Shown here piece by piece: positions 1-64,000 of a DNA stretch of 64,000 nucleotides (positions are counted from its first letter, which is position 1; every line of letters begins with the position of its first letter). A model generated the notes under the pieces. The model saw nothing but the letters and a program-made list of their open reading frames with translations. It searched no databases and was not told the origin of the DNA. The position numbers were made by a program, and so were the translations under genes. This stretch comes from an uncultured Bacilli bacterium (lineage in GTDB: Bacteria > Bacillota_I > Bacilli_A > RFN20 > CAG-826). Location of the stretch: positions 10,833 to 74,832 of the forward strand of contig CANQQL010000001.1 of NCBI GenBank assembly GCA_947625975.1, given 5' to 3'.

Positions 1-201
1 GAAGTATCTTTATATCGATATGATAATAGTCAAATTTTATTGTGTACAGATGGACTTTATACAATGGTAAAAGAAGAAAAAATGTATGAAATTTTAAAAA
101 AGAAGATTTCGACAGAGGAAAAATGTAAACTACTTGTCGATGAAGCAAACAGAAATGGTGGAAATGATAATATTGGTTTAGTGCTTTGGGAGGTTTGTTA
201 A
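1..201 (+). CDS. PP2C-family Ser/Thr phosphatase, C-terminal fragment (5' truncated by the window edge)
   Basis: Frame 1 reads ...LLCTDGLY...VDEANRNGGNDNIGLVLWEVC*, a typical PP2C/Stp C-terminus. It sits immediately upstream of a Hanks kinase, as in stp-prkC operons. Confidence 0.6.
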   Translation, partial: EVSLYRYDNSQILLCTDGLYTMVKEEKMYEILKKKISTEEKCKLLVDEANRNGGNDNIGLVLWEVC

Positions 202-202
202 G

Positions 203-1084
203 ATGAATGTTAATGATATTATAGATGATCGTTATCGCATTGAAAGGATTCTTGGCGAAGGTGGTATGTCGGTTGTTTATGAAGCAAAAGATATTGTAAG
301 TAAGAAACAAGTAGCGATAAAAATTATTAAAGGCGATATGATGGCTAATGCTATTAACTTATCGCGTTTTGAAAGAGAAGCTCGTGCAGCGGCCTCATTG
401 AGTCATCCTAATATTGTGAAAGTCTTGAGTCTAGGTACTTTTGAAGGGCGACCCTATATGGTTAATGAATATGTTAACGGGAAAAATCTTCGTGATATAT
501 TAGATTCACGTAGTCATTTTACGCCTTTAGAAGCATGTGATATTATGCATCAATTAGTATCAGCGGTAATTCATTCGCATGAACATGGAGTAATCCATCG
601 TGATATTAAACCGCAAAATGTGTATTTAACTGCAGACGGAACAATTAAACTTGGCGATTTCGGAATTGCTACGTTTGAAAATTCGGCGCGTCTGACACGA
701 AGTGAAACAATTATAGGATCTGCCCACTATTTAGCACCGGAAATTTCGAAAGGACAACAAGCATCTTTTGCCAGTGATATTTATTCATTAGGAGTAACAT
801 TCTTTGAATTGATTACGGGCAAAGTTCCTTTTGATGCGGATACTCCGGTGGGAGTAGCTATTCAACACATTAAAGATAAATTTCCTTCCCCTAAAAAAAT
901 TATTCCCTCGACTCCAAAAGAGATTGAAAGAATTATCTTTAAAGCCACAAGAAAAAATCCTTTAGAAAGATATAAATCAGCCTTAGAGATGCGTAAAGAT
1001 ATCGAACGTATTTTGCGAAATCCAGAAATAATAAAAGAAAAACAATCATTTTTCGCCAAATTGTTCCATCGAGGCAAAAAATAA
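203..1084 (+). CDS. prkC: Hanks-type Ser/Thr protein kinase, kinase domain only (no TM/PASTA region)
   Basis: Gly-rich loop GEGGMSVVYEA, VAIK lysine, catalytic loop HRDIKPQNV, DFG and APE motifs. 293 aa; rsgA starts 2 nt after the stop. Confidence 0.85.
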   Translation: MNVNDIIDDRYRIERILGEGGMSVVYEAKDIVSKKQVAIKIIKGDMMANAINLSRFEREARAAASLSHPNIVKVLSLGTFEGRPYMVNEYVNGKNLRDILDSRSHFTPLEACDIMHQLVSAVIHSHEHGVIHRDIKPQNVYLTADGTIKLGDFGIATFENSARLTRSETIIGSAHYLAPEISKGQQASFASDIYSLGVTFFELITGKVPFDADTPVGVAIQHIKDKFPSPKKIIPSTPKEIERIIFKATRKNPLERYKSALEMRKDIERILRNPEIIKEKQSFFAKLFHRGKK

Positions 1085-1085
1085 T

Positions 1086-1949
1086 ATGGAAGGTATTATT
1101 CTTTCTTCACGCTATGGCAATTATGAAGTTTTAGATAGCAATCGGAATATAGAAATTTGTAAACCGCGAGGATTGTTTCGTCATAAACACATAAAATTAG
1201 TTGTCGGAGATAGGGTTGTTATCTCAGAAGATGAATTATTAATTACGGAAGTAAAAGAACGAAAAAATTATCTTCTACGTCCCAATATTGCCAATATTGA
1301 TGAGTTAGTTATCGTAATGTCAGCAATAGATCCAGATTTTTCTTCGCTATTGCTTGATAAATTTATTGCCTATGCACACTTTTTTAAAATAAATCCAAAT
1401 GTTATAATTAGTAAAATTGATAAAATGTCCAATAAAAATTTTTTCGATGAAAAAATTAACTATTTATCGAAAATTGGTGTGCGTGTTATCAAATATTCGA
1501 ATATCACAAAAGAAGGTTTAGAAGAAATTCAAGAATTATTCTCTAATAAGATTGTTGCTTTAATGGGACAAAGTGGAGTCGGTAAGTCAAGTCTTTTAAA
1601 TGCTTTGTCACCGCAAAGTAAAAGAGAAATAGGTGAATTTAGTAAGTCTTTAGGAAGAGGAAAACATCAAACAAAAGAGGTTGTCCTAATTCCTTATGAA
1701 AACGGATTTATCGCCGACACTCCCGGCTTTTCATCTTTGGAATTACCATTTTATAAGGACGATTTAGCAAATTGTTTCATGAATTTTGCAAAATATGCAA
1801 AAGATTGCAAATTTAACAATTGCCTGCACATTCAGGAAACTTTCTGTGCAGTGAAAAAAGCGGTCGAAGAAGGAAATATTTCTTGTGAAAGTTATGAGAA
1901 TTACTTAAAGTTATCAGAGGATTTAATATTGCGAAAGGACAGATTCTAG
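1086..1949 (+). CDS. rsgA: ribosome small-subunit-dependent GTPase A
   Basis: G1 motif GQSGVGKSSLLNAL and DTPGF, plus a C-terminal Zn-finger-like CKFNNCLHIQETFC. Conserved position after prkC. Confidence 0.9.
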   Translation: MEGIILSSRYGNYEVLDSNRNIEICKPRGLFRHKHIKLVVGDRVVISEDELLITEVKERKNYLLRPNIANIDELVIVMSAIDPDFSSLLLDKFIAYAHFFKINPNVIISKIDKMSNKNFFDEKINYLSKIGVRVIKYSNITKEGLEEIQELFSNKIVALMGQSGVGKSSLLNALSPQSKREIGEFSKSLGRGKHQTKEVVLIPYENGFIADTPGFSSLELPFYKDDLANCFMNFAKYAKDCKFNNCLHIQETFCAVKKAVEEGNISCESYENYLKLSEDLILRKDRF

Positions 1950-1950
1950 T

Positions 1951-2610
1951 ATGAATAAAATTATCGTTTCTCCATCTTTGCTTTCAGCAGATTTTTCAAA
2001 GATTCAACAAGAATTAGATTTATTGGAAAAGTCTGGTGCCGAGTGGTTACATTTTGATGTTATGGATGGACACTTTGTGCCAAATATTTCTTTTGGCTTA
2101 CCAGTGCTAAAATCTTTAGCGCACAAGCATCACATGTTGAATGATGTGCATATTATGATTTCTAATCCCTTATTTTATGCACCAAAGTTTGTTGATGCCG
2201 GTGCTAATTTAGTTACATTTCATTATGAGGCGGTTAAAAATTCCGAGGTGTTAAAGGTTATTGAAACTATTAAAGAGAAAAAATGTAAAGTTGGTTTGTC
2301 AATAAAGCCTAAAACAAGTGTAGAAAAAATAATCCCATTTTTAGATAAGATAGATGTGGTTCTGGTTATGTCTGTTGAGCCTGGCTTTGGTGGACAAGCA
2401 TTTATGGACATAGCTTTAGAAAAAATTTCTAAGCTCCGAAAATATATTGATCAATACCATCTATCTACTCTTATAGAAGTTGATGGTGGTATCAACCAGG
2501 AAACAGGTAAAAAATGTGTTGAAGTTGGGGCTAATGTTTTAGTAGCAGGTTCTTATTTGTTTGGCCATGAAAATTTATCAAGCCGTATTAATATTCTAAA
2601 GGGGATTTAA
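1951..2610 (+). CDS. rpe: ribulose-phosphate 3-epimerase
   Basis: Motifs HFDVMDGHFVPN, MSVEPGFGGQAF and DGGIN. Confidence 0.9.
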   Translation: MNKIIVSPSLLSADFSKIQQELDLLEKSGAEWLHFDVMDGHFVPNISFGLPVLKSLAHKHHMLNDVHIMISNPLFYAPKFVDAGANLVTFHYEAVKNSEVLKVIETIKEKKCKVGLSIKPKTSVEKIIPFLDKIDVVLVMSVEPGFGGQAFMDIALEKISKLRKYIDQYHLSTLIEVDGGINQETGKKCVEVGANVLVAGSYLFGHENLSSRINILKGI

Positions 2611-2612
2611 AA

Positions 2613-3227
2613 ATGCGGAAAGCAATTGTTGTGACTGATGATACAAAATATTATCAATTAGCAAGATACGAAGGGTATCCTTTTTTGGTCTTATCAAAAA
2701 GTGAAGATTTTCAAAATATTAAATCGGATAAGAGATTTAGTGATTTTTATCGTCGCACAAGTTTTGAAACTGTTGATCCATCACAATATTTTGAAGATGA
2801 AAACAATAATGAAAAAGTACAAATAATGGATAATATTGTTGAATATCTCTATAAAAAAGGGTTTGATGAAATTGTTATTCTGACTGATATAAAGACTAAT
2901 TCCAGTGATTATTTTAGTTATATTCTCTTGCTAAAAAAATACTATTATTTAAAGATATCCTTTGAAACGCAGCAAGAATCAATACAATATTTTGGCAAGG
3001 GAAATCATATAATACCAAAGGAAAATAGTGTATCCATATCTTTGGTTCCCTTTACATCTTGTGTTGTTTCTTTAGACTATACTATCGAGAAAAAAAGCAA
3101 TATAAAACTTGATGCTTTAAGTGGTGTTATGAAAGATATAAAATTATTTCAACGCATTGTTTTATTGAAAGTAGAAAGTGGCGAAGTTTTATTAATCAGA
3201 AAGTTGGGTGAAGTAAATGAAGATTGA
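2613..3227 (+). CDS. thiamine pyrophosphokinase-like protein (divergent/degenerate), position of thiN/yloS
   Basis: Synteny with rpe-thiN. Weak collinear similarity to TPK (MRKAIVV..., DEIVILTD, ISLVPF). The canonical GGRxDH-type motif is not recognisable. Confidence 0.35.
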   Translation: MRKAIVVTDDTKYYQLARYEGYPFLVLSKSEDFQNIKSDKRFSDFYRRTSFETVDPSQYFEDENNNEKVQIMDNIVEYLYKKGFDEIVILTDIKTNSSDYFSYILLLKKYYYLKISFETQQESIQYFGKGNHIIPKENSVSISLVPFTSCVVSLDYTIEKKSNIKLDALSGVMKDIKLFQRIVLLKVESGEVLLIRKLGEVNED

Positions 3228-3885
3228 AATTATGATTCCAAGTTTAATTGTTATAATAATGATTTTTGCAATTCTGCTGGTTGTGGGAAGAAATAATTAT
3301 CTTGAATATACTAAAGATAAATTTGATTTTCGCTCTAAGTTTCCTTATGAAATGCAAGATAAATCTTATTTCAAATATAATTGGCAAGTCAGATTTTTAG
3401 CCCTGTTTTTTTGCCTTAGTTTAGCCCTTTTTGCTGTTAATGCGTTTGATATGCGCCATGCCTCAAGCCTTTCATTGGCAATCGGAGTCATGATTTTAAA
3501 TGCAATAGTTACAATGTTACTGTTTTTTGTTTCGATGAAAAATGCTTCATTGCATATGATTTTAGCAATCGCGCAATTTGCATTAACCTTTTTAAGTTAC
3601 GCCTTCGTTTCTAATTATGTTTATTTTTTTAATGCCCTTGATTATCCCTTGTTTTTGGGAATTGTTTCTAGCGTTTTTGTGCTTGTCATATTACTGCTTT
3701 TAATAAATCCAAAATTATATCGTTGGATGTACCTAGATAAAGTGGAAGAGAATGGTGAAATTGTCATAAAAAGACCAAAAATTCTTTTACTTGCTTTTTA
3801 TGAATGGATATTTATGCTTTTGACAATTATACTTGATTTACTAATTGTGATTGCTACTCTTGTTATGCAAACGCCTATGGCGTAA
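3217..3885 (+). CDS. polytopic membrane protein, unknown function
   Basis: 222-aa ORF with 5-6 hydrophobic helices. Overlaps the upstream gene by 11 nt. Confidence 0.5.
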   Translation: MKIEIMIPSLIVIIMIFAILLVVGRNNYLEYTKDKFDFRSKFPYEMQDKSYFKYNWQVRFLALFFCLSLALFAVNAFDMRHASSLSLAIGVMILNAIVTMLLFFVSMKNASLHMILAIAQFALTFLSYAFVSNYVYFFNALDYPLFLGIVSSVFVLVILLLLINPKLYRWMYLDKVEENGEIVIKRPKILLLAFYEWIFMLLTIILDLLIVIATLVMQTPMA

Positions 3886-3901
3886 AAAACTTATTAAGCA
3901 A

Positions 3902-3936
3902 AATAAAAAAATCAAGGCGCTAACCTTGATTTTTTA
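3902..3936. terminator. bidirectional rho-independent terminator between the membrane-protein gene (+) and rpmB (-)
   Basis: Hairpin ATCAAGG-cgctaa-CCTTGAT at 3911-3930, with an A-run upstream and T-run downstream. Confidence 0.6.
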
Positions 3937-4128
3937 ATCTTGCTTAGTTGATTTATTAAGGGTTCTATAAGCACGCGCGGACATTCTAACTGTTTGAACA
4001 CGTCCATCAACGACGACCTTATATGGTTGTAAGTTGACATTCCATCTACGCGGAGTTGCTCTTAAGGAGTGAGAGCGTTTATTTCCACTTAAAGGTGCTT
4101 TACCTGTTACTGGGCAAACTCTTGACAT
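3934..4128 (-). CDS. rpmB: 50S ribosomal protein L28
   Basis: MSRVCPVTGKAPLSGNKRSHSLRATPRRWNVNLQ... is the canonical L28 sequence. Confidence 0.9.
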   Translation of the reverse strand: MSRVCPVTGKAPLSGNKRSHSLRATPRRWNVNLQPYKVVVDGRVQTVRMSARAYRTLNKSTKQD

Positions 4129-4343
4129 TTTTACATACCTCCCTTAATTTTTTCACATTATTTACACAATGCTTTTGTATAATAACATATTTTTTATACT
4201 TTATGCAATGACTTTTTGAAAATTTTAAAATCTTATGTGGTTTTTTTACAATAGTTTTGTTAAAAAGTTCGAGCTGATTAATTTTCATCTATATATAGGC
4301 AACAAAAATAAAATTATTTTGTAAAGTTCGGGAGGTAATAAAA

Positions 4344-4433
4344 GTGAATACAAATGAAAAAGTAGAAAAGAAAAATGTTGAAGTAGAAAAGGTTGAAGTT
4401 AATTTTACAGATAACTTAAAAAAATTTAATTAA
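4344..4433 (+). CDS. small ORF (29 codons, GTG start) with a consensus SD; possible leader/uORF upstream of the GH3 island
   Basis: GGGAGGTAATAAAA-GTG, then VNTNEKVEKKNVEVEKVEVNFTDNLKKFN*. Lies 170 nt upstream of the first GH3 gene. Confidence 0.25.
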   Translation: MNTNEKVEKKNVEVEKVEVNFTDNLKKFN

Positions 4434-4601
4434 TTAAATAAAAATAAATGAAAAATATCCAGGTATAGAGAATTTTATTTAATATTTTGGTACCAGATAC
4501 GCAAATATTTTAACCAAATACGAGAAAATCATTTGTTAATATTACTTTACAAGTAAAATTAAACCGATGAAAGCGTTAACAATTCTCACTGGAGGTTAAT
4601 T

Positions 4602-7600
4602 ATGAAGAAGAAACCCTTTACGATTATGATGGGATCAATCGCTTTGGCAATAGCAGCAATTGCTATTGTAGGAAACATCTTAGCGTTTGGAACATTTGAT
4701 CCGGTATTAACAAGTTATTTTGGTGTTGAAGGAGCAACTGAAACAAGTTTTAAAGATAATCAATATTTTGAAAGAAAATATGAAAACGCTAAAGATGCTT
4801 CTGATAGAGCAGATGAAATAAGTAAAGAAATCGAAGCTGAAGGTGCTGTATTATTGAAAAATGATAATTCTGCATTACCACTTGCTGAAAATAGTTCAGT
4901 TAGTATGTTTTCTGTTTCCTCAGTTAATTTTTATTCAGGAAAATTATATGGCTCAGGCGCTATTAATTCTGATGGATTATTGACTTTAGGTCAAACTTTA
5001 GAAAATGCAAATTTAAAAGTTAATAAAACACTAGAAAATTTCTATATTTCAAAAAAGAATCAATATAGTAGAAAAATTGGTGGTTTAAATCAGGGGACAA
5101 GCAAAACGCCATACAAATGGGGAATCAATGAAGTTCCGTATAGTGAATATACAAGCGAAGTAATAGCAAGTTATAAAAATTATAATGATGCAGCGATTGT
5201 GGTTATCACAAGAGAAGGTGCAGAAAATGGTGACTTACCTCGTGATATGTCAGAAGCGGATCCTAAAAATACAGGACATATCTTAGAACTTGATTATAAT
5301 GAAAAAAAGATGATGGAAGAAGTTTGTAAAAACTTCAAAAAAGTAATAGTGTTACTCAATACAACCAACACATTCGAATTAGGCTTCTTAGATGAATACA
5401 ATATAGATGCTTGCATTTGGGTTGGTAACGTTGGTTTAGGTATGAAAAGCGTTGGACAAATAATTGCTGGAGAAATAAATCCATCTGGAAGAACTGTCGA
5501 TACATATGCTTATGATTTGTTCTCTTCACCAGCTATGCAAAACATGGGAAATTATGCCTATGTTAATGGCTCAAATGAAACGACAGGACATTATTACTTA
5601 GCTTATGCTGAAGGAATTTATATTGGATACAAATATTATGAAACACGTTATGAAGATAAAGTATTAAATCAAGGAAATGCAGGAAACTATAACTATGATG
5701 AAGTTGTACAATTCCCATTTGGCTATGGTTTAAGTTATACGACATTTGAATGGTTTGATTATTCTTCAGCAATTAAAGGCGATAATATTGAAGTTAATGT
5801 TACGGTGAAAAACACAGGTAAAATAGCAGGAAAAGATGTAGTTGAAGTATATTATCAATCGCCATATACAGCTTATGATATAAAAAACAAAGTCGAAAAA
5901 GCTTCAGTTAATTTAGGTGGAATTGGTAAGACAAAACTTTTGAAGGCTGGAGAAAGTGAAACTATTACAGTTTCTTTCCCAATAAATGATATGAAGTCTT
6001 ATGATTCAAATAACAAAAAGACCTATATTTTTGAAGCAGGTGATTATTATGTCACTGCCGCAACAAACGCACATAACGCTATTAATAATATTTTAAAGGA
6101 GAAAGGAAACAACGTTGATGGTAATAGCGAACTTGCAAGCAAACATAATATTAAATTAAGAGATGTTTCAAAAGATGATGTGACAGAAGTTGAAATAAAG
6201 AATTTGTTTGATGATGCAAAAGGTGATGTTAAATATTTAAGTCGAAACAATTGGAGTGCAATGGACAACAATGGTTTATTATATGGAACTGCTTTTGGAA
6301 AAGATAGCGACGGACCAACATATAAACACATTATTGATGCAGCATTAAAGAAAGAATTAGACACTAAGGGGTATGCTGCATCTGGAGCTCCAAATGAAGA
6401 ATTTGTAGAGCCAACAGTTGGAGCAAAGACTAATAGGAAATTAATTGAATTTAGAGGCAAAGACTTTAATGATCATGAATGGGATGAATTACTAAATCAA
6501 GTAAGAAAACAAGAAATGGTTCAAATGGCAAAATCATCAGGGCACCATACATATGCAATGCCATCTGTTGGAAAACCATATACAACTGATAGTGATGGGC
6601 CATCTGCTTGGAAACCATTTATTGGTGATGGAATATCATCGGGTGGTCTACCTGGTGAAATTGTACATGCTTCAACTTGGAATAAGAAATTAGCCTATGA
6701 AATTGGTGAAATTATGGGTGAGTTGTGTCTTTGGGCAAAAATCGAAGGTAAAGATACGAATCCTAATTTAACAGGATGGTATGCACCAGCAATGAATATT
6801 CATAGAACACCTTTTGGTGGAAGAAACTTCGAATACTATTCAGAAGATGCAACATTATCAGCGATTATTGGTTCGGAAGTTGTAAAAGGTGCAACTGAAA
6901 AAGGTGTCGTGACATATATTAAACACTTTGCAATGAATGAGCAAGAAGCGAATCGTATGACTGATAATGTTACTTGGACCAATGAACAAGCCTTAAGAGA
7001 AATATATTTAAGACCATTTGAAGTATCAATTAAAGAAGGTAAATCTTTAGGATTAATGTCTTCTTACAATAGAGTTGGTAAAGTTTGGTCTGGTGGTAAC
7101 TATAATTTAATTACAGGAGTATTAAGAACGGAATGGGGATTTAATGGATTTGTCATCACGGACTATATGGATGGTGATTACGAAGATATCGATCAAATGT
7201 TAGCGGCTGGTGGCGATGCAGCACTATACTCACTTAATGATAAACATTTAACACTAAGCGGAGCTCAAGCATTAACATACTTAAGAAGAGCGACAAAGCA
7301 TTGTTTATATGCATTTGCAAATAGTAATGCTATGAATGGTATTAGTAGTGGAACAGTAATTATAGGTGGAACACCAATTTATCATCGTTATATAATTATA
7401 ATTGATGTGATATTAGGAATTGCATTGTTAGCAACTTTAGGATCAATACCATTAAAATTATTATTAGCTCGTTCTAATGATACAGAATCTGGAACACCAC
7501 CAAGGCTAGAAGAGAAAAAGAAAAAAGAAAAACCTAAGAAAAATAAGAATGTGAAAAAAGAATTGTTAGAAGAAATCGATCAACTAAAGGAACGTATAAA

Positions 7601-7655
7601 ATCTCTACAGGCTACGCTCTCGGAAAATGCTGATGTAGATGATAAAAATAATTAA
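4602..7655 (+). CDS. GH3-family glycoside hydrolase (beta-glucosidase/xylosidase-like), paralog A: N-terminal signal-anchor, permuted GH3 domains, C-terminal TM helix and charged coiled-coil tail
   Basis: FPFGYGLSYTTFEW (normally at the GH3 C-terminal/Fn3 junction) is near residue 375. The N-terminal-domain motifs GGRNFEYYSEDA, KHF and nucleophile GFNGFVITDY are at residues 740-860. TM segment IIIIDVILGIALLATLG, then a KKKEKPKKNKNVKKELLEEIDQLKERIKSL tail. Confidence 0.85.
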   Translation: MKKKPFTIMMGSIALAIAAIAIVGNILAFGTFDPVLTSYFGVEGATETSFKDNQYFERKYENAKDASDRADEISKEIEAEGAVLLKNDNSALPLAENSSVSMFSVSSVNFYSGKLYGSGAINSDGLLTLGQTLENANLKVNKTLENFYISKKNQYSRKIGGLNQGTSKTPYKWGINEVPYSEYTSEVIASYKNYNDAAIVVITREGAENGDLPRDMSEADPKNTGHILELDYNEKKMMEEVCKNFKKVIVLLNTTNTFELGFLDEYNIDACIWVGNVGLGMKSVGQIIAGEINPSGRTVDTYAYDLFSSPAMQNMGNYAYVNGSNETTGHYYLAYAEGIYIGYKYYETRYEDKVLNQGNAGNYNYDEVVQFPFGYGLSYTTFEWFDYSSAIKGDNIEVNVTVKNTGKIAGKDVVEVYYQSPYTAYDIKNKVEKASVNLGGIGKTKLLKAGESETITVSFPINDMKSYDSNNKKTYIFEAGDYYVTAATNAHNAINNILKEKGNNVDGNSELASKHNIKLRDVSKDDVTEVEIKNLFDDAKGDVKYLSRNNWSAMDNNGLLYGTAFGKDSDGPTYKHIIDAALKKELDTKGYAASGAPNEEFVEPTVGAKTNRKLIEFRGKDFNDHEWDELLNQVRKQEMVQMAKSSGHHTYAMPSVGKPYTTDSDGPSAWKPFIGDGISSGGLPGEIVHASTWNKKLAYEIGEIMGELCLWAKIEGKDTNPNLTGWYAPAMNIHRTPFGGRNFEYYSEDATLSAIIGSEVVKGATEKGVVTYIKHFAMNEQEANRMTDNVTWTNEQALREIYLRPFEVSIKEGKSLGLMSSYNRVGKVWSGGNYNLITGVLRTEWGFNGFVITDYMDGDYEDIDQMLAAGGDAALYSLNDKHLTLSGAQALTYLRRATKHCLYAFANSNAMNGISSGTVIIGGTPIYHRYIIIIDVILGIALLATLGSIPLKLLLARSNDTESGTPPRLEEKKKKEKPKKNKNVKKELLEEIDQLKERIKSLQATLSENADVDDKNN

Positions 7656-7820
7656 AAAAGAAAAGGAGAAAATATTAATTATGAAAACTTATATCAAACC
7701 TACTGTAGAAATCGAATCTATTATGATGCAAGATGTTATTTTGTCATCAATAGCAATTAATGATTCAGAAAAAGACTTCGAAGATTGCGATGAAGTTTTA
7801 TAAAGGAAATAGATAAAATT

Positions 7821-9533
7821 ATGAAAAACAAATTATCATTTTTAGTCCTTTTAACATTTGTGGGGATATCTCTTGCTGCTTGTGGAAACGAAGAGAATTC
7901 TACTCCTAGTGTGAATAATTCTACTACCCCTACATCATCTAATATCTATGATGACGATGTAGATTTAGAAGAAAAATACGGGACACCAACAAAATTTAAT
8001 TTGACAAATGGCACAGATACTATGTCTTTTGACACAAGCAAAAGAGGTTACTATTATGAAGCTGAAGCTGCAGATCTAACTTCGCCTGCAAAAGTAAAGG
8101 ATGGTGCGACTGCATCGGGTGGCCAATTTGTTGGTAATTTTGAACCGGGAGCAACAATGATTTTTGCTATTGATGTAGTAGAAGATACAGATGCAATGTT
8201 AATGGCATCAGCTGGTTATTGGAGTTCTGGGGATTATTATGTTGAAGACTTCCTCTATGTAACTTATGGTATTGACGACACATTCTTAGATAATGATATT
8301 AATCTAAGTGATGTTTCCTTTACAGGAAGTGGAAATTATAACACATTCCGTGAATTTGTCATTGGTGAAGTTCATTTGAAAAGTGGCATAAACTATATTG
8401 AATTTGACTCTTATGGCGATGCTCTTAACTATGATTATATTTGTTTAGTTGCACCATGGGATGGAACTCCTGATGAAGAAGAGAATATTGTTGATTTAAA
8501 AGAAAAATATGGTGACGTTAAAAAGAAACATCTTACAGATGGAACAGCAACAATGTCATTTGACGATAAGACAAGAGGCTATTACTATGAAGCTGAAAAA
8601 GCAACATTAAGTGAAAAGGTACAAATTGAGGATAATCCAAGTGCATCTGGTAAAAAAGTCATTACACATTTCAATCCAGGTGAGACAATGTTGTTTGAAA
8701 TTACCTCTAGTGTCGAAGCAGATGTTTTAGTTATGATGTCTGGGGCAATGTATGACCGAGTTGATGTTGCATTTAGAAATGCAGTTAAAATTAATTATGG
8801 TAACAGTCAAGATGGATTAGAAGGTGAAGTTAACTCGTACAATCAAATGTATACAGGTACTGGTGATTGGAATATTTATAAAGAATATATGATTGGAGAA
8901 ATTCACTTAGAAGAAGGAAAGAATTATATTAATTTATTATCTCTTACGGCAATAAACTATGATTATATTGCTCTCGTTAATGAATATGATGAAGTACGTG
9001 ATGGTGACTTTAAAGAAGATGTAGAAATTAATCTTGATGAAAAATACGGATATCCTACTAAAGATGTATTATTAAATGGCACAAGCGGTATGAAATTTGA
9101 TGATTCAGTTACTGGATATTACTACGAGGCAGAAGATGCAGATTTAAGTAGTGGCATTACTTTTGAAACTGGAAATATGTCAGGTGGAAAAGGTATTGGT
9201 CATTTCCAAAATGGTGCTACAATGACTTTCACAATCAATTCAGATGTGGAAACAGATGCTTTAGTAATGTTAGCAGTAACTAGATGGAATGACGGGGATT
9301 TGTTAATGAGTGATGCATTCAAATGCGAATATGGGGCAGATTTAAATAATTTATCTGGACAAGTAAACACATTTGAAAGATCAATTAAAAATCATCAAAG
9401 TTGGTCTGCTTATGAAGAATATAAAGTCGGAGAACTTCATTTAGTAGCAGGTGTTAACTATATCAAATTTACTGGTTATAATGCCGTAAATGTTGATTAT
9501 ATGTGTTTGGTTTCGCCAATTTTAGTAGCATAA
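7821..9533 (+). CDS. lipoprotein with three tandem CBM6/CBM35-like beta-sandwich repeats (about 185 aa each)
   Basis: Lipobox LAAC. Each repeat begins D/E-L-E-EKYG...RGYYYEAE and ends GE(I/V)HL..G.NYI.F....NYDY..LV, the CBM6/35-like pattern. Confidence 0.7.
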   Translation: MKNKLSFLVLLTFVGISLAACGNEENSTPSVNNSTTPTSSNIYDDDVDLEEKYGTPTKFNLTNGTDTMSFDTSKRGYYYEAEAADLTSPAKVKDGATASGGQFVGNFEPGATMIFAIDVVEDTDAMLMASAGYWSSGDYYVEDFLYVTYGIDDTFLDNDINLSDVSFTGSGNYNTFREFVIGEVHLKSGINYIEFDSYGDALNYDYICLVAPWDGTPDEEENIVDLKEKYGDVKKKHLTDGTATMSFDDKTRGYYYEAEKATLSEKVQIEDNPSASGKKVITHFNPGETMLFEITSSVEADVLVMMSGAMYDRVDVAFRNAVKINYGNSQDGLEGEVNSYNQMYTGTGDWNIYKEYMIGEIHLEEGKNYINLLSLTAINYDYIALVNEYDEVRDGDFKEDVEINLDEKYGYPTKDVLLNGTSGMKFDDSVTGYYYEAEDADLSSGITFETGNMSGGKGIGHFQNGATMTFTINSDVETDALVMLAVTRWNDGDLLMSDAFKCEYGADLNNLSGQVNTFERSIKNHQSWSAYEEYKVGELHLVAGVNYIKFTGYNAVNVDYMCLVSPILVA

Positions 9534-9710
9534 TTAAATAACTATAAAATCCAGTTCTAATCATGGACTGGTTTTTACATTATGTAAAAACTACACTGGG
9601 AATGTGCTTTAAATATGTAATGCTTTGTGATAAAATTAAATCGTAAACTTAATATTATTTTGTATTTATTAATTGAAAAAAAGCACAAAATAGCGTGTGA
9701 AAGGTTAATT

Positions 9711-10430
9711 ATGTTTAGAATAGCAATTATTGAAGATGAAAATAGCGTAGCGGATACATTAAAAGAATATATCAACAGATTCTTTTTAGATGCAAAAAGA
9801 GATTATATTGCTAATCGCTTTGATAATGCTATAAAATTTTTAGATCAATATAAATGTGAATACGATTTAGTTTTAATGGATATAAATTTGCCTGGATTAG
9901 ATGGAATGTCTGCCATTCAAAAATTGCGAGAAAAAGATAAGGAAGTTAAAGTTATTTTTGTGACATCTTTAGCTCAATATGCTATTAAAGGATATGAAGT
10001 TAATGCGTTTGATTTTGTAATTAAACCAGTTAACTATTATAATTTCGCGTTGAAATTAAATAGGGTTATTGAACATTTTGTAGAAGACGATGGTCATGAT
10101 ATTATACTAAAGAATAAATTGGGTTTAGTTAAATTAAATATCAATACAATAAAATATATTGAGGTATCTGATCATAAGTTAATATTCCATACGACAAATG
10201 GCAATTATGAAGAGTATGCCACTTTAAACAAATATTTAGATTTGCTTAAGGATGAATCTTTTTCCTTATGTAATAGATGCTATTTAGTTAATTTACAATA
10301 TGTGAAAAAAATTACTAAAGATACAGTCTATGTCCGAGACGAACAAATTCAAATGTCGCGAAGAAAATATAAAGATTTTATGGAAGATTTAAATAAATAT
10401 CTTGGAAGTGGCGGAAATATAAATGTTTAA
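9711..10430 (+). CDS. LytTR-family response regulator (REC + LytTR DNA-binding domain)
   Basis: MFRIAIIEDE...LVLMDINLPGLDG receiver motifs, with a C-terminal LytTR-like region. Start chosen at ATG 9711 (RBS AAAGG) rather than the track start. Confidence 0.85.
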   Translation: MFRIAIIEDENSVADTLKEYINRFFLDAKRDYIANRFDNAIKFLDQYKCEYDLVLMDINLPGLDGMSAIQKLREKDKEVKVIFVTSLAQYAIKGYEVNAFDFVIKPVNYYNFALKLNRVIEHFVEDDGHDIILKNKLGLVKLNINTIKYIEVSDHKLIFHTTNGNYEEYATLNKYLDLLKDESFSLCNRCYLVNLQYVKKITKDTVYVRDEQIQMSRRKYKDFMEDLNKYLGSGGNINV

Positions 10431-11760
10431 ACTCACACAATTGTTTATTTATAAAATCTTATTTGTCATTGAAATTTTAATTGCAATGCATCTTTTTTCA
10501 TTAAAACTGAAAAAGAAATCTTATCCAGTAGTGCGTTACATTTTATCCATAATTATAACTTTGATAATTGCAGTTTTCTTTCCGATTTTTGATGGATTTT
10601 CTTACACATGGTGGTATTCATCTATCATGTTTCTGTTTTTGTTTATGCTATGTATGGTTACAATGTTTATCATTTATGATTCTTCTTGGCAAAAAATATT
10701 ATTCATATCCCTAACATCTTATTCTATTCAGCATTTATCTCATGAAATATATAATATTGTTTCAATAATGTTAAATTTAACAGATCCAGTAGAATTTGAT
10801 GTCTATGGTTCGGAAATAATTGGTGTCGTTGCTCCAGCTTTCCAATTTGTGATAGTTGTTGCAGTGTTTTTTGTAGTATACTCCATCGCTTTTGTTTTTT
10901 TAAATAAGAAAATTAATGATTATGATGGTGGGAAAATTAATAATTCGGTTATTTTATTTATAAGTTCTTTAATTTTATTTACCGATATTATCTTAAATTC
11001 ATTTGTTATATATATCGAAGAAGAATATAACACTATATATTCATACACTATAGGATTATATAATATACTTTGCTGTTTTATGGTTTTGTTCATACAATTC
11101 AGTGTTATTAGTACTAAAAAAATACAAACCGAATTAGATATAACGCAGCAATTACTGCAAAAATCTGAAGAAAGATATATTCAAAGTAAAGAAAATATTG
11201 ATTTGATAAATTTGAAATGTCATGACTTACGTCATCAAATTAGAGAATATGGTAAAAAAGGTAGTTTGTCGCCAGAATCAATTATGGATTTAGAGCAAAT
11301 GATTAATATCTATGATTCGACTGTAAAAACAGGAAACAAAACATTAGACTTAATTCTTACAGAAAAAAGCTTAATTTGCCAAAAGAAAAATATCAAATTA
11401 ACATGCCTTGCAGATTGTTCTAAATTCAATTTCATTGCGGATTCTGATTTATATTCTCTCTTCGGAAACGCTCTCGACAACGCAATAGAAGCTGTGATGA
11501 AAATAAAAGATAAGGATAAAAGAAGTATTAATTTAATTATAAGAAATATTGAAAATTACATATCTATTTCTATAGAAAACTATTTTGAGGGAAGTATAAA
11601 ACTTAATAATGAAGGACTACCAATTACTACAAAGGGTGATTCTAATTATCACGGATTTGGAATAAAATCTATGAAATATATTGTAGAAAAATATAAAGGA
11701 ACATTATCAATATCATCAAACAAAGATATATATTCCGTGTTTATCTTGTTTGTAATTTAA
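10423..11760 (+). CDS. sensor histidine kinase, AgrC/LytS-like (polytopic N-terminus, GHKL ATPase)
   Basis: 6 N-terminal TM helices, H-box region NLKCHDLRHQ, and ATP-lid GFGIKSMKYIVEKYKGTL. Overlaps the RR gene by 8 nt. Confidence 0.8.
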   Translation: MFKLTQLFIYKILFVIEILIAMHLFSLKLKKKSYPVVRYILSIIITLIIAVFFPIFDGFSYTWWYSSIMFLFLFMLCMVTMFIIYDSSWQKILFISLTSYSIQHLSHEIYNIVSIMLNLTDPVEFDVYGSEIIGVVAPAFQFVIVVAVFFVVYSIAFVFLNKKINDYDGGKINNSVILFISSLILFTDIILNSFVIYIEEEYNTIYSYTIGLYNILCCFMVLFIQFSVISTKKIQTELDITQQLLQKSEERYIQSKENIDLINLKCHDLRHQIREYGKKGSLSPESIMDLEQMINIYDSTVKTGNKTLDLILTEKSLICQKKNIKLTCLADCSKFNFIADSDLYSLFGNALDNAIEAVMKIKDKDKRSINLIIRNIENYISISIENYFEGSIKLNNEGLPITTKGDSNYHGFGIKSMKYIVEKYKGTLSISSNKDIYSVFILFVI

Positions 11761-11786
11761 GAAGTGGTAAAACACTTCTTTTTTTC
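11761..11786 (+). terminator. rho-independent terminator after the histidine kinase gene
   Basis: GAAGTG-gtaaaa-CACTTC followed by TTTTTTT. Confidence 0.5.
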
Positions 11787-11894
11787 ACCACTTGCGAATA
11801 TAGTAAAGCCATGTACGGGCAAATGGTTGTTGTGCAAGTGCTTTCAATTTAAATTGAAAGTACTTAGTTTTCTAAGTGCGAAAGGAAAATTATT

Positions 11895-13058
11895 ATGCGT
11901 AAGTTTTCGATTTTTTGCTTATCTGCTTTTTTGATGCTAGGAGGATGTTTAGTTTCTTGTGACGAAACCGAACCAAGCGTCGTTAGTACTAATAATAGTG
12001 CAAAAGTACGTGAGGGCGATGTTTGCATTGATCTAGTAATTACTCAAATGCCAAAAAAACTCGAATACAAATCAGGTGAGAGATTCTCTCCTTTAGGATT
12101 AAAGTTTGATGCTGTTTATCAAAATGGTTTTGATGGTGATAAAGGACTAGAAGCTGGCGATCTTGATGGATGGACTCCATCTGGACCATTGACTTCAAAT
12201 GATAAGACAGTAAAACTTAAATTTGAGGGATTTGAAAAAGAGATTACTATCTCTGTTGAAGAAAAAGAATTGCTTGGTGTAGAAATAACGCGCGTGCCTG
12301 ATGTTAAGTCGTATTCATTTGGTGATCTTTTAAATTTAACTGGACTCGTTGTTCGTGCAACATATGAAGAAGGAGTTGATGAAAACGAGCAAAATTATGT
12401 AGTAAAAGATAACAAAGGCAAAGTTTATGTAAACGGCACTATTTTAGATGAAGCAAATCCAGAGCTAGAATTATTTGTAAGTGTAACTTCCAAAGGAAAA
12501 ACTTATTCTGATTCCTTTAAAATTGGTGTTTATTCCGGTTTATCTGTTCAAGCAGAAGATATCATCAAAGATGGTAATTTCCCTACAGACAAATCTTATA
12601 CAACTGTAAACGAAGATTATAGTGGATATTATGAATCTAAAGATGATTGCAATTTCACGGGTACTGGCTATATCGGTACAATAGGCAAAAATTTAGAATT
12701 GAACTTCTATATATATTCAAATGTGGAAATTAAAAATGCAAGACTAGTGTTAATTGCCTCCTCTACATGTCAAGGTAATGGAAGGATGGAAGATATGAAG
12801 TTTAATGATTGTTTCTCAGCATTTATTGGAGAAGACAATACAAAACTTAATGTAGATGATAGCGTAGTTATACCTGGTTTAGAATATCCTGCGGAAGGTA
12901 TGGGTAGCAAATGGACCAATTGGGCAGATGCAGAATTTGGCACAATTAACTTAGTAAAAGGATTTAATAAGGTAAGAATTGTGTGTGTAAATACCATCTT
13001 AGATGCATCAAATTATGGTCGTACCCCTAATGTTGATAGATTGGATATAAGATTTTAA
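11895..13058 (+). CDS. lipoprotein with two Ig-like (Big-type) domains and a C-terminal beta-sandwich domain
   Basis: Lipobox GGCLVSC. ITQMPKKLEYKSGERFSPLGLKFDAVYQNG and EITRVPDVKSYSFGDLLNLTGLVVRATYEEG match the bacterial Ig-like domain pattern. Confidence 0.65.
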   Translation: MRKFSIFCLSAFLMLGGCLVSCDETEPSVVSTNNSAKVREGDVCIDLVITQMPKKLEYKSGERFSPLGLKFDAVYQNGFDGDKGLEAGDLDGWTPSGPLTSNDKTVKLKFEGFEKEITISVEEKELLGVEITRVPDVKSYSFGDLLNLTGLVVRATYEEGVDENEQNYVVKDNKGKVYVNGTILDEANPELELFVSVTSKGKTYSDSFKIGVYSGLSVQAEDIIKDGNFPTDKSYTTVNEDYSGYYESKDDCNFTGTGYIGTIGKNLELNFYIYSNVEIKNARLVLIASSTCQGNGRMEDMKFNDCFSAFIGEDNTKLNVDDSVVIPGLEYPAEGMGSKWTNWADAEFGTINLVKGFNKVRIVCVNTILDASNYGRTPNVDRLDIRF

Positions 13059-13072
13059 TAAGAGGTAAAATT

Positions 13073-16000
13073 ATGAAAAAAAAGGGTAAGATTATATCAA
13101 TTGCTGCCATATCTTTAATTGCCACAACAATTGTTGTTGGCGATATTTTTGCTGCAAAATACCGCACAATTATTTCCACATTTTTTGGATTAACTGAACA
13201 AATTGAAGGCGACGCAGACAAAGTAGAAGAAGGCGCTAAAAGTGGTGATGGAGTAGTTAGAAAAATTGCTAATGAGGGTGTAGTTTTATTAAAAAACGAG
13301 TTAAATAGTGATGGAGTACAAACTTTACCACTTCCGAAATCTACGAAAAATATAAACATTTTTGGGTGGGGTGCTACAAACGATGGCTTCCTTTTAGCAG
13401 GTAATGGTTCTGGTAAATCTATTTCTCACGAAGATAACAAAGTGACACTATTACAAGCTTTTGAAAAAGAAGGATTAAGTTATAATAAAGAAATTATTGA
13501 AATATACGAAAAACATTGTTCTAAACCTAAAGATTGGGGAGAAACTCAAGAATGGGCATACCGTAACAATACTGAATTAAAAGAACCAGTGACAAATAAA
13601 GCTTTTTCAAACGAAGTTATAAATCGTGCTAAAGAGTTTTCTGATACAGCTGTTGTTGTTTTGTCACGTTATAGTGGAGAATATGTTGGTCGTATTGCAA
13701 CATACCAAGACAAACAAGGCTTGCCAAGAGATGAAACAAGATCTTTTAGTGAGATAACTACGGAAGAAGAAACATTATTAAAAATGTGTACAAGCAATTT
13801 TAAAAATGTTATTGTCGTATTTAATTCTGGTTCAACGATGAAAATGTCATTTTTAGATGATGTTGATAAAGTAGGGAAAATAGGTGCGGCTTTAAATGTT
13901 GGATATGTTGGTCAATCTGGCTCAAGCGCTATTCCTAAAATATTATTTGGTGATGTAAATCCATCTGGCAAAATGGCAGATACCGTTGCATTTAACCCAG
14001 AAAGAGATGAAATAACACGTGTCAATTGTAAAAGTGGATCAAATGATATCGTTTATGCCGAAGATATTTATATGGGATATAAGTGGTATGAGACCGCGGA
14101 TAAAGAAGGATATTGGAATCAGTATGGTGGATATAACAAAGTAGTGCAATTCCCATTTGGTTATGGCTTAAGCTACACAAAATTTGATTGGGAAATAGAA
14201 TCTGTTAGTTTAGAATCGGGAAGTTATTTAGATAAAGAAAGTGAAATTGAAATACAAGTTAAAGTTACTAATACTGGTAGTGTTGCTGGAAAAGATGTCA
14301 TCGAATTATATTATAGCGCTCCTTACACTAAAGGGGGAATTGAAAAGTCTGCAATTAATTTATTAGATTTTGCAAAAACTCCACTTTTAGAACCTTCAGA
14401 ATCTGCAACAGTTACATTTAAAGTGACACCTTATGATATGGCAAGTTATGATGCTTATTCCAAAAACGAAAATGGACTAACTGGATGGGAACTGGATGCC
14501 GGTCAATATCAGTTAAAACTTATGACAGATTCGCATCATCTAAAAGATATGCAAAACAATACTTTAAATTATAATGTTGATTATATTTTAAGGTATAATA
14601 AAGATCCACACACTAATGGAAGAATTAAAAATCGTTTTACAGGTGAAACTGCGTATGGTGAATTACCACTTGATGGCTCAACTTTAAATGCTCAAGATGG
14701 AAAACCTTGGACTTATCTATCACGTGGCGATATTCAAAATACTATTCCTAAAGTTCGCTCAAAATCTGCAAGTAGTGACTCTTTAGCACCGTATATTGGT
14801 TATAAAAATAGCAGTTTTGATGATATATATACAAGTTTACCAACAATGGGTCAAGAAAATAACTTGCGTTTAGTAACAAAATCTGATGGTAGTTTTGTTT
14901 CTAAAGAAGAATTCGAAGGGATAGTTACTGGTGATTTTACTTTAGTATATAATGATGATTTGCTTTTTGAACTTGCGGAAAATTTCGATAGTGAAAAATG
15001 GGATTTATTGTTAAATCAATTAACAGTTAATGACATGCGTGCCTTAGTAGAAGGTAGTGGCTATAAAACACAAGCAGCCGAAAGTGTTGGAAAACCTATG
15101 TATCTTGAATATGACGGACCATCAGGTTTTAATAGAACAAATATGTCACCTAATGTTCCTGGTTCAAGAATGACGGCATTCCCTGCACAAAATCTTGTTG
15201 CTCAAACATGGAACAAAGAATTAGCGTATCAAATGGGGCAAATTGTTGGTATAGACGGCAACAACTTTGGTATTAATGGAATTTATGCTCCTACTGTTAA
15301 TTTGCATCGCGAAATGCTAAATGAAAGAAATTATGAGTGTTATTCTGAAGATCCTATTGTATCTGGCTATATGGCAGCATCATTTATAAGAGGTGCTGCA
15401 AGTAATAACGTATACTGTTATTTGAAACATTTATGCCTCTATGACGCTAGCCCTTATACTGATATTCGTATTTGGCTTACTGAACAAAACTTTAGAGAAA
15501 ACTATTTAAAACCTTTTGAAATTGCAATAAAAAAAGGTGGAGCAAATGGTTTAATGGCTTCTTTTAATAAAATTGGTGCTACTTGGGCGGGATCAAATGA
15601 TGCAATGATTAATGGTATTATTCGCACTGAATTTGGTTTTAAAGGAACAGTTATTACTGACTGGTCAGATGGATCTAATCCTGTTATGGATATTCATGCG
15701 GGTTTACGTGGTGGTTTAAATACACAATTAAATCCTAATTACCCAACAAATACTGGTAAGTATGGAATTGTTGATTTCACTAATCCAGTAGAGGCAAATC
15801 TTGCTAGAGAATCTGCTAAATCAATTTTATATACATCATGTAATACGTATTATCGCGCAAAACATAACATTGATGTTAATGAATACACAGTTGATGTAAA
15901 CGGACCACAAGCAATTAAAAAAGGGTTTGAATGGTGGATACCAACACTTATTGCATTAGAGGTAGTTATTTTTGGCGCATTAGGATATTGGCTATATAGA

Positions 16001-16213
16001 GTTTTAAGAAAACAAAAATTTAAAAAACTTGAAAATTATGATATAAATAATAACCATTCTACAAATACTCCAGCATTTAAAGAAAAAGTCAAAAAAGCGA
16101 AGCACAAAAATGATGCGGAAATGGAAGAGGAAATACGTGGAGAAATAGAAAAACTAAAAGCACGTTTAAACGAATTAACAGACACGATATCACAAAAAGA
16201 TGAGAAATATTAA
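13073..16213 (+). CDS. GH3-family glycoside hydrolase, paralog B (same double-anchored, permuted architecture)
   Basis: VQFPFGYGLSYTKFDW near residue 365. NERNYECYSEDP, KHL and FGFKGTVITDW lie C-terminal. TM segment WWIPTLIALEVVIFGALGYWLY plus a KKAKHKNDAEMEEEIRGEIEKLKARLNELT tail. Confidence 0.85.
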   Translation: MKKKGKIISIAAISLIATTIVVGDIFAAKYRTIISTFFGLTEQIEGDADKVEEGAKSGDGVVRKIANEGVVLLKNELNSDGVQTLPLPKSTKNINIFGWGATNDGFLLAGNGSGKSISHEDNKVTLLQAFEKEGLSYNKEIIEIYEKHCSKPKDWGETQEWAYRNNTELKEPVTNKAFSNEVINRAKEFSDTAVVVLSRYSGEYVGRIATYQDKQGLPRDETRSFSEITTEEETLLKMCTSNFKNVIVVFNSGSTMKMSFLDDVDKVGKIGAALNVGYVGQSGSSAIPKILFGDVNPSGKMADTVAFNPERDEITRVNCKSGSNDIVYAEDIYMGYKWYETADKEGYWNQYGGYNKVVQFPFGYGLSYTKFDWEIESVSLESGSYLDKESEIEIQVKVTNTGSVAGKDVIELYYSAPYTKGGIEKSAINLLDFAKTPLLEPSESATVTFKVTPYDMASYDAYSKNENGLTGWELDAGQYQLKLMTDSHHLKDMQNNTLNYNVDYILRYNKDPHTNGRIKNRFTGETAYGELPLDGSTLNAQDGKPWTYLSRGDIQNTIPKVRSKSASSDSLAPYIGYKNSSFDDIYTSLPTMGQENNLRLVTKSDGSFVSKEEFEGIVTGDFTLVYNDDLLFELAENFDSEKWDLLLNQLTVNDMRALVEGSGYKTQAAESVGKPMYLEYDGPSGFNRTNMSPNVPGSRMTAFPAQNLVAQTWNKELAYQMGQIVGIDGNNFGINGIYAPTVNLHREMLNERNYECYSEDPIVSGYMAASFIRGAASNNVYCYLKHLCLYDASPYTDIRIWLTEQNFRENYLKPFEIAIKKGGANGLMASFNKIGATWAGSNDAMINGIIRTEFGFKGTVITDWSDGSNPVMDIHAGLRGGLNTQLNPNYPTNTGKYGIVDFTNPVEANLARESAKSILYTSCNTYYRAKHNIDVNEYTVDVNGPQAIKKGFEWWIPTLIALEVVIFGALGYWLYRVLRKQKFKKLENYDINNNHSTNTPAFKEKVKKAKHKNDAEMEEEIRGEIEKLKARLNELTDTISQKDEKY

Positions 16214-16463
16214 AGATGTCAAAGAAAATAATGTGATAGAAATTGAGGATACAAAAGAAGCTGAAAAAGTAGAAAATAAAGAACCTAGTGAAATAGTTAA
16301 AAAAAATAAAGATGGTAAATGGCAAATTAAACTAGCAACTGGCGAAAGAGCAATTAAGCTCTTTGACAAACAAAGAGATGCCATTGAATACGCTAAAAAT
16401 TTAATGGAAACACAAGGTGGATCAATTCGTATCCATTCCCTTAAAGGAAAAATTAGGAAATAG
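16200..16463 (+). CDS. DUF2188-like small protein (87 aa)
   Basis: KDGKWQIKLATGERAIKLFDKQRDAIEYAKNLMETQGGSIRIHSLKGKI fits the DUF2188 pattern. The start overlaps the last 14 nt of GH3 paralog B. Confidence 0.5.
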   Translation: MRNIKDVKENNVIEIEDTKEAEKVENKEPSEIVKKNKDGKWQIKLATGERAIKLFDKQRDAIEYAKNLMETQGGSIRIHSLKGKIRK

Positions 16464-16490
16464 TAATATCGTTTTATATATCCTCCTTAA

Positions 16491-16538
16491 CCCCAACAAT
16501 CAGATGGAATCCAAAAGGATTGTTGGGGCATTTTATTT
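16491..16538 (+). terminator. rho-independent terminator
   Basis: 11-bp perfect stem CCCCAACAATC...GATTGTTGGGG followed by TTTTATTT. Confidence 0.65.
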
Positions 16539-16716
16539 ACTTAAAATTGTTTTAATTATATTTAATTAAAAACATCGCTAACCATTTACGAATAAAGTCA
16601 CACCATATACGTTTAATTTATAGCGGATGAAACTGCTTTCATTTATTTTATAAATGGATTATGACGATATTACAAATTAGTTTCTAAAATGTATCGAAAA
16701 TAAAGGAGAAAAGTTT

Positions 16717-19371
16717 ATGAAAAGTACATGGAAAAAATTGTTAATTGGATTAGCATTAGGTGCTATAGCAATTCCTGGTGCATCTATAAGTAATGGTGCC
16801 AAATTAAGTGAAGAAGCAAAAGATTTGCTTAATGATGGATCAAGCAAACATTTTAAAAACGCCATTCAAGTTGGTAGTAGTGATGTTTTGGATGTTTCAC
16901 CTATGTTTGTGCAATACGGAAAAAATAGTGAGCAAAAAGATTGCTTGAGATTTGCGGTTGCTTTAACTGGTGAAATCAAAAATATTAAATTTGTTAGAAG
17001 TGCATTTGATGGTGCTTTAGAAAACACAAAAATTGTAGACACAGTATACAAAGGAATACTTTCAAATGGAGAAACTGTATATTATAACCCTGCTGCAGGG
17101 ACAAAAAATGGTTTAACAAATGATATTGGTTATGCTGGCGAATATCTATGGGCTTGCTATACAATCAAGTTTGAATCTGATACATACAAATCCCAAAATT
17201 TAGAAGTAACTATTTTTGTTGATGGTGAAGAAAAAACTAGTAGGACAGCAAGTCTAGAAAATGTTAAAGCTGGTAATAGTGACGAAGTAGAGAAAGTTGA
17301 TTTAGATAAAAAATATGGTGAATTTACTCAATATGATTTATTAGATGGAGTTAGTTCAAATTCAATGATATTTGATTATAACAATAGAGGATATCGTTAT
17401 GAAACCGAATCTAGCTTGGTAAACAAAACTTCTGGTAATCTTGAAAATTCAAATAATAAGAGCATATCTGGTGATGGAGACTGGGGAAGTATTCACAATG
17501 GTGCAAACATTACATATACTATTGAATCTGATGAAGATAGAGATGCTCTTTTAGTGGCAAGTATAGCTAGAGATGGTGAAGCAGTTAATGCTACAGAAAT
17601 GATGACTGTTACATATGGCACAGATTTAGAGAACTTAAATAAAACAATTGATCTTTCTAGTCGTCAATTTACATTCTTAAAGGGATGGACAAGATTTAGA
17701 CTATTTACAATTGGCGAAGTTCATTTAAAAAAAGGCGCAAACTACATCAACTTTACTACTGGTGCAACTGGCTGTAACTATGACTATATTGGCTTAGTAA
17801 GACCATGGAATGATGAGGTTGACGTAGCAAATAAACCGATAGATTATATGAAGAAATATGGAACTTTCGCAAAAGATTTGATGATTGATGGAAGTGATAC
17901 AAAAGAATTCTCTACATCCGAAGCTGGTTACTTCTATGAAGCAGAAAAAGCAAATTTTTATGGCGTAAATGGCATTGGCACAGAAGATAATTCTAGTGCA
18001 TCTAATGGAAAAGTTGTCAATAGATTTAGATATGGTGATCATATTCAATTTGAAATTAATTCAAATGAGAAAGCAACTGTTGGACTTGTTTTATCAATGT
18101 CAACAGAAGCTGGACCAACATTCCAATACGATGATGCATTGACAATTCGTTATGGAACAAGTTCTAGCAATTTGGATAAAGTAGTTACCAACTTTAATAA
18201 AGACGGAAATCTTTTGGGTAGTGGATTTAAAAACTGTAGAGTACATACAATTTGTGAAGTTACATTAGAAAAAGGCGTTAACTATATTGATTTACAAAGT
18301 CGTGATGCATTCAATGTTGACTATATGGCATTAGTTAATGAACAAGAAGAAACTGCAAATATTTATGAAAAATACACACCATATGATAAAGAATTATTAA
18401 TAGATGGTAGTGAAAAAGATAGCGATAACGCCATGACATATAACTCAAATGAGTTAGGTTACTATTATGAAGCAGAAAAAACAGATGTTGATGGCGGGGT
18501 AACAATTGAATCTGGTTGTATTAAAAAATTTAATTCTGTAACAGCAACTGTCACACTTACTATTAAAGCTGATAAAGATTGTGAAGCCTTATTAACTATG
18601 GCAGCAACAAGGTGGAACGATAACACAATTCTATTAAGCAATGTATTGACTGCTTATTATGGAACAGATTTAAATAATTTAAAAAAGAGCGTGAATACAG
18701 AAGAAAGGTGGATGAATAATCATTCTAACTGGGATGGTAATTTTGTAAATTACTCAATAGGCGAAGTTAAATTAAAAGCGGGTATTAACTACATTAAGTT
18801 AGTTGGTGTTGCTAATAGCGGTGGTATTAATATTGATTACTTCACTCTTGTTTCGCCTGCTAATAAGTCTTTGAATTCTATATACGAATATGATTCATCT
18901 GTAAAACAAAATGGATTAGTCGATGGCACAAGCAATATGACATTCGACTTAAATAATAAAGGATATTTCTATGAAATAGAAAATGCAGCGTTATCTTCAG
19001 GAATTGGATCTGAATCTGGAAATTCGTTATCTGGAGGAAAAGGTATTGGTAGTTTCCAATATGGAAGAACTGCAATGTTCACCATTGAATCTAATACTGA
19101 TACAGATGTTCTTGTATATATGGCAATTGCTGAGGGAAATTATGAATTACAAATGTGCAATGCTTTCTCATTAAGATATGGAACAACAGCTGAAGCATTA
19201 GATGGCCAAGCATATATGGGTAATACTTTAATTGCTAAAAATGGGTGGAGCAGTTATTCTGAATATATGGTTGGCGAAATCCATTTATCACAAGGAACAA
19301 ACTATATCTTACTAACATCAAAAATCCCAGTTAACTTAGATTATATGTGTTTAATTGCACCTAATGCATAA
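16717..19371 (+). CDS. secreted protein (884 aa): N-terminal domain plus five tandem CBM6/CBM35-like repeats
   Basis: Signal peptide MKSTWKKLLIGLALGAIAIPGA. Contains repeated ...GY(R/F/Y)YEAE..., GE(V/I)HL..G.NYI and N.DY..LV blocks. Confidence 0.7.
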   Translation: MKSTWKKLLIGLALGAIAIPGASISNGAKLSEEAKDLLNDGSSKHFKNAIQVGSSDVLDVSPMFVQYGKNSEQKDCLRFAVALTGEIKNIKFVRSAFDGALENTKIVDTVYKGILSNGETVYYNPAAGTKNGLTNDIGYAGEYLWACYTIKFESDTYKSQNLEVTIFVDGEEKTSRTASLENVKAGNSDEVEKVDLDKKYGEFTQYDLLDGVSSNSMIFDYNNRGYRYETESSLVNKTSGNLENSNNKSISGDGDWGSIHNGANITYTIESDEDRDALLVASIARDGEAVNATEMMTVTYGTDLENLNKTIDLSSRQFTFLKGWTRFRLFTIGEVHLKKGANYINFTTGATGCNYDYIGLVRPWNDEVDVANKPIDYMKKYGTFAKDLMIDGSDTKEFSTSEAGYFYEAEKANFYGVNGIGTEDNSSASNGKVVNRFRYGDHIQFEINSNEKATVGLVLSMSTEAGPTFQYDDALTIRYGTSSSNLDKVVTNFNKDGNLLGSGFKNCRVHTICEVTLEKGVNYIDLQSRDAFNVDYMALVNEQEETANIYEKYTPYDKELLIDGSEKDSDNAMTYNSNELGYYYEAEKTDVDGGVTIESGCIKKFNSVTATVTLTIKADKDCEALLTMAATRWNDNTILLSNVLTAYYGTDLNNLKKSVNTEERWMNNHSNWDGNFVNYSIGEVKLKAGINYIKLVGVANSGGINIDYFTLVSPANKSLNSIYEYDSSVKQNGLVDGTSNMTFDLNNKGYFYEIENAALSSGIGSESGNSLSGGKGIGSFQYGRTAMFTIESNTDTDVLVYMAIAEGNYELQMCNAFSLRYGTTAEALDGQAYMGNTLIAKNGWSSYSEYMVGEIHLSQGTNYILLTSKIPVNLDYMCLIAPNA

Positions 19372-19383
19372 AGGTAATTAAAT

Positions 19384-20811
19384 ATGAATAAGAAAACTAT
19401 TGTTGCACTTGCGTGTATGGCTTTACTCACAGGTCTAACATCTTGTGATAAAGGTGGTTCAAGTACAAATAATTCAGGAGATAGGTCGACACCAACATAT
19501 GTCGACCAGGATCCATATGTTATGAGTATTGAAATAATTTCTGCACCTAAAAAATTAGTGTATTTTGCTGGAGAATTTTTTGAGGCATCAGGTTTAAGAT
19601 TCAACGCTGTTTGGAATATTGATGGGGAAGAAGAACTCATTGAAGACATGACTGCTTCTGATTGTGAATATTCTCCAAGAGGCCGAGCTTTAACTGTTGA
19701 AGATAAAAAAGTTGTGTTTAATATTGGTGGATATGAATTTTCTTTTGATATAACTGTAAATGATGCCGTAAATATTGAAGAAAAATATGGCAATGCAAAG
19801 AAACAATATCTTCAAAATGGTACAGGAAGCATGTCTTTTAATGATAATGTACGTGGATATTATTATGAAATGGAAAATGCAACAAGTTTAAGTGATAATA
19901 TTCGGATTGCCGATGATATTGTTGCATCAGGAGGAAAATATATTTCTTATTTCAATCCTAATGAAGAAGTAATGTTTTCGATAAATTCAAGTGTCGAAGT
20001 TGATACTTTAATGATGCTTTCTGGTGCGATGGAAAATCGTGTTGAAGTTATGTTAACTAGTGCGTTTGAAATAACTTATGGAACAAATTTAGACGATTTA
20101 TCTAATAAAGTAGAAACATATTATTTTAGTTTTACAGGCACTGGTCAATGGAATATATTTAAAGAATTTAATGTCGGTGAGATTCATTTAGAAGAAGGAA
20201 TAAATTATATTAAGATTAAATCGTTAAGGGCAATAAATTACGATTTTATGTCTCTTGTTAACGTATACGATGAGTCTCGCGATAGCGGTGATATTGATGA
20301 TAAGGAAATAGATCTTGAAGAGAAATATGGCACACCAACTAAAAATCAATTATTAGATGGTACAAATAATATGAAATTTGATGATTCCGTTACTGGATAT
20401 TACTACGAGGCAGAGAGTGCTCAATTAAGTGATGGCATTACTTTAGAAACTGGATCAATGTCTGGTGGACAAGGTATCGGAAGATTTAGAAATGGAGAAA
20501 CAATGACGTTTTCTATTATCTCTGACGTAGAAACTGATGCGTTAGTCATTTTATCATTGACTAGATGGAATGATGGAGATTTGTCAATGAGCGATGCATT
20601 CTTAGGAGAATATGGTACTGATTTAGAGAATTTAACAAAATCAATTAATACATTCTCCCGTACAATTCATAATCATCAAAGTTGGTCGGCATATCAAGAA
20701 TATAACGTTGGAGAAGTTCATTTAGGTCAAGGTGTTAATTATATTAAATTTACGGCGTATCAGGCCGTAAACGTTGATTATATGTGTTTGGTTAATCCGC
20801 TCATTTCGTAA
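19384..20811 (+). CDS. lipoprotein: Ig-like domain plus two CBM6/CBM35-like repeats
   Basis: Lipobox LTSC. ISAPKKLVYFAGEFFEASGLRFNAVWNIDGEE is an Ig-like segment. Two YYYE(M/A)E repeats, with the last one about 80% nt-identical to the last repeat of the 7821-9533 gene. Confidence 0.7.
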   Translation: MNKKTIVALACMALLTGLTSCDKGGSSTNNSGDRSTPTYVDQDPYVMSIEIISAPKKLVYFAGEFFEASGLRFNAVWNIDGEEELIEDMTASDCEYSPRGRALTVEDKKVVFNIGGYEFSFDITVNDAVNIEEKYGNAKKQYLQNGTGSMSFNDNVRGYYYEMENATSLSDNIRIADDIVASGGKYISYFNPNEEVMFSINSSVEVDTLMMLSGAMENRVEVMLTSAFEITYGTNLDDLSNKVETYYFSFTGTGQWNIFKEFNVGEIHLEEGINYIKIKSLRAINYDFMSLVNVYDESRDSGDIDDKEIDLEEKYGTPTKNQLLDGTNNMKFDDSVTGYYYEAESAQLSDGITLETGSMSGGQGIGRFRNGETMTFSIISDVETDALVILSLTRWNDGDLSMSDAFLGEYGTDLENLTKSINTFSRTIHNHQSWSAYQEYNVGEVHLGQGVNYIKFTAYQAVNVDYMCLVNPLIS

Positions 20812-20826
20812 TAGTGAGGTGTCAAT

Positions 20827-23800
20827 ATGAAGAAACTAACAAAAGGAAATATATTTACACTAGTAGCTTTTGCCGTTATTCTTGTGGGAGTGGCTATAGG
20901 CAATTACGAATGCTATATTCATTCTACCGAAATTACAACTCATTTAATCGGAACGGGTGTTGTGATTGATTCAGAAAAGGCTCAAAACGCTTTACTAGAT
21001 GGTGATGAGCTAGTAGAAAAAATTGCCGCAGAAGGTATTGTAATGCTAAAAAATGATAACGTTCTACCTTTAAGTGTGGATAAAGATAAAGGTTATAATG
21101 TTAACTTATTTGGAGTCGGATCTACTGATGATGGGTTTGCCTATACTGGCGTAGGTGGAAGCGGTGTTGCCACAATCATAAGTGAGGATATTTTAAATAG
21201 TGATGGCACTATTAAATATAAGCATAATAGAGTTACTCTAAAAGAAGGTTTAGAACAAGCTGGTTTTAAAGTAAATACTACATTATTAGACAAATATAAA
21301 GATGGAAATCCAGATCCTTCGTTTTATAGCACGGACGATAGTGTTTTAAAAAGTGCCAAAGAATATTCTGATACGGCTATTATTACAATTACAAGACAAA
21401 CAGGAGAAAATTATAAAACTAGTGAATTAGTTGGCGATGTGGATAACGGATTACAAATTACAAGTAAAGAACAGGCAATAATTGACTATGTTTGTGATAA
21501 TTATGATAAGGTAATTATTTTAATAAATTCAACAAACACAATGGAAATGGGATATTTGCAAAATCCTAAAATTAAGGCGTGTCTTAATGTTGGAGTACCA
21601 GGTCAATCTGGAACAAGAGCAATTGGAAAGATTTTATCAGGAGATGTAAATCCTTCTGGTAAATTAGTAGATACTATTCCTTATGATACTACACAAGACC
21701 CTACTTGGGCGAATGCGATTCGAGAGGGTGGAGGAAATGGTAAAAACCAAATCTTCTATGCCGAAGATATTTATATAGGTTATAAATGGTATGAAACAGC
21801 GGATAAAGAAGGCTACTTTAACTCTGTACAAAACGACTATGGTGAAGGTTATGATGGAGTTGTTCAATATCCGTTTGGATATGGATTAAGCTACACTGAT
21901 TTTGAGTGGACACTTAAGAGTGCTGGTTTTGAAGTAGATGGAATAAAGACAGAATTGTCAAAAAGCAATATTTTGACAGATAAAAAAGCTGTCATCAATC
22001 TTGAAGTAGAAGTTAAAAACACTGGTACTGTGGCAGGAAAAGATGTTGTACAGGTATATGTGAATGCACCTTATTATAAAGGAGAGATAGAAAAACCATA
22101 TATTCGTCTAGTTAATTTTGGCAAAACTTCAATTTTAGAGCCAAATCAAACTGAAACTTTATCAATTTCTTTTGATATATACGACTTTGCATCTTACGAC
22201 TGTTATGATGCTAATAACAATGGGATTAGTGGTTGGGAACTTGATCCAGGTGATTATTGTCTTAAATTAATGACAGATGCACATCACCAATCAAATGTTG
22301 AAGATATTACTTTTGTCGTTCCGAGTGCTGAATCAGATACAGGCAGAAAAGGATTTTTGTATCGCTTCGATAATGATTCTAAGGGCTATATAAAAAACAG
22401 ATTTACTGGTGAAAGTGCGGAAGCTGGTGTCCCTATTGATGGAAGTAGTTTTGATCAAGACCCTGTTGTTTATTTATCAAGAAATGACTTTAGCAGTACA
22501 TTTCCTAAAACAAAAACAAAAAATAGAACTGAGTCAATTGTTGCGGATACATTTATAAATTATTATTATAAAGGTTATGATGATCAAAGTGATTTAGTTG
22601 CTCCAATTTTAAATAGAAACAGCGAAGAAATGCTATATTTATATACTTTGGAAGATGGCTCGAAGGCTTCATTAAATGACTTAGAAGGGACAGGAAAAAC
22701 TGTTGTTCCAAACGAAGAGTTAATCTTAGAATTGGGAGAAAATTATAAGAGCGAAAAATGGAATGAGTTATTGTCGCAAATGTCAATAACAGATATTAAC
22801 AACTTTATTTCGAGTGCTGGATTTGGGACAAAACCTATTGAAAGCATCGGGAAACCAAATTTGCTTGATTATGATGGAAGTTGTGGATTTAACCATAAAA
22901 TGGCTAATACTTATGTCAGCAATGCTTGGACTGGATATGCTGGAGAATTTGTTTTAGCCCAAACATATAATGTTGATTTAGCATTGCAAGTTGGACGTGT
23001 TATGGGTGCGGAAGCAAAAGTTACTGGTGGAATGACTGGTATTTACGCTCCTTGTGTTAACTTACACCGTACTCCTTATAATACAAGAAACTATGAGGCT
23101 TATAGTGAGGATGGTTTACTTTCTGGTTATATTGCTGCTAATGTTATTTATGGTGCTAAAACTAATGGCTTGTCTTGTTATATCAAACATTTTGCCCTAT
23201 CAGAACCTGGCTGGAATCCCAATGATTTAGCGACATGGTTAACTGAACAAAACTTAAGAGAAAACTATTTAAAACCATTTGAAATTGCAGTGAAAAAAGC
23301 TGAAGTGAATGCTGTAATGAGCGCATTTAATTGTGTTGGTGCAGTAAGATGCTGTAATAGTTATTCCTTACTTACAGAAATCTTAAGAAAAGAATGGGGC
23401 TTTAAAGGCTCAGTAATAACAGATTATAATATGGGAGAAATTTCTCAACACGTACGTGCTGGCAATGACTTGCACTTAAATCCTAATACAACTGTTATGA
23501 ATTGGATTAATGAAAAGAGTGTTGGAGATGTTTATAGTGGATATTTAGCAGTTAAAAACTCATTATTTACCTATTGTAATACGTATTATACAGCAAAAAC
23601 TTATGATCCATCTGCATCATTGGGAGTTTCCAAACGTGTTGAGCAATTCGTTTGGTGGATTCCTGTATTAATTTTCGCTGATTTATTAGTAGTCGGTTCA
23701 ATTGCGTTCTGGTTATTTAGAATGTTTAAAACGCCTAAGACAACGACTGATATAAATATTATTGCGACGGGAGATACTAAAAAGAAGAACAGGAAGAATG

Positions 23801-23913
23801 ATAAAAGAATTCAAGATTTGATTGAGGAATTGAAATTGCTTAATAAAGAATTAGATGATTTAGAAAAATTAAAAAAACAGCGGGAAAGTAAGGATGATTC
23901 AAATGAAGAATAA
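20827..23913 (+). CDS. GH3-family glycoside hydrolase, paralog C (double-anchored, permuted)
   Basis: VQYPFGYGLSYTDFEW near residue 350. NTRNYEAYSEDG, KHF and WGFKGSVITDY lie C-terminal. TM segment WWIPVLIFADLLVVGSIAFWLF plus a KKKNRKNDKRIQDLIEELKLLNKELDDLEKLKK tail. Confidence 0.85.
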   Translation: MKKLTKGNIFTLVAFAVILVGVAIGNYECYIHSTEITTHLIGTGVVIDSEKAQNALLDGDELVEKIAAEGIVMLKNDNVLPLSVDKDKGYNVNLFGVGSTDDGFAYTGVGGSGVATIISEDILNSDGTIKYKHNRVTLKEGLEQAGFKVNTTLLDKYKDGNPDPSFYSTDDSVLKSAKEYSDTAIITITRQTGENYKTSELVGDVDNGLQITSKEQAIIDYVCDNYDKVIILINSTNTMEMGYLQNPKIKACLNVGVPGQSGTRAIGKILSGDVNPSGKLVDTIPYDTTQDPTWANAIREGGGNGKNQIFYAEDIYIGYKWYETADKEGYFNSVQNDYGEGYDGVVQYPFGYGLSYTDFEWTLKSAGFEVDGIKTELSKSNILTDKKAVINLEVEVKNTGTVAGKDVVQVYVNAPYYKGEIEKPYIRLVNFGKTSILEPNQTETLSISFDIYDFASYDCYDANNNGISGWELDPGDYCLKLMTDAHHQSNVEDITFVVPSAESDTGRKGFLYRFDNDSKGYIKNRFTGESAEAGVPIDGSSFDQDPVVYLSRNDFSSTFPKTKTKNRTESIVADTFINYYYKGYDDQSDLVAPILNRNSEEMLYLYTLEDGSKASLNDLEGTGKTVVPNEELILELGENYKSEKWNELLSQMSITDINNFISSAGFGTKPIESIGKPNLLDYDGSCGFNHKMANTYVSNAWTGYAGEFVLAQTYNVDLALQVGRVMGAEAKVTGGMTGIYAPCVNLHRTPYNTRNYEAYSEDGLLSGYIAANVIYGAKTNGLSCYIKHFALSEPGWNPNDLATWLTEQNLRENYLKPFEIAVKKAEVNAVMSAFNCVGAVRCCNSYSLLTEILRKEWGFKGSVITDYNMGEISQHVRAGNDLHLNPNTTVMNWINEKSVGDVYSGYLAVKNSLFTYCNTYYTAKTYDPSASLGVSKRVEQFVWWIPVLIFADLLVVGSIAFWLFRMFKTPKTTTDINIIATGDTKKKNRKNDKRIQDLIEELKLLNKELDDLEKLKKQRESKDDSNEE

Positions 23914-25021
23914 GAAATTATTTTATACTTTCTTGTCTTTTACTATCTTTGGTTTAGTTGGTTGTGGCGAACTAACTAGTTCTAATTTAGAAAATTCTAT
24001 TATTAGTGAAAATACACCAAGCAGTGCACAAGATTCGCAAGGTTCAATTTATTTGCAACCGTCAGTATCTAATAGTTCTTCGGACATTCAAGAGCATATT
24101 CATAATTTAACTAAAGTAAATGAAGTTGCCGCGACTATGACGAAGGATGGGCACAAGGTTTATTATACTTGTGATGGATGTGAAGATATATTTGCTGATG
24201 CTAATGGTAAAACTATTACAACATTTGATAAAGTAATTTTAAAGGCAACAACACCATTTAGACAAAAACAATATAGTGATTTGAATTATTGTGAATATAT
24301 GCCCGAAATTGCGAATAATGAAAAAGTGCCATTAGTATTATTCTTACATGGAGCTGGTGAAAGAGGTAGCGATAATGAATTACAACTTAAAAATGCTATT
24401 TTAAAAGTGGTTAACTACAATTCAAATTCGCAGTTTATGAACTCAATTGTCATTGCTCCACAATGTCCAGAAAATAAACAATGGGTAGATACACCTTGGG
24501 CAAATGGAAATTATAAACTTTCAGATGTTAATGAATCTGAAATAATGAAAAAAATCGTTTCATTAGTCGAAGAATATCGCACATTTGATTATGTTGACAT
24601 TAATAGGATATATGTTGTGGGATTATCTATGGGTGGTTTTGGAACATGGGATTTAATTGCTAGACATCCAGAATTATTTGCTGCTGCTGTACCAATCTGT
24701 GGTGGTGGTCCCACTGACGCTATTAAGACATTAAGGACTATGCCAATTTATACATTCCATGGCACAAATGATGGAACGGTTCCTTATGCTGGCACAAAAG
24801 AAATGGTAAATCTTATCACAAATTTTGGTGGAAAAAACATTAATTTTGTCACTTTTGATGGAGCTGGTCATGGTATTTGGGATAGTGCTATTACATATGC
24901 TGGTAATGAAGATATTCCTGGGTTAGAAAATTGGCTATTTGCTTTAACTAAAGTAGAAATAAATGATGATTTATTTTTTGGAAAAGTCAATGATTATGAT
25001 GACTTTGATGAAGTGTTATAA
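23903..25021 (+). CDS. lipoprotein alpha/beta-hydrolase esterase (phospholipase/carboxylesterase, PHB-depolymerase/CE1-like family)
   Basis: Lipobox LVGC. Motifs LFLHGAGERGSDN, catalytic-Ser GLSMGGFGTW, CGGGP and FHGTNDGTVPY. Start chosen at ATG 23903 (RBS AAGGA). Confidence 0.7.
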   Translation: MKNKKLFYTFLSFTIFGLVGCGELTSSNLENSIISENTPSSAQDSQGSIYLQPSVSNSSSDIQEHIHNLTKVNEVAATMTKDGHKVYYTCDGCEDIFADANGKTITTFDKVILKATTPFRQKQYSDLNYCEYMPEIANNEKVPLVLFLHGAGERGSDNELQLKNAILKVVNYNSNSQFMNSIVIAPQCPENKQWVDTPWANGNYKLSDVNESEIMKKIVSLVEEYRTFDYVDINRIYVVGLSMGGFGTWDLIARHPELFAAAVPICGGGPTDAIKTLRTMPIYTFHGTNDGTVPYAGTKEMVNLITNFGGKNINFVTFDGAGHGIWDSAITYAGNEDIPGLENWLFALTKVEINDDLFFGKVNDYDDFDEVL

Positions 25022-25058
25022 TAGGTGCATATAATATGCACCTTTTTTGGAGGGAAAT

Positions 25059-26420
25059 ATGAAAAATAAATTAATGCTAACAGCGTTATTGTTAGTAGGA
25101 ACTGGATTAGTGGCATGTAAGCAAAACACAGCGAATAGTAGTCCAGCAATGCCTAATAATTCAATATCAATAGGTGCTGAAAAGGAGTATTGGGATAGTG
25201 ATGGAAAATTAAAGGTATTAACAATTGGAAATAGTTTTTCTGATGATACAATGGAATACTTTTATCAAATTGCGGATTTAGTTGGTGTTGGAGATATTGA
25301 ATTAGGTAATTTATATATTGGTGGATGCACTTTAGAAACACATCTTAATAATGCTAGAGACAATTCTCCAAGCTATGAATATCGAACGAATTATGATGGC
25401 AGTTGGAGTACAGAATTTAAATATAAAATGCTCGATGCGGTTAGCAGTAATGATTGGGATTTCATATCCTTTCAACAAGCAAGTGGCTATAGTGGCATAG
25501 AATCTTCTTATGATTATTTAGAAGAATTAATGGATATAGTAGAAGGTTATTGCATCTCCAAAAACACCCGCTTTGTTTGGAATATGACATGGGCTTATCA
25601 ACAAAATAGTAGTCATGGGGATTTTCCTAAATATGATAATAGCCAAACAAAAATGTATCAAATGATTACAACAACAGTGCAAAACAAAATAGTACCTAAT
25701 AAGAGAATTGAAATAATTTCTCCTACAGGTACAGCAATTCAAAATGTAAGACAATCTTACATTGGTGATAAATTGACAAGAGATGGTTATCATTTATCTT
25801 ATAATTTTGGTAGGTATATTGCAGGATGTACCTTTTTCTCTTCTCTAACGGGCATTTTGCCAACTATGATAAGTTATTTTCCGACTGGAGTTGATGCTCA
25901 ATTAAAAAGAGCTATGACCAAAATGGATTTAGACGTTATCCAAGATGCAATATTATTTGCTTTAGATAAACCTTTTGAAGTAACAAAGTCTCAATATGTT
26001 GCTAAAACAATAGATGGAGTCAAATATGTTCAAATGCCACAAAGCGAACTAGGTATTGTTGATTGTGCTTTTTATAATTCTTCAGCAGAAGACGATTGGT
26101 ATAATTTAAAATACAACGATAGTATTAGTGATAACTTTTTAGCGACAAGAAGGTTTACAAAAAAGGAGTTGCCAGTTGGATCTCTAATTGTAATTGAAAA
26201 TGGTTGGAAGTATCGACCGGAAGGATGGATTGCAGGTAACAAGAACGCTAGTGAAAATAGACCTATAAATGTTACAGAAGAAAAGATTATTGCTGATGTT
26301 GTTTGGTGGGGAAGATATACTGAGAGGGCATTTAATATTTCTAAAGCTTCTGGTGGACCATTATCTAAAGAAGAAATAGAACAAGGAAGAGAATGCTTAG
26401 AAATCTATATACCTGTATAA
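25059..26420 (+). CDS. lipoprotein, SGNH/DUF4886-like putative carbohydrate esterase
   Basis: Lipobox LVAC. VLTIGNSFSDDT resembles the DUF4886/SGNH N-terminal block. RBS GGAGGG. Confidence 0.55.
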   Translation: MKNKLMLTALLLVGTGLVACKQNTANSSPAMPNNSISIGAEKEYWDSDGKLKVLTIGNSFSDDTMEYFYQIADLVGVGDIELGNLYIGGCTLETHLNNARDNSPSYEYRTNYDGSWSTEFKYKMLDAVSSNDWDFISFQQASGYSGIESSYDYLEELMDIVEGYCISKNTRFVWNMTWAYQQNSSHGDFPKYDNSQTKMYQMITTTVQNKIVPNKRIEIISPTGTAIQNVRQSYIGDKLTRDGYHLSYNFGRYIAGCTFFSSLTGILPTMISYFPTGVDAQLKRAMTKMDLDVIQDAILFALDKPFEVTKSQYVAKTIDGVKYVQMPQSELGIVDCAFYNSSAEDDWYNLKYNDSISDNFLATRRFTKKELPVGSLIVIENGWKYRPEGWIAGNKNASENRPINVTEEKIIADVVWWGRYTERAFNISKASGGPLSKEEIEQGRECLEIYIPV

Positions 26421-26513
26421 TAAAATTGATGTAAACATGGCATGGGTTACATTATTTGTGAATATTGCAATTTTTTAAAATAAGTAAATATTTATGCTAA
26501 AATAATTTTGATA

Positions 26514-26523
26514 CTTGCTATAA
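26514..26523 (+). promoter_or_regulatory. extended -10 promoter element (TGcTATAAT) for the downstream esterase paralog
   Basis: ttGcTATAAT lies 38 nt upstream of ATG 26561. Confidence 0.35.
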
Positions 26524-26560
26524 TTTATTTGTATTTTCATCAAAAGAAATAGGATTTAGT

Positions 26561-27280
26561 ATGAAAAAGACATTATTCTCACAAAAACGATTTGGTGACT
26601 TAAACTATTGTGAATATGTGCCAAAAATAGAAGAGGGACAAAAAGTTTCTCTAGTCTTGTTTTTGCATGGTGGTGGGGAAAGAGGTAATGATAATAAATC
26701 ACAGCTCAAAAATGCCATTTTAAAAGTTATAAACAAAAATTCTAAATCAAAGTTTATGAATGCAATAGTTATTGCCCCACAATGTCCTTTAAATATAAGA
26801 TGGGTAAATACTCTTAGTGGAGAGGGGAACTATACATTAGCAGAAGTAGATGAATCAGCATTAATGATAAAGGTTGTAGCATTAATAAAATATTACAGCA
26901 CTTTAGAGTATGTAGATGCAAATTGTATATACGTTATTGGTTTATCAATTGGTGGATTCGGAACATGGGACTTACTTTCAAGACATCCAAAATTATTTGC
27001 AGCGGGTGTTCCAATTTGTGGTGGAGGTCCTACTGACGCTATAGATACTTTAAAAAACATTCCAATTTATACTTTCCATGGAACAAATGATTCTGTAGTT
27101 CCATTTAATGGTACAAAAGAAATGGTGAATTTAATTACTAATGCTGGTGGTAAAAATATTGATTTTGTAAGTTTTGAAGGCGCGGGCCATGAGATATGGG
27201 ATAACGCTATTACTTATATAGGAGATAAAAGTCATCCAAAATTAGAAGATTGGTTATTTAGTAAGAGCTTAATTAAGTAG
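26561..27280 (+). CDS. alpha/beta-hydrolase esterase paralog, N-terminally truncated with no signal peptide
   Basis: Collinear with residues about 120-375 of the 23903-25021 esterase: FGDLNYCEYVP, LFLHGGGERGNDN, GLSIGGFGTW, FHGTNDSVVPF. Confidence 0.7.
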   Translation: MKKTLFSQKRFGDLNYCEYVPKIEEGQKVSLVLFLHGGGERGNDNKSQLKNAILKVINKNSKSKFMNAIVIAPQCPLNIRWVNTLSGEGNYTLAEVDESALMIKVVALIKYYSTLEYVDANCIYVIGLSIGGFGTWDLLSRHPKLFAAGVPICGGGPTDAIDTLKNIPIYTFHGTNDSVVPFNGTKEMVNLITNAGGKNIDFVSFEGAGHEIWDNAITYIGDKSHPKLEDWLFSKSLIK

Positions 27281-27700
27281 TTGTTTTTGTATTGCTTGTT
27301 TTAAGAATATTGTATATAAAGTTTTTTAAAGAAAGATGACAAATCATTTTGAAAATCTTATGTAGCTTATAAAAGAAAAATGCTAATAATTTTGAAATGA
27401 TTTGCAAATGAAAATATAGGACAAGTTATGATTAATTTAATAAAAAGGTTAACTTTTGAAAGTTAACCTTATACAAATCCCTGCTTAGAAAGTAAGGATT
27501 ATCTGTAATTGATTTTATTTGGCATTATTTTTATAAAGCTTATAATTAAAATTCATCTTGTAAAGAGTATTTAAACTTGCTTTTTAATGCATCTAATATC
27601 AATTACACTTTTATTATGTGCTAATTATTAAATTTTATTATTTATAAGAAATTTACCAAAAAAAGGCTTTTAGTTTTTTGAACTTGAAAACAATAATGAA

Positions 27701-28159
27701 TTAAATTTTAACATTTGGGAATTGGATTAATACTGATTCACGATCCTTTAAATTTTTGCATCTTTTAAGCATTTCGTCTAACAATTTTTGCTTTTTGTCT
27801 AAAATTAGATAGACCGCAACGCCACGATCAGTTACGAAAAGTAAAATATTGTTTTTTCTTGACCAATTTTCATCAATATAGATTATTTTGCTATATTCGT
27901 AGACATACTCTTTGGTTAATTTCTTTTGCGAAAGATATTTTTTTTCTAAAGTATAATAACTACATTTTAAAGTAATAATAAAATAAACTAAAGTAATGAT
28001 TGCCCAGCCGGCAAATATAATATAATCTTGCTTTGGAAGTGGCCAAGTAAAACTTCCATCAAGAGTCAAATAAAATAAAGCTAGAAGAAGAATAGAAAGA
28101 AGAAAAAACCATAAAAGGGTTTTTTTCATATTCGGGAATATTTTCACTTTAATCACCAT
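27701..28159 (-). CDS. small two-TM membrane protein with a bacterial-PH-like soluble domain (putative)
   Basis: 152-aa ORF with two hydrophobic helices and a roughly 90-aa basic C-terminal domain. No clear SD; the real start may be the internal Met at 28129. Confidence 0.4.
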   Translation of the reverse strand: MVIKVKIFPNMKKTLLWFFLLSILLLALFYLTLDGSFTWPLPKQDYIIFAGWAIITLVYFIITLKCSYYTLEKKYLSQKKLTKEYVYEYSKIIYIDENWSRKNNILLFVTDRGVAVYLILDKKQKLLDEMLKRCKNLKDRESVLIQFPNVKI

Positions 28160-28282
28160 TTAAAATTATATCACATTTGTAAAGTTACTAAAAGGAAAAT
28201 AGACACGAAATGTTTTGTAAATCATATTTACAACATTCTTTTAAATATGGTAAAATTAACATAGAATTTGGGAGGAGAAAAT

Positions 28283-29725
28283 ATGCGTTTGTTTGATGTA
28301 GTTCCTAGTAATTTTTTTTCAATCCTCTCTTCTAAAAACAAAGAAGTTTACGCAATGACTTTAAGCGTTCTTTATAAAAGTTTAGAAACTGAAGAGATGT
28401 CTATTAAAAAGGCGGATTTTTTACGTGTTTTAAAAGAAACGGCTACGGATTTAGTTATGAGCCTTGATTTAAGCGAAGAGGATACAGATGCTGATGCTTT
28501 AAATAACTCTAGCCTTCCTAGTAAGGTCGCATTTATTTTGCGAAGACTTGAGGAAACCGGTTGGATTGATATTCAGATTGATAGTGAAAATTTTGAAGAA
28601 TACATTATATTACCTTCCTATTCAATCAAAGTGCTATCGTCCTTAAAAGAAATTAGTGAAGAGCAAGAGGCAGCCTACAATTCATTAGTGCATTCGACAT
28701 ACAGTGAACTAAAACTTGAAGATGATAATCCGGATGATTTGATGTATGTAACTCTTTTAAGAGCATATGAAAATACCAAAAAGTTAAGAATTGAATTAGT
28801 AACTTTAGGTCATCAAATTAAAATATATCAACATCGTTTATCGAACCTATTTACTACGAATGCAGTGTTAGAAAATCATTTTGATGAATATAAGGTTAGA
28901 ATTTCTGATAAGTTATATCATCCCTTAAAAACATTTGACTCAATAACACGCTTTAAAAGACCAATAATGTCTATCTTACAAAAGTGGTTACGAGATGATA
29001 AAATTCGCGAAAAATTGGTTAGTCAGTCCCTACTTTGGCGAAAAGACCGCGATCATCAAAATGCGGAATCTGATTTGATTAATAAGATTAACTTTATCCA
29101 AGATATGTATGAGCAATTAAATACGATGATTAATGAGATTGATCAAAGTCATAGTGAATATACAAAATCCAGTGCCTCAAAAATTATTTATTTTAACAAT
29201 AACGATAAGACTATAAAGGGACATCTTGAAACAATATTTAAAGCTTACGCGAGGGCGAATGCGGAGGTTAATGATGGCAAAGGATATAAGGACTTAAGAT
29301 TTATCTTATCTTCGATGCAAGATTCTTTGCTTTTTCATGAACAAGGTTACATTGATCCAGAATCTATAACACTGCCAATTATCAGGCAGTATCGTGAAAT
29401 TGGTGAGCCATTACCAATTGTTAACAATTTTGAAGAAGCCGGCGATTTGATAATGCAAAACTTTTTAGACCAAACACGTAATGTTTTTACAGATGCTCGA
29501 GTTATGGAATTTATGGAAAGAGCTTTTGGTGATTCTGATATTTTAAATGTGGAAGAAATACCGCTACCGGATTATGATGCGTTTATTTTATTGATTTTAG
29601 CAACTTTAAAACGTAATGATGACGATTGCTTTTATGAAGTAGATTATGACAATAGCGAACATATTTTATCGCAAGGATACATCTTGCCTAAGCTTGTTTT
29701 TAGACGAAAGGAGAGAGTGGAATAA
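28283..29725 (+). CDS. condensin-complex kleisin-like subunit (MksF/JetA-like, putative), first gene of the SMC-like operon
   Basis: 480 aa from ATG 28283 (SD GGAGGAG 5 nt upstream). Acidic, helical, with a winged-helix-like N-terminal region (ILRRLEETGWI). Stop overlaps the next start (TAATG). Assignment rests on size and order relative to the SMC-like ATPase. Confidence 0.45.
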   Translation: MRLFDVVPSNFFSILSSKNKEVYAMTLSVLYKSLETEEMSIKKADFLRVLKETATDLVMSLDLSEEDTDADALNNSSLPSKVAFILRRLEETGWIDIQIDSENFEEYIILPSYSIKVLSSLKEISEEQEAAYNSLVHSTYSELKLEDDNPDDLMYVTLLRAYENTKKLRIELVTLGHQIKIYQHRLSNLFTTNAVLENHFDEYKVRISDKLYHPLKTFDSITRFKRPIMSILQKWLRDDKIREKLVSQSLLWRKDRDHQNAESDLINKINFIQDMYEQLNTMINEIDQSHSEYTKSSASKIIYFNNNDKTIKGHLETIFKAYARANAEVNDGKGYKDLRFILSSMQDSLLFHEQGYIDPESITLPIIRQYREIGEPLPIVNNFEEAGDLIMQNFLDQTRNVFTDARVMEFMERAFGDSDILNVEEIPLPDYDAFILLILATLKRNDDDCFYEVDYDNSEHILSQGYILPKLVFRRKERVE

Positions 29726-30354
29726 TGTTTGAAACGGAATTTGAAAAACTTAGTAATTCTGAGCAAAGTGAATTTTCAAGAGTAGTCAACACTTTGATGC
29801 TTCGCTCTTTTATAGTAAGAGATATTTTTGATAGTAAAGAAAAAGCCATGAGAATCAATAATGACTACCGCTTTATCGAACGCCATTTTGATTTAATAAA
29901 TGACTATTTGAAATACACAAATTGGGTTATGGAAAAAGATGTTTTAAATGGTGTTGTGGCTCTTTTTAATATGAATGAACAAAATCGCTTAAGAATTGAT
30001 CGTGAAACATCCTTGTTGCTTTTTGTTTTAAGACTAATATATGAGACGGAAAAAAATGAGTCTGCTCAAACAGGAGAATCAATATATATTACCACTCCAA
30101 CTCTTATCAAAACTATGATCGATCATGGTATTACCATGTCTGGAAAAAGAATGAGTGGCAGACTTTTTGCGAAATCTTTAAGATTTTTGGCAAATCATAA
30201 TATCATTGCTAAAGTTAGTGGATCTTATGATGAAGGAAATGTTGCCTTCTATATCTTGCCAAGTATCATTTTTGCCGTTGATAACCAAAGAATTAAAGCT
30301 ATGTCTGAAGCTTTGGAACAAATGAAAGCGGGTGATGAAGATGAAAATGCTTAA
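29725..30354 (+). CDS. KITE-like small subunit (MksE/JetB-like, putative)
   Basis: 209 aa with an acidic C-terminal tail (EQMKAGDEDENA). Translationally coupled to both neighbours. Size and position are typical of MukE/MksE/JetB. Confidence 0.45.
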   Translation: MFETEFEKLSNSEQSEFSRVVNTLMLRSFIVRDIFDSKEKAMRINNDYRFIERHFDLINDYLKYTNWVMEKDVLNGVVALFNMNEQNRLRIDRETSLLLFVLRLIYETEKNESAQTGESIYITTPTLIKTMIDHGITMSGKRMSGRLFAKSLRFLANHNIIAKVSGSYDEGNVAFYILPSIIFAVDNQRIKAMSEALEQMKAGDEDENA

Positions 30355-33300
30355 GAAGATTAAGATTATAAATTGGCATTATTTTTGGAATGAAACAATC
30401 AATATAGAACCAATAGTTTTTTTAACTGGTTTGAATGCTTCGGGTAAATCCACCTTAATTGATGCTATGCAAATTATCTTGCTAGGTGATACATCAGGAC
30501 GCTTTTTCAATAAAGCGGCAAGTGAAAAATCTTCACGTACGCTGAAAGGTTATCTGCGTGGAGAACTAGGCGATGCTGAAGATGGTGGCTTCAAATATTT
30601 AAGAGATGGAAGATTCACATCTTATATTGCCTTAGAATTTTATGATGACTTAAATGATAAGTCTTTTACTTTAGGATGTGTTTTTGATTCTTTTGATGAT
30701 GGATCAGAAGAACATCGATATTTTTGTTTAGAAAATAAAATTCCCGAAAATGAATTTATAAAAGATAAAATACCGATGGACTATAAAACATTATCTCAAT
30801 TTTTCTTTTCAACCTATGGAGAAGGAAACTATCGCTTTGTTGATACTAACAAGCAATACCAAGACTTGTTAAAGAAAAAATTCGGAAACATCAAAGACAA
30901 ATATTTTTCTCTTTTCAAAAAAGCAGTTTCTTTTACACCGATTACCGATATTACAACTTTTATTACTGAGTATATTTGTGATGCACAAGGCAATATAAAT
31001 ATTGATTCGATGCAAGAAAATATTTTGCAATATAAACGTTTGGAAAACGAAGCGGCAATAATGGGAATGCGTGTTGATCGTTTAGTAGAAATTGAAAATT
31101 CATATAATGCCTATCAATCAAATTATCATAATATGTCCATCTTTGGTTATATCGTGCAGAAAGCGGAGTTACAAATTGAATTAAATCGCTTGAAGTCTTA
31201 TGAAGATTCAATTGCAAAAGCTAAAACACGACTATTGGAAATTGAAAATGAACTTGCAGAAATTGATGTTAATATTGCGGAATTAAATCGTCGTAAAACA
31301 CGTTTAATTCAAGATAAAGCAAGTAGTGATACTTATCGTTTGACAGACGAACTTCGTGAGCAAAAGAAAGAAGCCACGGAAAAATTAGCAAGTCTAAATC
31401 GTGATGCGCAAATCGTTAGACAAAATTTGGGCAAATACGCTAACGACTTTATTACTATAGCTTCTAAACTGGTAGATAAATTATCTAATCTTGATAAGGC
31501 ACTGTTTAATGATGACCGTGGCTATGAATTTAATGAATTATTAGTTTGTGCTACAAGGGTAGTGGAGACTTCGACAAATTTGCGTGATAATGAACTTCCG
31601 CACATTGAAACACTTTCAATTGAAACATTAAAGGAATGGCGTGATTCCTTGGCAAAGTTTAAACAAATGGTTTCGGCTCTGAGTGTTTCATTGAGTCGTA
31701 CAATCGCAACTTTTGATCGTGAAACAGGATTATTGCGACAACAAGAGGCTGAAATGCGTAATGGTGGGAAATCATATGATCGCACACTTGTTACAATTAA
31801 GAATGAGTTACAAAGAATTTTAACGGAGCGTCATGGGAAACCAATCGTTGTTTCGCTATTTGCGGATTTGATTGATATTAAATCGCAAACTTGGGTTAAC
31901 GCTGTCGAAGGTTTTTTACATTCACAAAAATTTAATTTATTTGTTGAGAGCAAATATTATTTTGAAGCTTATGAAATTTTACGTGACTTATTAGCTAAAA
32001 ATCATTTCTATAACACAACTTTGGTTGATCAAGAAAAAATTCTAGAAAGAAACTACACTTGCGAGAAAGGCTCGCTGGCAGAAGAAATTTTAACAGATCA
32101 TGCAGGAGCTCGTGGTTATGCAAATTTCTTAATTGGACGATTAATGAAATGCCGTAATATAAAAGAAGCACGAGAATCTATGAATGGTATTACTCCGGAA
32201 TGTGATATATATCGTAATTTCACTTTGGGAAAATTGAATCCTCGTAGTTATAGTCCGGCATATATTGGAAGAAGTGTCGGAGAATCGCAAATTGCTTTAA
32301 AACGTGCTGAAATTGATCGTAACAATCATTTAGTGGCTATTTTGCGAAATATTCATAACGACATTGCGGAAGCAAATACTTTCGAAATTATTAATACAAA
32401 TGAAATAAATAATACGATTGCGTTAATTGAAAACTCCCGTAATGTTGATGGCTTAAAGAATACTATCGCATATTTAGAAGAAGAATTATCTAAACATGAC
32501 GTTTCGCAAATTGAGTCTTTTGATCGTCGTATTAAAGATGTTGAAGATGACATACGTAATCTTGAAAATGAAAAAGAAGTCTTATTTGAAGAAAGGGGTC
32601 AGCTCAATTCACAAATTAAGTCATATACAGAAGAAAAAATTCCTGAGACTAAACTTAAATGCGAAGAGAAAACGAAAAACTTAGAAGAAAACTATGATCC
32701 TTTCGTGGTCGCGGAGGAAGCAGAACCGCTCTTTAATCAATTATTAATTGAAAACAAAACACCAATCGAGATGGTTAGTGAATATAATGTTAAATTTTCG
32801 CAAGCTCAATACAAAGCTCAAACGATATTTAACAATGTAACAAAACTTCGTCGGGAATATGTAAAAAATTATCATTTGTCCTATGATACTGAGCAAAAAG
32901 ACAATGAAGCATATCAAAACGAATTAGTTGAACTAAGAGAAATTAAACTTCCGCAATATCAAATTGCGATTACTGATGCATATAATAAAGCGACAAAGCA
33001 GTTCAAAGATGATTTTATCTCTCGCTTAAGAAGTGCAATTGAAAGTGTTGAAATACAAATTGAAGACTTAAATAATGCTTTATCACAAGCTATTTTCGGT
33101 AATGACTCTTATCGTTTTACTTGTAAACCAAGTCAATTATATCGCCGTTATTACGATATGATTAAAGATGATTTATTGCTTCAGGTTGGTGAAGATGAGT
33201 CAGCTTTTATCGAGAAATATTCAGATGTTATGAATGATTTGTTCAAACAAATTGTTGATGTCGGTGAGCATGGTGATAAAAATGCTCAATTGGCTGCTAA

Positions 33301-33748
33301 TGTGGAGAAATTTACAGATTATCGCTCTTATCTTGATTTTGATTTAATTGTTAAAAACAAAGAAGGACAAGAACAGCGCCTTTCGAAAATGATGAAGAAA
33401 AAATCCGGTGGTGAAACACAAACACCATTCTATATCGCGGTTTTGGCAAGCTTTGCACAGCTATATCGGGTTAATGATGCCGGCGAATTGGGTAATTCTA
33501 TGCGCCTTATCATCTTTGATGAAGCATTTTCTAAGATGGATCGAAGCCGTATCATTGAATCTGTACGATTATTGCGTAAGTTTGGACTACAAGCTATTTT
33601 ATCTGCACCATCCGATAAGATTGCCGATATTTCGGAATTAGTGGATGAGACCTTAGTAGTATTACATGATAAGAATACCTCACGTGTTCGTCTTTACGCC
33701 GAAGAAGAAAAAATAAAATTAAATAAGAAAGAAGTAGGCCAGTATTAA
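30341..33748 (+). CDS. SMC-like ATPase of the MukB/MksB/JetC type
   Basis: N-terminal Walker A LTGLNASGKSTLIDAMQIILLGD, then about 900 aa of heptad-rich coiled coil. C-terminal signature-like SGGETQTPFYIAVLASF, Walker B LIIFDEAFSKMD and D-loop. No Rad50/SbcC CxxC zinc hook. Start among the ATGs at 30335/30341/30347. Confidence 0.75.
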   Translation: MKMLKKIKIINWHYFWNETINIEPIVFLTGLNASGKSTLIDAMQIILLGDTSGRFFNKAASEKSSRTLKGYLRGELGDAEDGGFKYLRDGRFTSYIALEFYDDLNDKSFTLGCVFDSFDDGSEEHRYFCLENKIPENEFIKDKIPMDYKTLSQFFFSTYGEGNYRFVDTNKQYQDLLKKKFGNIKDKYFSLFKKAVSFTPITDITTFITEYICDAQGNINIDSMQENILQYKRLENEAAIMGMRVDRLVEIENSYNAYQSNYHNMSIFGYIVQKAELQIELNRLKSYEDSIAKAKTRLLEIENELAEIDVNIAELNRRKTRLIQDKASSDTYRLTDELREQKKEATEKLASLNRDAQIVRQNLGKYANDFITIASKLVDKLSNLDKALFNDDRGYEFNELLVCATRVVETSTNLRDNELPHIETLSIETLKEWRDSLAKFKQMVSALSVSLSRTIATFDRETGLLRQQEAEMRNGGKSYDRTLVTIKNELQRILTERHGKPIVVSLFADLIDIKSQTWVNAVEGFLHSQKFNLFVESKYYFEAYEILRDLLAKNHFYNTTLVDQEKILERNYTCEKGSLAEEILTDHAGARGYANFLIGRLMKCRNIKEARESMNGITPECDIYRNFTLGKLNPRSYSPAYIGRSVGESQIALKRAEIDRNNHLVAILRNIHNDIAEANTFEIINTNEINNTIALIENSRNVDGLKNTIAYLEEELSKHDVSQIESFDRRIKDVEDDIRNLENEKEVLFEERGQLNSQIKSYTEEKIPETKLKCEEKTKNLEENYDPFVVAEEAEPLFNQLLIENKTPIEMVSEYNVKFSQAQYKAQTIFNNVTKLRREYVKNYHLSYDTEQKDNEAYQNELVELREIKLPQYQIAITDAYNKATKQFKDDFISRLRSAIESVEIQIEDLNNALSQAIFGNDSYRFTCKPSQLYRRYYDMIKDDLLLQVGEDESAFIEKYSDVMNDLFKQIVDVGEHGDKNAQLAANVEKFTDYRSYLDFDLIVKNKEGQEQRLSKMMKKKSGGETQTPFYIAVLASFAQLYRVNDAGELGNSMRLIIFDEAFSKMDRSRIIESVRLLRKFGLQAILSAPSDKIADISELVDETLVVLHDKNTSRVRLYAEEEKIKLNKKEVGQY

Positions 33749-33774
33749 TCTGGTCTATTTGTTTATAAAAAGAT

Positions 33775-34677
33775 ATGGAATTAAGTTATGCAAGTAAAAA
33801 AATAAGAGGACAAAAACGTTTGACTATTTTCAAACTATTTTTAGTGGTTATGAAGTGGTTAATTATTATTTTATTATTAAATGGGATATTTTATTTATTA
33901 ATTAATCCATATTTTAAATTAGTCAATGATGTTATTGGGATTACCGTAGCTACGATTATTAGTATTTTACTGTTTATCATTGCCTCAATCATAAATTTAG
34001 TGATTAGTTATTATCGGTTTAATAAAAAATATAAAATTTTTTATCTGGAATTATTAAAAAATGAGGCAATGCTTGATGGTTTAGCTTTATTTGAAAATGA
34101 AAATAGTTTAAATACCGTCGAAATAAATACCATTGAAAGCTATGTGGGTATTCAAGATATTAAGGTAATAAAGGCTATGTCACAAACTAGTAGTTCCGCT
34201 TTCTTTGATCTTTATCAAATCAAATATGAAAATACGAATTTTGCAGTAATAATTAAGACTAAGATAGATTTTATGGGCAATGAACTGATTATACTTCGCA
34301 ATGATGACAGGAAAGGGAAACTATCCTATGATGAAAAAAAACTTAAACAATATGGAATAGGATTAAGCAATACTGAAAAATATTATGGCAGTAATTTTGC
34401 TTTATATGCGACTTTAGATAATCGTGTGTATAAGTGGATAAATAATCAGATATTGGAAGAATTGCAAAAGTTCGCAACATTTGTAAAGACATCGCTTTGT
34501 TTAACACTTTTAGATGATAATTTATTTATTTTTATTGACAATTGGGAAATGCAATTAGAAAAATCAATTTTTAACAAAGATGGTATATATATTATTGATG
34601 CCCAAATAGAAGCGTTAAAAAGATTACAAAGTTATATTGAAAGTATGACTTTATTAATAAATAAAAAGGAGGAATAA
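33775..34677 (+). CDS. two-TM membrane protein with about 210-aa cytoplasmic domain, unknown function
   Basis: TM helices LVVMKWLIIILLLNGIFYLLI and VIGITVATIISILLFIIASIINLVISYY. No Toprim or nuclease motifs recognised. Lies 26 nt after the SMC-like gene and 2 nt before glgC. Confidence 0.5.
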   Translation: MELSYASKKIRGQKRLTIFKLFLVVMKWLIIILLLNGIFYLLINPYFKLVNDVIGITVATIISILLFIIASIINLVISYYRFNKKYKIFYLELLKNEAMLDGLALFENENSLNTVEINTIESYVGIQDIKVIKAMSQTSSSAFFDLYQIKYENTNFAVIIKTKIDFMGNELIILRNDDRKGKLSYDEKKLKQYGIGLSNTEKYYGSNFALYATLDNRVYKWINNQILEELQKFATFVKTSLCLTLLDDNLFIFIDNWEMQLEKSIFNKDGIYIIDAQIEALKRLQSYIESMTLLINKKEE

Positions 34678-34679
34678 AA

Positions 34680-35795
34680 ATGGCAAAAGATCTAGTCGCA
34701 ATGATTTTAGCAGGTGGAAAAGGAACAAGACTTGAAGCATTAACCAAAAAAGTTGCAAAGCCGGCAGTTTATTACGGAGGTAGGTATCGCATTATTGATT
34801 TTCCTTTATCTAATTGTGCGAATTCAGGTATCGACACCGTTGGTGTTTTGACACAATATGAGTCTGTAGCGCTGAATAATTATATTGGTAACGGAGCAAA
34901 ATGGGGGTTAGATGGTAATCGTTCTTTAGCTTTAATTTTGCCACCACGTCAAAAAGAAGAAGGTGCTAATTGGTATCGGGGAACAGCAGATGCTATTGCC
35001 CAAAATATAGATTTTCTTGATTCGGTCAATCCGAAATACGTACTTATTTTATCCGGTGATCACATTTATAAAATGAACTATCGTCAGATGCTGGCCGATC
35101 ATTTAAAAAATAAAGCTGATGCCACGATTGCAGTTTTGAATGTTTCTCTTAAAGAAGCATCGCGCTTTGGCATAATGAATGTTAAAGAGGATATGTCAAT
35201 TTATGAATTTGAAGAGAAACCGGAAAAACCAAAATCTACATTAGCAAGCATGGGAATTTATATTTTTTCTTATAGTGTTTTAAAAGAAGCCTTAATTAAA
35301 GATTTAAATAATGAAAAGTCATCTCACGATTTCGGTAAAAATATAATTCCATATTTAATAGCTAAAAATAAACGAGTGTTTGCCTATCGTTTTGAAGGCT
35401 ATTGGAAAGATGTTGGCACTCTTGAATCTCTATGGGAAGCAAACATGGATTTACTTGATAACAAACAAGATGTTGGCTTGTATGATAATGATCATATGAA
35501 AATTTATTCGGAAGATACAAAGTCAGTGCCGGAATATATTGGAAAAAAAGGTATTGTGAAAAATTCTTTACTTAATCAAGGCTCAGTAGTACTTGGTAAA
35601 GTTGAACATAGCATTATCTCTAATGAGGCAATTATTGAGGAAGAAGCTGAAGTTATTGATTCGGTGGTCATGCCTGGTGCAAGAATTAAAAAAGGCGCAA
35701 AGGTTTATAGGACTATTGTGGGCGAAAATATGGTCATCGAAGAAAATGAAATAATCAATAAGGAAAAGAAAGGAATAGTACTGATTAAAGACTAA
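34680..35795 (+). CDS. glgC: glucose-1-phosphate adenylyltransferase
   Basis: MAKDLVAMILAGGKGTRLEALTKKVAKPAV and GTADAI motifs. Confidence 0.9.
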   Translation: MAKDLVAMILAGGKGTRLEALTKKVAKPAVYYGGRYRIIDFPLSNCANSGIDTVGVLTQYESVALNNYIGNGAKWGLDGNRSLALILPPRQKEEGANWYRGTADAIAQNIDFLDSVNPKYVLILSGDHIYKMNYRQMLADHLKNKADATIAVLNVSLKEASRFGIMNVKEDMSIYEFEEKPEKPKSTLASMGIYIFSYSVLKEALIKDLNNEKSSHDFGKNIIPYLIAKNKRVFAYRFEGYWKDVGTLESLWEANMDLLDNKQDVGLYDNDHMKIYSEDTKSVPEYIGKKGIVKNSLLNQGSVVLGKVEHSIISNEAIIEEEAEVIDSVVMPGARIKKGAKVYRTIVGENMVIEENEIINKEKKGIVLIKD

Positions 35796-35807
35796 GAGGT
35801 GAAGAAA

Positions 35808-36917
35808 ATGTATAAAGTTTTAGGTTATTGTAATTTGCATCATAGTGTGAAATTAGGACCATTGACGGAAGAAAGATCACTAGCGTCCACACCTTTTTTA
35901 GGTCGCTACGCTTTCATCGATTTTACTTTATCTAATTTTTCGAATTCCGGCATTGATCGCATAGGTATACTGGTAAAAGAACATCTGCGTTCTTTAGTCA
36001 AACATTTAGGTAGTTCAAACGCTTGGACAATTAATACAAAAATCGGTACAAAGGCCATCTTATACAATGAAAAAGATGCAAAAAATTCCCGTTATAATCA
36101 TGATGTAAATAACATCAAAGAAAATGACTGGTTAATTTTAAGAGAAAAAGCCGATTTTGTGGTAATTGCTCCTGTTCATTTTGTTATGGCCATTAACTAT
36201 CAAGAAGTAATTGATGAGCACGTAAAAAACGGTGCAGATATTACCATTGTTTATCAAAAAGTAGATAATGCAAAAACTCATTTTGAAACCTGTGATGTTC
36301 TCACTCTTTCCAATAATGTTATAACAAGCTTAAAAGAAAATAAATGTACTAAAGATAACGCTTATATTTCGCTTGAAACATATGTTATTAGCATGCAAAA
36401 GTTTGAAGAGTTAATTTATAAAATCAGTAAGATATCAGCTTTATATGAACTAAGAGATTTAATATTATATGCCATTCAAAATGAAAAAGTATACGGATTT
36501 GAACATAAAGGATATGTACGCTGCTTCGATACTTTAAACCATTATTTAGAATATTCATTAGAACTATTAGATTTTAAAACTCGGCAAAAATTGTTTTTGG
36601 AAAATTGGCCAATCTATACGATTACCAATGACACACCTCCGACCAAATATTTAAATAATGCCGATGTAAAAAATTCATTTATTTCCAATGGAGCAGTTAT
36701 TGACGGGAAAGTGGAAAATTCAATTTTATCCCGAGAAGTTATTGTTAAAGAAGGCGCTGTCATAAAAAATTCCATTATTTTAACTGATTGCGTTATTTCT
36801 TCCGATGCACATTTAGAATATGTCATAGAGGATAAATATTCTAAAGTTATGCGAGCAAAAGATATAAGAGGAAGTAAGGAAGATCCAATCTTTATCAAGC
36901 AAGGAGATGTTATATAA
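35808..36917 (+). CDS. glgD: glycogen biosynthesis protein GlgD (regulatory, adenylyltransferase-like)
   Basis: Paralogous to GlgC but lacks the GGxGxRL motif. Start chosen at ATG 35808 (RBS AGAGGTG). Confidence 0.75.
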   Translation: MYKVLGYCNLHHSVKLGPLTEERSLASTPFLGRYAFIDFTLSNFSNSGIDRIGILVKEHLRSLVKHLGSSNAWTINTKIGTKAILYNEKDAKNSRYNHDVNNIKENDWLILREKADFVVIAPVHFVMAINYQEVIDEHVKNGADITIVYQKVDNAKTHFETCDVLTLSNNVITSLKENKCTKDNAYISLETYVISMQKFEELIYKISKISALYELRDLILYAIQNEKVYGFEHKGYVRCFDTLNHYLEYSLELLDFKTRQKLFLENWPIYTITNDTPPTKYLNNADVKNSFISNGAVIDGKVENSILSREVIVKEGAVIKNSIILTDCVISSDAHLEYVIEDKYSKVMRAKDIRGSKEDPIFIKQGDVI

Positions 36918-38335
36918 TGAAAATAGTTATGGTAGCTTCTGAAGCTAATCCTTTGGCAAAAACAGGGGGTTTAGCCGATGTAGTGTATGCCCTATCTAAA
37001 GAGTTAGCTAAGAAACATGATATCAGTATTTTTATGCCATTTTATAAAATTTCAGAGCACAAGGCAAAGGAAGCAAAATTATTAAAAAATCTGACAATTT
37101 TTATGTCCTGGAGATGCATTAATACAAAGCTATATTTTCTAGAAATTGATGGCATAAAATATTACCTTATCAAATGTGATCAATATTTTAATCGTGATGC
37201 CTTATATGGCTATGAAGATGATATTGAAAGATTTGCTTATTTTACGATAGCGGTTAAACAAATAATGACAGATTTAAATATGCTTCCGGATATAATTCAT
37301 CTTCACGATTGGCAACCAGGCATGCTACCGGTACTTATTCGTGATGATAAAAATAATCAATTAAATCACGCAAAATTTGTTTTAACAATTCATAATCCGG
37401 CATTTAAAGGGTATTTTAATCCTTATTTTTTAGGCGATTTATACGGAATGGATGATAGACATTATATTGATGGATCAATTCGCTTTAAAGATTCAGTTTC
37501 GACATTAAAGAGTGCAATTATGTATGTTAATAAAGTTACCACAGTTTCGCCAAGCCATCGTAGTGAATTGCTTTATCAAGATATTTCGGATGGTTTAAAT
37601 GAGGTATTAAAATTTCGTCAGGATGATTTTATCGGAATCTTAAATGGAATTGACGATCATGAATTTAATCCACGTACCGATGATAAAATTTATGCCAACT
37701 TTGATTTAAGAAATTTTAAAAGCAAAAAAGCCTATAACAAAAAATGTTTGGAAGAAGAATTACATTTAAAAGTAGATGATGCTCCTTTATATGGAATGGT
37801 TTCACGTCTGACTTGGCAAAAGGGAATTGATATTTTACTTCCTACAATTCATGGATTATTAGCAAAGGGAAGAAAGGTGGTTATTCTTGGTTCTGGTGAA
37901 CGAAAGTATGAACAAGCCTTAGAAAATTTAAGACGTGAATTTCCCGATTGCCTTGCTATTTACCTTGGTTACAATGATGTTTTGGCGCATAATATATATG
38001 CTGCATCTGATTTCTTTTTAATGCCATCATTATTTGAGCCATGTGGTCTGTCTCAAATGATTGCACATCGTTATGGCACTCTTCCGATTATTCGAAGAGT
38101 TGGTGGGCTCCAAGATAGTGTAATTTCTTATGATGGACATAATATTGAGGTTGCGGATGGCTTTGGTTTTGATGAATATAGTGAATCCGGCCTATGGTGG
38201 ACATTTGATTGGTGTGAAAAAAATTATTATCAATCGGCGGTAATGCATCAACTTCGTAAGAATGCGATGCATGTTAATCACGATTGGAAAGTCGCGGCAC
38301 AAAAATACTTAAATATATATCGAGAAATTATTTAA
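36917..38335 (+). CDS. glgA: glycogen synthase (ADP-glucose type)
   Basis: MKIVMVASEANPLAKTGGLADVV N-terminal motif (KTGGL). 472 aa. Confidence 0.9.
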   Translation: MKIVMVASEANPLAKTGGLADVVYALSKELAKKHDISIFMPFYKISEHKAKEAKLLKNLTIFMSWRCINTKLYFLEIDGIKYYLIKCDQYFNRDALYGYEDDIERFAYFTIAVKQIMTDLNMLPDIIHLHDWQPGMLPVLIRDDKNNQLNHAKFVLTIHNPAFKGYFNPYFLGDLYGMDDRHYIDGSIRFKDSVSTLKSAIMYVNKVTTVSPSHRSELLYQDISDGLNEVLKFRQDDFIGILNGIDDHEFNPRTDDKIYANFDLRNFKSKKAYNKKCLEEELHLKVDDAPLYGMVSRLTWQKGIDILLPTIHGLLAKGRKVVILGSGERKYEQALENLRREFPDCLAIYLGYNDVLAHNIYAASDFFLMPSLFEPCGLSQMIAHRYGTLPIIRRVGGLQDSVISYDGHNIEVADGFGFDEYSESGLWWTFDWCEKNYYQSAVMHQLRKNAMHVNHDWKVAAQKYLNIYREII

Positions 38336-38933
38336 AATAGCTTTTAAAATAATTTAACACAGATAAATCATAATTGATTTCGGGATGATATTGAACGGCA
38401 TATATCATCCTTTTATTGTCCTCTATTTCTTCAATGACCATGTCTTTGCTTTGCGAAACAAGATGAAAATTTTTTGCTAATTGGTCGATACATTGATGAT
38501 GGAAGGAATTAGTGGTCTTACTTTCTAAGCCCTTGAAAATAAGGTGAGGGCCACAATGATTAGCAGGTATTTCTTTTAATGAACCACCAAAATAAACATT
38601 TAAGATTTGTAAACCACGACAAATGCCTAGAATAGGCTTATTATTTTTGGTCATATATTCAATGCATTTATACTCTAAAGCATCCAGTTGGTCATCAAAA
38701 TTTATTTTTTTATCAATTTTATTATATAAAAGAGGATTAATATCTCCGCCTCCAATTAAGATTAAACAATCAAGTTTGCTTATTAAATAGGTAGCATTAT
38801 TGATAGTTAAAAAAATCACAAGAAACCCATTGCTCTCCAAATAATTAAGATAACGCTTGTATATTCCTACGATTTCTTTGTGATTTTGAAAATAAGTGCG
38901 AATCGGAATTCCGGCAATCAGACAATTTTTCAT
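38328..38933 (-). CDS. class-I glutamine amidotransferase-like protein (peptidase C26/gamma-glutamyl hydrolase family)
   Basis: Nucleophile elbow GICRGLQILN and a downstream His region (YAVQYHPE). Confidence 0.7.
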   Translation of the reverse strand: MKNCLIAGIPIRTYFQNHKEIVGIYKRYLNYLESNGFLVIFLTINNATYLISKLDCLILIGGGDINPLLYNKIDKKINFDDQLDALEYKCIEYMTKNNKPILGICRGLQILNVYFGGSLKEIPANHCGPHLIFKGLESKTTNSFHHQCIDQLAKNFHLVSQSKDMVIEEIEDNKRMIYAVQYHPEINYDLSVLNYFKSYFK

Positions 38934-39039
38934 ATTAAATTAGATGATAATACTTGGAAAAAAATTACAAGAATAACTTGCATTAAAAGTTTCTAAATAT
39001 TGTTTGTAAAACATACATTAAAGTGTTAGGGGTGTTTTT

Positions 39040-40053
39040 ATGAATAAACAATACAAAGTTGCGGTTGTGGGAGGGCATGGCTTAGTTGCTAAAGCAATTA
39101 TAGCTGATTTGTTTCGGTATAATTTTCCCATTTCCGAACTTGTTGTGTATGGCTCGAAAGAGCATGCAACGGTAGATTTAAAAATAAATGGACATACTTA
39201 TCAAATCTTACCATTAGAAGCAAGCAATGTTAAGCACTATGATTTGGTCTTTTTTTCTTCAAGTGAAGATCTTTCCAATAAATATGCCACATTATTTATA
39301 GAAAAAGGTGCGCGTGTAATTGATAATTCCTCATATTATCGTGGTGATAAAAATGTACCATTGGTTATTCCGGAAATTAACGAAAGTGACTTATTAAATG
39401 AAAGTAAAATTTACGCTAACCCGAATTGTACGACTATTATGATGCTACTAGCGCTTTATCCACTTCACCAAGTATGCAAATTAGAAAAACTGAATATTTC
39501 CAGTTATCAATCTATCTCTGGAGCGGGTACTTTAGCTTTAGAAGAATATGTCAATGAAACGTTAGATACAAATTTTAGAGCTAAAATTTTACCGAGTAAT
39601 AATGCGGAAAAGAAGACAATTTATCATAATATTTTACCAGTTGTAGATAATTTTACCGTTGATGGTTATACCGGTGAAGAAATAAAAATAATTACCGAAA
39701 GTCAAAAAATATTACATATGAAAGAATTAGAGATTAATCCAACTTGTGTAAGAGTACCAACATTATATGGACATGGAATTACGATTTACGCACTTTGCCA
39801 AGAAAAAATCAATCTTGAAGAAATAAAAAAGATTTATCAAAAAGTTCCATATTTGAAATACAAAGAGATGCCGGATTATCCAGATTTAAAGGAAGTTATT
39901 GGGACGCCGATTGTTGAAGTTGGAAGATTTCGAGTAGATAAATTTTGTGAGTATACCCTAAATCTTTTTGCGACATCTGATAACTTAATTCGCGGTGCAA
40001 GTTATAATGCCGTCCAAATAGCTTTATCGTTAATTAAATTAGGAGTCTTATGA
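39040..40053 (+). CDS. asd: aspartate-semialdehyde dehydrogenase
   Basis: N-terminal Rossmann VAVVGGHGLV, active-site NPNCTTI, and a C-terminal dimerisation domain. Confidence 0.9.
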   Translation: MNKQYKVAVVGGHGLVAKAIIADLFRYNFPISELVVYGSKEHATVDLKINGHTYQILPLEASNVKHYDLVFFSSSEDLSNKYATLFIEKGARVIDNSSYYRGDKNVPLVIPEINESDLLNESKIYANPNCTTIMMLLALYPLHQVCKLEKLNISSYQSISGAGTLALEEYVNETLDTNFRAKILPSNNAEKKTIYHNILPVVDNFTVDGYTGEEIKIITESQKILHMKELEINPTCVRVPTLYGHGITIYALCQEKINLEEIKKIYQKVPYLKYKEMPDYPDLKEVIGTPIVEVGRFRVDKFCEYTLNLFATSDNLIRGASYNAVQIALSLIKLGVL

Positions 40054-40781
40054 TTTTTTACAAGTTACAAGCAAATGGGAATGATTTTATAGTTTTTTAT
40101 AACTCGCAAATACCCAAAAAAAATATTAAAAATTTATGTCGAAATCATTTTTCTATAGGTGCAGATGGAATAATTTTACTTAATAAAAGTAAAAATTATG
40201 ACTTAAACATGAGTATTTATAATTTTGATGGTAGTAGGGCTAAAATGTGTGGAAATGGTCTTAAAGTTGCAGCCTATTTTTTAAAAAATATTTTGCAAAA
40301 TAAAAAAGATGAATACCATATACTTGTCAATAAAAATGTCAAAGCAACAGTGGGATATGCCAACTCTCAATACTATGCTATATTAGATAAACCGAAATTT
40401 ATAAAGCGTGTTAACAATTATTATATTTATAATGTGGGAAATATTCATGCTATAAAACTAGTAGATTATATTTCTAAATCAACGCTGGTTAATGATAAAA
40501 AAAATAAAGAATTTGACGGAATGAATGTGACCAATGTAGCCCTTATCGATCACAAAAAGGCCAAAATTTTAACATTTGAAAATGGTGTTGGAATTACGAA
40601 TTCTTGTGGCAGTGCTTCATTATGTACATTTCAATATTTGCTAGATTTGAATAAAGTAGAAAATAAGATCGAATTTTTATCTTTGGGAGGAAGATATTCC
40701 GTAGAGAAAATGTGCGATAAACTATGCTTGTTTGGTAGAGTTAATTATGTTTATAAAGGAGAGTTAATAGATGAATATTGA
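40050..40781 (+). CDS. dapF: diaminopimelate epimerase-like protein
   Basis: LQANGNDFIVF start pattern and MCGNG / NSCGSAS cysteine motifs. Somewhat short (243 aa). Confidence 0.65.
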   Translation: MIFYKLQANGNDFIVFYNSQIPKKNIKNLCRNHFSIGADGIILLNKSKNYDLNMSIYNFDGSRAKMCGNGLKVAAYFLKNILQNKKDEYHILVNKNVKATVGYANSQYYAILDKPKFIKRVNNYYIYNVGNIHAIKLVDYISKSTLVNDKKNKEFDGMNVTNVALIDHKKAKILTFENGVGITNSCGSASLCTFQYLLDLNKVENKIEFLSLGGRYSVEKMCDKLCLFGRVNYVYKGELIDEY

Positions 40782-41943
40782 TAAACTAGTTATACCAGGA
40801 TATGAGGGAATATTTTATAATCGTTTTCAAGAATTACTTAATCAAAAAAGCAAGTATCAAGGCCCTTTTAAGTTAATGGATTTTGGTGTTGGGGAAGAAA
40901 AATCAATGCCAGATGAGAGAATCCTTTCCTCGTTTAATAACGCATTAAAAGAAAGTAAAAATCATAAGTATAGTGATAATGAGGCTAAAGAATTATTAGC
41001 AAGTGCCCAAAAGTATCTCCAAAGGAATTTTAATGTTCAGGTAGATGCGGATGAGTTAATGCACGTTATGGGAGCTAAATCAATCTTAGCAATGATACCT
41101 TCTCTTTTTATAAATAAGGGTGACTATGTAGTAACCCTTAAACCAAGTTATGTTATTTTAGAACGTGCGACAATCTTAAGAGAAGGTAAGATAGCGTATT
41201 TACCCTTAAAAGAAGAAAATCAATTTTATCCTAATCTCGATGATATAGGTGAAGATATTTGGCAAAAAACAAAAATATTAAATTTAAATTTTCCGCATAA
41301 TCCTACCGGAGCTACTGTAGATGAAAATTTTTACAAAAAAGCTATTGCTCTTGCAAGAAAATATAATTTTATTATTGTCAACGATGCTGCATATATTGGA
41401 ATATCTTATCATAAACCTGTTTCATTTTTATCAATAGAAGGGGCCAAAGAAGTAGGAATTGAGATTTTTACACTTTCAAAAAGTCATAATATGACAGGAT
41501 TTAGAATTGGTTTTGTAGCAGGCAACGCCAAGCTTATATCACTATTAAAACTATTAAAAAACAATTTTGATTCTGGTCAATATATTCCTATCCAACTTGC
41601 GGCTAAAACTGCCTTGGATTGTGATGATATCACAGAATCCTTGAAGAATAAATATCTAAGTCGCATGAAAAAAATTGCTATGATTTTATTTGAGCATGGC
41701 TTATATGCATATATACCCTATGGAACTTTTTATCTTTATGTAAAAATACCTTCAAGAATTAAAGATACGACATTTAAAACTGCGCAAGAATTTGCAGAAT
41801 TTTTACTTGAACGCGTTGGAATTATGTTAATTCCTTATGATGATGAAGGGCACTATGTGCGCTTATCCATGACTTTTGAGTGCGCTGATGAGAAAGCATT
41901 CTATGAAGATTTGCGAACTCGCTTAAATTTGATTTTCTTTTAA
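40771..41943 (+). CDS. PLP-dependent aminotransferase, class I/II (LL-diaminopimelate aminotransferase-like by context)
   Basis: PLP-lysine block FTLSKSHNMTGFRIG and NPTGA motif. Adjacent to asd-dapF. Confidence 0.7.
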   Translation: MNIDKLVIPGYEGIFYNRFQELLNQKSKYQGPFKLMDFGVGEEKSMPDERILSSFNNALKESKNHKYSDNEAKELLASAQKYLQRNFNVQVDADELMHVMGAKSILAMIPSLFINKGDYVVTLKPSYVILERATILREGKIAYLPLKEENQFYPNLDDIGEDIWQKTKILNLNFPHNPTGATVDENFYKKAIALARKYNFIIVNDAAYIGISYHKPVSFLSIEGAKEVGIEIFTLSKSHNMTGFRIGFVAGNAKLISLLKLLKNNFDSGQYIPIQLAAKTALDCDDITESLKNKYLSRMKKIAMILFEHGLYAYIPYGTFYLYVKIPSRIKDTTFKTAQEFAEFLLERVGIMLIPYDDEGHYVRLSMTFECADEKAFYEDLRTRLNLIFF

Positions 41944-42016
41944 TACTAAAATAACCAGCAATTTTAAATATTTAACATATACCTCTCTGAAACATAATTG
42001 TCCAAGGGAGGTTTTT

Positions 42017-42049
42017 ATGTTTATGGCGATAAATTTTTACTATTTATAA
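42017..42049 (+). CDS. 10-codon leader ORF (MFMAINFYYL) with consensus SD, upstream of the ABC exporter
   Basis: AAGGGAGGT-ttttt-ATG. The SD can pair with an upstream anti-SD-like ACCTCTC (41981-41987). A 235-nt structured AT-rich UTR follows before the ABC gene. Confidence 0.3.
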   Translation: MFMAINFYYL

Positions 42050-42284
42050 TTATCTAAATGAAAAAATAGTTTATTCCAAGTGTAAAAGTCTAAAATAATA
42101 ATAAATTTGAAAAAAATACGATAAAACTAATAATTCATTTATTTTAAATGAATTTATTGCTACAATTTATTCGGTGAGTATGTAATAAAAAACATATTAT
42201 CGTGCGTACATCTTAAAGTTAAATAAGTTGAAATTAACTACTAAGAATTTTGTTTATTCTCGGATTGATGAAAGGTGATTTTGG

Positions 42285-44018
42285 TTGTTTAAGTTATTTA
42301 AAAAATATTTAAAGCCCTATTTAGCAGGTGTTATTGCTGGTCCAGTCTTTAAACTTTTAGAGGCTATTTTTGAATTGATTGTACCTCTTATTGTTAAAAA
42401 TATAATAGATGTAGGTCTCAAAAATATGGCCGGAAGAGATTATATTCTAAAGCAAGGATTAATTTTATTAGCATTAGCAGTCATTGGCTTTGCCACGACG
42501 ATGATTTGCCAATACATTGCTTGTCGTATTGCCGCTAAATATCGCTATGATCTTGATAAAGATCTCTATCATAAAGTAAATTCTTTATCATTAAAAGATT
42601 TTGAAAGTTTAGGTGTGTCATCTTTGCAAACTAGGATAAATAATGATGTTTTAATTACGCAGCGTGGGGTAGCAATGTTAATACGTCTTGTTGTGCGGGC
42701 ACCTTTAATTTTAATAGGTGGGACGGTCATGGCATTTATTATTTCCCCAAAACTCGGCATTATTTTTATTGTAGCAGGCTTAGTTATCGGACTTATTTTA
42801 ATTTTTATTTCTAAAGTATCTCTTCCTTATAATAAACGTATTCAAAATGATTTAGATGTGGCAACAAATATTACAAAAGAAAATCTCGAAGGAACACGAG
42901 TGATTCGTGCTTTTAATAAACAAAATTATGAAAAGAACAGATTTTATCAAACTGTTGATACTATTGAGAAAGAATCTTCACATCTTGTATTATTCTCATC
43001 ACTTTTAAATCCACTAGTTACCATAATTACAAATGTGGGAATTATACTTATATGTTATTTTGGCTCCTTTGATGTCAGTAATGGTTTATTGACGCAAGGT
43101 GAAATTTCTTCGCTTATTAATTACATGGTGCAAATTTCTTTGGCAGTTGTAGTTGTAGGAGATTTAGTAGTTGTATTTTCGAAAACCAGTGCAGCGGCGC
43201 AAAGGATTAATGAAGTACTAGAAATGAATGCAAAAATTGCAAGTGGAGATAAAATTCCCTTGAATCAAAAAGAAATCGTTAAGTTTGAAAATGTTTATTT
43301 TTCTTATAATGATAATAACTCTTATGCTTTAAAAGACATTAATTTTACGGTACAAAAAGGTGAAGTCATTGGTCTAATAGGTAGCACTGGAAGTGGAAAA
43401 TCGACGATTATAAATTTGCTAGATCGACTTTATGAAATTACTAAAGGTAAAATATTTGTCAATGGTTTAGCAATTAATGAATATAATTTAGAAAAATTGC
43501 GTGAGCAAATTGCTATTGTTCATCAAAAATCATCTTTATTTAAAGGTACAATACGTTCAAATTTATTATTTGCTAATCAAAACGCAAGTGAAGAGGATAT
43601 GTTCCAAGCCTTATCAACAGCACAGGCGTTAGATATCGTTTTAAATAAAGAGAATAAATTAGATAGCATTGTCGAAGAAAATGGCAAAAATTTCTCGGGG
43701 GGACAAAGACAGCGGTTATGCATTGCGAGAGCGTTAGTCAAAAAACCTCAAATACTTGTTTTAGATGACTCTTCAAGTGCTTTGGATTATAAAACAGATT
43801 TAAATTTAAGAACTGCCATAAAAAAGGACTATAAAAACACAACCTTATTTCTTATTTCGCAGCGTCCTAATACTTTAAGATATGCCGATAAAATTATTGT
43901 TTTAGAAGAAGGTTGTATTGCGGGAATAGGAAAGCATGAAGAGCTTTTGCATAACTGTGAAGTATATAAAGAAATATGTGATTCGCAAGACTATAAAGGA
44001 TGTGATAGTCATGAATAG
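42285..44018 (+). CDS. ABC transporter permease/ATP-binding protein (exporter half-transporter 1 of a heterodimer)
   Basis: 6-TM domain, Walker A GSTGSGKST, signature FSGGQRQR and Walker B ILVLDD. TTG start with RBS GAAAGGTGA. Confidence 0.85.
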   Translation: MFKLFKKYLKPYLAGVIAGPVFKLLEAIFELIVPLIVKNIIDVGLKNMAGRDYILKQGLILLALAVIGFATTMICQYIACRIAAKYRYDLDKDLYHKVNSLSLKDFESLGVSSLQTRINNDVLITQRGVAMLIRLVVRAPLILIGGTVMAFIISPKLGIIFIVAGLVIGLILIFISKVSLPYNKRIQNDLDVATNITKENLEGTRVIRAFNKQNYEKNRFYQTVDTIEKESSHLVLFSSLLNPLVTIITNVGIILICYFGSFDVSNGLLTQGEISSLINYMVQISLAVVVVGDLVVVFSKTSAAAQRINEVLEMNAKIASGDKIPLNQKEIVKFENVYFSYNDNNSYALKDINFTVQKGEVIGLIGSTGSGKSTIINLLDRLYEITKGKIFVNGLAINEYNLEKLREQIAIVHQKSSLFKGTIRSNLLFANQNASEEDMFQALSTAQALDIVLNKENKLDSIVEENGKNFSGGQRQRLCIARALVKKPQILVLDDSSSALDYKTDLNLRTAIKKDYKNTTLFLISQRPNTLRYADKIIVLEEGCIAGIGKHEELLHNCEVYKEICDSQDYKGCDSHE

Positions 44019-45747
44019 GCATAAAACTTCGAAAATTTTTATCCATATTTTTAAAGAACACATTCTGTCTTTAATACTATGCATTAGTTTAGCCTTACTA
44101 TTTGTCCTTTCAACAATTTCCTTTACTATTATCACAGGTCGCATTGTGGATATTTTACAAGGTATTAACAATGTTGATTTTCTGGCATTACGAAAAAACT
44201 TAATTATTTTAATTCTCTCTGCTTTAGTAGCTTTAGTGTCAGAATGGGGCTTACGATTTATTTCTTCCAAAATGTGTTACAGAATTGTTAGTAACTTAAG
44301 AAAGCAGGCAATGGATAAATTCTTAACTGTTAATATTTCTTATATAGATACCCACGAACATGGTAATTTAATTACCGCAGTTATCACGGATATTGATATT
44401 ATATCTGATGGATTAATGCAATTGTTCCAAAAATTATTTACGGGAGTTTTGACTATTATTTTAACCCTGATAATTATGATATATCTTTGTTATCCTCTTG
44501 CTTTAGTAGTTTTTTTACTTACCCCACTCTCGCTTTTATTTTCTTTCATTATTGCTAAAAAATCGAAAAAAATCTTTCGCTTACAATCGGAAATTAAAGG
44601 AAAAATGGGTGGCTTTCTAAATGAAAATCTGACCAATCAAAAAATAATTTTGTCTTATGGAAATGAAAGACTAAAAGAAGAAGAATATGAAAAAATTAAC
44701 CGCGATTATTTAGATGTTAACTTTCAAGCCGAAATGATTGCCGCATTCATTAATCCGACAACACGTTTGATTAACGCTGTTATTTATGCAACACTAGCCA
44801 TTATTGGGGGTATTTTTGTGATAAATGGTCATTTTCATTTAAGCACGGGCATTTTAGTATCTTTTTTACTTTTTGCTAATCATTACACAAAGCCTTTTAA
44901 TGAAATTTCAAATGTTATATCCGATCTTCAAACCACATTTGCTTCAATGAATCGTGTAGAAAGAATTTTAGATGAAAAGAACATTATTGATGATAGGGGA
45001 AAGAAATTATTTAAGTATAAAGACGGAACTATCAAAGTAAAAGATGTAGATTTTTCTTATGATCAGGATCACTTAATTTTAAAGAAAATAAACTTTGTAA
45101 TAAAACCGAAACAAAAAGTGGCAATTGTCGGCACTACCGGATGTGGGAAAACAACGCTTATTAATTTAATAATGCGCTTTTATAATCAAGATAAGGGAAA
45201 TATTTTTGTCTCTAATCAAAATGTATTGGAAGTAAATCGTGATACACTTCGCGAACACTTTGGTATGGTATTACAAGATACATGGATATTTAGAGGAACT
45301 ATTAGAGATAATATTCGCTATGCTAAACTGGAGGCAAGTGATGAGGAGATTATTCAGGCAAGTAAAAAGGCCAAAGCGCATAATTTCATTATGCAACTGA
45401 AAGACGGCTATGACACAATTGTAAGCGATGACGAAGGACTATCTAATGGTCAGAAGCAGTTAATATGCATAGCACGATTGTTTTTGGCAAAACCAGAAAT
45501 GTTAATTTTAGATGAAGCAACTTCAAGTATTGATACCAGAACGGAACTACTTATTCAAAAAGGATTTGATGAGGTTATGAATGATAAAACCTCAATTATA
45601 ATAGCCCATCGTTTATCGACAATCCGTAATGCTGATTTAATTCTTGTTATGGATGATGGGAAAATCATCGAGCAAGGAAAACACGAAGAATTATTAAAAC
45701 ATAAAGGATTTTATTATGAACTATATAACGCTCAATTTAAACAATGA
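44011..45747 (+). CDS. ABC transporter permease/ATP-binding protein (half-transporter 2)
   Basis: Walker A GTTGCGKTT, signature LSNGQKQL and Walker B ILILDEATS. Start chosen at ATG 44011, overlapping the upstream stop. Confidence 0.85.
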   Translation: MNRHKTSKIFIHIFKEHILSLILCISLALLFVLSTISFTIITGRIVDILQGINNVDFLALRKNLIILILSALVALVSEWGLRFISSKMCYRIVSNLRKQAMDKFLTVNISYIDTHEHGNLITAVITDIDIISDGLMQLFQKLFTGVLTIILTLIIMIYLCYPLALVVFLLTPLSLLFSFIIAKKSKKIFRLQSEIKGKMGGFLNENLTNQKIILSYGNERLKEEEYEKINRDYLDVNFQAEMIAAFINPTTRLINAVIYATLAIIGGIFVINGHFHLSTGILVSFLLFANHYTKPFNEISNVISDLQTTFASMNRVERILDEKNIIDDRGKKLFKYKDGTIKVKDVDFSYDQDHLILKKINFVIKPKQKVAIVGTTGCGKTTLINLIMRFYNQDKGNIFVSNQNVLEVNRDTLREHFGMVLQDTWIFRGTIRDNIRYAKLEASDEEIIQASKKAKAHNFIMQLKDGYDTIVSDDEGLSNGQKQLICIARLFLAKPEMLILDEATSSIDTRTELLIQKGFDEVMNDKTSIIIAHRLSTIRNADLILVMDDGKIIEQGKHEELLKHKGFYYELYNAQFKQ

Positions 45748-45792
45748 ATATGGAAAAAGGGTTGATTTATCAAAATCAATCCTTTTTCCTTA

Positions 45793-46260
45793 TTAGTATG
45801 TAATAATTTCTTTTATAAATGCAAAACCTTCTTCAATTGTGGGTTTTACAATTGTGCTTGCATAACTTTCCACTTTATCTAATGGAAAGAAATGTTCGCC
45901 GGGAACTAAATTACGCTTTTCAATGCGTTGATAACAAATATTCGCGGGAGTTGGAAAAAAATATGCTCCGACCTGAAATTTAGTATGGGGAATTCGCTCA
46001 TTTAATTTTTCAAAAAATCTTGCCCGAACTTTAGGAGTAGGGCTAGTAGCGTCGTAAATTACATCATGACCAAAAGTAATTTCTTCGGCGAGTCGGCGAT
46101 ATACTTCCGGCCAAACAAGATCCTCACTCCAATCAGGATGCTCCAATCTTACTCCGTCAGATGTAACGACTTTACAATTTAATTCCTTTACTAAAACATT
46201 GTTAGCATAAGTTGATTTTCCGGATCCGGGAATACCGACCAACATATGGACAGTAACCAT
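45793..46260 (-). CDS. small P-loop kinase-like ATPase (AAA_33-like)
   Basis: MVTVHMLVGIPGSGKST Walker A at the N-terminus. Start chosen at the internal Met (RBS GAGGTAAAGG). Confidence 0.55.
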   Translation of the reverse strand: MVTVHMLVGIPGSGKSTYANNVLVKELNCKVVTSDGVRLEHPDWSEDLVWPEVYRRLAEEITFGHDVIYDATSPTPKVRARFFEKLNERIPHTKFQVGAYFFPTPANICYQRIEKRNLVPGEHFFPLDKVESYASTIVKPTIEEGFAFIKEIITY

Positions 46261-46431
46261 TGCCTTTACCTCAACTTCCTTAATATTTGTGAAATTGGAC
46301 TTCACATACTAATGTTATCGATAAATCATAGTTTTAACAATAACATTTTGTATATTTTTTTTGAAAATGCTTTCATAAAAATGTTAATTAAATAATATCA
46401 AGATTTTTTATATTTTAGAGCGAAAATTGTC

Positions 46432-46460
46432 TTGACATTAGTTTTGCCAAAAGCAATAAT
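46432..46460 (+). promoter_or_regulatory. sigma-A-type promoter for the leuS leader (TTGACA-17-AATAAT)
   Basis: TTGACA at 46432-46437 and AATAAT at 46455-46460. Confidence 0.45.
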
Positions 46461-46466
46461 AATTTT

Positions 46467-46658
46467 AGCGAAAGCAATAATTAATCGTTTAATTTTATAG
46501 AGAGTTATTGGATGGTGAAAAATAACAATTAAAGGTTAAGTCTCAGCTTAAACAATCGCTCGTTGCTGGCGTTAACAAGAAAGAAAGTGTATATCAGATT
46601 TTGATATAAATTAAGGTGGTACCGCGTAATATACGTCCTTAAGTTTAAGGGCGTTTTT
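46467..46658 (+). promoter_or_regulatory. T-box riboswitch leader (Leu, candidate specifier CUC) with intrinsic terminator
   Basis: Canonical T-box AATTAAGGTGGTACCGCG at 46609-46626. Terminator hairpin CGTCCTTAA...TTAAGGGCG plus TTTTT at 46634-46658. Stem-I AGAGA at 46500-46504 and a CUC-A at 46542-46545. Confidence 0.7.
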
Positions 46659-46677
46659 ATATTTTAAGGAGGAAACA

Positions 46678-49074
46678 ATGAGTTACGATTTTAGCAATAT
46701 TGAAAAAAAATGGCAAAAATATTGGGAAGATAATCAGACCTTCAAAACAGATGTTTATGATTTTTCTAAACCAAAATTTTATGTATTGGATATGTTTCCT
46801 TATCCTTCAGGTGTAGGACTTCATGCTGGTCATCCTGAGGGATATACAGCGACAGATATTGTCGCAAGGATGAAAAGAATGCAAGGTTATAATGTCTTGC
46901 ATCCAATGGGCTATGACTCTTTTGGACTTCCGGCGGAACAATATGCGATAAAAACCGGTAATCATCCGGAAGGATTTACCAAGCAAAACATTGAAAATTT
47001 TACTAAACAGTTAAAAGAACTTGGCTTTGACTATGATTGGTCAAAGATGATTGTTACAAGTGATCCTAAATATTATAAGTGGACACAATGGATTTTTAAA
47101 CAGTTATATCTCGATGGTTACGCCAAATACATTGATATGCCTGTAAATTGGTGTGAAGAACTGGGTACAGTTTTATCAAACGATGAAGTAATCGATGGCA
47201 AGTCAGAAAGAGGAGGCTATCCAGTTGTTCGCAAGAATCTAAAGCAATGGGTTATTGATCAGGCTGCTTTTGGTGATGAATTACTAGATGGTTTAAATCG
47301 CGTTGATTGGCCGGAGTCCACTAAAGAAATGCAAAGAAACTGGATTGGAAAAAGCGAGGGTGCTTTAGTTGATTTCCAAGTAAAAGGTACTAAAGAAAAA
47401 TTTACGGTCTTTACAACCCGTTGCGATACGCTTTTTGGCGCTACATATTGTGTTCTTTCGCCAGAACATGAGTTGGTAAATAAAATAACTACTACTTGCC
47501 AAAAAAAGCAAGTAGAACAATACATAAAAGAAGCTGCTAGAAAATCAGAATTGGAAAGAACTTCTTTAAATAAAGAAAAAACTGGTTGTTTTGTAGGTAG
47601 TTTTGCAATTAATCCTGTCAATGGAAAAGAAATACCAATTTATATTTCTGATTATGTTTTAGCAAGCTATGGCACAGGTGCAATAATGGCTGTTCCTGCT
47701 CATGATGAAAGAGATTATGCTTTTGCTAAGAAATTCGGTATTGAAATTATTCCGGTTCTTGAAGGCGGAGATATTAGTAAAGAAGCGTTTACCGGAGATG
47801 GCAAGCATATAAATTCAGATTTCTTAAATGGATTAAATAAAGAAGATGCCATTAAGAAAATGTTAGACTTTTTAAAAGAGCACAAAATAGGTGAAAAGAA
47901 AATTAATTTTAAATTTCGTGAATGGATTTTTGCTCGTCAACGTTATTGGGGTGAACCAGTTCCTGTCGTACATATGGAAGATGGTACGATTTATGCTTTA
48001 CCCGATGAAGAACTTCCATTGGTTTTGCCGGAATTAAGTGATTATAAGGGAAAAAACGGTAAGGCTCCACTTGAAAATGCCAGCGAATGGAAAAAATATG
48101 AAAATGGAAGTAAAAAGGGTATAAGAGAAACTTCTACAATGCCCGGATCAGCGGGGTCAAGTTGGTACTTTATGCGCTATGTGGATCCAAACAACGATAA
48201 AGAATTTGGTGATAAAAAGTTACTTGATCATTGGTTGCCGGTTGACTTATATATCGGTGGTCCAGAGCATGTTGCCGGTCACTTAATTTACTCACGCATC
48301 TGGACTAAATATTTGCACTCTAAAGGATATATTTCTTTTGATGAACCTTTTAAAAAGCTTGTTCATCAAGGTATGATTTTAGGAAGTAATGGCATTAAGA
48401 TGGGAAAAAGATTTCCGGAGTTTGTCATAAATCCTAGTGATATTGTTAAGCAATATGGTGCGGACACTTTAAGATTGTATGAAATGTTTATGGGTCCATT
48501 AGAGGCCAGTAAACCATGGAGCAATCAAGGTGTAGAAGGTGCACATAAATTTTTGGAGCGTGTTTATCGCATTATTGTTGAAGCAAATATTATTTGTGAG
48601 GAAAATGTCAATGAGTTAGAAATAATTTATCATCAAACTGTGAAAAAAGTTACCGATGACTTTGAAAAGCTTTCTTTTAACACGGCAATATCTCAAATGA
48701 TGATTTTTATTAACGAAATATATCGTGTCAATAAACTTCCGCGACCTTATGCAGAAGGATTTGTGAAAATGTTGTCTTGCGTAACTCCTCATATTGGGGA
48801 AGAAATGTGGCAATTATTAGGGCATTCTAATACCATAGCCTATGAAAAATGGCCGACATTTGATGAAAACAAACTAGTCAAGCAAGAATTGGTTATGGCA
48901 ATACAAGTAAATGGAAAACTTCGTGATACCATAAAGGTTGCTATTTCTACCTCTGAAGAAGAAATTAAAGAATTAGCGTTAAAATCTGAGAGTGTTCAAA
49001 AGCATATAAAAGGTTTAACGATTAGAAAAATCATTGTAATTAAAAATAAAATTGTTAGCATCGTAGCAAATTAA
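46678..49074 (+). CDS. leuS: leucyl-tRNA synthetase
   Basis: HAGH motif (LHAGHPEGY) and KMSKS-like KMGKRF, with editing and anticodon-binding regions. 798 aa. Confidence 0.95.
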
Positions 49075-49087
49075 AAAATTGAAATTG

Positions 49088-49118
49088 GAGGCTATTAGGT
49101 AATAGCCTCTTTTTTTTG
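49088..49118 (+). terminator. rho-independent terminator after leuS
   Basis: GAGGCTATT-aggt-AATAGCCTC followed by TTTTTTTT. Confidence 0.8.
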
Positions 49119-49164
49119 ACAAAAAATTCATTGTAAAGAATTTAGCATAATTATGGTGATTTTT

Positions 49165-49356
49165 ATGTTAAATGTGGCGGTTTTTGATGAAGAAAACGAG
49201 GAAGATTTAGAAAGTGAAATAAATGAATTCTTAGGAGCACTGCCAGAGAATAGCTTTATTGATTTAAAATTTGCAACTTCACATTTTTTCACGCACGAAG
49301 GTGAGCAAATTTTTTCCTATTCTGCAATAATTGTTTATAAGGTAATTCGAAATTAA
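49165..49356 (+). CDS. small acidic hypothetical protein (63 aa)
   Basis: SD-like TGGTGAT 5 nt upstream of ATG 49165. MLNVAVFDEENEEDLESEINEFLGALPENSF... Confidence 0.3.
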   Translation: MLNVAVFDEENEEDLESEINEFLGALPENSFIDLKFATSHFFTHEGEQIFSYSAIIVYKVIRN

Positions 49357-49717
49357 GAATATTTTAAGGCAAAAAAAATCCAATTTGTATAATATTCTAT
49401 CGAAATATCTCCTAAGAAATAATTGTTAAAGTTGATTAACGAAAATCAAATTATTAAAATATCAATGGATTACTTTAGTGGTTTTGTTTTCCTTAGTCTT
49501 AGTGAGGTTTATTGTTAATAGAATCAATAAAAAAGGAATTCGAAAACTCGAAGCGAATCAACAAAATAATTAATAAATTTTTCTATAAACGAAAAAGATT
49601 GACGGATAATGCTTACTTGTAGTTTGCATCGGTTGTTTTTAAATTTAGGACAGAAAAAAGCATTAAACATTCTTTTTATCTTACATTTCCTATGATAAAA
49701 TAATACAAGGTGATTGT

Positions 49718-50173
49718 ATGAAAAAAGTAAGGAGCTTATTATTGTTTTCACTTTTACTTTTTTCATGTGCTTTAAATAGTAAAAAGGATCTTTATAAGCG
49801 ACAAATAAGTGTTCTATTACAAAACAATTTTTATGTAAATGAAAATATTCCTTTTTATTTTCAGACAAGTGTCACCAAAAGTGAAGAAAGACAAAAAGTG
49901 CAAATTATGTTTTTCGAACCCCAAATGGACTTAATGGATTTTACGGCAATTTTACTTGATTCACGGCAAAAAAACGTTAGCGACGCTCCGATTAATGTGG
50001 GCTTTTTTTCCGAATCAATTAATTTCGTAAAGCAAAAAACGAACAAAAACGATCAAACAAAATTACGCTTTAATTTCTATTGTGATATTGAAAATCCAAA
50101 ATATAATTGTGCTGTTTCCTTTTTAGAAGGCATGCAAAGGTTAGAAGTGTTTTTTGTTATTGAGGTAAAATAG
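49718..50173 (+). CDS. lipoprotein, unknown function
   Basis: Lipobox LLFSCALNS. Possible extended -10 (TGATAAAAT) at about 49693. Confidence 0.5.
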   Translation: MKKVRSLLLFSLLLFSCALNSKKDLYKRQISVLLQNNFYVNENIPFYFQTSVTKSEERQKVQIMFFEPQMDLMDFTAILLDSRQKNVSDAPINVGFFSESINFVKQKTNKNDQTKLRFNFYCDIENPKYNCAVSFLEGMQRLEVFFVIEVK

Positions 50174-50184
50174 GAGAAATTAAA

Positions 50185-52323
50185 ATGGACATTGTTAAGA
50201 CTTTAAGCGAAGAATTAAATATCAGTGAAGGACAAGTAAAGGCAGTCATTGATTTGCTCGATGAAGGGAATACTATTCCTTTTATTGCTCGTTATCGTAA
50301 AGAAGTAACTGGTAGTTTAGATGATGAGATTTTAAGAAAATTTTATACACGGTTAGAATATGTGAAGAGTTTTAATGAGCGCTTGGAAACGATTGTAAAA
50401 TCAATAACTGAGCAAGGCTTTATGACAGAGGAGATAATGGCATCCTTAATGAATGCCAAAACTTTAACGGAGTTAGAAGATATTTATCGCCCATTTAAAC
50501 CGAAGAAAAAGACGCGAGCAAGTATTGCTAAAGAAAAAGGTTTAGAGCCCTTTGCAAATGCAATTCTTGCTTTGGAAAAAGATTTCATTGTCCTCGAAGA
50601 AGCTAAGAAATATATAAGCGAAGAAAAAAAAGTTTTAACTGAAGACGATGCCATAAATGGTGCAAAAGATATTATTGCTGAATTAGTTTCTGATAATCCT
50701 AAATACCGTAAACAAATACGCGATTTTATATATCGCACGGGTAAGATTAAAACTAGTGAAGACAAACCGGATGAGAAAAACACCTTTGAAATGTATAAAG
50801 ACTATCAGGAAGCAATTAATCGTATACCACCACATCGGATTTTGGCGATAAATCGTGGCGAAAAAATGAAGTGTTTAAAAGTTAGTTTGGTTGTGGATGA
50901 TATTGAAGCTTTAGCGCGTATTAAATCAAAAATGGTCACCCGAGAATGCGATTCCGCCAAATATGTTTTGGATGCCATCGACGATGCTTACAAAAGATTA
51001 ATATTTCCTAGTTTAGAGAATGAATTACGCAACGAATTGACGGAGAAAGCAGAAGAAACTTCGATGGATGTTTTTAAGGAGAATTTAAAACAACTCTTAC
51101 TTGTGGCACCTGTTGAGCATAAAATTGTTTTAGGCTTCGATCCGGCCTTTAGAACCGGTTGTAAATTGGCAGTTGTGGATGAAAGAGGTAAAGTTTTGGC
51201 CACATCTGTGGTCTATCCTACTGAACCGCACAATAAAGTCGAAGAAGCAAAGAAAACAATCAAGGCTCTCATTTCTCAATATGGAATTAATATGATTGCA
51301 CTTGGCAATGGAACAGCTTCAAGAGAATCCGAAGCATTTTTAAAAAATCTATTAGCCGAGCTAGATAAAAAGATTGACTATGTTATTGTAAACGAAGCCG
51401 GGGCATCTGTGTATAGTGCTTCACCACTAGGTACGAAGGAATTTCCAACTTTTGATGTGGCGCTTCGCAGTGCAGTATCTTTAGCCCGTCGCTTACAAGA
51501 TCCGCTTGCCGAATTAGTAAAAATTGATCCTAAAGCTATCGGGGTTGGGCAATATCAACATGATATGAATCAAAAAAGACTAGGAGAGGTTTTAGGCGGA
51601 GTTGTGGAAAATTGTGTCAACAGTGTTGGCGTTGATTTAAATACCGCTTCACCATCTCTTTTAGAGTATGTGTCAGGCATTTCCGCGACTTTAGCATTAG
51701 CAATTGTAAAATATCGTGAAGAACATGGACCTTTTAAAAGCCGTGAAGAGTTACTTAAAGTTAACAAATTAGGCCCAAAAGCATATGAACAATGTGCTGG
51801 ATTTTTGCGTATAAGAAATGGATATCCCCTTGATAACACGGCAGTTCATCCAGAGAGCTACCATTTTGCTCTTGCTCTTTTAAATGAATTAAAACATACA
51901 ATAGATGATTTAAACGACGAATCTTTAATAAATTTACTTAAAAATTTGAATATTGAAGAATATGCCAAGAAATTAAATGTGGGTGCTCCAACACTTTTAG
52001 ATATAGTCGATGAATTAATAAAGCCTGGAAGAGATCCGCGTTTAGATATCGAAGTGGCAGAACTTCGCAATGATGTTATAGATATTAAAGATTTACAAGT
52101 TGGAATGGTTTTAAAAGGTACTGTTCGTAATATTATGGACTTTGGTGTTTTTGTAGACATTGGTGTCCATCAAGACGGATTGGTGCATATCTCTGAACTA
52201 TCAAATAAGTTTGTTAAACATCCACTTGATGTCGTAAGTATTAATCAAATTGTTAAAGTAAAAGTTATTAGTGTCGATGTCAACAAAAAAAGAATTGGAT
52301 TATCGATTAAACAAGCCGAATAG
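50185..52323 (+). CDS. tex: transcription accessory protein Tex (YqgF/RNase-H-like, HhH and S1 domains)
   Basis: N-terminal IARYRKEVTGSLDDE, a YqgF-like region, HhH, and a C-terminal S1 domain (GMVLKGTVRNIMDFGVFVDIG). Confidence 0.9.
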   Translation: MDIVKTLSEELNISEGQVKAVIDLLDEGNTIPFIARYRKEVTGSLDDEILRKFYTRLEYVKSFNERLETIVKSITEQGFMTEEIMASLMNAKTLTELEDIYRPFKPKKKTRASIAKEKGLEPFANAILALEKDFIVLEEAKKYISEEKKVLTEDDAINGAKDIIAELVSDNPKYRKQIRDFIYRTGKIKTSEDKPDEKNTFEMYKDYQEAINRIPPHRILAINRGEKMKCLKVSLVVDDIEALARIKSKMVTRECDSAKYVLDAIDDAYKRLIFPSLENELRNELTEKAEETSMDVFKENLKQLLLVAPVEHKIVLGFDPAFRTGCKLAVVDERGKVLATSVVYPTEPHNKVEEAKKTIKALISQYGINMIALGNGTASRESEAFLKNLLAELDKKIDYVIVNEAGASVYSASPLGTKEFPTFDVALRSAVSLARRLQDPLAELVKIDPKAIGVGQYQHDMNQKRLGEVLGGVVENCVNSVGVDLNTASPSLLEYVSGISATLALAIVKYREEHGPFKSREELLKVNKLGPKAYEQCAGFLRIRNGYPLDNTAVHPESYHFALALLNELKHTIDDLNDESLINLLKNLNIEEYAKKLNVGAPTLLDIVDELIKPGRDPRLDIEVAELRNDVIDIKDLQVGMVLKGTVRNIMDFGVFVDIGVHQDGLVHISELSNKFVKHPLDVVSINQIVKVKVISVDVNKKRIGLSIKQAE

Positions 52324-52334
52324 GAGGTAAAAGT

Positions 52335-53165
52335 ATGTCTAGAGCTGATGAAATATTTGTGCAAAATATGGAAGATATTTTAAAAAATGGTTTTTGGGAT
52401 AAAGACTTAAACGTTCGACCTCATTGGGACGATGGAACTCCTGCCCATACTATTAAAAAATTTTGCATCGTAAATCGCTATAATTTACAAGAGGAATTGC
52501 CGATTTTAACAATACGAAAAACTGCTTTTAAATCTTGTCTTGATGAATTACTTTGGATTTGGCAAAAAAAATCTAATAATATTCATGACTTAAAAAGTCA
52601 TATTTGGGATTCTTGGGCAAATTCTGATGGATCAATTGGTAAGGCATATGGTTATCAACTAGCTAAAAAATCTAAGTATCCGGAAGGTGAATTTGATCAA
52701 GTAGATCGTGTGCTCTATGATTTAAAGCATAATCCGCAATCTAGACGAATTTTGACTAATATATATAATTTTGAGGATTTACATGAAATGAATCTTTATC
52801 CGTGTGCTTATTCGATGACTTTTAATGTTGTGGGCGATACCTTAAATGGCATATTAAACCAGCGCAGTAATGATATGTTAACTGCCAATAATTGGAATGT
52901 TTTGCAATATTCTTTGTTACTTATAATGTTTGCGCAAGTATCTAATTTAAAACCAGGAGAATTAGTACATGTTATTGCCGATGCGCATATTTATGATCGC
53001 CATGTCGAAATAGTAAAAGAAATTATTAAAAAACCTCAGCATAGAGCGCCAAAATTAATCGTAGATCAATCAATTACTAATTTTTATGATTTTATAGTGA
53101 ATTCCTTTAAATTAGTTGATTATGAATATGAAGAGTTAGATAAAAAAATTCCAGTGGCGGTGTAA
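52335..53165 (+). CDS. thyA: thymidylate synthase (divergent)
   Basis: Collinear with ThyA: SRRILTNIYNFED, active-site Cys in LYPCAYSMTFNV, NQRSNDML, DAHIYDRH, and the C-terminal ...PVAV. Confidence 0.8.
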   Translation: MSRADEIFVQNMEDILKNGFWDKDLNVRPHWDDGTPAHTIKKFCIVNRYNLQEELPILTIRKTAFKSCLDELLWIWQKKSNNIHDLKSHIWDSWANSDGSIGKAYGYQLAKKSKYPEGEFDQVDRVLYDLKHNPQSRRILTNIYNFEDLHEMNLYPCAYSMTFNVVGDTLNGILNQRSNDMLTANNWNVLQYSLLLIMFAQVSNLKPGELVHVIADAHIYDRHVEIVKEIIKKPQHRAPKLIVDQSITNFYDFIVNSFKLVDYEYEELDKKIPVAV

Positions 53166-53167
53166 TT

Positions 53168-53680
53168 ATGATTATTGCTATATTAAATTGTGATAAAAAT
53201 TGGGGAATAGGAAAGAAAAATGGCTTACTTTTTCACCTCCCTAAAGATATGAAATTTTTTCGTGATACGACACTGAACCATGTTGTAGCATTAGGAGAGA
53301 AAACTCTATTATCTTTTCCTAACGCACGACCATTAAAAAACCGTACTCACATCGTTTTATCAAGCGATAAGACACATAATTATGAGAACGTTATAAATGT
53401 GCATACTTTGGAAGATTTTTTACAAAAAATCAAAGAATATTCTCTAAAGGAAGAAGTTTATATTATTGGAGGTGCTTCAATCTATAATCAAACACTTCCC
53501 TATGTTGATAAAGTCCTTTTAACCAAAGTTAATTATGATGGAAAGGCTGATGTATTCTTTCCACCTCTTGATAATCATCAAGACTTTGAATTAAAAGAGC
53601 AAAGCGATATTATCCAAGATGAAGAATATCAAATACAATTTTTAACTTACTACAATAAAAATAAAAAAGAAATAGAATAA
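53168..53680 (+). CDS. folA: dihydrofolate reductase
   Basis: MIIAILNCDKNWGIGKKNGLLFHLPKDMKFFRDTT and GGASIYNQ motifs. Confidence 0.85.
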   Translation: MIIAILNCDKNWGIGKKNGLLFHLPKDMKFFRDTTLNHVVALGEKTLLSFPNARPLKNRTHIVLSSDKTHNYENVINVHTLEDFLQKIKEYSLKEEVYIIGGASIYNQTLPYVDKVLLTKVNYDGKADVFFPPLDNHQDFELKEQSDIIQDEEYQIQFLTYYNKNKKEIE

Positions 53681-53809
53681 CAAGGCGGAATTTACTTCTA
53701 CTATATTACTTTTTATTTTTGATTCTAATGAATATTTTAATTTAAATATAAACACAATTGTTATATAATAGCAATGCACGATACATTTTGATCGTAGCAG
53801 GAGGAAAAT

Positions 53810-54565
53810 ATGTTTTTAACGTTAGACTTAGGAAACACCAATTTATTTATTGGCGTTTGCGATGACGAAAAAGTCATTAAGACTTTCCGTACATCGACAG
53901 ACCTAAATAAATCCGGTGACGAATACGCCTTAGTTCTTGCTTCTCTTTTAAAAGAACAAAAAGAGAATATTGAAGGCGTAATCATTTCATCCGTAGTACC
54001 GAGTTTGAATCATGTCTTACGACAAGCCGTACGGTACTTATTTAACCTCGAGCCTCTATTCGTGGAGACTGGTGTTAAAACGGGTTTACCAATTCGCATT
54101 GATAATCCTAATGAAACTGGTGCAGATTTGGTATGTGATGGTGTAGGGGCTCTGGCAAAATATGGGCCAAAAACCATTGTTGTAGATTTAGGAACTGCGA
54201 CAAAAATCTTTGTAATTGATGATAAGGGAGCCTTTATTGGCGGAATCATTACGGCGGGATTAAAAATTTCGATGGAAGCTTTAGCGGGGAAAGCTGCTAA
54301 GCTAAGTGAAATTTCTTTGGAAATGCCAAGCAGTGTAATTTGTAAAAATACCGTAGATTGTATGAATGCCGGTATTGTTACTGGTACAAAATTAATGATT
54401 CAAAGCTTTGTTAGTGAAATGGAAAATGAATTAGGTTACAGCACTAATAAGGTTATTACAGGTGGGTTTGCCCATATTATTAATAATTTAGAAAGGTTTA
54501 CATATGACTTTAATTTAATTCTTGATGGATTAAGAGTTATATATTTAAAAAATAGACATGAATAA
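53810..54565 (+). CDS. coaX: type III pantothenate kinase
   Basis: MFLTLDLGNTNLFIGV start plus DLGTATK and GGF motifs. Confidence 0.85.
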   Translation: MFLTLDLGNTNLFIGVCDDEKVIKTFRTSTDLNKSGDEYALVLASLLKEQKENIEGVIISSVVPSLNHVLRQAVRYLFNLEPLFVETGVKTGLPIRIDNPNETGADLVCDGVGALAKYGPKTIVVDLGTATKIFVIDDKGAFIGGIITAGLKISMEALAGKAAKLSEISLEMPSSVICKNTVDCMNAGIVTGTKLMIQSFVSEMENELGYSTNKVITGGFAHIINNLERFTYDFNLILDGLRVIYLKNRHE

Positions 54566-55085
54566 ACAACAGAATATAAGACGTATTGCAGGAATTGCAG
54601 TATTGTCTGCTTTAACAATTATTTTAACTATAGTATCTAATTATATTATTATTGCGGGGGTTAGTATTAATTTGTCACTAGTCCCTATTGTATTAGCGGC
54701 GATTATTTATGGTCCATATGCCGGCTTCTTCGTTGGACTCATTAATGGTGGATTTGTAATGCTGTCTGCTCAAGCATTTTTTGCGATAAGCCCAGTTGGC
54801 ACGGTTATTGTTTGTCTTTTGAAAACATCGATTGCAGGTTTGGTTTCCGGCTATATATATCGTTTGATTGTCAGATTTAATGAAATTGTGAGTACTTTTG
54901 TTGCATCATTAATTGTACCAGTGGTAAATACAGGTTTATTTATAATTGGTTCATTAATTTTCTTTAAAGGAAGCTTTGGCTCATTAATTTCTATTTTCAT
55001 AAGTCTTAATTTTATAATTGAATTTGCTATTAATTTATTACTTGCTCCGGCAATAATTAGAATTATCAAAGCTGTGAAAAAATAG
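54558..55085 (+). CDS. small polytopic membrane protein (ECF-transporter S-component-like; possibly a vitamin transporter, by adjacency to coaX)
   Basis: 175 aa, 5 TM helices. Overlaps coaX by 8 nt. Confidence 0.4.
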   Translation: MNKQQNIRRIAGIAVLSALTIILTIVSNYIIIAGVSINLSLVPIVLAAIIYGPYAGFFVGLINGGFVMLSAQAFFAISPVGTVIVCLLKTSIAGLVSGYIYRLIVRFNEIVSTFVASLIVPVVNTGLFIIGSLIFFKGSFGSLISIFISLNFIIEFAINLLLAPAIIRIIKAVKK

Positions 55086-55101
55086 TAAAGTAAAAAAAGG
55101 G

Positions 55102-56460
55102 GTGACTAGTGTGGACTTAGAGGAATTCGTTAATATTAATTTAAAAGATGCGCTACATAATTTATCAAAATGGATTCAAATAAATTCAATAGATGATTCA
55201 GAGCACGCCAGTCCCCTTAAACCATTTGGTGATGGTGTGTATAAGGCCCTGCAATTTGTTGCTAATCTAGCTAAAAGTGAGGGATTTGAAGTTGATGAAT
55301 GCGATGGATATTGTACGGAAATTAAATTAGGAAATGGACCAAAATTAATTTCGATATATGCACACGCAGATGTTGTCCCAGTATCAGGAGATTGGCTTTA
55401 CCCTCCGTTTTCGGGAATTATTGCCGATGATGTGATGTATGGCCGAGGAACAAGCGATGACAAAGGACCGGCCATGGCAGCATTCTATGCCATAAAATAT
55501 CTTAAAGAAAATTTTGATTTAAAAAATTATCAAATTCGCCTAGTCATTGGAGGAAATGAAGAAAAAGGAAGCCGATGTTTAGAACATTATTTTAATGTCT
55601 TAAAAAAGCCACATCCTGACTATGGTTTTACACCTGATGGAGAGTTCCCTCTTATATATGGCGAAAAGGGTATCTCTAACTATAAATCAGAAATAGATGT
55701 TGACTTAAAGCCATTAATTAAATTTAAGGCAGGCGTAGTTGTTAACTCGGTTCCGGATATTGCTCAAGCCACATTATTTAAAGATGAAAGCTTAGAACAA
55801 ACTTTAAAATCATCTAAACATAAATATTCAATCAAATATTTTGATGATAAAATGGAAGTTATTATGCTAGGAAAGGCAAGTCATGGTTCATTGCCACAAG
55901 AAGGAGTGAATGCAGGACTAGAGCTTTTAAAAGTGATTGGTAAACATTACAATCAAGAATTTTTAAATTTAATCACAAAAGCTTATGCTGATCCTTTTGG
56001 TAAAAATTTGGATTTATATTTTGAGACCCCATTGTTGCATAATTCTACCTATAATGTAGGATTAATTAGTTACGAAAACAGCAAGTTTATAATGCAGGTC
56101 AATTTTCGTTATCCCGAAAATGTGGAAATCGAAAAAATTATTATTTCGCTTAATAAAAAATTGCCACTAAATACTACTTTGCTGAGTGAATCAAAACCAC
56201 TATTATTTGATCCACATTGTAAAATGGTTGAAACATTACTTAAGGCCTATCAAGATGTAACTGGTGACTATAAGAGCAAAATAATGACGATTGGAGGAGG
56301 TACATATGCGAAAGAGTGCAAGAATACCATTGCCTTTGGATCCGCTTTTCCTGGTCGAGATGATAAAATTCATGATGCCAATGAAAGTATTCATTTACGG
56401 GACTTTGAAAAATCCATTTCGATTTACGCAACGGCAATTATGTACTTAACTGAATTATGA
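55102..56460 (+). CDS. M20-family dipeptidase (PepV/Sapep-like)
   Basis: HADVVP and GRGTSDDKGP motifs. 452 aa. Confidence 0.8.
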   Translation: MTSVDLEEFVNINLKDALHNLSKWIQINSIDDSEHASPLKPFGDGVYKALQFVANLAKSEGFEVDECDGYCTEIKLGNGPKLISIYAHADVVPVSGDWLYPPFSGIIADDVMYGRGTSDDKGPAMAAFYAIKYLKENFDLKNYQIRLVIGGNEEKGSRCLEHYFNVLKKPHPDYGFTPDGEFPLIYGEKGISNYKSEIDVDLKPLIKFKAGVVVNSVPDIAQATLFKDESLEQTLKSSKHKYSIKYFDDKMEVIMLGKASHGSLPQEGVNAGLELLKVIGKHYNQEFLNLITKAYADPFGKNLDLYFETPLLHNSTYNVGLISYENSKFIMQVNFRYPENVEIEKIIISLNKKLPLNTTLLSESKPLLFDPHCKMVETLLKAYQDVTGDYKSKIMTIGGGTYAKECKNTIAFGSAFPGRDDKIHDANESIHLRDFEKSISIYATAIMYLTEL

Positions 56461-57107
56461 GAATGAAAAATAAGAAATGGTCAATTCCCTTTTTAAATGA
56501 ACATTCTAATCTTGCTTTGTATGAGGCTAGTTATCAAGATATAGTGCTAAAAGATTTTTTAAATAAGAGTCCACTATATTTAGAAATAGGGACTGGTAAG
56601 GGAGACTTTATTTTAAACATGGCCAAAAATGACAGACATAGTTATTTTCTGGGTATTGAGAAAAATGTTACATGTTTAGCTATTACAACTAAAAAAATTT
56701 ATGCCGAGGGGTTATCGAATGTATTGCTGATTTGTGATGATATAGAAAATGTCTTTGAAGTTTTACCAAGTCAAAGCATTGATAGAATTTATTTAAATTT
56801 TTCTGATCCTTGGCCGAAAAAAAGACACACAAAACGGAGGTTGACTTACAAGACCTTTTTAGATCGTTACAAAAATATTTTAAAAAAAGATGGACGATTG
56901 ATTATGAAAACCGACAATTTGGATTTATTTGAATTTTCCCTCGTAAGTCTAAACGAAAATGGTTACAAATTAGAAGTAGTGAATTATGATTATGATGGTA
57001 AAGATGAAAATGATGTCCAAACAGAATACGAAAAGTATTTTCGTGACTTACATACCCCAATTAAAAAATTGATAGCAAAGGTAGGCGATTTTGATGAAAC
57101 TAAATGA
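56457..57107 (+). CDS. trmB: tRNA (guanine-N7)-methyltransferase
   Basis: LEIGTGKGDF SAM motif and NFSDPWPKKRH. Confidence 0.85.
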   Translation: MRMKNKKWSIPFLNEHSNLALYEASYQDIVLKDFLNKSPLYLEIGTGKGDFILNMAKNDRHSYFLGIEKNVTCLAITTKKIYAEGLSNVLLICDDIENVFEVLPSQSIDRIYLNFSDPWPKKRHTKRRLTYKTFLDRYKNILKKDGRLIMKTDNLDLFEFSLVSLNENGYKLEVVNYDYDGKDENDVQTEYEKYFRDLHTPIKKLIAKVGDFDETK

Positions 57108-58176
57108 GCATCAATTAAAATTATTTGAAGATTTAACGCAACTTAATGGAATTGCGGGTCAAGAAGACGAAATTAGAAATTATTTAAAGAAAGCATACAC
57201 CGAATTAGGTTATGAATTAATGTTTGATAATCTTGGCTCGGTTATTGCTGTTAAGCGATCAAAAAATAAAAAAGCTAAAAAAGTGTTTTTAGTGGCTCAT
57301 ATGGATGAAGTAGGCTTTATGGTGTCCAATATTTTACCTAACGGAATGCTTAAGGCAAATGCCGTAGGAGGACTAAACAGTGAAACCTTACTATCTTCAC
57401 GTGTTTTGCTAAAAACGAAAGATGGAAATTATTTAAAAGGAGCGATTTCTGCTTTACCACCTCATTTGCTAAAAGGAACGGAAATGGCAAAAACTGAAAT
57501 AGCAAATATGCTCTTTGACTTTGGCTTTACCTCAAAAGAGGAAGCAATTGAAAATGGAGTATATCTAGGGGCAATGATGGTAATTGAAGGTAAGATGGAA
57601 ATTCTTAATGAAAATAGAATTTTAACTAAGGCTGTTGATGACCGTTATGGACTTGTTCTTGGCTTAGAAGTATTAGAAACTTTAAAGAATGTCGATCTTG
57701 AGTTTGATTTATTTGTTGGAGGTTCGGTTCAAGAAGAGGTTGGATGTCGTGGTGGAATGACCTCTGGTTATTTGATTAATCCGGATTTGGCAATTGTTTT
57801 AGACTGCTCACCGGCACGTGATACAAGTGGTGACAATATGGCTTTAGGACAACTAGGTCAAGGCTTGTTAGTGCGCTTTATGGATGGCAATATGATAGCG
57901 TTCAAAGAGTTATTAGATTTTCAAATGAAATGTTGTAAGGAAGCTGGAGTAAAGTATCAATATTTTGATTCACCTGGTGGAACAGATGCCGGTAATATTC
58001 ATAAGCTTAGAGAAGGAATCTTAACTTTAACACATTGTATATGTGCTAGAGGCATACATACGTGTTCAACGATCTTCGACACAAATGATTATCTTGCGGC
58101 GAGAGATTCCCTATTAACGATTTTAAGACATTTAAATACTAAGGAATTCGATTTTTTATTAGGAGCTAGAAAATAA
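57091..58176 (+). CDS. M42-family aminopeptidase (glutamyl aminopeptidase/YsdC-like)
   Basis: VAHMDEVGFMV, and the DDR and GG..QEEVG metal-ligand regions. Confidence 0.8.
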   Translation: MMKLNEHQLKLFEDLTQLNGIAGQEDEIRNYLKKAYTELGYELMFDNLGSVIAVKRSKNKKAKKVFLVAHMDEVGFMVSNILPNGMLKANAVGGLNSETLLSSRVLLKTKDGNYLKGAISALPPHLLKGTEMAKTEIANMLFDFGFTSKEEAIENGVYLGAMMVIEGKMEILNENRILTKAVDDRYGLVLGLEVLETLKNVDLEFDLFVGGSVQEEVGCRGGMTSGYLINPDLAIVLDCSPARDTSGDNMALGQLGQGLLVRFMDGNMIAFKELLDFQMKCCKEAGVKYQYFDSPGGTDAGNIHKLREGILTLTHCICARGIHTCSTIFDTNDYLAARDSLLTILRHLNTKEFDFLLGARK

Positions 58177-58787
58177 TGAAAGATTATGCTTTATTTTATG
58201 ATTATCATACTACCGATGATGTCTTAATGATTGTTAAAGATATTTTAACAAAACCAGATAAGATAATTAAAAATGGTGATGTAGTTAGCTTATACAAAAA
58301 TGATGAATTAATTGGTATTAATATATTTAATATTTCTAATGTTTTAAAGATAAAGTCTAAGGGCTTAATTGTCTTACCAATGAAAGAAATGGTAGATGTC
58401 ATCAATAATATATTAAAAAATGCTAATGCCGAAACATTGGAATATAAAAAAGAATCAGGCTTTGTAATTGGGAAAGTTCTAACTTGTGAAGAACACCCTG
58501 ATTCGGATCATATGCACGTTTTAACGGTAGATATTAAGAATGAAATTTTAGATATTGTGTGTGGTGCGCCGAATGTGAAGGTCGGACAAAAAGTAGTGGT
58601 TGCAACCTTAGGAACATTTATGTTTGATGGTAAAAAAATCTTACCTAGTGAATTAAGAGGTATCAAATCAAACGGGATGCTTTGTTCACCACGTGAACTC
58701 CATCTTGAAGGCGCCCCACAGATAAGGGGAATTCTTGTATTAGATGATAATTCACAAATTGGTGAAGACTTTTTTAAAATTCAATAA
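58176..58787 (+). CDS. tRNA-binding-domain protein (YtpR/CsaA-like)
   Basis: EHPDSDHMHVLTVDIKNEILDIVCGAPNVKVGQKVVVATLG is the OB-fold tRNA-binding motif. Confidence 0.7.
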   Translation: MKDYALFYDYHTTDDVLMIVKDILTKPDKIIKNGDVVSLYKNDELIGINIFNISNVLKIKSKGLIVLPMKEMVDVINNILKNANAETLEYKKESGFVIGKVLTCEEHPDSDHMHVLTVDIKNEILDIVCGAPNVKVGQKVVVATLGTFMFDGKKILPSELRGIKSNGMLCSPRELHLEGAPQIRGILVLDDNSQIGEDFFKIQ

Positions 58788-58801
58788 TTCCTTACAAATA
58801 A

Positions 58802-58829
58802 AAAATCCAGTTCATATGAACTGGATTTT
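58802..58829. terminator. bidirectional rho-independent terminator (28-bp perfect palindrome)
   Basis: AAAATCCAGTTCATATGAACTGGATTTT flanked by A- and T-runs. Lies between convergent genes. Confidence 0.7.
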
Positions 58830-59079
58830 ATCCTTTTAAACCGCGTGATTGACGATCCATATCTTCGACAACAATGTCATATATTTCCCCGAGAGAAGCA
58901 CAATATTCTAAGACTTTCCAGGGTTCATTTGTATGATAATGAATTTTTATTAATTCGTCGTCGCCTACTGCTAATAGACAGTCACCTACAAAGTGTTGAG
59001 TAAAATATTCATTAATTTTATTTTCATCAAGTCCTTTTCCTTCAATAAGTAATTGAGTGTCATAACGAAATTCAATCAT
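58828..59079 (-). CDS. small hypothetical protein (83 aa from the second ATG)
   Basis: RBS AAAGGAGA upstream. MIEFRYDTQLLIEGKGLDENKINEYF... Confidence 0.4.
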   Translation of the reverse strand: MIEFRYDTQLLIEGKGLDENKINEYFTQHFVGDCLLAVGDDELIKIHYHTNEPWKVLEYCASLGEIYDIVVEDMDRQSRGLKG

Positions 59080-59339
59080 AATCATAATCTCCTTTAATTA
59101 GAATTTATTAATATTTTACTCTTTTTGATTTATATTGCAATCTTACAAATTGGTTTTTATATCTTGTTTTAGACCATCTATGCCTAAGCCTTGTATTTAA
59201 TAACTGCGGGTTATTTGTTTTTTTTGAAATCATCATATCTTACGGATAATCTAGGTTTAGTTCTTAGATTACGGATAAATTATTGTAGAATTATTGTAAT
59301 AAAATTGTTATACTATTAAAGTATCATGAGGTGATAAAT

Positions 59340-59819
59340 ATGGGAGACAAAAAAATTGAACTTACAAAACGTGGTAAAGAATCTTTAGAAAGTGAATTAA
59401 GAAATCTTATCGATGTTGTTCGTCCTGAAGTTATTGAACAATTAAAGGCTGCTCGTGCACAAGGTGACTTGTCTGAAAATGCTGATTATGATGCCGCAAG
59501 AGATCGACAAGCGGAAGTAGAACATCGTATCAATGAGATTGAAGCAATTTTGGCCAATGCTGTTGTAATCGAAGATAAGCCGGTTAACACCAAGGTTGTT
59601 GCTTTGGGTACAAAAGTTACTTTTAAGGATTTATCTGATGGTACAAATACCACTGTAGAAATAGTTGGATCTGTCGAAGCTAATCCATTAGAAAATTTAA
59701 TATCTAATGAATGTCCACTTGGAGTAGCAATGATTGGACATTATGTTGGAGAAAAAGTTTTAGTAAATTCGCAAGTTCCATATGAAGTTGAAATACTTAA
59801 TATATCATTAGACAAATAA
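59340..59819 (+). CDS. greA: transcription elongation factor GreA
   Basis: N-terminal coiled coil (LRAARAQGDLSENADYDAARDRQ) and C-terminal FKBP-like domain. Start ATG 59340 is preferred over the upstream GTG. Confidence 0.85.
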   Translation: MGDKKIELTKRGKESLESELRNLIDVVRPEVIEQLKAARAQGDLSENADYDAARDRQAEVEHRINEIEAILANAVVIEDKPVNTKVVALGTKVTFKDLSDGTNTTVEIVGSVEANPLENLISNECPLGVAMIGHYVGEKVLVNSQVPYEVEILNISLDK

Positions 59820-59955
59820 TTTATATATGAATTAAGGAAATAAAGTAGACAAGTAAAAACTAGTCTACTTTTTAATTAAATTAAAAAGGTAAAAATTCTA
59901 AAATATTTTCTGCTTTTTAATAGAGTCTCACTTATATTATTAAAGAGGTGAGATA

Positions 59956-60492
59956 ATGACAAAAGTCATAATAATAGGAGCAATTTTGACCGCGATTTTA
60001 ATGCTTGTTTTTACCAAAATTGATCCAACAATTTCTGCTAATCAAAATAATTTAAACCAATCTACGCAGGTGGAAAAAGATTATGTATCTTGTTCCATAA
60101 GTGGTGAGGTATTGCGACCGGGAAGTTATGTTTTAAATAGCGACTCTACTTTGTTAGATTTAATTTCTACTGCAGGGGGATTAACGGCAAATGCGGATGA
60201 ATTGGCCTTTAACTCAGCTATTTTTTTAATAGATGGGATGGATTATTATATTGCTAAAAAATCCAAAACGCCGGATACTTGTCAAATTGAAACTATTGAA
60301 AAGGTTAATATTAACACGGCAAGCAAAGAAGAACTTATGCAAATAAATGGGATAGGAGCATCGACTGCCCAAGCAATAATCGACTATCGCGAACTAAATG
60401 GTGAATTTACCTATTTAGAAGAATTAAAAAATGTCGCAGGAATAGGAAATGCAACATTTGAAAAAATAAAAGATTATGTGGTAATATACTAA
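59956..60492 (+). CDS. comEA: competence protein ComEA (SLBB + helix-hairpin-helix DNA-binding)
   Basis: N-terminal TM, then a C-terminal tandem HhH (INTASKEELMQINGIGASTAQAIIDYR). Confidence 0.8.
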   Translation: MTKVIIIGAILTAILMLVFTKIDPTISANQNNLNQSTQVEKDYVSCSISGEVLRPGSYVLNSDSTLLDLISTAGGLTANADELAFNSAIFLIDGMDYYIAKKSKTPDTCQIETIEKVNINTASKEELMQINGIGASTAQAIIDYRELNGEFTYLEELKNVAGIGNATFEKIKDYVVIY

Positions 60493-60495
60493 GTA

Positions 60496-62460
60496 ATGAC
60501 TGCGATAGTATTTGCTCTTGCTACGAGTTTTTTACTATTTGGGAATCCTTTTATTTCTTTAATAATTTTTGTGAGTTTTATATTTTTTAATTTGCATAAA
60601 AGAAATAAAATAATTCTTTTTTTATGCACTATTATTTATTGTTTTTTAGTAAATTTTTTTGCGAGAAATATTTTTACTTATACTATAGATAAAGTTATGG
60701 TGGTTGTTGATGTAAAAGACAACTACATCATTGTGCAAAATTTTTTTCATAAGTTCTATGTATCAATAAGTAACAACACTTACGAAGTTGGTGATATTAT
60801 TGCTCTTAAAGGCGAAACGTTAAGACTTAAAATGCACGCAATAGAGGGGCATTTTGATTTTCAAAACTATTTAGAACATAAAGGAATATTTTTTGAAATA
60901 AAAAATTATGAGATAGAAATATTGATAAATTCTTTTTTTCCAAAAAGAAAAATCTTAAATAATTGGCTAGAACCCTATAGTGCACAAAGTAAGGACTTCA
61001 TAAGATCTTTTGTTTTTGGCCTGTCGCGTGGTGAGTTTTTAAAAGAATATTCAAATACATCTATTGCATATTTCCTAGGCTTAAATAATTACTTGTTGAC
61101 TACTTTGTTTTTTGGTGTCAATGCTTTGATGCGTAAATTAACAAAAAAATCCGAAATTGTGACCTTGTTAGTTTTAATGCCTTATTTATTATTTGTTTAT
61201 GATAAAACATGTTTTCTGCGCTTAGTTGTTTACCTTTTTGTCTTTGCTTTTTTGAAAGAAAAATATCAATTAAATTATGAAAACTGTCTAAAAATTATAT
61301 TTGTTATTTATATAGTAATTTCCCCTTTTAATGTTTTTAATGAAGGCCTTATGCTTCCGTTGCTGTTGAGCTTTCTTCTAAAATTTATTAAACAGTTTAA
61401 AGCAAGAAAAATTTTAAAAACAATCCTGATTTATATAACATTTTCTCTAGTAGGTATAGTTAAAGAGAATATTTTAACTATCTTTGCGCCGCTATATCGT
61501 ATTATGATACTTCCAATCATATTTGTTTTTTATTTGTTTTCTTTTTTTTCAGTGTCTTTTGAGTCTCTTATAGTATTTCATCATCGATGGTCAGTAGCAC
61601 TTTTAAAAACATTTGATTTTTTATTATATTTTGATTTAAAAATATATTTATATCCGGATATAATCAGTCCCACTATTGCTTGCATTCTTTTTATGGTTGT
61701 TTTATTTGGATTTTACATTAATCATAAAAAAATCATCGAAAAGTGTTCAATACTTTTTTGTTTAAGTATAACTATATTAGCCACAAATATACATAATTAC
61801 ATATTTGATTATGTATGTTTCCTTGATGTGGGCCAAGGGGATTGTGCACTGTTAATTCATAAAAATAAAGGACTTTTGATTGATACTGGAGGATTACTTT
61901 ATGAAGATTTAGCTACGACAACTTTAATACCTTTTTTTAATAAATTTCATTTAAAAAATATAGATACTGTAATATGCTCTCATTCTGATTTTGATCATAT
62001 AGGAGCCCTAAATTCTTTAAAAGAGCATTTTTTGGTAGAAAGAGTTTTATCCAAAAAGGAGGATTTTCCGTTTAATTTTTATGGAATACAAATTTACAAT
62101 TTAAATAATTATGAAGCTCAAGACAATAATGACACCTCACTTGTTAACTATTTTTCTTTTATGAACAAAAATTTTTTATTTTTAGGTGATGCCTCAGCAA
62201 ATATAGAAAGAAAAATTATCCAAGAATATGACTTAAGTGATGTTGATATCGTAAAAGTTTCTCATCATGGTTCCAAAAGTGGTAGCTGTCAAGAATTGTT
62301 ACAAGAAATAAAGCCCTGCATTGCCATTATGTCTTTGGGGTTTAAAAATATATATGGTTTTCCAAATGAGGAAGTTTTAACAAGATTTAAAGAAAATAAT
62401 ATTGAAGTACATAGAACTGATGAGGAAGGTACAATTATCTACAAAAAAATATCAATTTAG
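60496..62460 (+). CDS. comEC: DNA internalisation channel ComEC (competence domain plus C-terminal metallo-beta-lactamase)
   Basis: Polytopic membrane core. C-terminal MBL motifs DVGQGDC and CSHSDFDHIG. Confidence 0.8.
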   Translation: MTAIVFALATSFLLFGNPFISLIIFVSFIFFNLHKRNKIILFLCTIIYCFLVNFFARNIFTYTIDKVMVVVDVKDNYIIVQNFFHKFYVSISNNTYEVGDIIALKGETLRLKMHAIEGHFDFQNYLEHKGIFFEIKNYEIEILINSFFPKRKILNNWLEPYSAQSKDFIRSFVFGLSRGEFLKEYSNTSIAYFLGLNNYLLTTLFFGVNALMRKLTKKSEIVTLLVLMPYLLFVYDKTCFLRLVVYLFVFAFLKEKYQLNYENCLKIIFVIYIVISPFNVFNEGLMLPLLLSFLLKFIKQFKARKILKTILIYITFSLVGIVKENILTIFAPLYRIMILPIIFVFYLFSFFSVSFESLIVFHHRWSVALLKTFDFLLYFDLKIYLYPDIISPTIACILFMVVLFGFYINHKKIIEKCSILFCLSITILATNIHNYIFDYVCFLDVGQGDCALLIHKNKGLLIDTGGLLYEDLATTTLIPFFNKFHLKNIDTVICSHSDFDHIGALNSLKEHFLVERVLSKKEDFPFNFYGIQIYNLNNYEAQDNNDTSLVNYFSFMNKNFLFLGDASANIERKIIQEYDLSDVDIVKVSHHGSKSGSCQELLQEIKPCIAIMSLGFKNIYGFPNEEVLTRFKENNIEVHRTDEEGTIIYKKISI

Positions 62461-62484
62461 TCTATAATAAAAAAGAGGTAATTT

Positions 62485-63447
62485 ATGGTTTGCTTGATAT
62501 TTGGTGCACAAGATTTAATGATAAAAAATCGTTTGAACAAGTTAATAAATGAACGATTAGGTGTAGTTAACGATTTTAATTGCGTAAAATTTAATGCGGA
62601 CACTGTTGAAATTTTTGATGTTATCGAGGAATGTAAATTAATGCCACTGGAAACTGAAAAAAAAGCAGTAGTGTATGATAACGCAAATTTTTTAAGTGGA
62701 GATAAAACTAAAAAAGTATTAACTAAAGAAAATGAGCAAGCAATCCTAAATTATTTAGAGCATACAAATGAGTATTGTGATCTTTATTTTGTGGTTCATT
62801 CTTCAAGTTTAAATCTAGCTAATCCGATATGTAAAAAAATTAAAGAAATAGGAAAAATTATTGAATCAGTAGATCCCAGTGATAAAGAGTGGCAAGATTA
62901 TGTTTATAAATTATTTGCTAAGTACGAAATTGCCATAGATAAAGAAGCAATCGAGGAGTTTTTGAAGCGCACAAATAAGGATGCAATGCTTATCAATAGT
63001 GAAGTAAAGAAATTATCTCTTTATGGCGATAAAATTACTTTAAATGTATTAAATTTAATGGTTGCAAAACCACTCGAGGATAATATATTTGAATTGGTTA
63101 ATTATTTGGTAACAAACAAAAAAAAGAATGCTATTGAACTATATCGCGATTTAATTGTAAAAAATGAAGAACCAGTTGCACTTATTGCGTTAATCGCAAC
63201 TCAATTAAGGTTTTTTGTAGATGTTTTTTCTTTACACTTAGAAAATCTGTCTCAAGAGGAAATAGCTACAACTTTAAAAGTTCACCCATATCGAATTAAG
63301 CTTGCATTAAATAACCAACGATTTATAAGTTTGAAGAGCTTAAAAGAAAGTTTAGAAAAACTCTATCAACTTGATTATGACATCAAATCAGGAAAAGTTG
63401 ATCGGTTTTTTGGACTTGAATTGTTTATTTTAAATTTTAATAAGTAG
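62485..63447 (+). CDS. holA: DNA polymerase III delta subunit
   Basis: Conserved position after comEC, with a delta-subunit-like helical pattern. 320 aa. Confidence 0.7.
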   Translation: MVCLIFGAQDLMIKNRLNKLINERLGVVNDFNCVKFNADTVEIFDVIEECKLMPLETEKKAVVYDNANFLSGDKTKKVLTKENEQAILNYLEHTNEYCDLYFVVHSSSLNLANPICKKIKEIGKIIESVDPSDKEWQDYVYKLFAKYEIAIDKEAIEEFLKRTNKDAMLINSEVKKLSLYGDKITLNVLNLMVAKPLEDNIFELVNYLVTNKKKNAIELYRDLIVKNEEPVALIALIATQLRFFVDVFSLHLENLSQEEIATTLKVHPYRIKLALNNQRFISLKSLKESLEKLYQLDYDIKSGKVDRFFGLELFILNFNK

Positions 63448-63722
63448 AAATTTAATAACTTTTTATAGCATAAAAGCATAAATATATAAATATATATAAA
63501 TTATAAAAATTAATTTTGATTTTTGTTCAATTAGTAATATGGAAATTTTTGGTAATGATTGAAAAAAATGGCTTATTTTCAAACTGAAAGCAGTTTCAGA
63601 AATAAAAAATTCTAAAAAAAAGTTGCTAAAAATATATTATTAGTATAGAATTAGGAAAACCTAAAATAATTTTGGTATTTTTGTAAAAAAGTGATAATGA
63701 CTCACAGAGGGGGAAAGACTTT

Positions 63723-64000
63723 ATGAAAAAGACTAGAAGTGTTTTTATACTAATGGTTAGCATGGTTTTTTCATTATGTGTCGCATGTAATGATCAAACT
63801 TCCATTAGCGGTTCAGAAGGATCCACTAACGAGCCAAGTGTAAGTACACAGAATTCGACTCAAACACCAAGTGTAAGTACAGAGAATTCAACTCAAACGC
63901 CGAGTGTAAGTACACCTAGTGTAAGTACAGAAAATCCTTCAGTAACTGAATATTTTGATTTTACTGTAGTTAATGGCACCGGAAGCCAAACTCATGTTGA
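63723..64000 (+). CDS. lipoprotein with Ser/Thr-rich repeats, 3' truncated by the window edge
   Basis: Lipobox SLCVACND. Repeats STQNSTQTPSVSTENSTQTPSVSTPSVSTENPSV. RBS GAGGGGGAAAG. Confidence 0.5.
   Translation, partial: MKKTRSVFILMVSMVFSLCVACNDQTSISGSEGSTNEPSVSTQNSTQTPSVSTENSTQTPSVSTPSVSTENPSVTEYFDFTVVNGTGSQTHV

What the first reader, a model, noticed from the sequence alone, without database searches (positions are those of the whole stretch)
28283..34677. Condensin-like (MksFEB/JetABC-type) three-gene module with no Toprim/JetD gene; a two-TM protein occupies the fourth position
Three translationally coupled genes (480 aa, 209 aa, 1138 aa) are joined by a TAATG overlap and a roughly 20-nt overlap. 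The third is an SMC/MukB-like ATPase with N-terminal Walker A, about 900 aa of coiled coil, and a C-terminal SGGE-type signature plus Walker B (FDEAF) and D-loop. It has no Rad50-type zinc hook, which fits the MukB/MksB/JetC type. The first two genes have the size and order of kleisin (MukF/MksF/JetA) and KITE (MukE/MksE/JetB) subunits. In Wadjet anti-plasmid systems a fourth gene, jetD (Toprim nuclease, about 400 aa), follows jetC. Here the next ORF is a 300-aa protein with two N-terminal TM helices and an unrecognisable soluble domain. So this is either a nuclease-less accessory Mks condensin or a Wadjet-like module with a non-canonical fourth component. It sits between a glycan-utilisation island and the glycogen operon, in addition to the presumed canonical SMC-ScpAB elsewhere. 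I see this as the best candidate for an undescribed system in the window.
Basis: partly seen in the sequence, partly recalled or inferred. Interest (0 to 1): 0.8.

Follow-up and report, generated by a model that had tools for sequence, protein, structure and literature searches.

The report
Nuclease-free Wadjet (JetABC) condensin operon
This is a real three-gene SMC "Wadjet-type" DNA-motor operon that has lost its DNA-cutting partner and is inherited like a housekeeping gene set in a group of uncultured gut Bacilli. A sister-species copy is already listed in a published catalogue, and the membrane protein behind it is an optional neighbour, not a replacement nuclease.

Summary
Window 28283-33748 encodes JetA, JetB and JetC of a type I Wadjet system (PADLOC E 9e-128, 1.5e-68 and 0), with no JetD in the window or within ±10 kb in 80 related species. 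The next ORF (33775-34677) is a two-TM DUF3137 protein.

The "undescribed system" reading does not hold. Bürmann et al. 2025 (PMC7617805, Data S1) already list the orthologous locus of a sister MAG (JetC 89% identical) as an "FEB" operon without MksG/JetD. In their tree it sits in a fully nuclease-less clade nested among FEBG systems.

- **Inheritance:** the locus is vertically inherited at a fixed core-genome position (rpmB … jetABC–glgCDA). It diverges in step with the glg genes (r 0.79-0.91) and is under strong purifying selection (dN/dS 0.02-0.09).
- **Fourth gene:** it belongs to a fast-evolving family present in only 18 of 74 species-level loci. It lies downstream of a conserved terminator-like hairpin at the jetC stop and 2 nt upstream of glgC. 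Its predicted fold resembles the membrane factor TtfA, not a nuclease.

Most likely function: an ATP-driven loop-extruding condensin used for chromosome organisation or non-cleaving DNA surveillance. Whether it replaces Smc-ScpAB could not be tested. It is a new member of a known kind, of modest interest.

The parts
27701..28159 (-). Divergently transcribed 152-aa two-TM protein. It is a conserved upstream neighbour of jetA and is not shown to be part of the system.
   Evidence: No Pfam, PADLOC or NCBIfam family. A homolog (25-83% identity) sits at the same position next to jetA in most related loci. dN/dS 0.06-0.16.
28227..28256 (+). Promoter-like site upstream of jetA (TTTACA-18-TAAAAT with an extended -10 TG).
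   Evidence: Consensus scan, 10/12 match. The scan found no more sites than in shuffled sequence, so this is weak evidence only.
28283..29725 (+). jetA (mksF), kleisin subunit, 480 aa.
   Evidence: Pfam PF18982 JetA E 4.3e-91; PADLOC JetA1 PDLC00449 E 9.2e-128 over residues 1-478. RBS GGGAGGAG. dN/dS 0.03-0.08.
29725..30354 (+). jetB (mksE), KITE subunit, 209 aa. TAATG overlap with jetA.
   Evidence: Pfam DUF4194 E 4.7e-16; PADLOC JetB1 PDLC00502 E 1.5e-68. Junction sequence. dN/dS 0.02-0.06.
30332..33748 (+). jetC (mksB), MukB-type SMC ATPase, 1138 aa from GTG 30332. The probable start is ATG 30341. It overlaps jetB by 14-23 nt.
   Evidence: PADLOC JetC1 PDLC00519 E=0, 1129 bits, full length; Pfam AAA_29, SbcC_Walker_B and weak MukB N-terminal. 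The best PDB sequence matches are JetC chains 9qxt and 8dk1-3. Walker A/B, signature and hinge are invariant in 13 homologs.
33728..33764 (+). Terminator- or attenuator-like hairpin spanning the jetC stop codon, followed by a T-rich tail.
   Evidence: RNA fold -16.5 kcal/mol, z -4.95, 0 of 200 shuffles as stable. Equivalent hairpins with a T-run follow jetC in relatives with JetC ≥57% identity. Two of seven stem pairs show compensatory changes. The simple terminator scan missed it.
33775..34677 (+). DUF3137-like two-TM membrane protein, 300 aa. This 'slot gene' between jetC and glgC is optional and fast-evolving, and is not a JetD substitute.
34680..38335 (+). glgC-glgD-glgA glycogen synthesis genes, the conserved downstream neighbours of jetABC.
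   Evidence: Pfam NTP_transferase + Hexapep (GlgC, GlgD) and Glyco_transf_5 + Glycos_transf_1 (GlgA). They follow jetC directly in most of the 80 related genomes.

Best explanation
This is a nuclease-free type I Wadjet-group SMC complex (JetA kleisin, JetB KITE, JetC MukB-like ATPase). It derives from JetABCD systems of Bacillota by loss of jetD.

It has become a vertically inherited, core-genome operon in a clade of uncultured, low-GC, mostly gut-associated Bacilli. These MAGs are variously labelled Erysipelotrichales, Mollicutes, 'Coprobacillus CAG:826' or Onthovivens.

**Inferred mechanism**
- By homology, a JetA-bridged dimer of JetC dimers loads on DNA and extrudes loops using ATP. JetABC has been shown to do this in vitro without JetD.
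- With no nuclease, the output cannot be plasmid cleavage.
- The most likely role is chromosome folding and segregation, as for MukBEF. A non-cleaving effect on small circular DNA is the alternative.

**The 300-aa ORF**
- It is a membrane-anchored protein whose soluble domain is probably cytoplasmic.
- It belongs to a fast-evolving DUF3137-like family.
- It occupies the slot between a jetC terminator/attenuator hairpin and glgC.
- It is dispensable for JetABC in most relatives and groups at least as well with the glycogen genes.

**What is shown and what is inferred**
- Shown: gene identities, absence of JetD nearby, synteny, co-divergence, purifying selection, the hairpin, and the prior catalogue entry.
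- Inferred: loop extrusion, the housekeeping role, and the membrane topology.
For: **Identity**
- Family matches; ATPase and hinge motifs invariant.

**No JetD**
- None in the window or within ±10 kb in 80 species-representative genomes. Positive controls: L096, L098 and L099.

**Already catalogued as nuclease-free**
- PMC7617805 Data S1 lists JAFLUZ010000005.1 as mksB 20292-23696, 'FEB', with no MksG. This equals my L005/L017, where JetC is 89% identical to the window's.
- In their tree the clade {Erysipelotrichales, Erysipelotrichaceae, Clostridium sp. CAG:288, Treponema rectale} is all FEB with support 100. Its neighbours (Acidaminobacter, Fusibacter, Caldanaerovirga, Pseudoclostridium) are FEBG.

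**Vertical, housekeeping-like behaviour**
- The order rsgA-rpe-…-rpmB(-)-TM gene(-)-jetABC-(slot)-glgCDA-…-asd-dapF holds in every context examined.
- Pairwise protein distances of JetC correlate with GlgC, GlgA and GlgD at r = 0.79, 0.83 and 0.91. GlgC against GlgA gives 0.87, with similar mean divergence.
- dN/dS is 0.02-0.09 for JetA/B/C, similar to GlgC.

**Mechanism**
- JetABC without JetD hydrolyses ATP and extrudes loops, and cleavage needs JetD (PMC10889018).
- MukBEF and 'several other Wadjet group members' lack the nuclease (PMC7617805).

**Fourth gene**
-.
Against: - No complete genome of the clade could be scanned, so a distal jetD cannot be excluded. The presence or absence of Smc-ScpAB is also unknown.
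- Vertical inheritance and purifying selection show the complex is useful. They do not show what it is used for, and a constitutive non-nucleolytic defence role fits equally well on that evidence.
- dS is saturated (about 2), so dN/dS values are approximate.
- The slot gene recurs at the same position in several deep lineages, so some functional link to JetABC is not excluded.
- There is no room for a promoter between the hairpin and the slot gene. Transcription of the slot gene and glgCDA may therefore depend on read-through from jetABC.
Confidence: 0.6

Rival explanations
1. It is a conventional anti-plasmid Wadjet system whose JetD nuclease is encoded elsewhere in the genome and acts in trans.
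For: JetA, JetB and JetC match type I Wadjet models built for defence systems. JetD docks on the JetC head rather than being fused (10.1101/2023.11.03.565488), so action in trans is physically possible. Whole genomes could not be searched.
Against: - jetD is directly adjacent to jetC in the canonical systems seen here (L096, L098, L099).
- None lies within ±10 kb in 80 species.
- The authors of PMC7617805 checked neighbours of G-less operons by AlphaFold and classed this clade as nuclease-free.
- The loss is fixed across a whole clade.
Confidence: 0.07
2. It is a non-nucleolytic defence or surveillance complex. JetABC still recognises small circular DNA by complete loop extrusion, then blocks its replication, segregation or transcription by stalling on it, without cutting.
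For: JetABC without JetD loads on plasmids, extrudes them and stalls in a holding state. All motor motifs are conserved. Strong purifying selection is compatible with a constitutive immune role.
Against: No such activity has been shown for any Wadjet complex in the papers read. In reconstitution, no cleavage was seen without JetD (<1% of plasmids linearised). The fixed core-genome position and housekeeping-like co-divergence are unusual for defence genes.
Confidence: 0.2
3. It is a four-component system in which the DUF3137-like membrane protein is the functional partner of JetABC, either as a membrane tether or as an alternative effector replacing JetD.
For: - A homologous two-TM gene occupies the position directly after jetC in several deep lineages.
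- It remains behind jetC where glgCDA is replaced by other genes (L014).
- Its soluble domain is probably cytoplasmic (positive-inside reading of the sequence; inference).
- In Corynebacterium, MksBEFG is anchored at the poles through another protein (PMC10123090).
Against: - It is absent from 56 of 74 species-level loci that retain intact jetABC.
- It evolves 2-3 times faster than JetABC.
- It is separated from jetC by a conserved terminator-like hairpin and lies 2 nt from glgC.
- In L019 it stays with glgC, not jetC.
- It has no PADLOC match.
- Its fold resembles TtfA and CCDC47, not a nuclease.
Confidence: 0.08
4. It is a decaying remnant of a Wadjet system that lost jetD and is on its way to pseudogenisation.
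For: The nuclease has been lost.
Against: The reading frames are intact in about 80 species. dN/dS is 0.02-0.09. Catalytic motifs are invariant. JetC is 72% identical where the neighbouring slot protein has dropped to about 40%.
Confidence: 0.01

Closest known systems
Nuclease-free Wadjet-group 'FEB' operons catalogued by Bürmann et al., Cell 2025 (PMC7617805, Fig. S1A and Data S1), including Erysipelotrichales bacterium GCA_022508535.1
   Same: It is the same orthologous locus. The catalogue coordinates of JAFLUZ010000005.1 (mksB 20292-23696) equal my L005/L017, where JetC is 89% identical to the window's, in the same gene order and with no MksG/JetD. The clade is all-FEB in their tree.
   Different: The window comes from a different species of the clade. 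The paper lists the operon only in a table and gives no analysis of this clade's synteny, glg linkage, slot gene or function.
Type I Wadjet JetABCD (E. coli GF4-3 and P. aeruginosa PA14 complexes; PADLOC JetA1/B1/C1/D1)
   Same: The three motor subunits match the type I models over their full length. Gene order and the overlapping, translationally coupled starts are the same. The best PDB sequence hits are JetC chains.
   Different: There is no jetD, so no Toprim nuclease and no plasmid cleavage (cleavage needs JetD). The context is the core genome rather than plasmids or defence islands.
MukBEF of Enterobacteria
   Same: It is a Wadjet/Mks-group SMC complex without a nuclease, vertically inherited, and used for chromosome folding (PMC7617805). 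JetC gives a weak Pfam MukB N-terminal match.
   Different: Sequence relatedness is only distant. The MukBEF partners (MatP, Topo IV, AcpP) were not examined. Whether Smc-ScpAB has been replaced here, as in MukBEF lineages (PMC10586767), is unknown.
DUF3137 (PF11335) and the TtfA fold (PDB 6t84), for the fourth gene
   Different: Sequence identity to TtfA is 9%, so this is a fold-level resemblance only. No transporter partner is nearby. More divergent members of the slot family fall below the Pfam threshold.

Membership tests
Wadjet type I (JetABCD) | JetA kleisin (PF18982/DUF5716) | tested here: met
   Pfam E 4.3e-91; PADLOC JetA1 E 9.2e-128.
Wadjet type I (JetABCD) | JetB KITE subunit (DUF4194) | tested here: met
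   Pfam E 4.7e-16; PADLOC JetB1 E 1.5e-68.
Wadjet type I (JetABCD) | JetC MukB-like SMC ATPase with intact Walker A/B, signature motif and hinge | tested here: met
   PADLOC JetC1 E=0, 1129 bits. Motifs are invariant in 13 homologs. The best PDB matches are JetC chains.
Wadjet type I (JetABCD) | JetD Toprim nuclease (DUF2220/DUF3322) encoded with jetABC | tested here: not met
   None in the 64-kb window by Pfam, PADLOC or tblastn. None within ±10 kb in 80 related genomes. Probes were validated on L096, L098 and L099. The rest of the genome was not searchable.
Wadjet type I (JetABCD) | Restriction of circular plasmids by cleavage | not testable with these tools
   Requires transformation or cleavage assays. 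In reconstituted systems, cleavage requires JetD.
Nuclease-free Wadjet/Mks-group condensins ('FEB' operons, PMC7617805) | mksF-mksE-mksB operon with Walker motifs and no MksG next to it | tested here: met
   The orthologous locus is listed as FEB in Data S1, in an all-FEB clade with support 100.
Housekeeping condensin (MukBEF-like role) | Vertical inheritance in the core genome at a housekeeping-like evolutionary rate | tested here: met
   Conserved synteny. Distance correlations 0.79-0.91 with the glg genes. dN/dS 0.02-0.09.
Housekeeping condensin (MukBEF-like role) | Replaces Smc-ScpAB, or is required for chromosome segregation | not testable with these tools
This needs whole-genome HMM searches and genetics.
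DUF3137 (PF11335), fourth gene | Score above the Pfam gathering threshold | tested here: met
   29.3 bits against 26.1, residues 170-295. Divergent clade members score below threshold. A source names the P0004 homolog 'DUF3137 domain-containing protein'.
Fourth subunit of a Wadjet-like system | Co-occurs with jetABC across relatives | tested here: not met
   Present in 18 and absent in 56 of 74 species-level loci with intact jetABC.

The most novel reading that the evidence does not exclude
In this clade of reduced-genome Bacilli, a type I Wadjet motor was domesticated after losing its nuclease and now serves as the principal chromosome-organising condensin. It may have replaced Smc-ScpAB. That would be a second, independent MukBEF-like takeover, this time in Gram-positive bacteria. 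In some lineages the DUF3137-like membrane protein would act as an accessory membrane tether.
Probability: 0.15. Interest if true: 0.7.

Novelty: new member of a known kind. Interest (0 to 1): 0.3.

Why it matters
Wadjet complexes are studied mainly as plasmid-cutting immune systems, and MukBEF is the one well-understood nuclease-free relative that folds chromosomes. Here a type I Wadjet motor is kept without its nuclease across a whole clade, at a fixed core-genome position, and evolving like a housekeeping gene. That makes it a natural case for asking how an SMC immune motor is repurposed, or what it does when it cannot cut.

The practical value is limited. The nuclease-free status of this clade is already recorded, the organisms are uncultured, and the key question of whether Smc-ScpAB is absent remains open.

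Tried and rejected
**Tools or searches that gave little**
- PDB sequence searches with JetA and JetB found nothing, and JetC matched only distantly. Family assignment therefore rests on the HMMs.
- A single profile-profile comparison of the window's DUF3137 group with the L039-group slot ORFs was inconclusive (E 0.02). Iterative HMM search against 1,437 decoy ORFs later linked them. The post-inclusion E-values there are circular, so only the pre-inclusion values count: 2e-14, 6e-4, 3e-3, 1e-11 and 3e-6.
- The broadened slot-family profile found no members outside the clade, so the wider DUF3137 context could not be examined.
- The viral-contig scan gave one locus only. It was useful as a JetD positive control.
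- Extending beyond the window ends returned only short contigs.
- No Smc-like ORF lies in any flank.

**Readings I dropped**
- The consensus terminator scan reported no plus-strand terminator in the operon. That first led me to read jetABC-slot-glgCDA as one uninterrupted unit. Folding then showed a conserved hairpin at the jetC stop, so I withdrew that reading.
- Defence island: rejected on synteny.
- Decaying remnant: rejected on selection.
- Slot gene as nuclease: rejected on fold and on the absence of any PADLOC hit.
Full report
**1. What is in the sequence**

The window is uniformly low in G+C, about 31%. At 28283-33748 it carries three tightly packed plus-strand genes of 480, 209 and 1138 aa.
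- jetA starts at an ATG behind a GGGAGGAG ribosome-binding site.
- jetA and jetB share one base in a TAATG junction.
- jetC overlaps jetB by 14-23 nt, depending on whether GTG 30332 or ATG 30341 is the start. Homologs align from ATG 30341.

A 300-aa ORF follows at 33775-34677, and then glgC, glgD and glgA.

**2. Identity of the three genes**

| Protein | Pfam | PADLOC |
|---|---|---|
| 480 aa | JetA, E 4e-91 | JetA1, E 9e-128 |
| 209 aa | DUF4194, 5e-16 | JetB1, 1.5e-68 |
| 1138 aa | AAA_29, SbcC_Walker_B, weak MukB N-terminal | JetC1, full length, E=0, 1129 bits |

In a 13-sequence alignment spanning 52-90% identity, Walker A, the SGGE signature, Walker B (D1063, E1064) and a long hinge block are invariant. 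The nearest solved proteins by sequence are JetC chains. These are genuine JetA, JetB and JetC of the type I Wadjet (MksFEB) kind.

**3. JetD is absent nearby**

- Pfam scans of all 26 window ORFs of ≥300 aa (six also scanned with PADLOC) and of nine shorter ORFs found no DUF2220/DUF3322/Toprim protein.
- I took two annotated JetD proteins from canonical jetABCD loci on Cohnella and Rossellomorea plasmids. The Cohnella one scores 3.5e-125 on PADLOC JetD1.
- tblastn with both probes against the window and all fetched loci found only themselves and each other at 1e-36.
- They also found a JetD directly behind a JetC fragment that is 51% identical to the window's, in an IMG/VR contig (L099, 1e-31). 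The probes would therefore have detected a JetD next to this kind of JetC.

**4. Comparative genomics**

*Synteny around the 300-aa gene.* Exact and homologous copies of the 300-aa protein exist only in about 40 clusters, one of them named as from an Erysipelotrichales MAG. In every context examined, with slot-protein identity from 38% to 100%, the order is:

pknB-rsgA-rpe-two small genes-rpmB(-)-small TM gene(-)-jetA-jetB-jetC-slot gene-glgCDA-amidotransferase(-)-asd-dapF.

*A wider clade.* JetC homologs of 48-90% identity occur in many uncultured Bacilli and Mollicutes-type MAGs. A scan of species-representative genomes returned 80 loci.
- In nearly all of them jetABC is followed by glgC-glgD-glgA.
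- In 56 of 74 informative loci, glgC begins within 200 nt of the jetC stop, often within 10-50 nt.
- In the window, a 23-kb glycan-utilisation block (4602-27280) has been inserted between rpmB (3934-4128, minus strand) and the small TM gene, relative to its relatives.

*Co-divergence and selection.*
- Pairwise protein distances of JetC correlate with those of GlgC, GlgA and GlgD at r = 0.79, 0.83 and 0.91. GlgC against GlgA gives 0.87.
- Mean divergences are JetC 0.44, GlgC 0.35, GlgA 0.47 and GlgD 0.54.
- dN/dS against two relatives is 0.02-0.09 for JetA/B/C and 0.04-0.07 for GlgC. Synonymous sites are saturated, so these values are approximate.

This is a vertically inherited core-genome operon under strong constraint. 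It is not a mobile defence island.

**5. Prior knowledge**

Bürmann et al. [quoted passage not shown] They map nuclease loss on their tree (Fig. S1A). They also verified absence by AlphaFold inspection of the genes flanking G-less operons.
- Their Data S1 lists [quoted passage not shown] with no MksG.
- Converting coordinates shows this is exactly my L005/L017, whose JetC is 89% identical to the window's.
- In their tree this MksB forms a clade with support 100 together with Erysipelotrichaceae bacterium, Clostridium sp. CAG:288 and Treponema rectale. All four are FEB.
- The adjacent tips (Acidaminobacter, Fusibacter, Caldanaerovirga, Pseudoclostridium) are FEBG.

The nuclease-free state is therefore derived, and it is already on public record. 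The clade is not discussed individually in the paper. A phrase search of the held library found no other paper on nuclease-less Wadjet operons. Other JetD-less type I modules also exist, for example on the Agathobacter rectalis 251-kb replicon. Some Erysipelotrichales carry complete jetABCD (Bulleidia, PMC12786226).

**6. The fourth gene**

*Family and fold.*
- It passes the Pfam DUF3137 threshold marginally and has no PADLOC match.
- An AF2 model built from 14 homologs (pLDDT 74) shows two long TM helices followed by an α/β domain.
- Lys/Arg-rich segments lie before TM1 and after TM2, which suggests that both termini and the soluble domain are cytoplasmic. This is an inference from the sequence.

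*Distribution.*
- By BLAST the gene appeared confined to the window's subclade. However, other lineages carry 282-305-aa two-TM ORFs in the same slot.
- A single profile comparison was inconclusive.
- An iterative HMM search over all 1,437 ORFs of the fetched loci recruited only slot ORFs. Pre-inclusion E-values were L020 2e-14, L037 6e-4, L019 3e-3, L034 1e-11 and L043 3e-6, followed by the L039 group. No unrelated ORF was recruited.
- The slot gene is therefore one old, fast-evolving family (dN/dS 0.09-0.25). It is retained in 18 of 74 species-level loci and lost in the rest.
- A database search with the broadened profile found no members elsewhere.

*Which neighbour it belongs with.*
- It is always packed against the downstream glucan-metabolism gene. 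The gap to glgC is 2 nt in the window, and in relatives the two genes overlap or lie a few nt apart.
- In L019 two foreign genes separate it from jetC while it stays 15 nt from glgC.
- In L014, where glgCDA is replaced by a GH13 gene set, it stays behind jetC.

**7. A boundary after jetC**

The simple terminator scan found nothing. Folding the jetC 3' end gave a different picture.
- A hairpin spans the stop codon at 33728-33764 (-16.5 kcal/mol, z -4.95), followed by a T-rich tail.
- Relatives with JetC ≥57% identity carry hairpins plus T-runs at the same place, built from different sequences.
- Within the window's subclade, 2 of 7 stem pairs show compensatory changes.
- In the more distant gut lineages the hairpin is absent, and the glgC ribosome-binding site abuts the jetC stop.

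In the window's branch, jetABC therefore has its own 3' terminator or attenuator. The slot gene and glgCDA lie beyond it with no room for a promoter, so they probably depend on read-through or on a promoter inside jetC. This last step is an inference.

**8. Most likely function**

- Shown in the literature: JetABC without JetD hydrolyses ATP, extrudes loops and stalls on circular DNA, and cleavage requires JetD (PMC10889018). JetD docks onto the JetC head.
- Shown here: the motor is intact, conserved and vertically inherited, and it has no nuclease nearby.
- Inferred: the complex works as a loop-extruding condensin for chromosome organisation and segregation, analogous to MukBEF.

My estimate of about 0.6 covers the package as a whole. 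The identity part is near certain; the housekeeping role is roughly even odds. The rival explanations are:
- non-cutting surveillance of small circular DNA (0.2);
- a four-part system with the membrane protein (0.08);
- a JetD acting in trans from elsewhere in the genome (0.07);
- a decaying remnant (0.01, contradicted by the selection data).

**9. Verdict**

The locus is a new member of an already recorded kind, the nuclease-free Wadjet-group FEB operons.

The modest new points are:
- fixed core-genome synteny with the glycogen genes across about 80 species;
- the housekeeping-like evolutionary rate;
- the optional DUF3137-like slot gene;
- the conserved hairpin after jetC.

The open question that would raise interest is whether these genomes lack Smc-ScpAB. 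I could not test it.

Noticed in passing
window 4602-27280: A ~23-kb glycan-utilisation block is inserted between rpmB (3934-4128, minus strand) and the 152-aa TM gene; the close relatives examined (L005-L014) lack it at that position. It holds three ~1000-aa GH3-family proteins with permuted domain order and N-terminal hydrophobic anchors, a GHKL sensor kinase (10423-11760) with a likely regulator upstream, a DUF4886 protein and two carboxylesterases. Four large ORFs have no Pfam family (7821-9533, 11895-13058, 16717-19371, 19384-20811).
   Followed up: partly
window 27701-28159 (-), and the same position in most related loci: A 152-aa two-TM protein with no family assignment is transcribed divergently from jetA. 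It is conserved there at 25-83% identity across the clade. It could simply be synteny, or it could be linked to jetABC.
   Followed up: partly
window 33775-33801; alignment A2: The first five residues (MELSY) of the DUF3137-like protein are invariant, and residues 6-9 nearly so, across homologs down to 36% identity, while the TM helices that follow vary freely. This region lies about 10 nt after the jetC hairpin, so the constraint might act on the RNA or translation-initiation level rather than on the protein.
   Followed up: no
PMC7617805 tree and Data S1: Treponema rectale, a spirochaete, carries an FEB operon inside the otherwise Bacilli-type nuclease-free clade, as sister to Clostridium sp. 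CAG:288. This suggests a horizontal transfer of the already nuclease-less module between gut or rumen bacteria.
   Followed up: no
L097 (Agathobacter rectalis NZ_CP143948.1, 251-kb replicon) 2732-8324: Another jetABC without jetD. Here jetC is followed directly by a gamma-carbonic anhydrase and an MFS transporter. JetC is only 24% identical to the window's, so this may be a separate nuclease loss.
   Followed up: no
L019 5956-8582: In one lake-water Bacillota MAG, two genes have been inserted between jetC and the slot gene: a membrane protein and a protein resembling an AMP-dependent ligase (not scanned against any family library). This is the only case where the slot gene is separated from jetC. 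The membrane-protein ORF contains a run of masked or unknown residues.
   Followed up: no
L014, L016 and L018, downstream of the slot gene: In one sublineage glgCDA is missing. In L014 it is replaced by a GH13 alpha-amylase-family gene plus three genes without Pfam hits, directly behind the slot gene; L016 and L018 were not examined further. The slot gene is thus followed by some alpha-glucan gene set in the loci examined.
   Followed up: no
window 2613-3227: The 204-aa ORF after rpe gives a weak PADLOC match to HEC-01B (E 3e-5, 22 bits). It has no Pfam hit and is part of the conserved core synteny, so the match is probably fortuitous.
   Followed up: no
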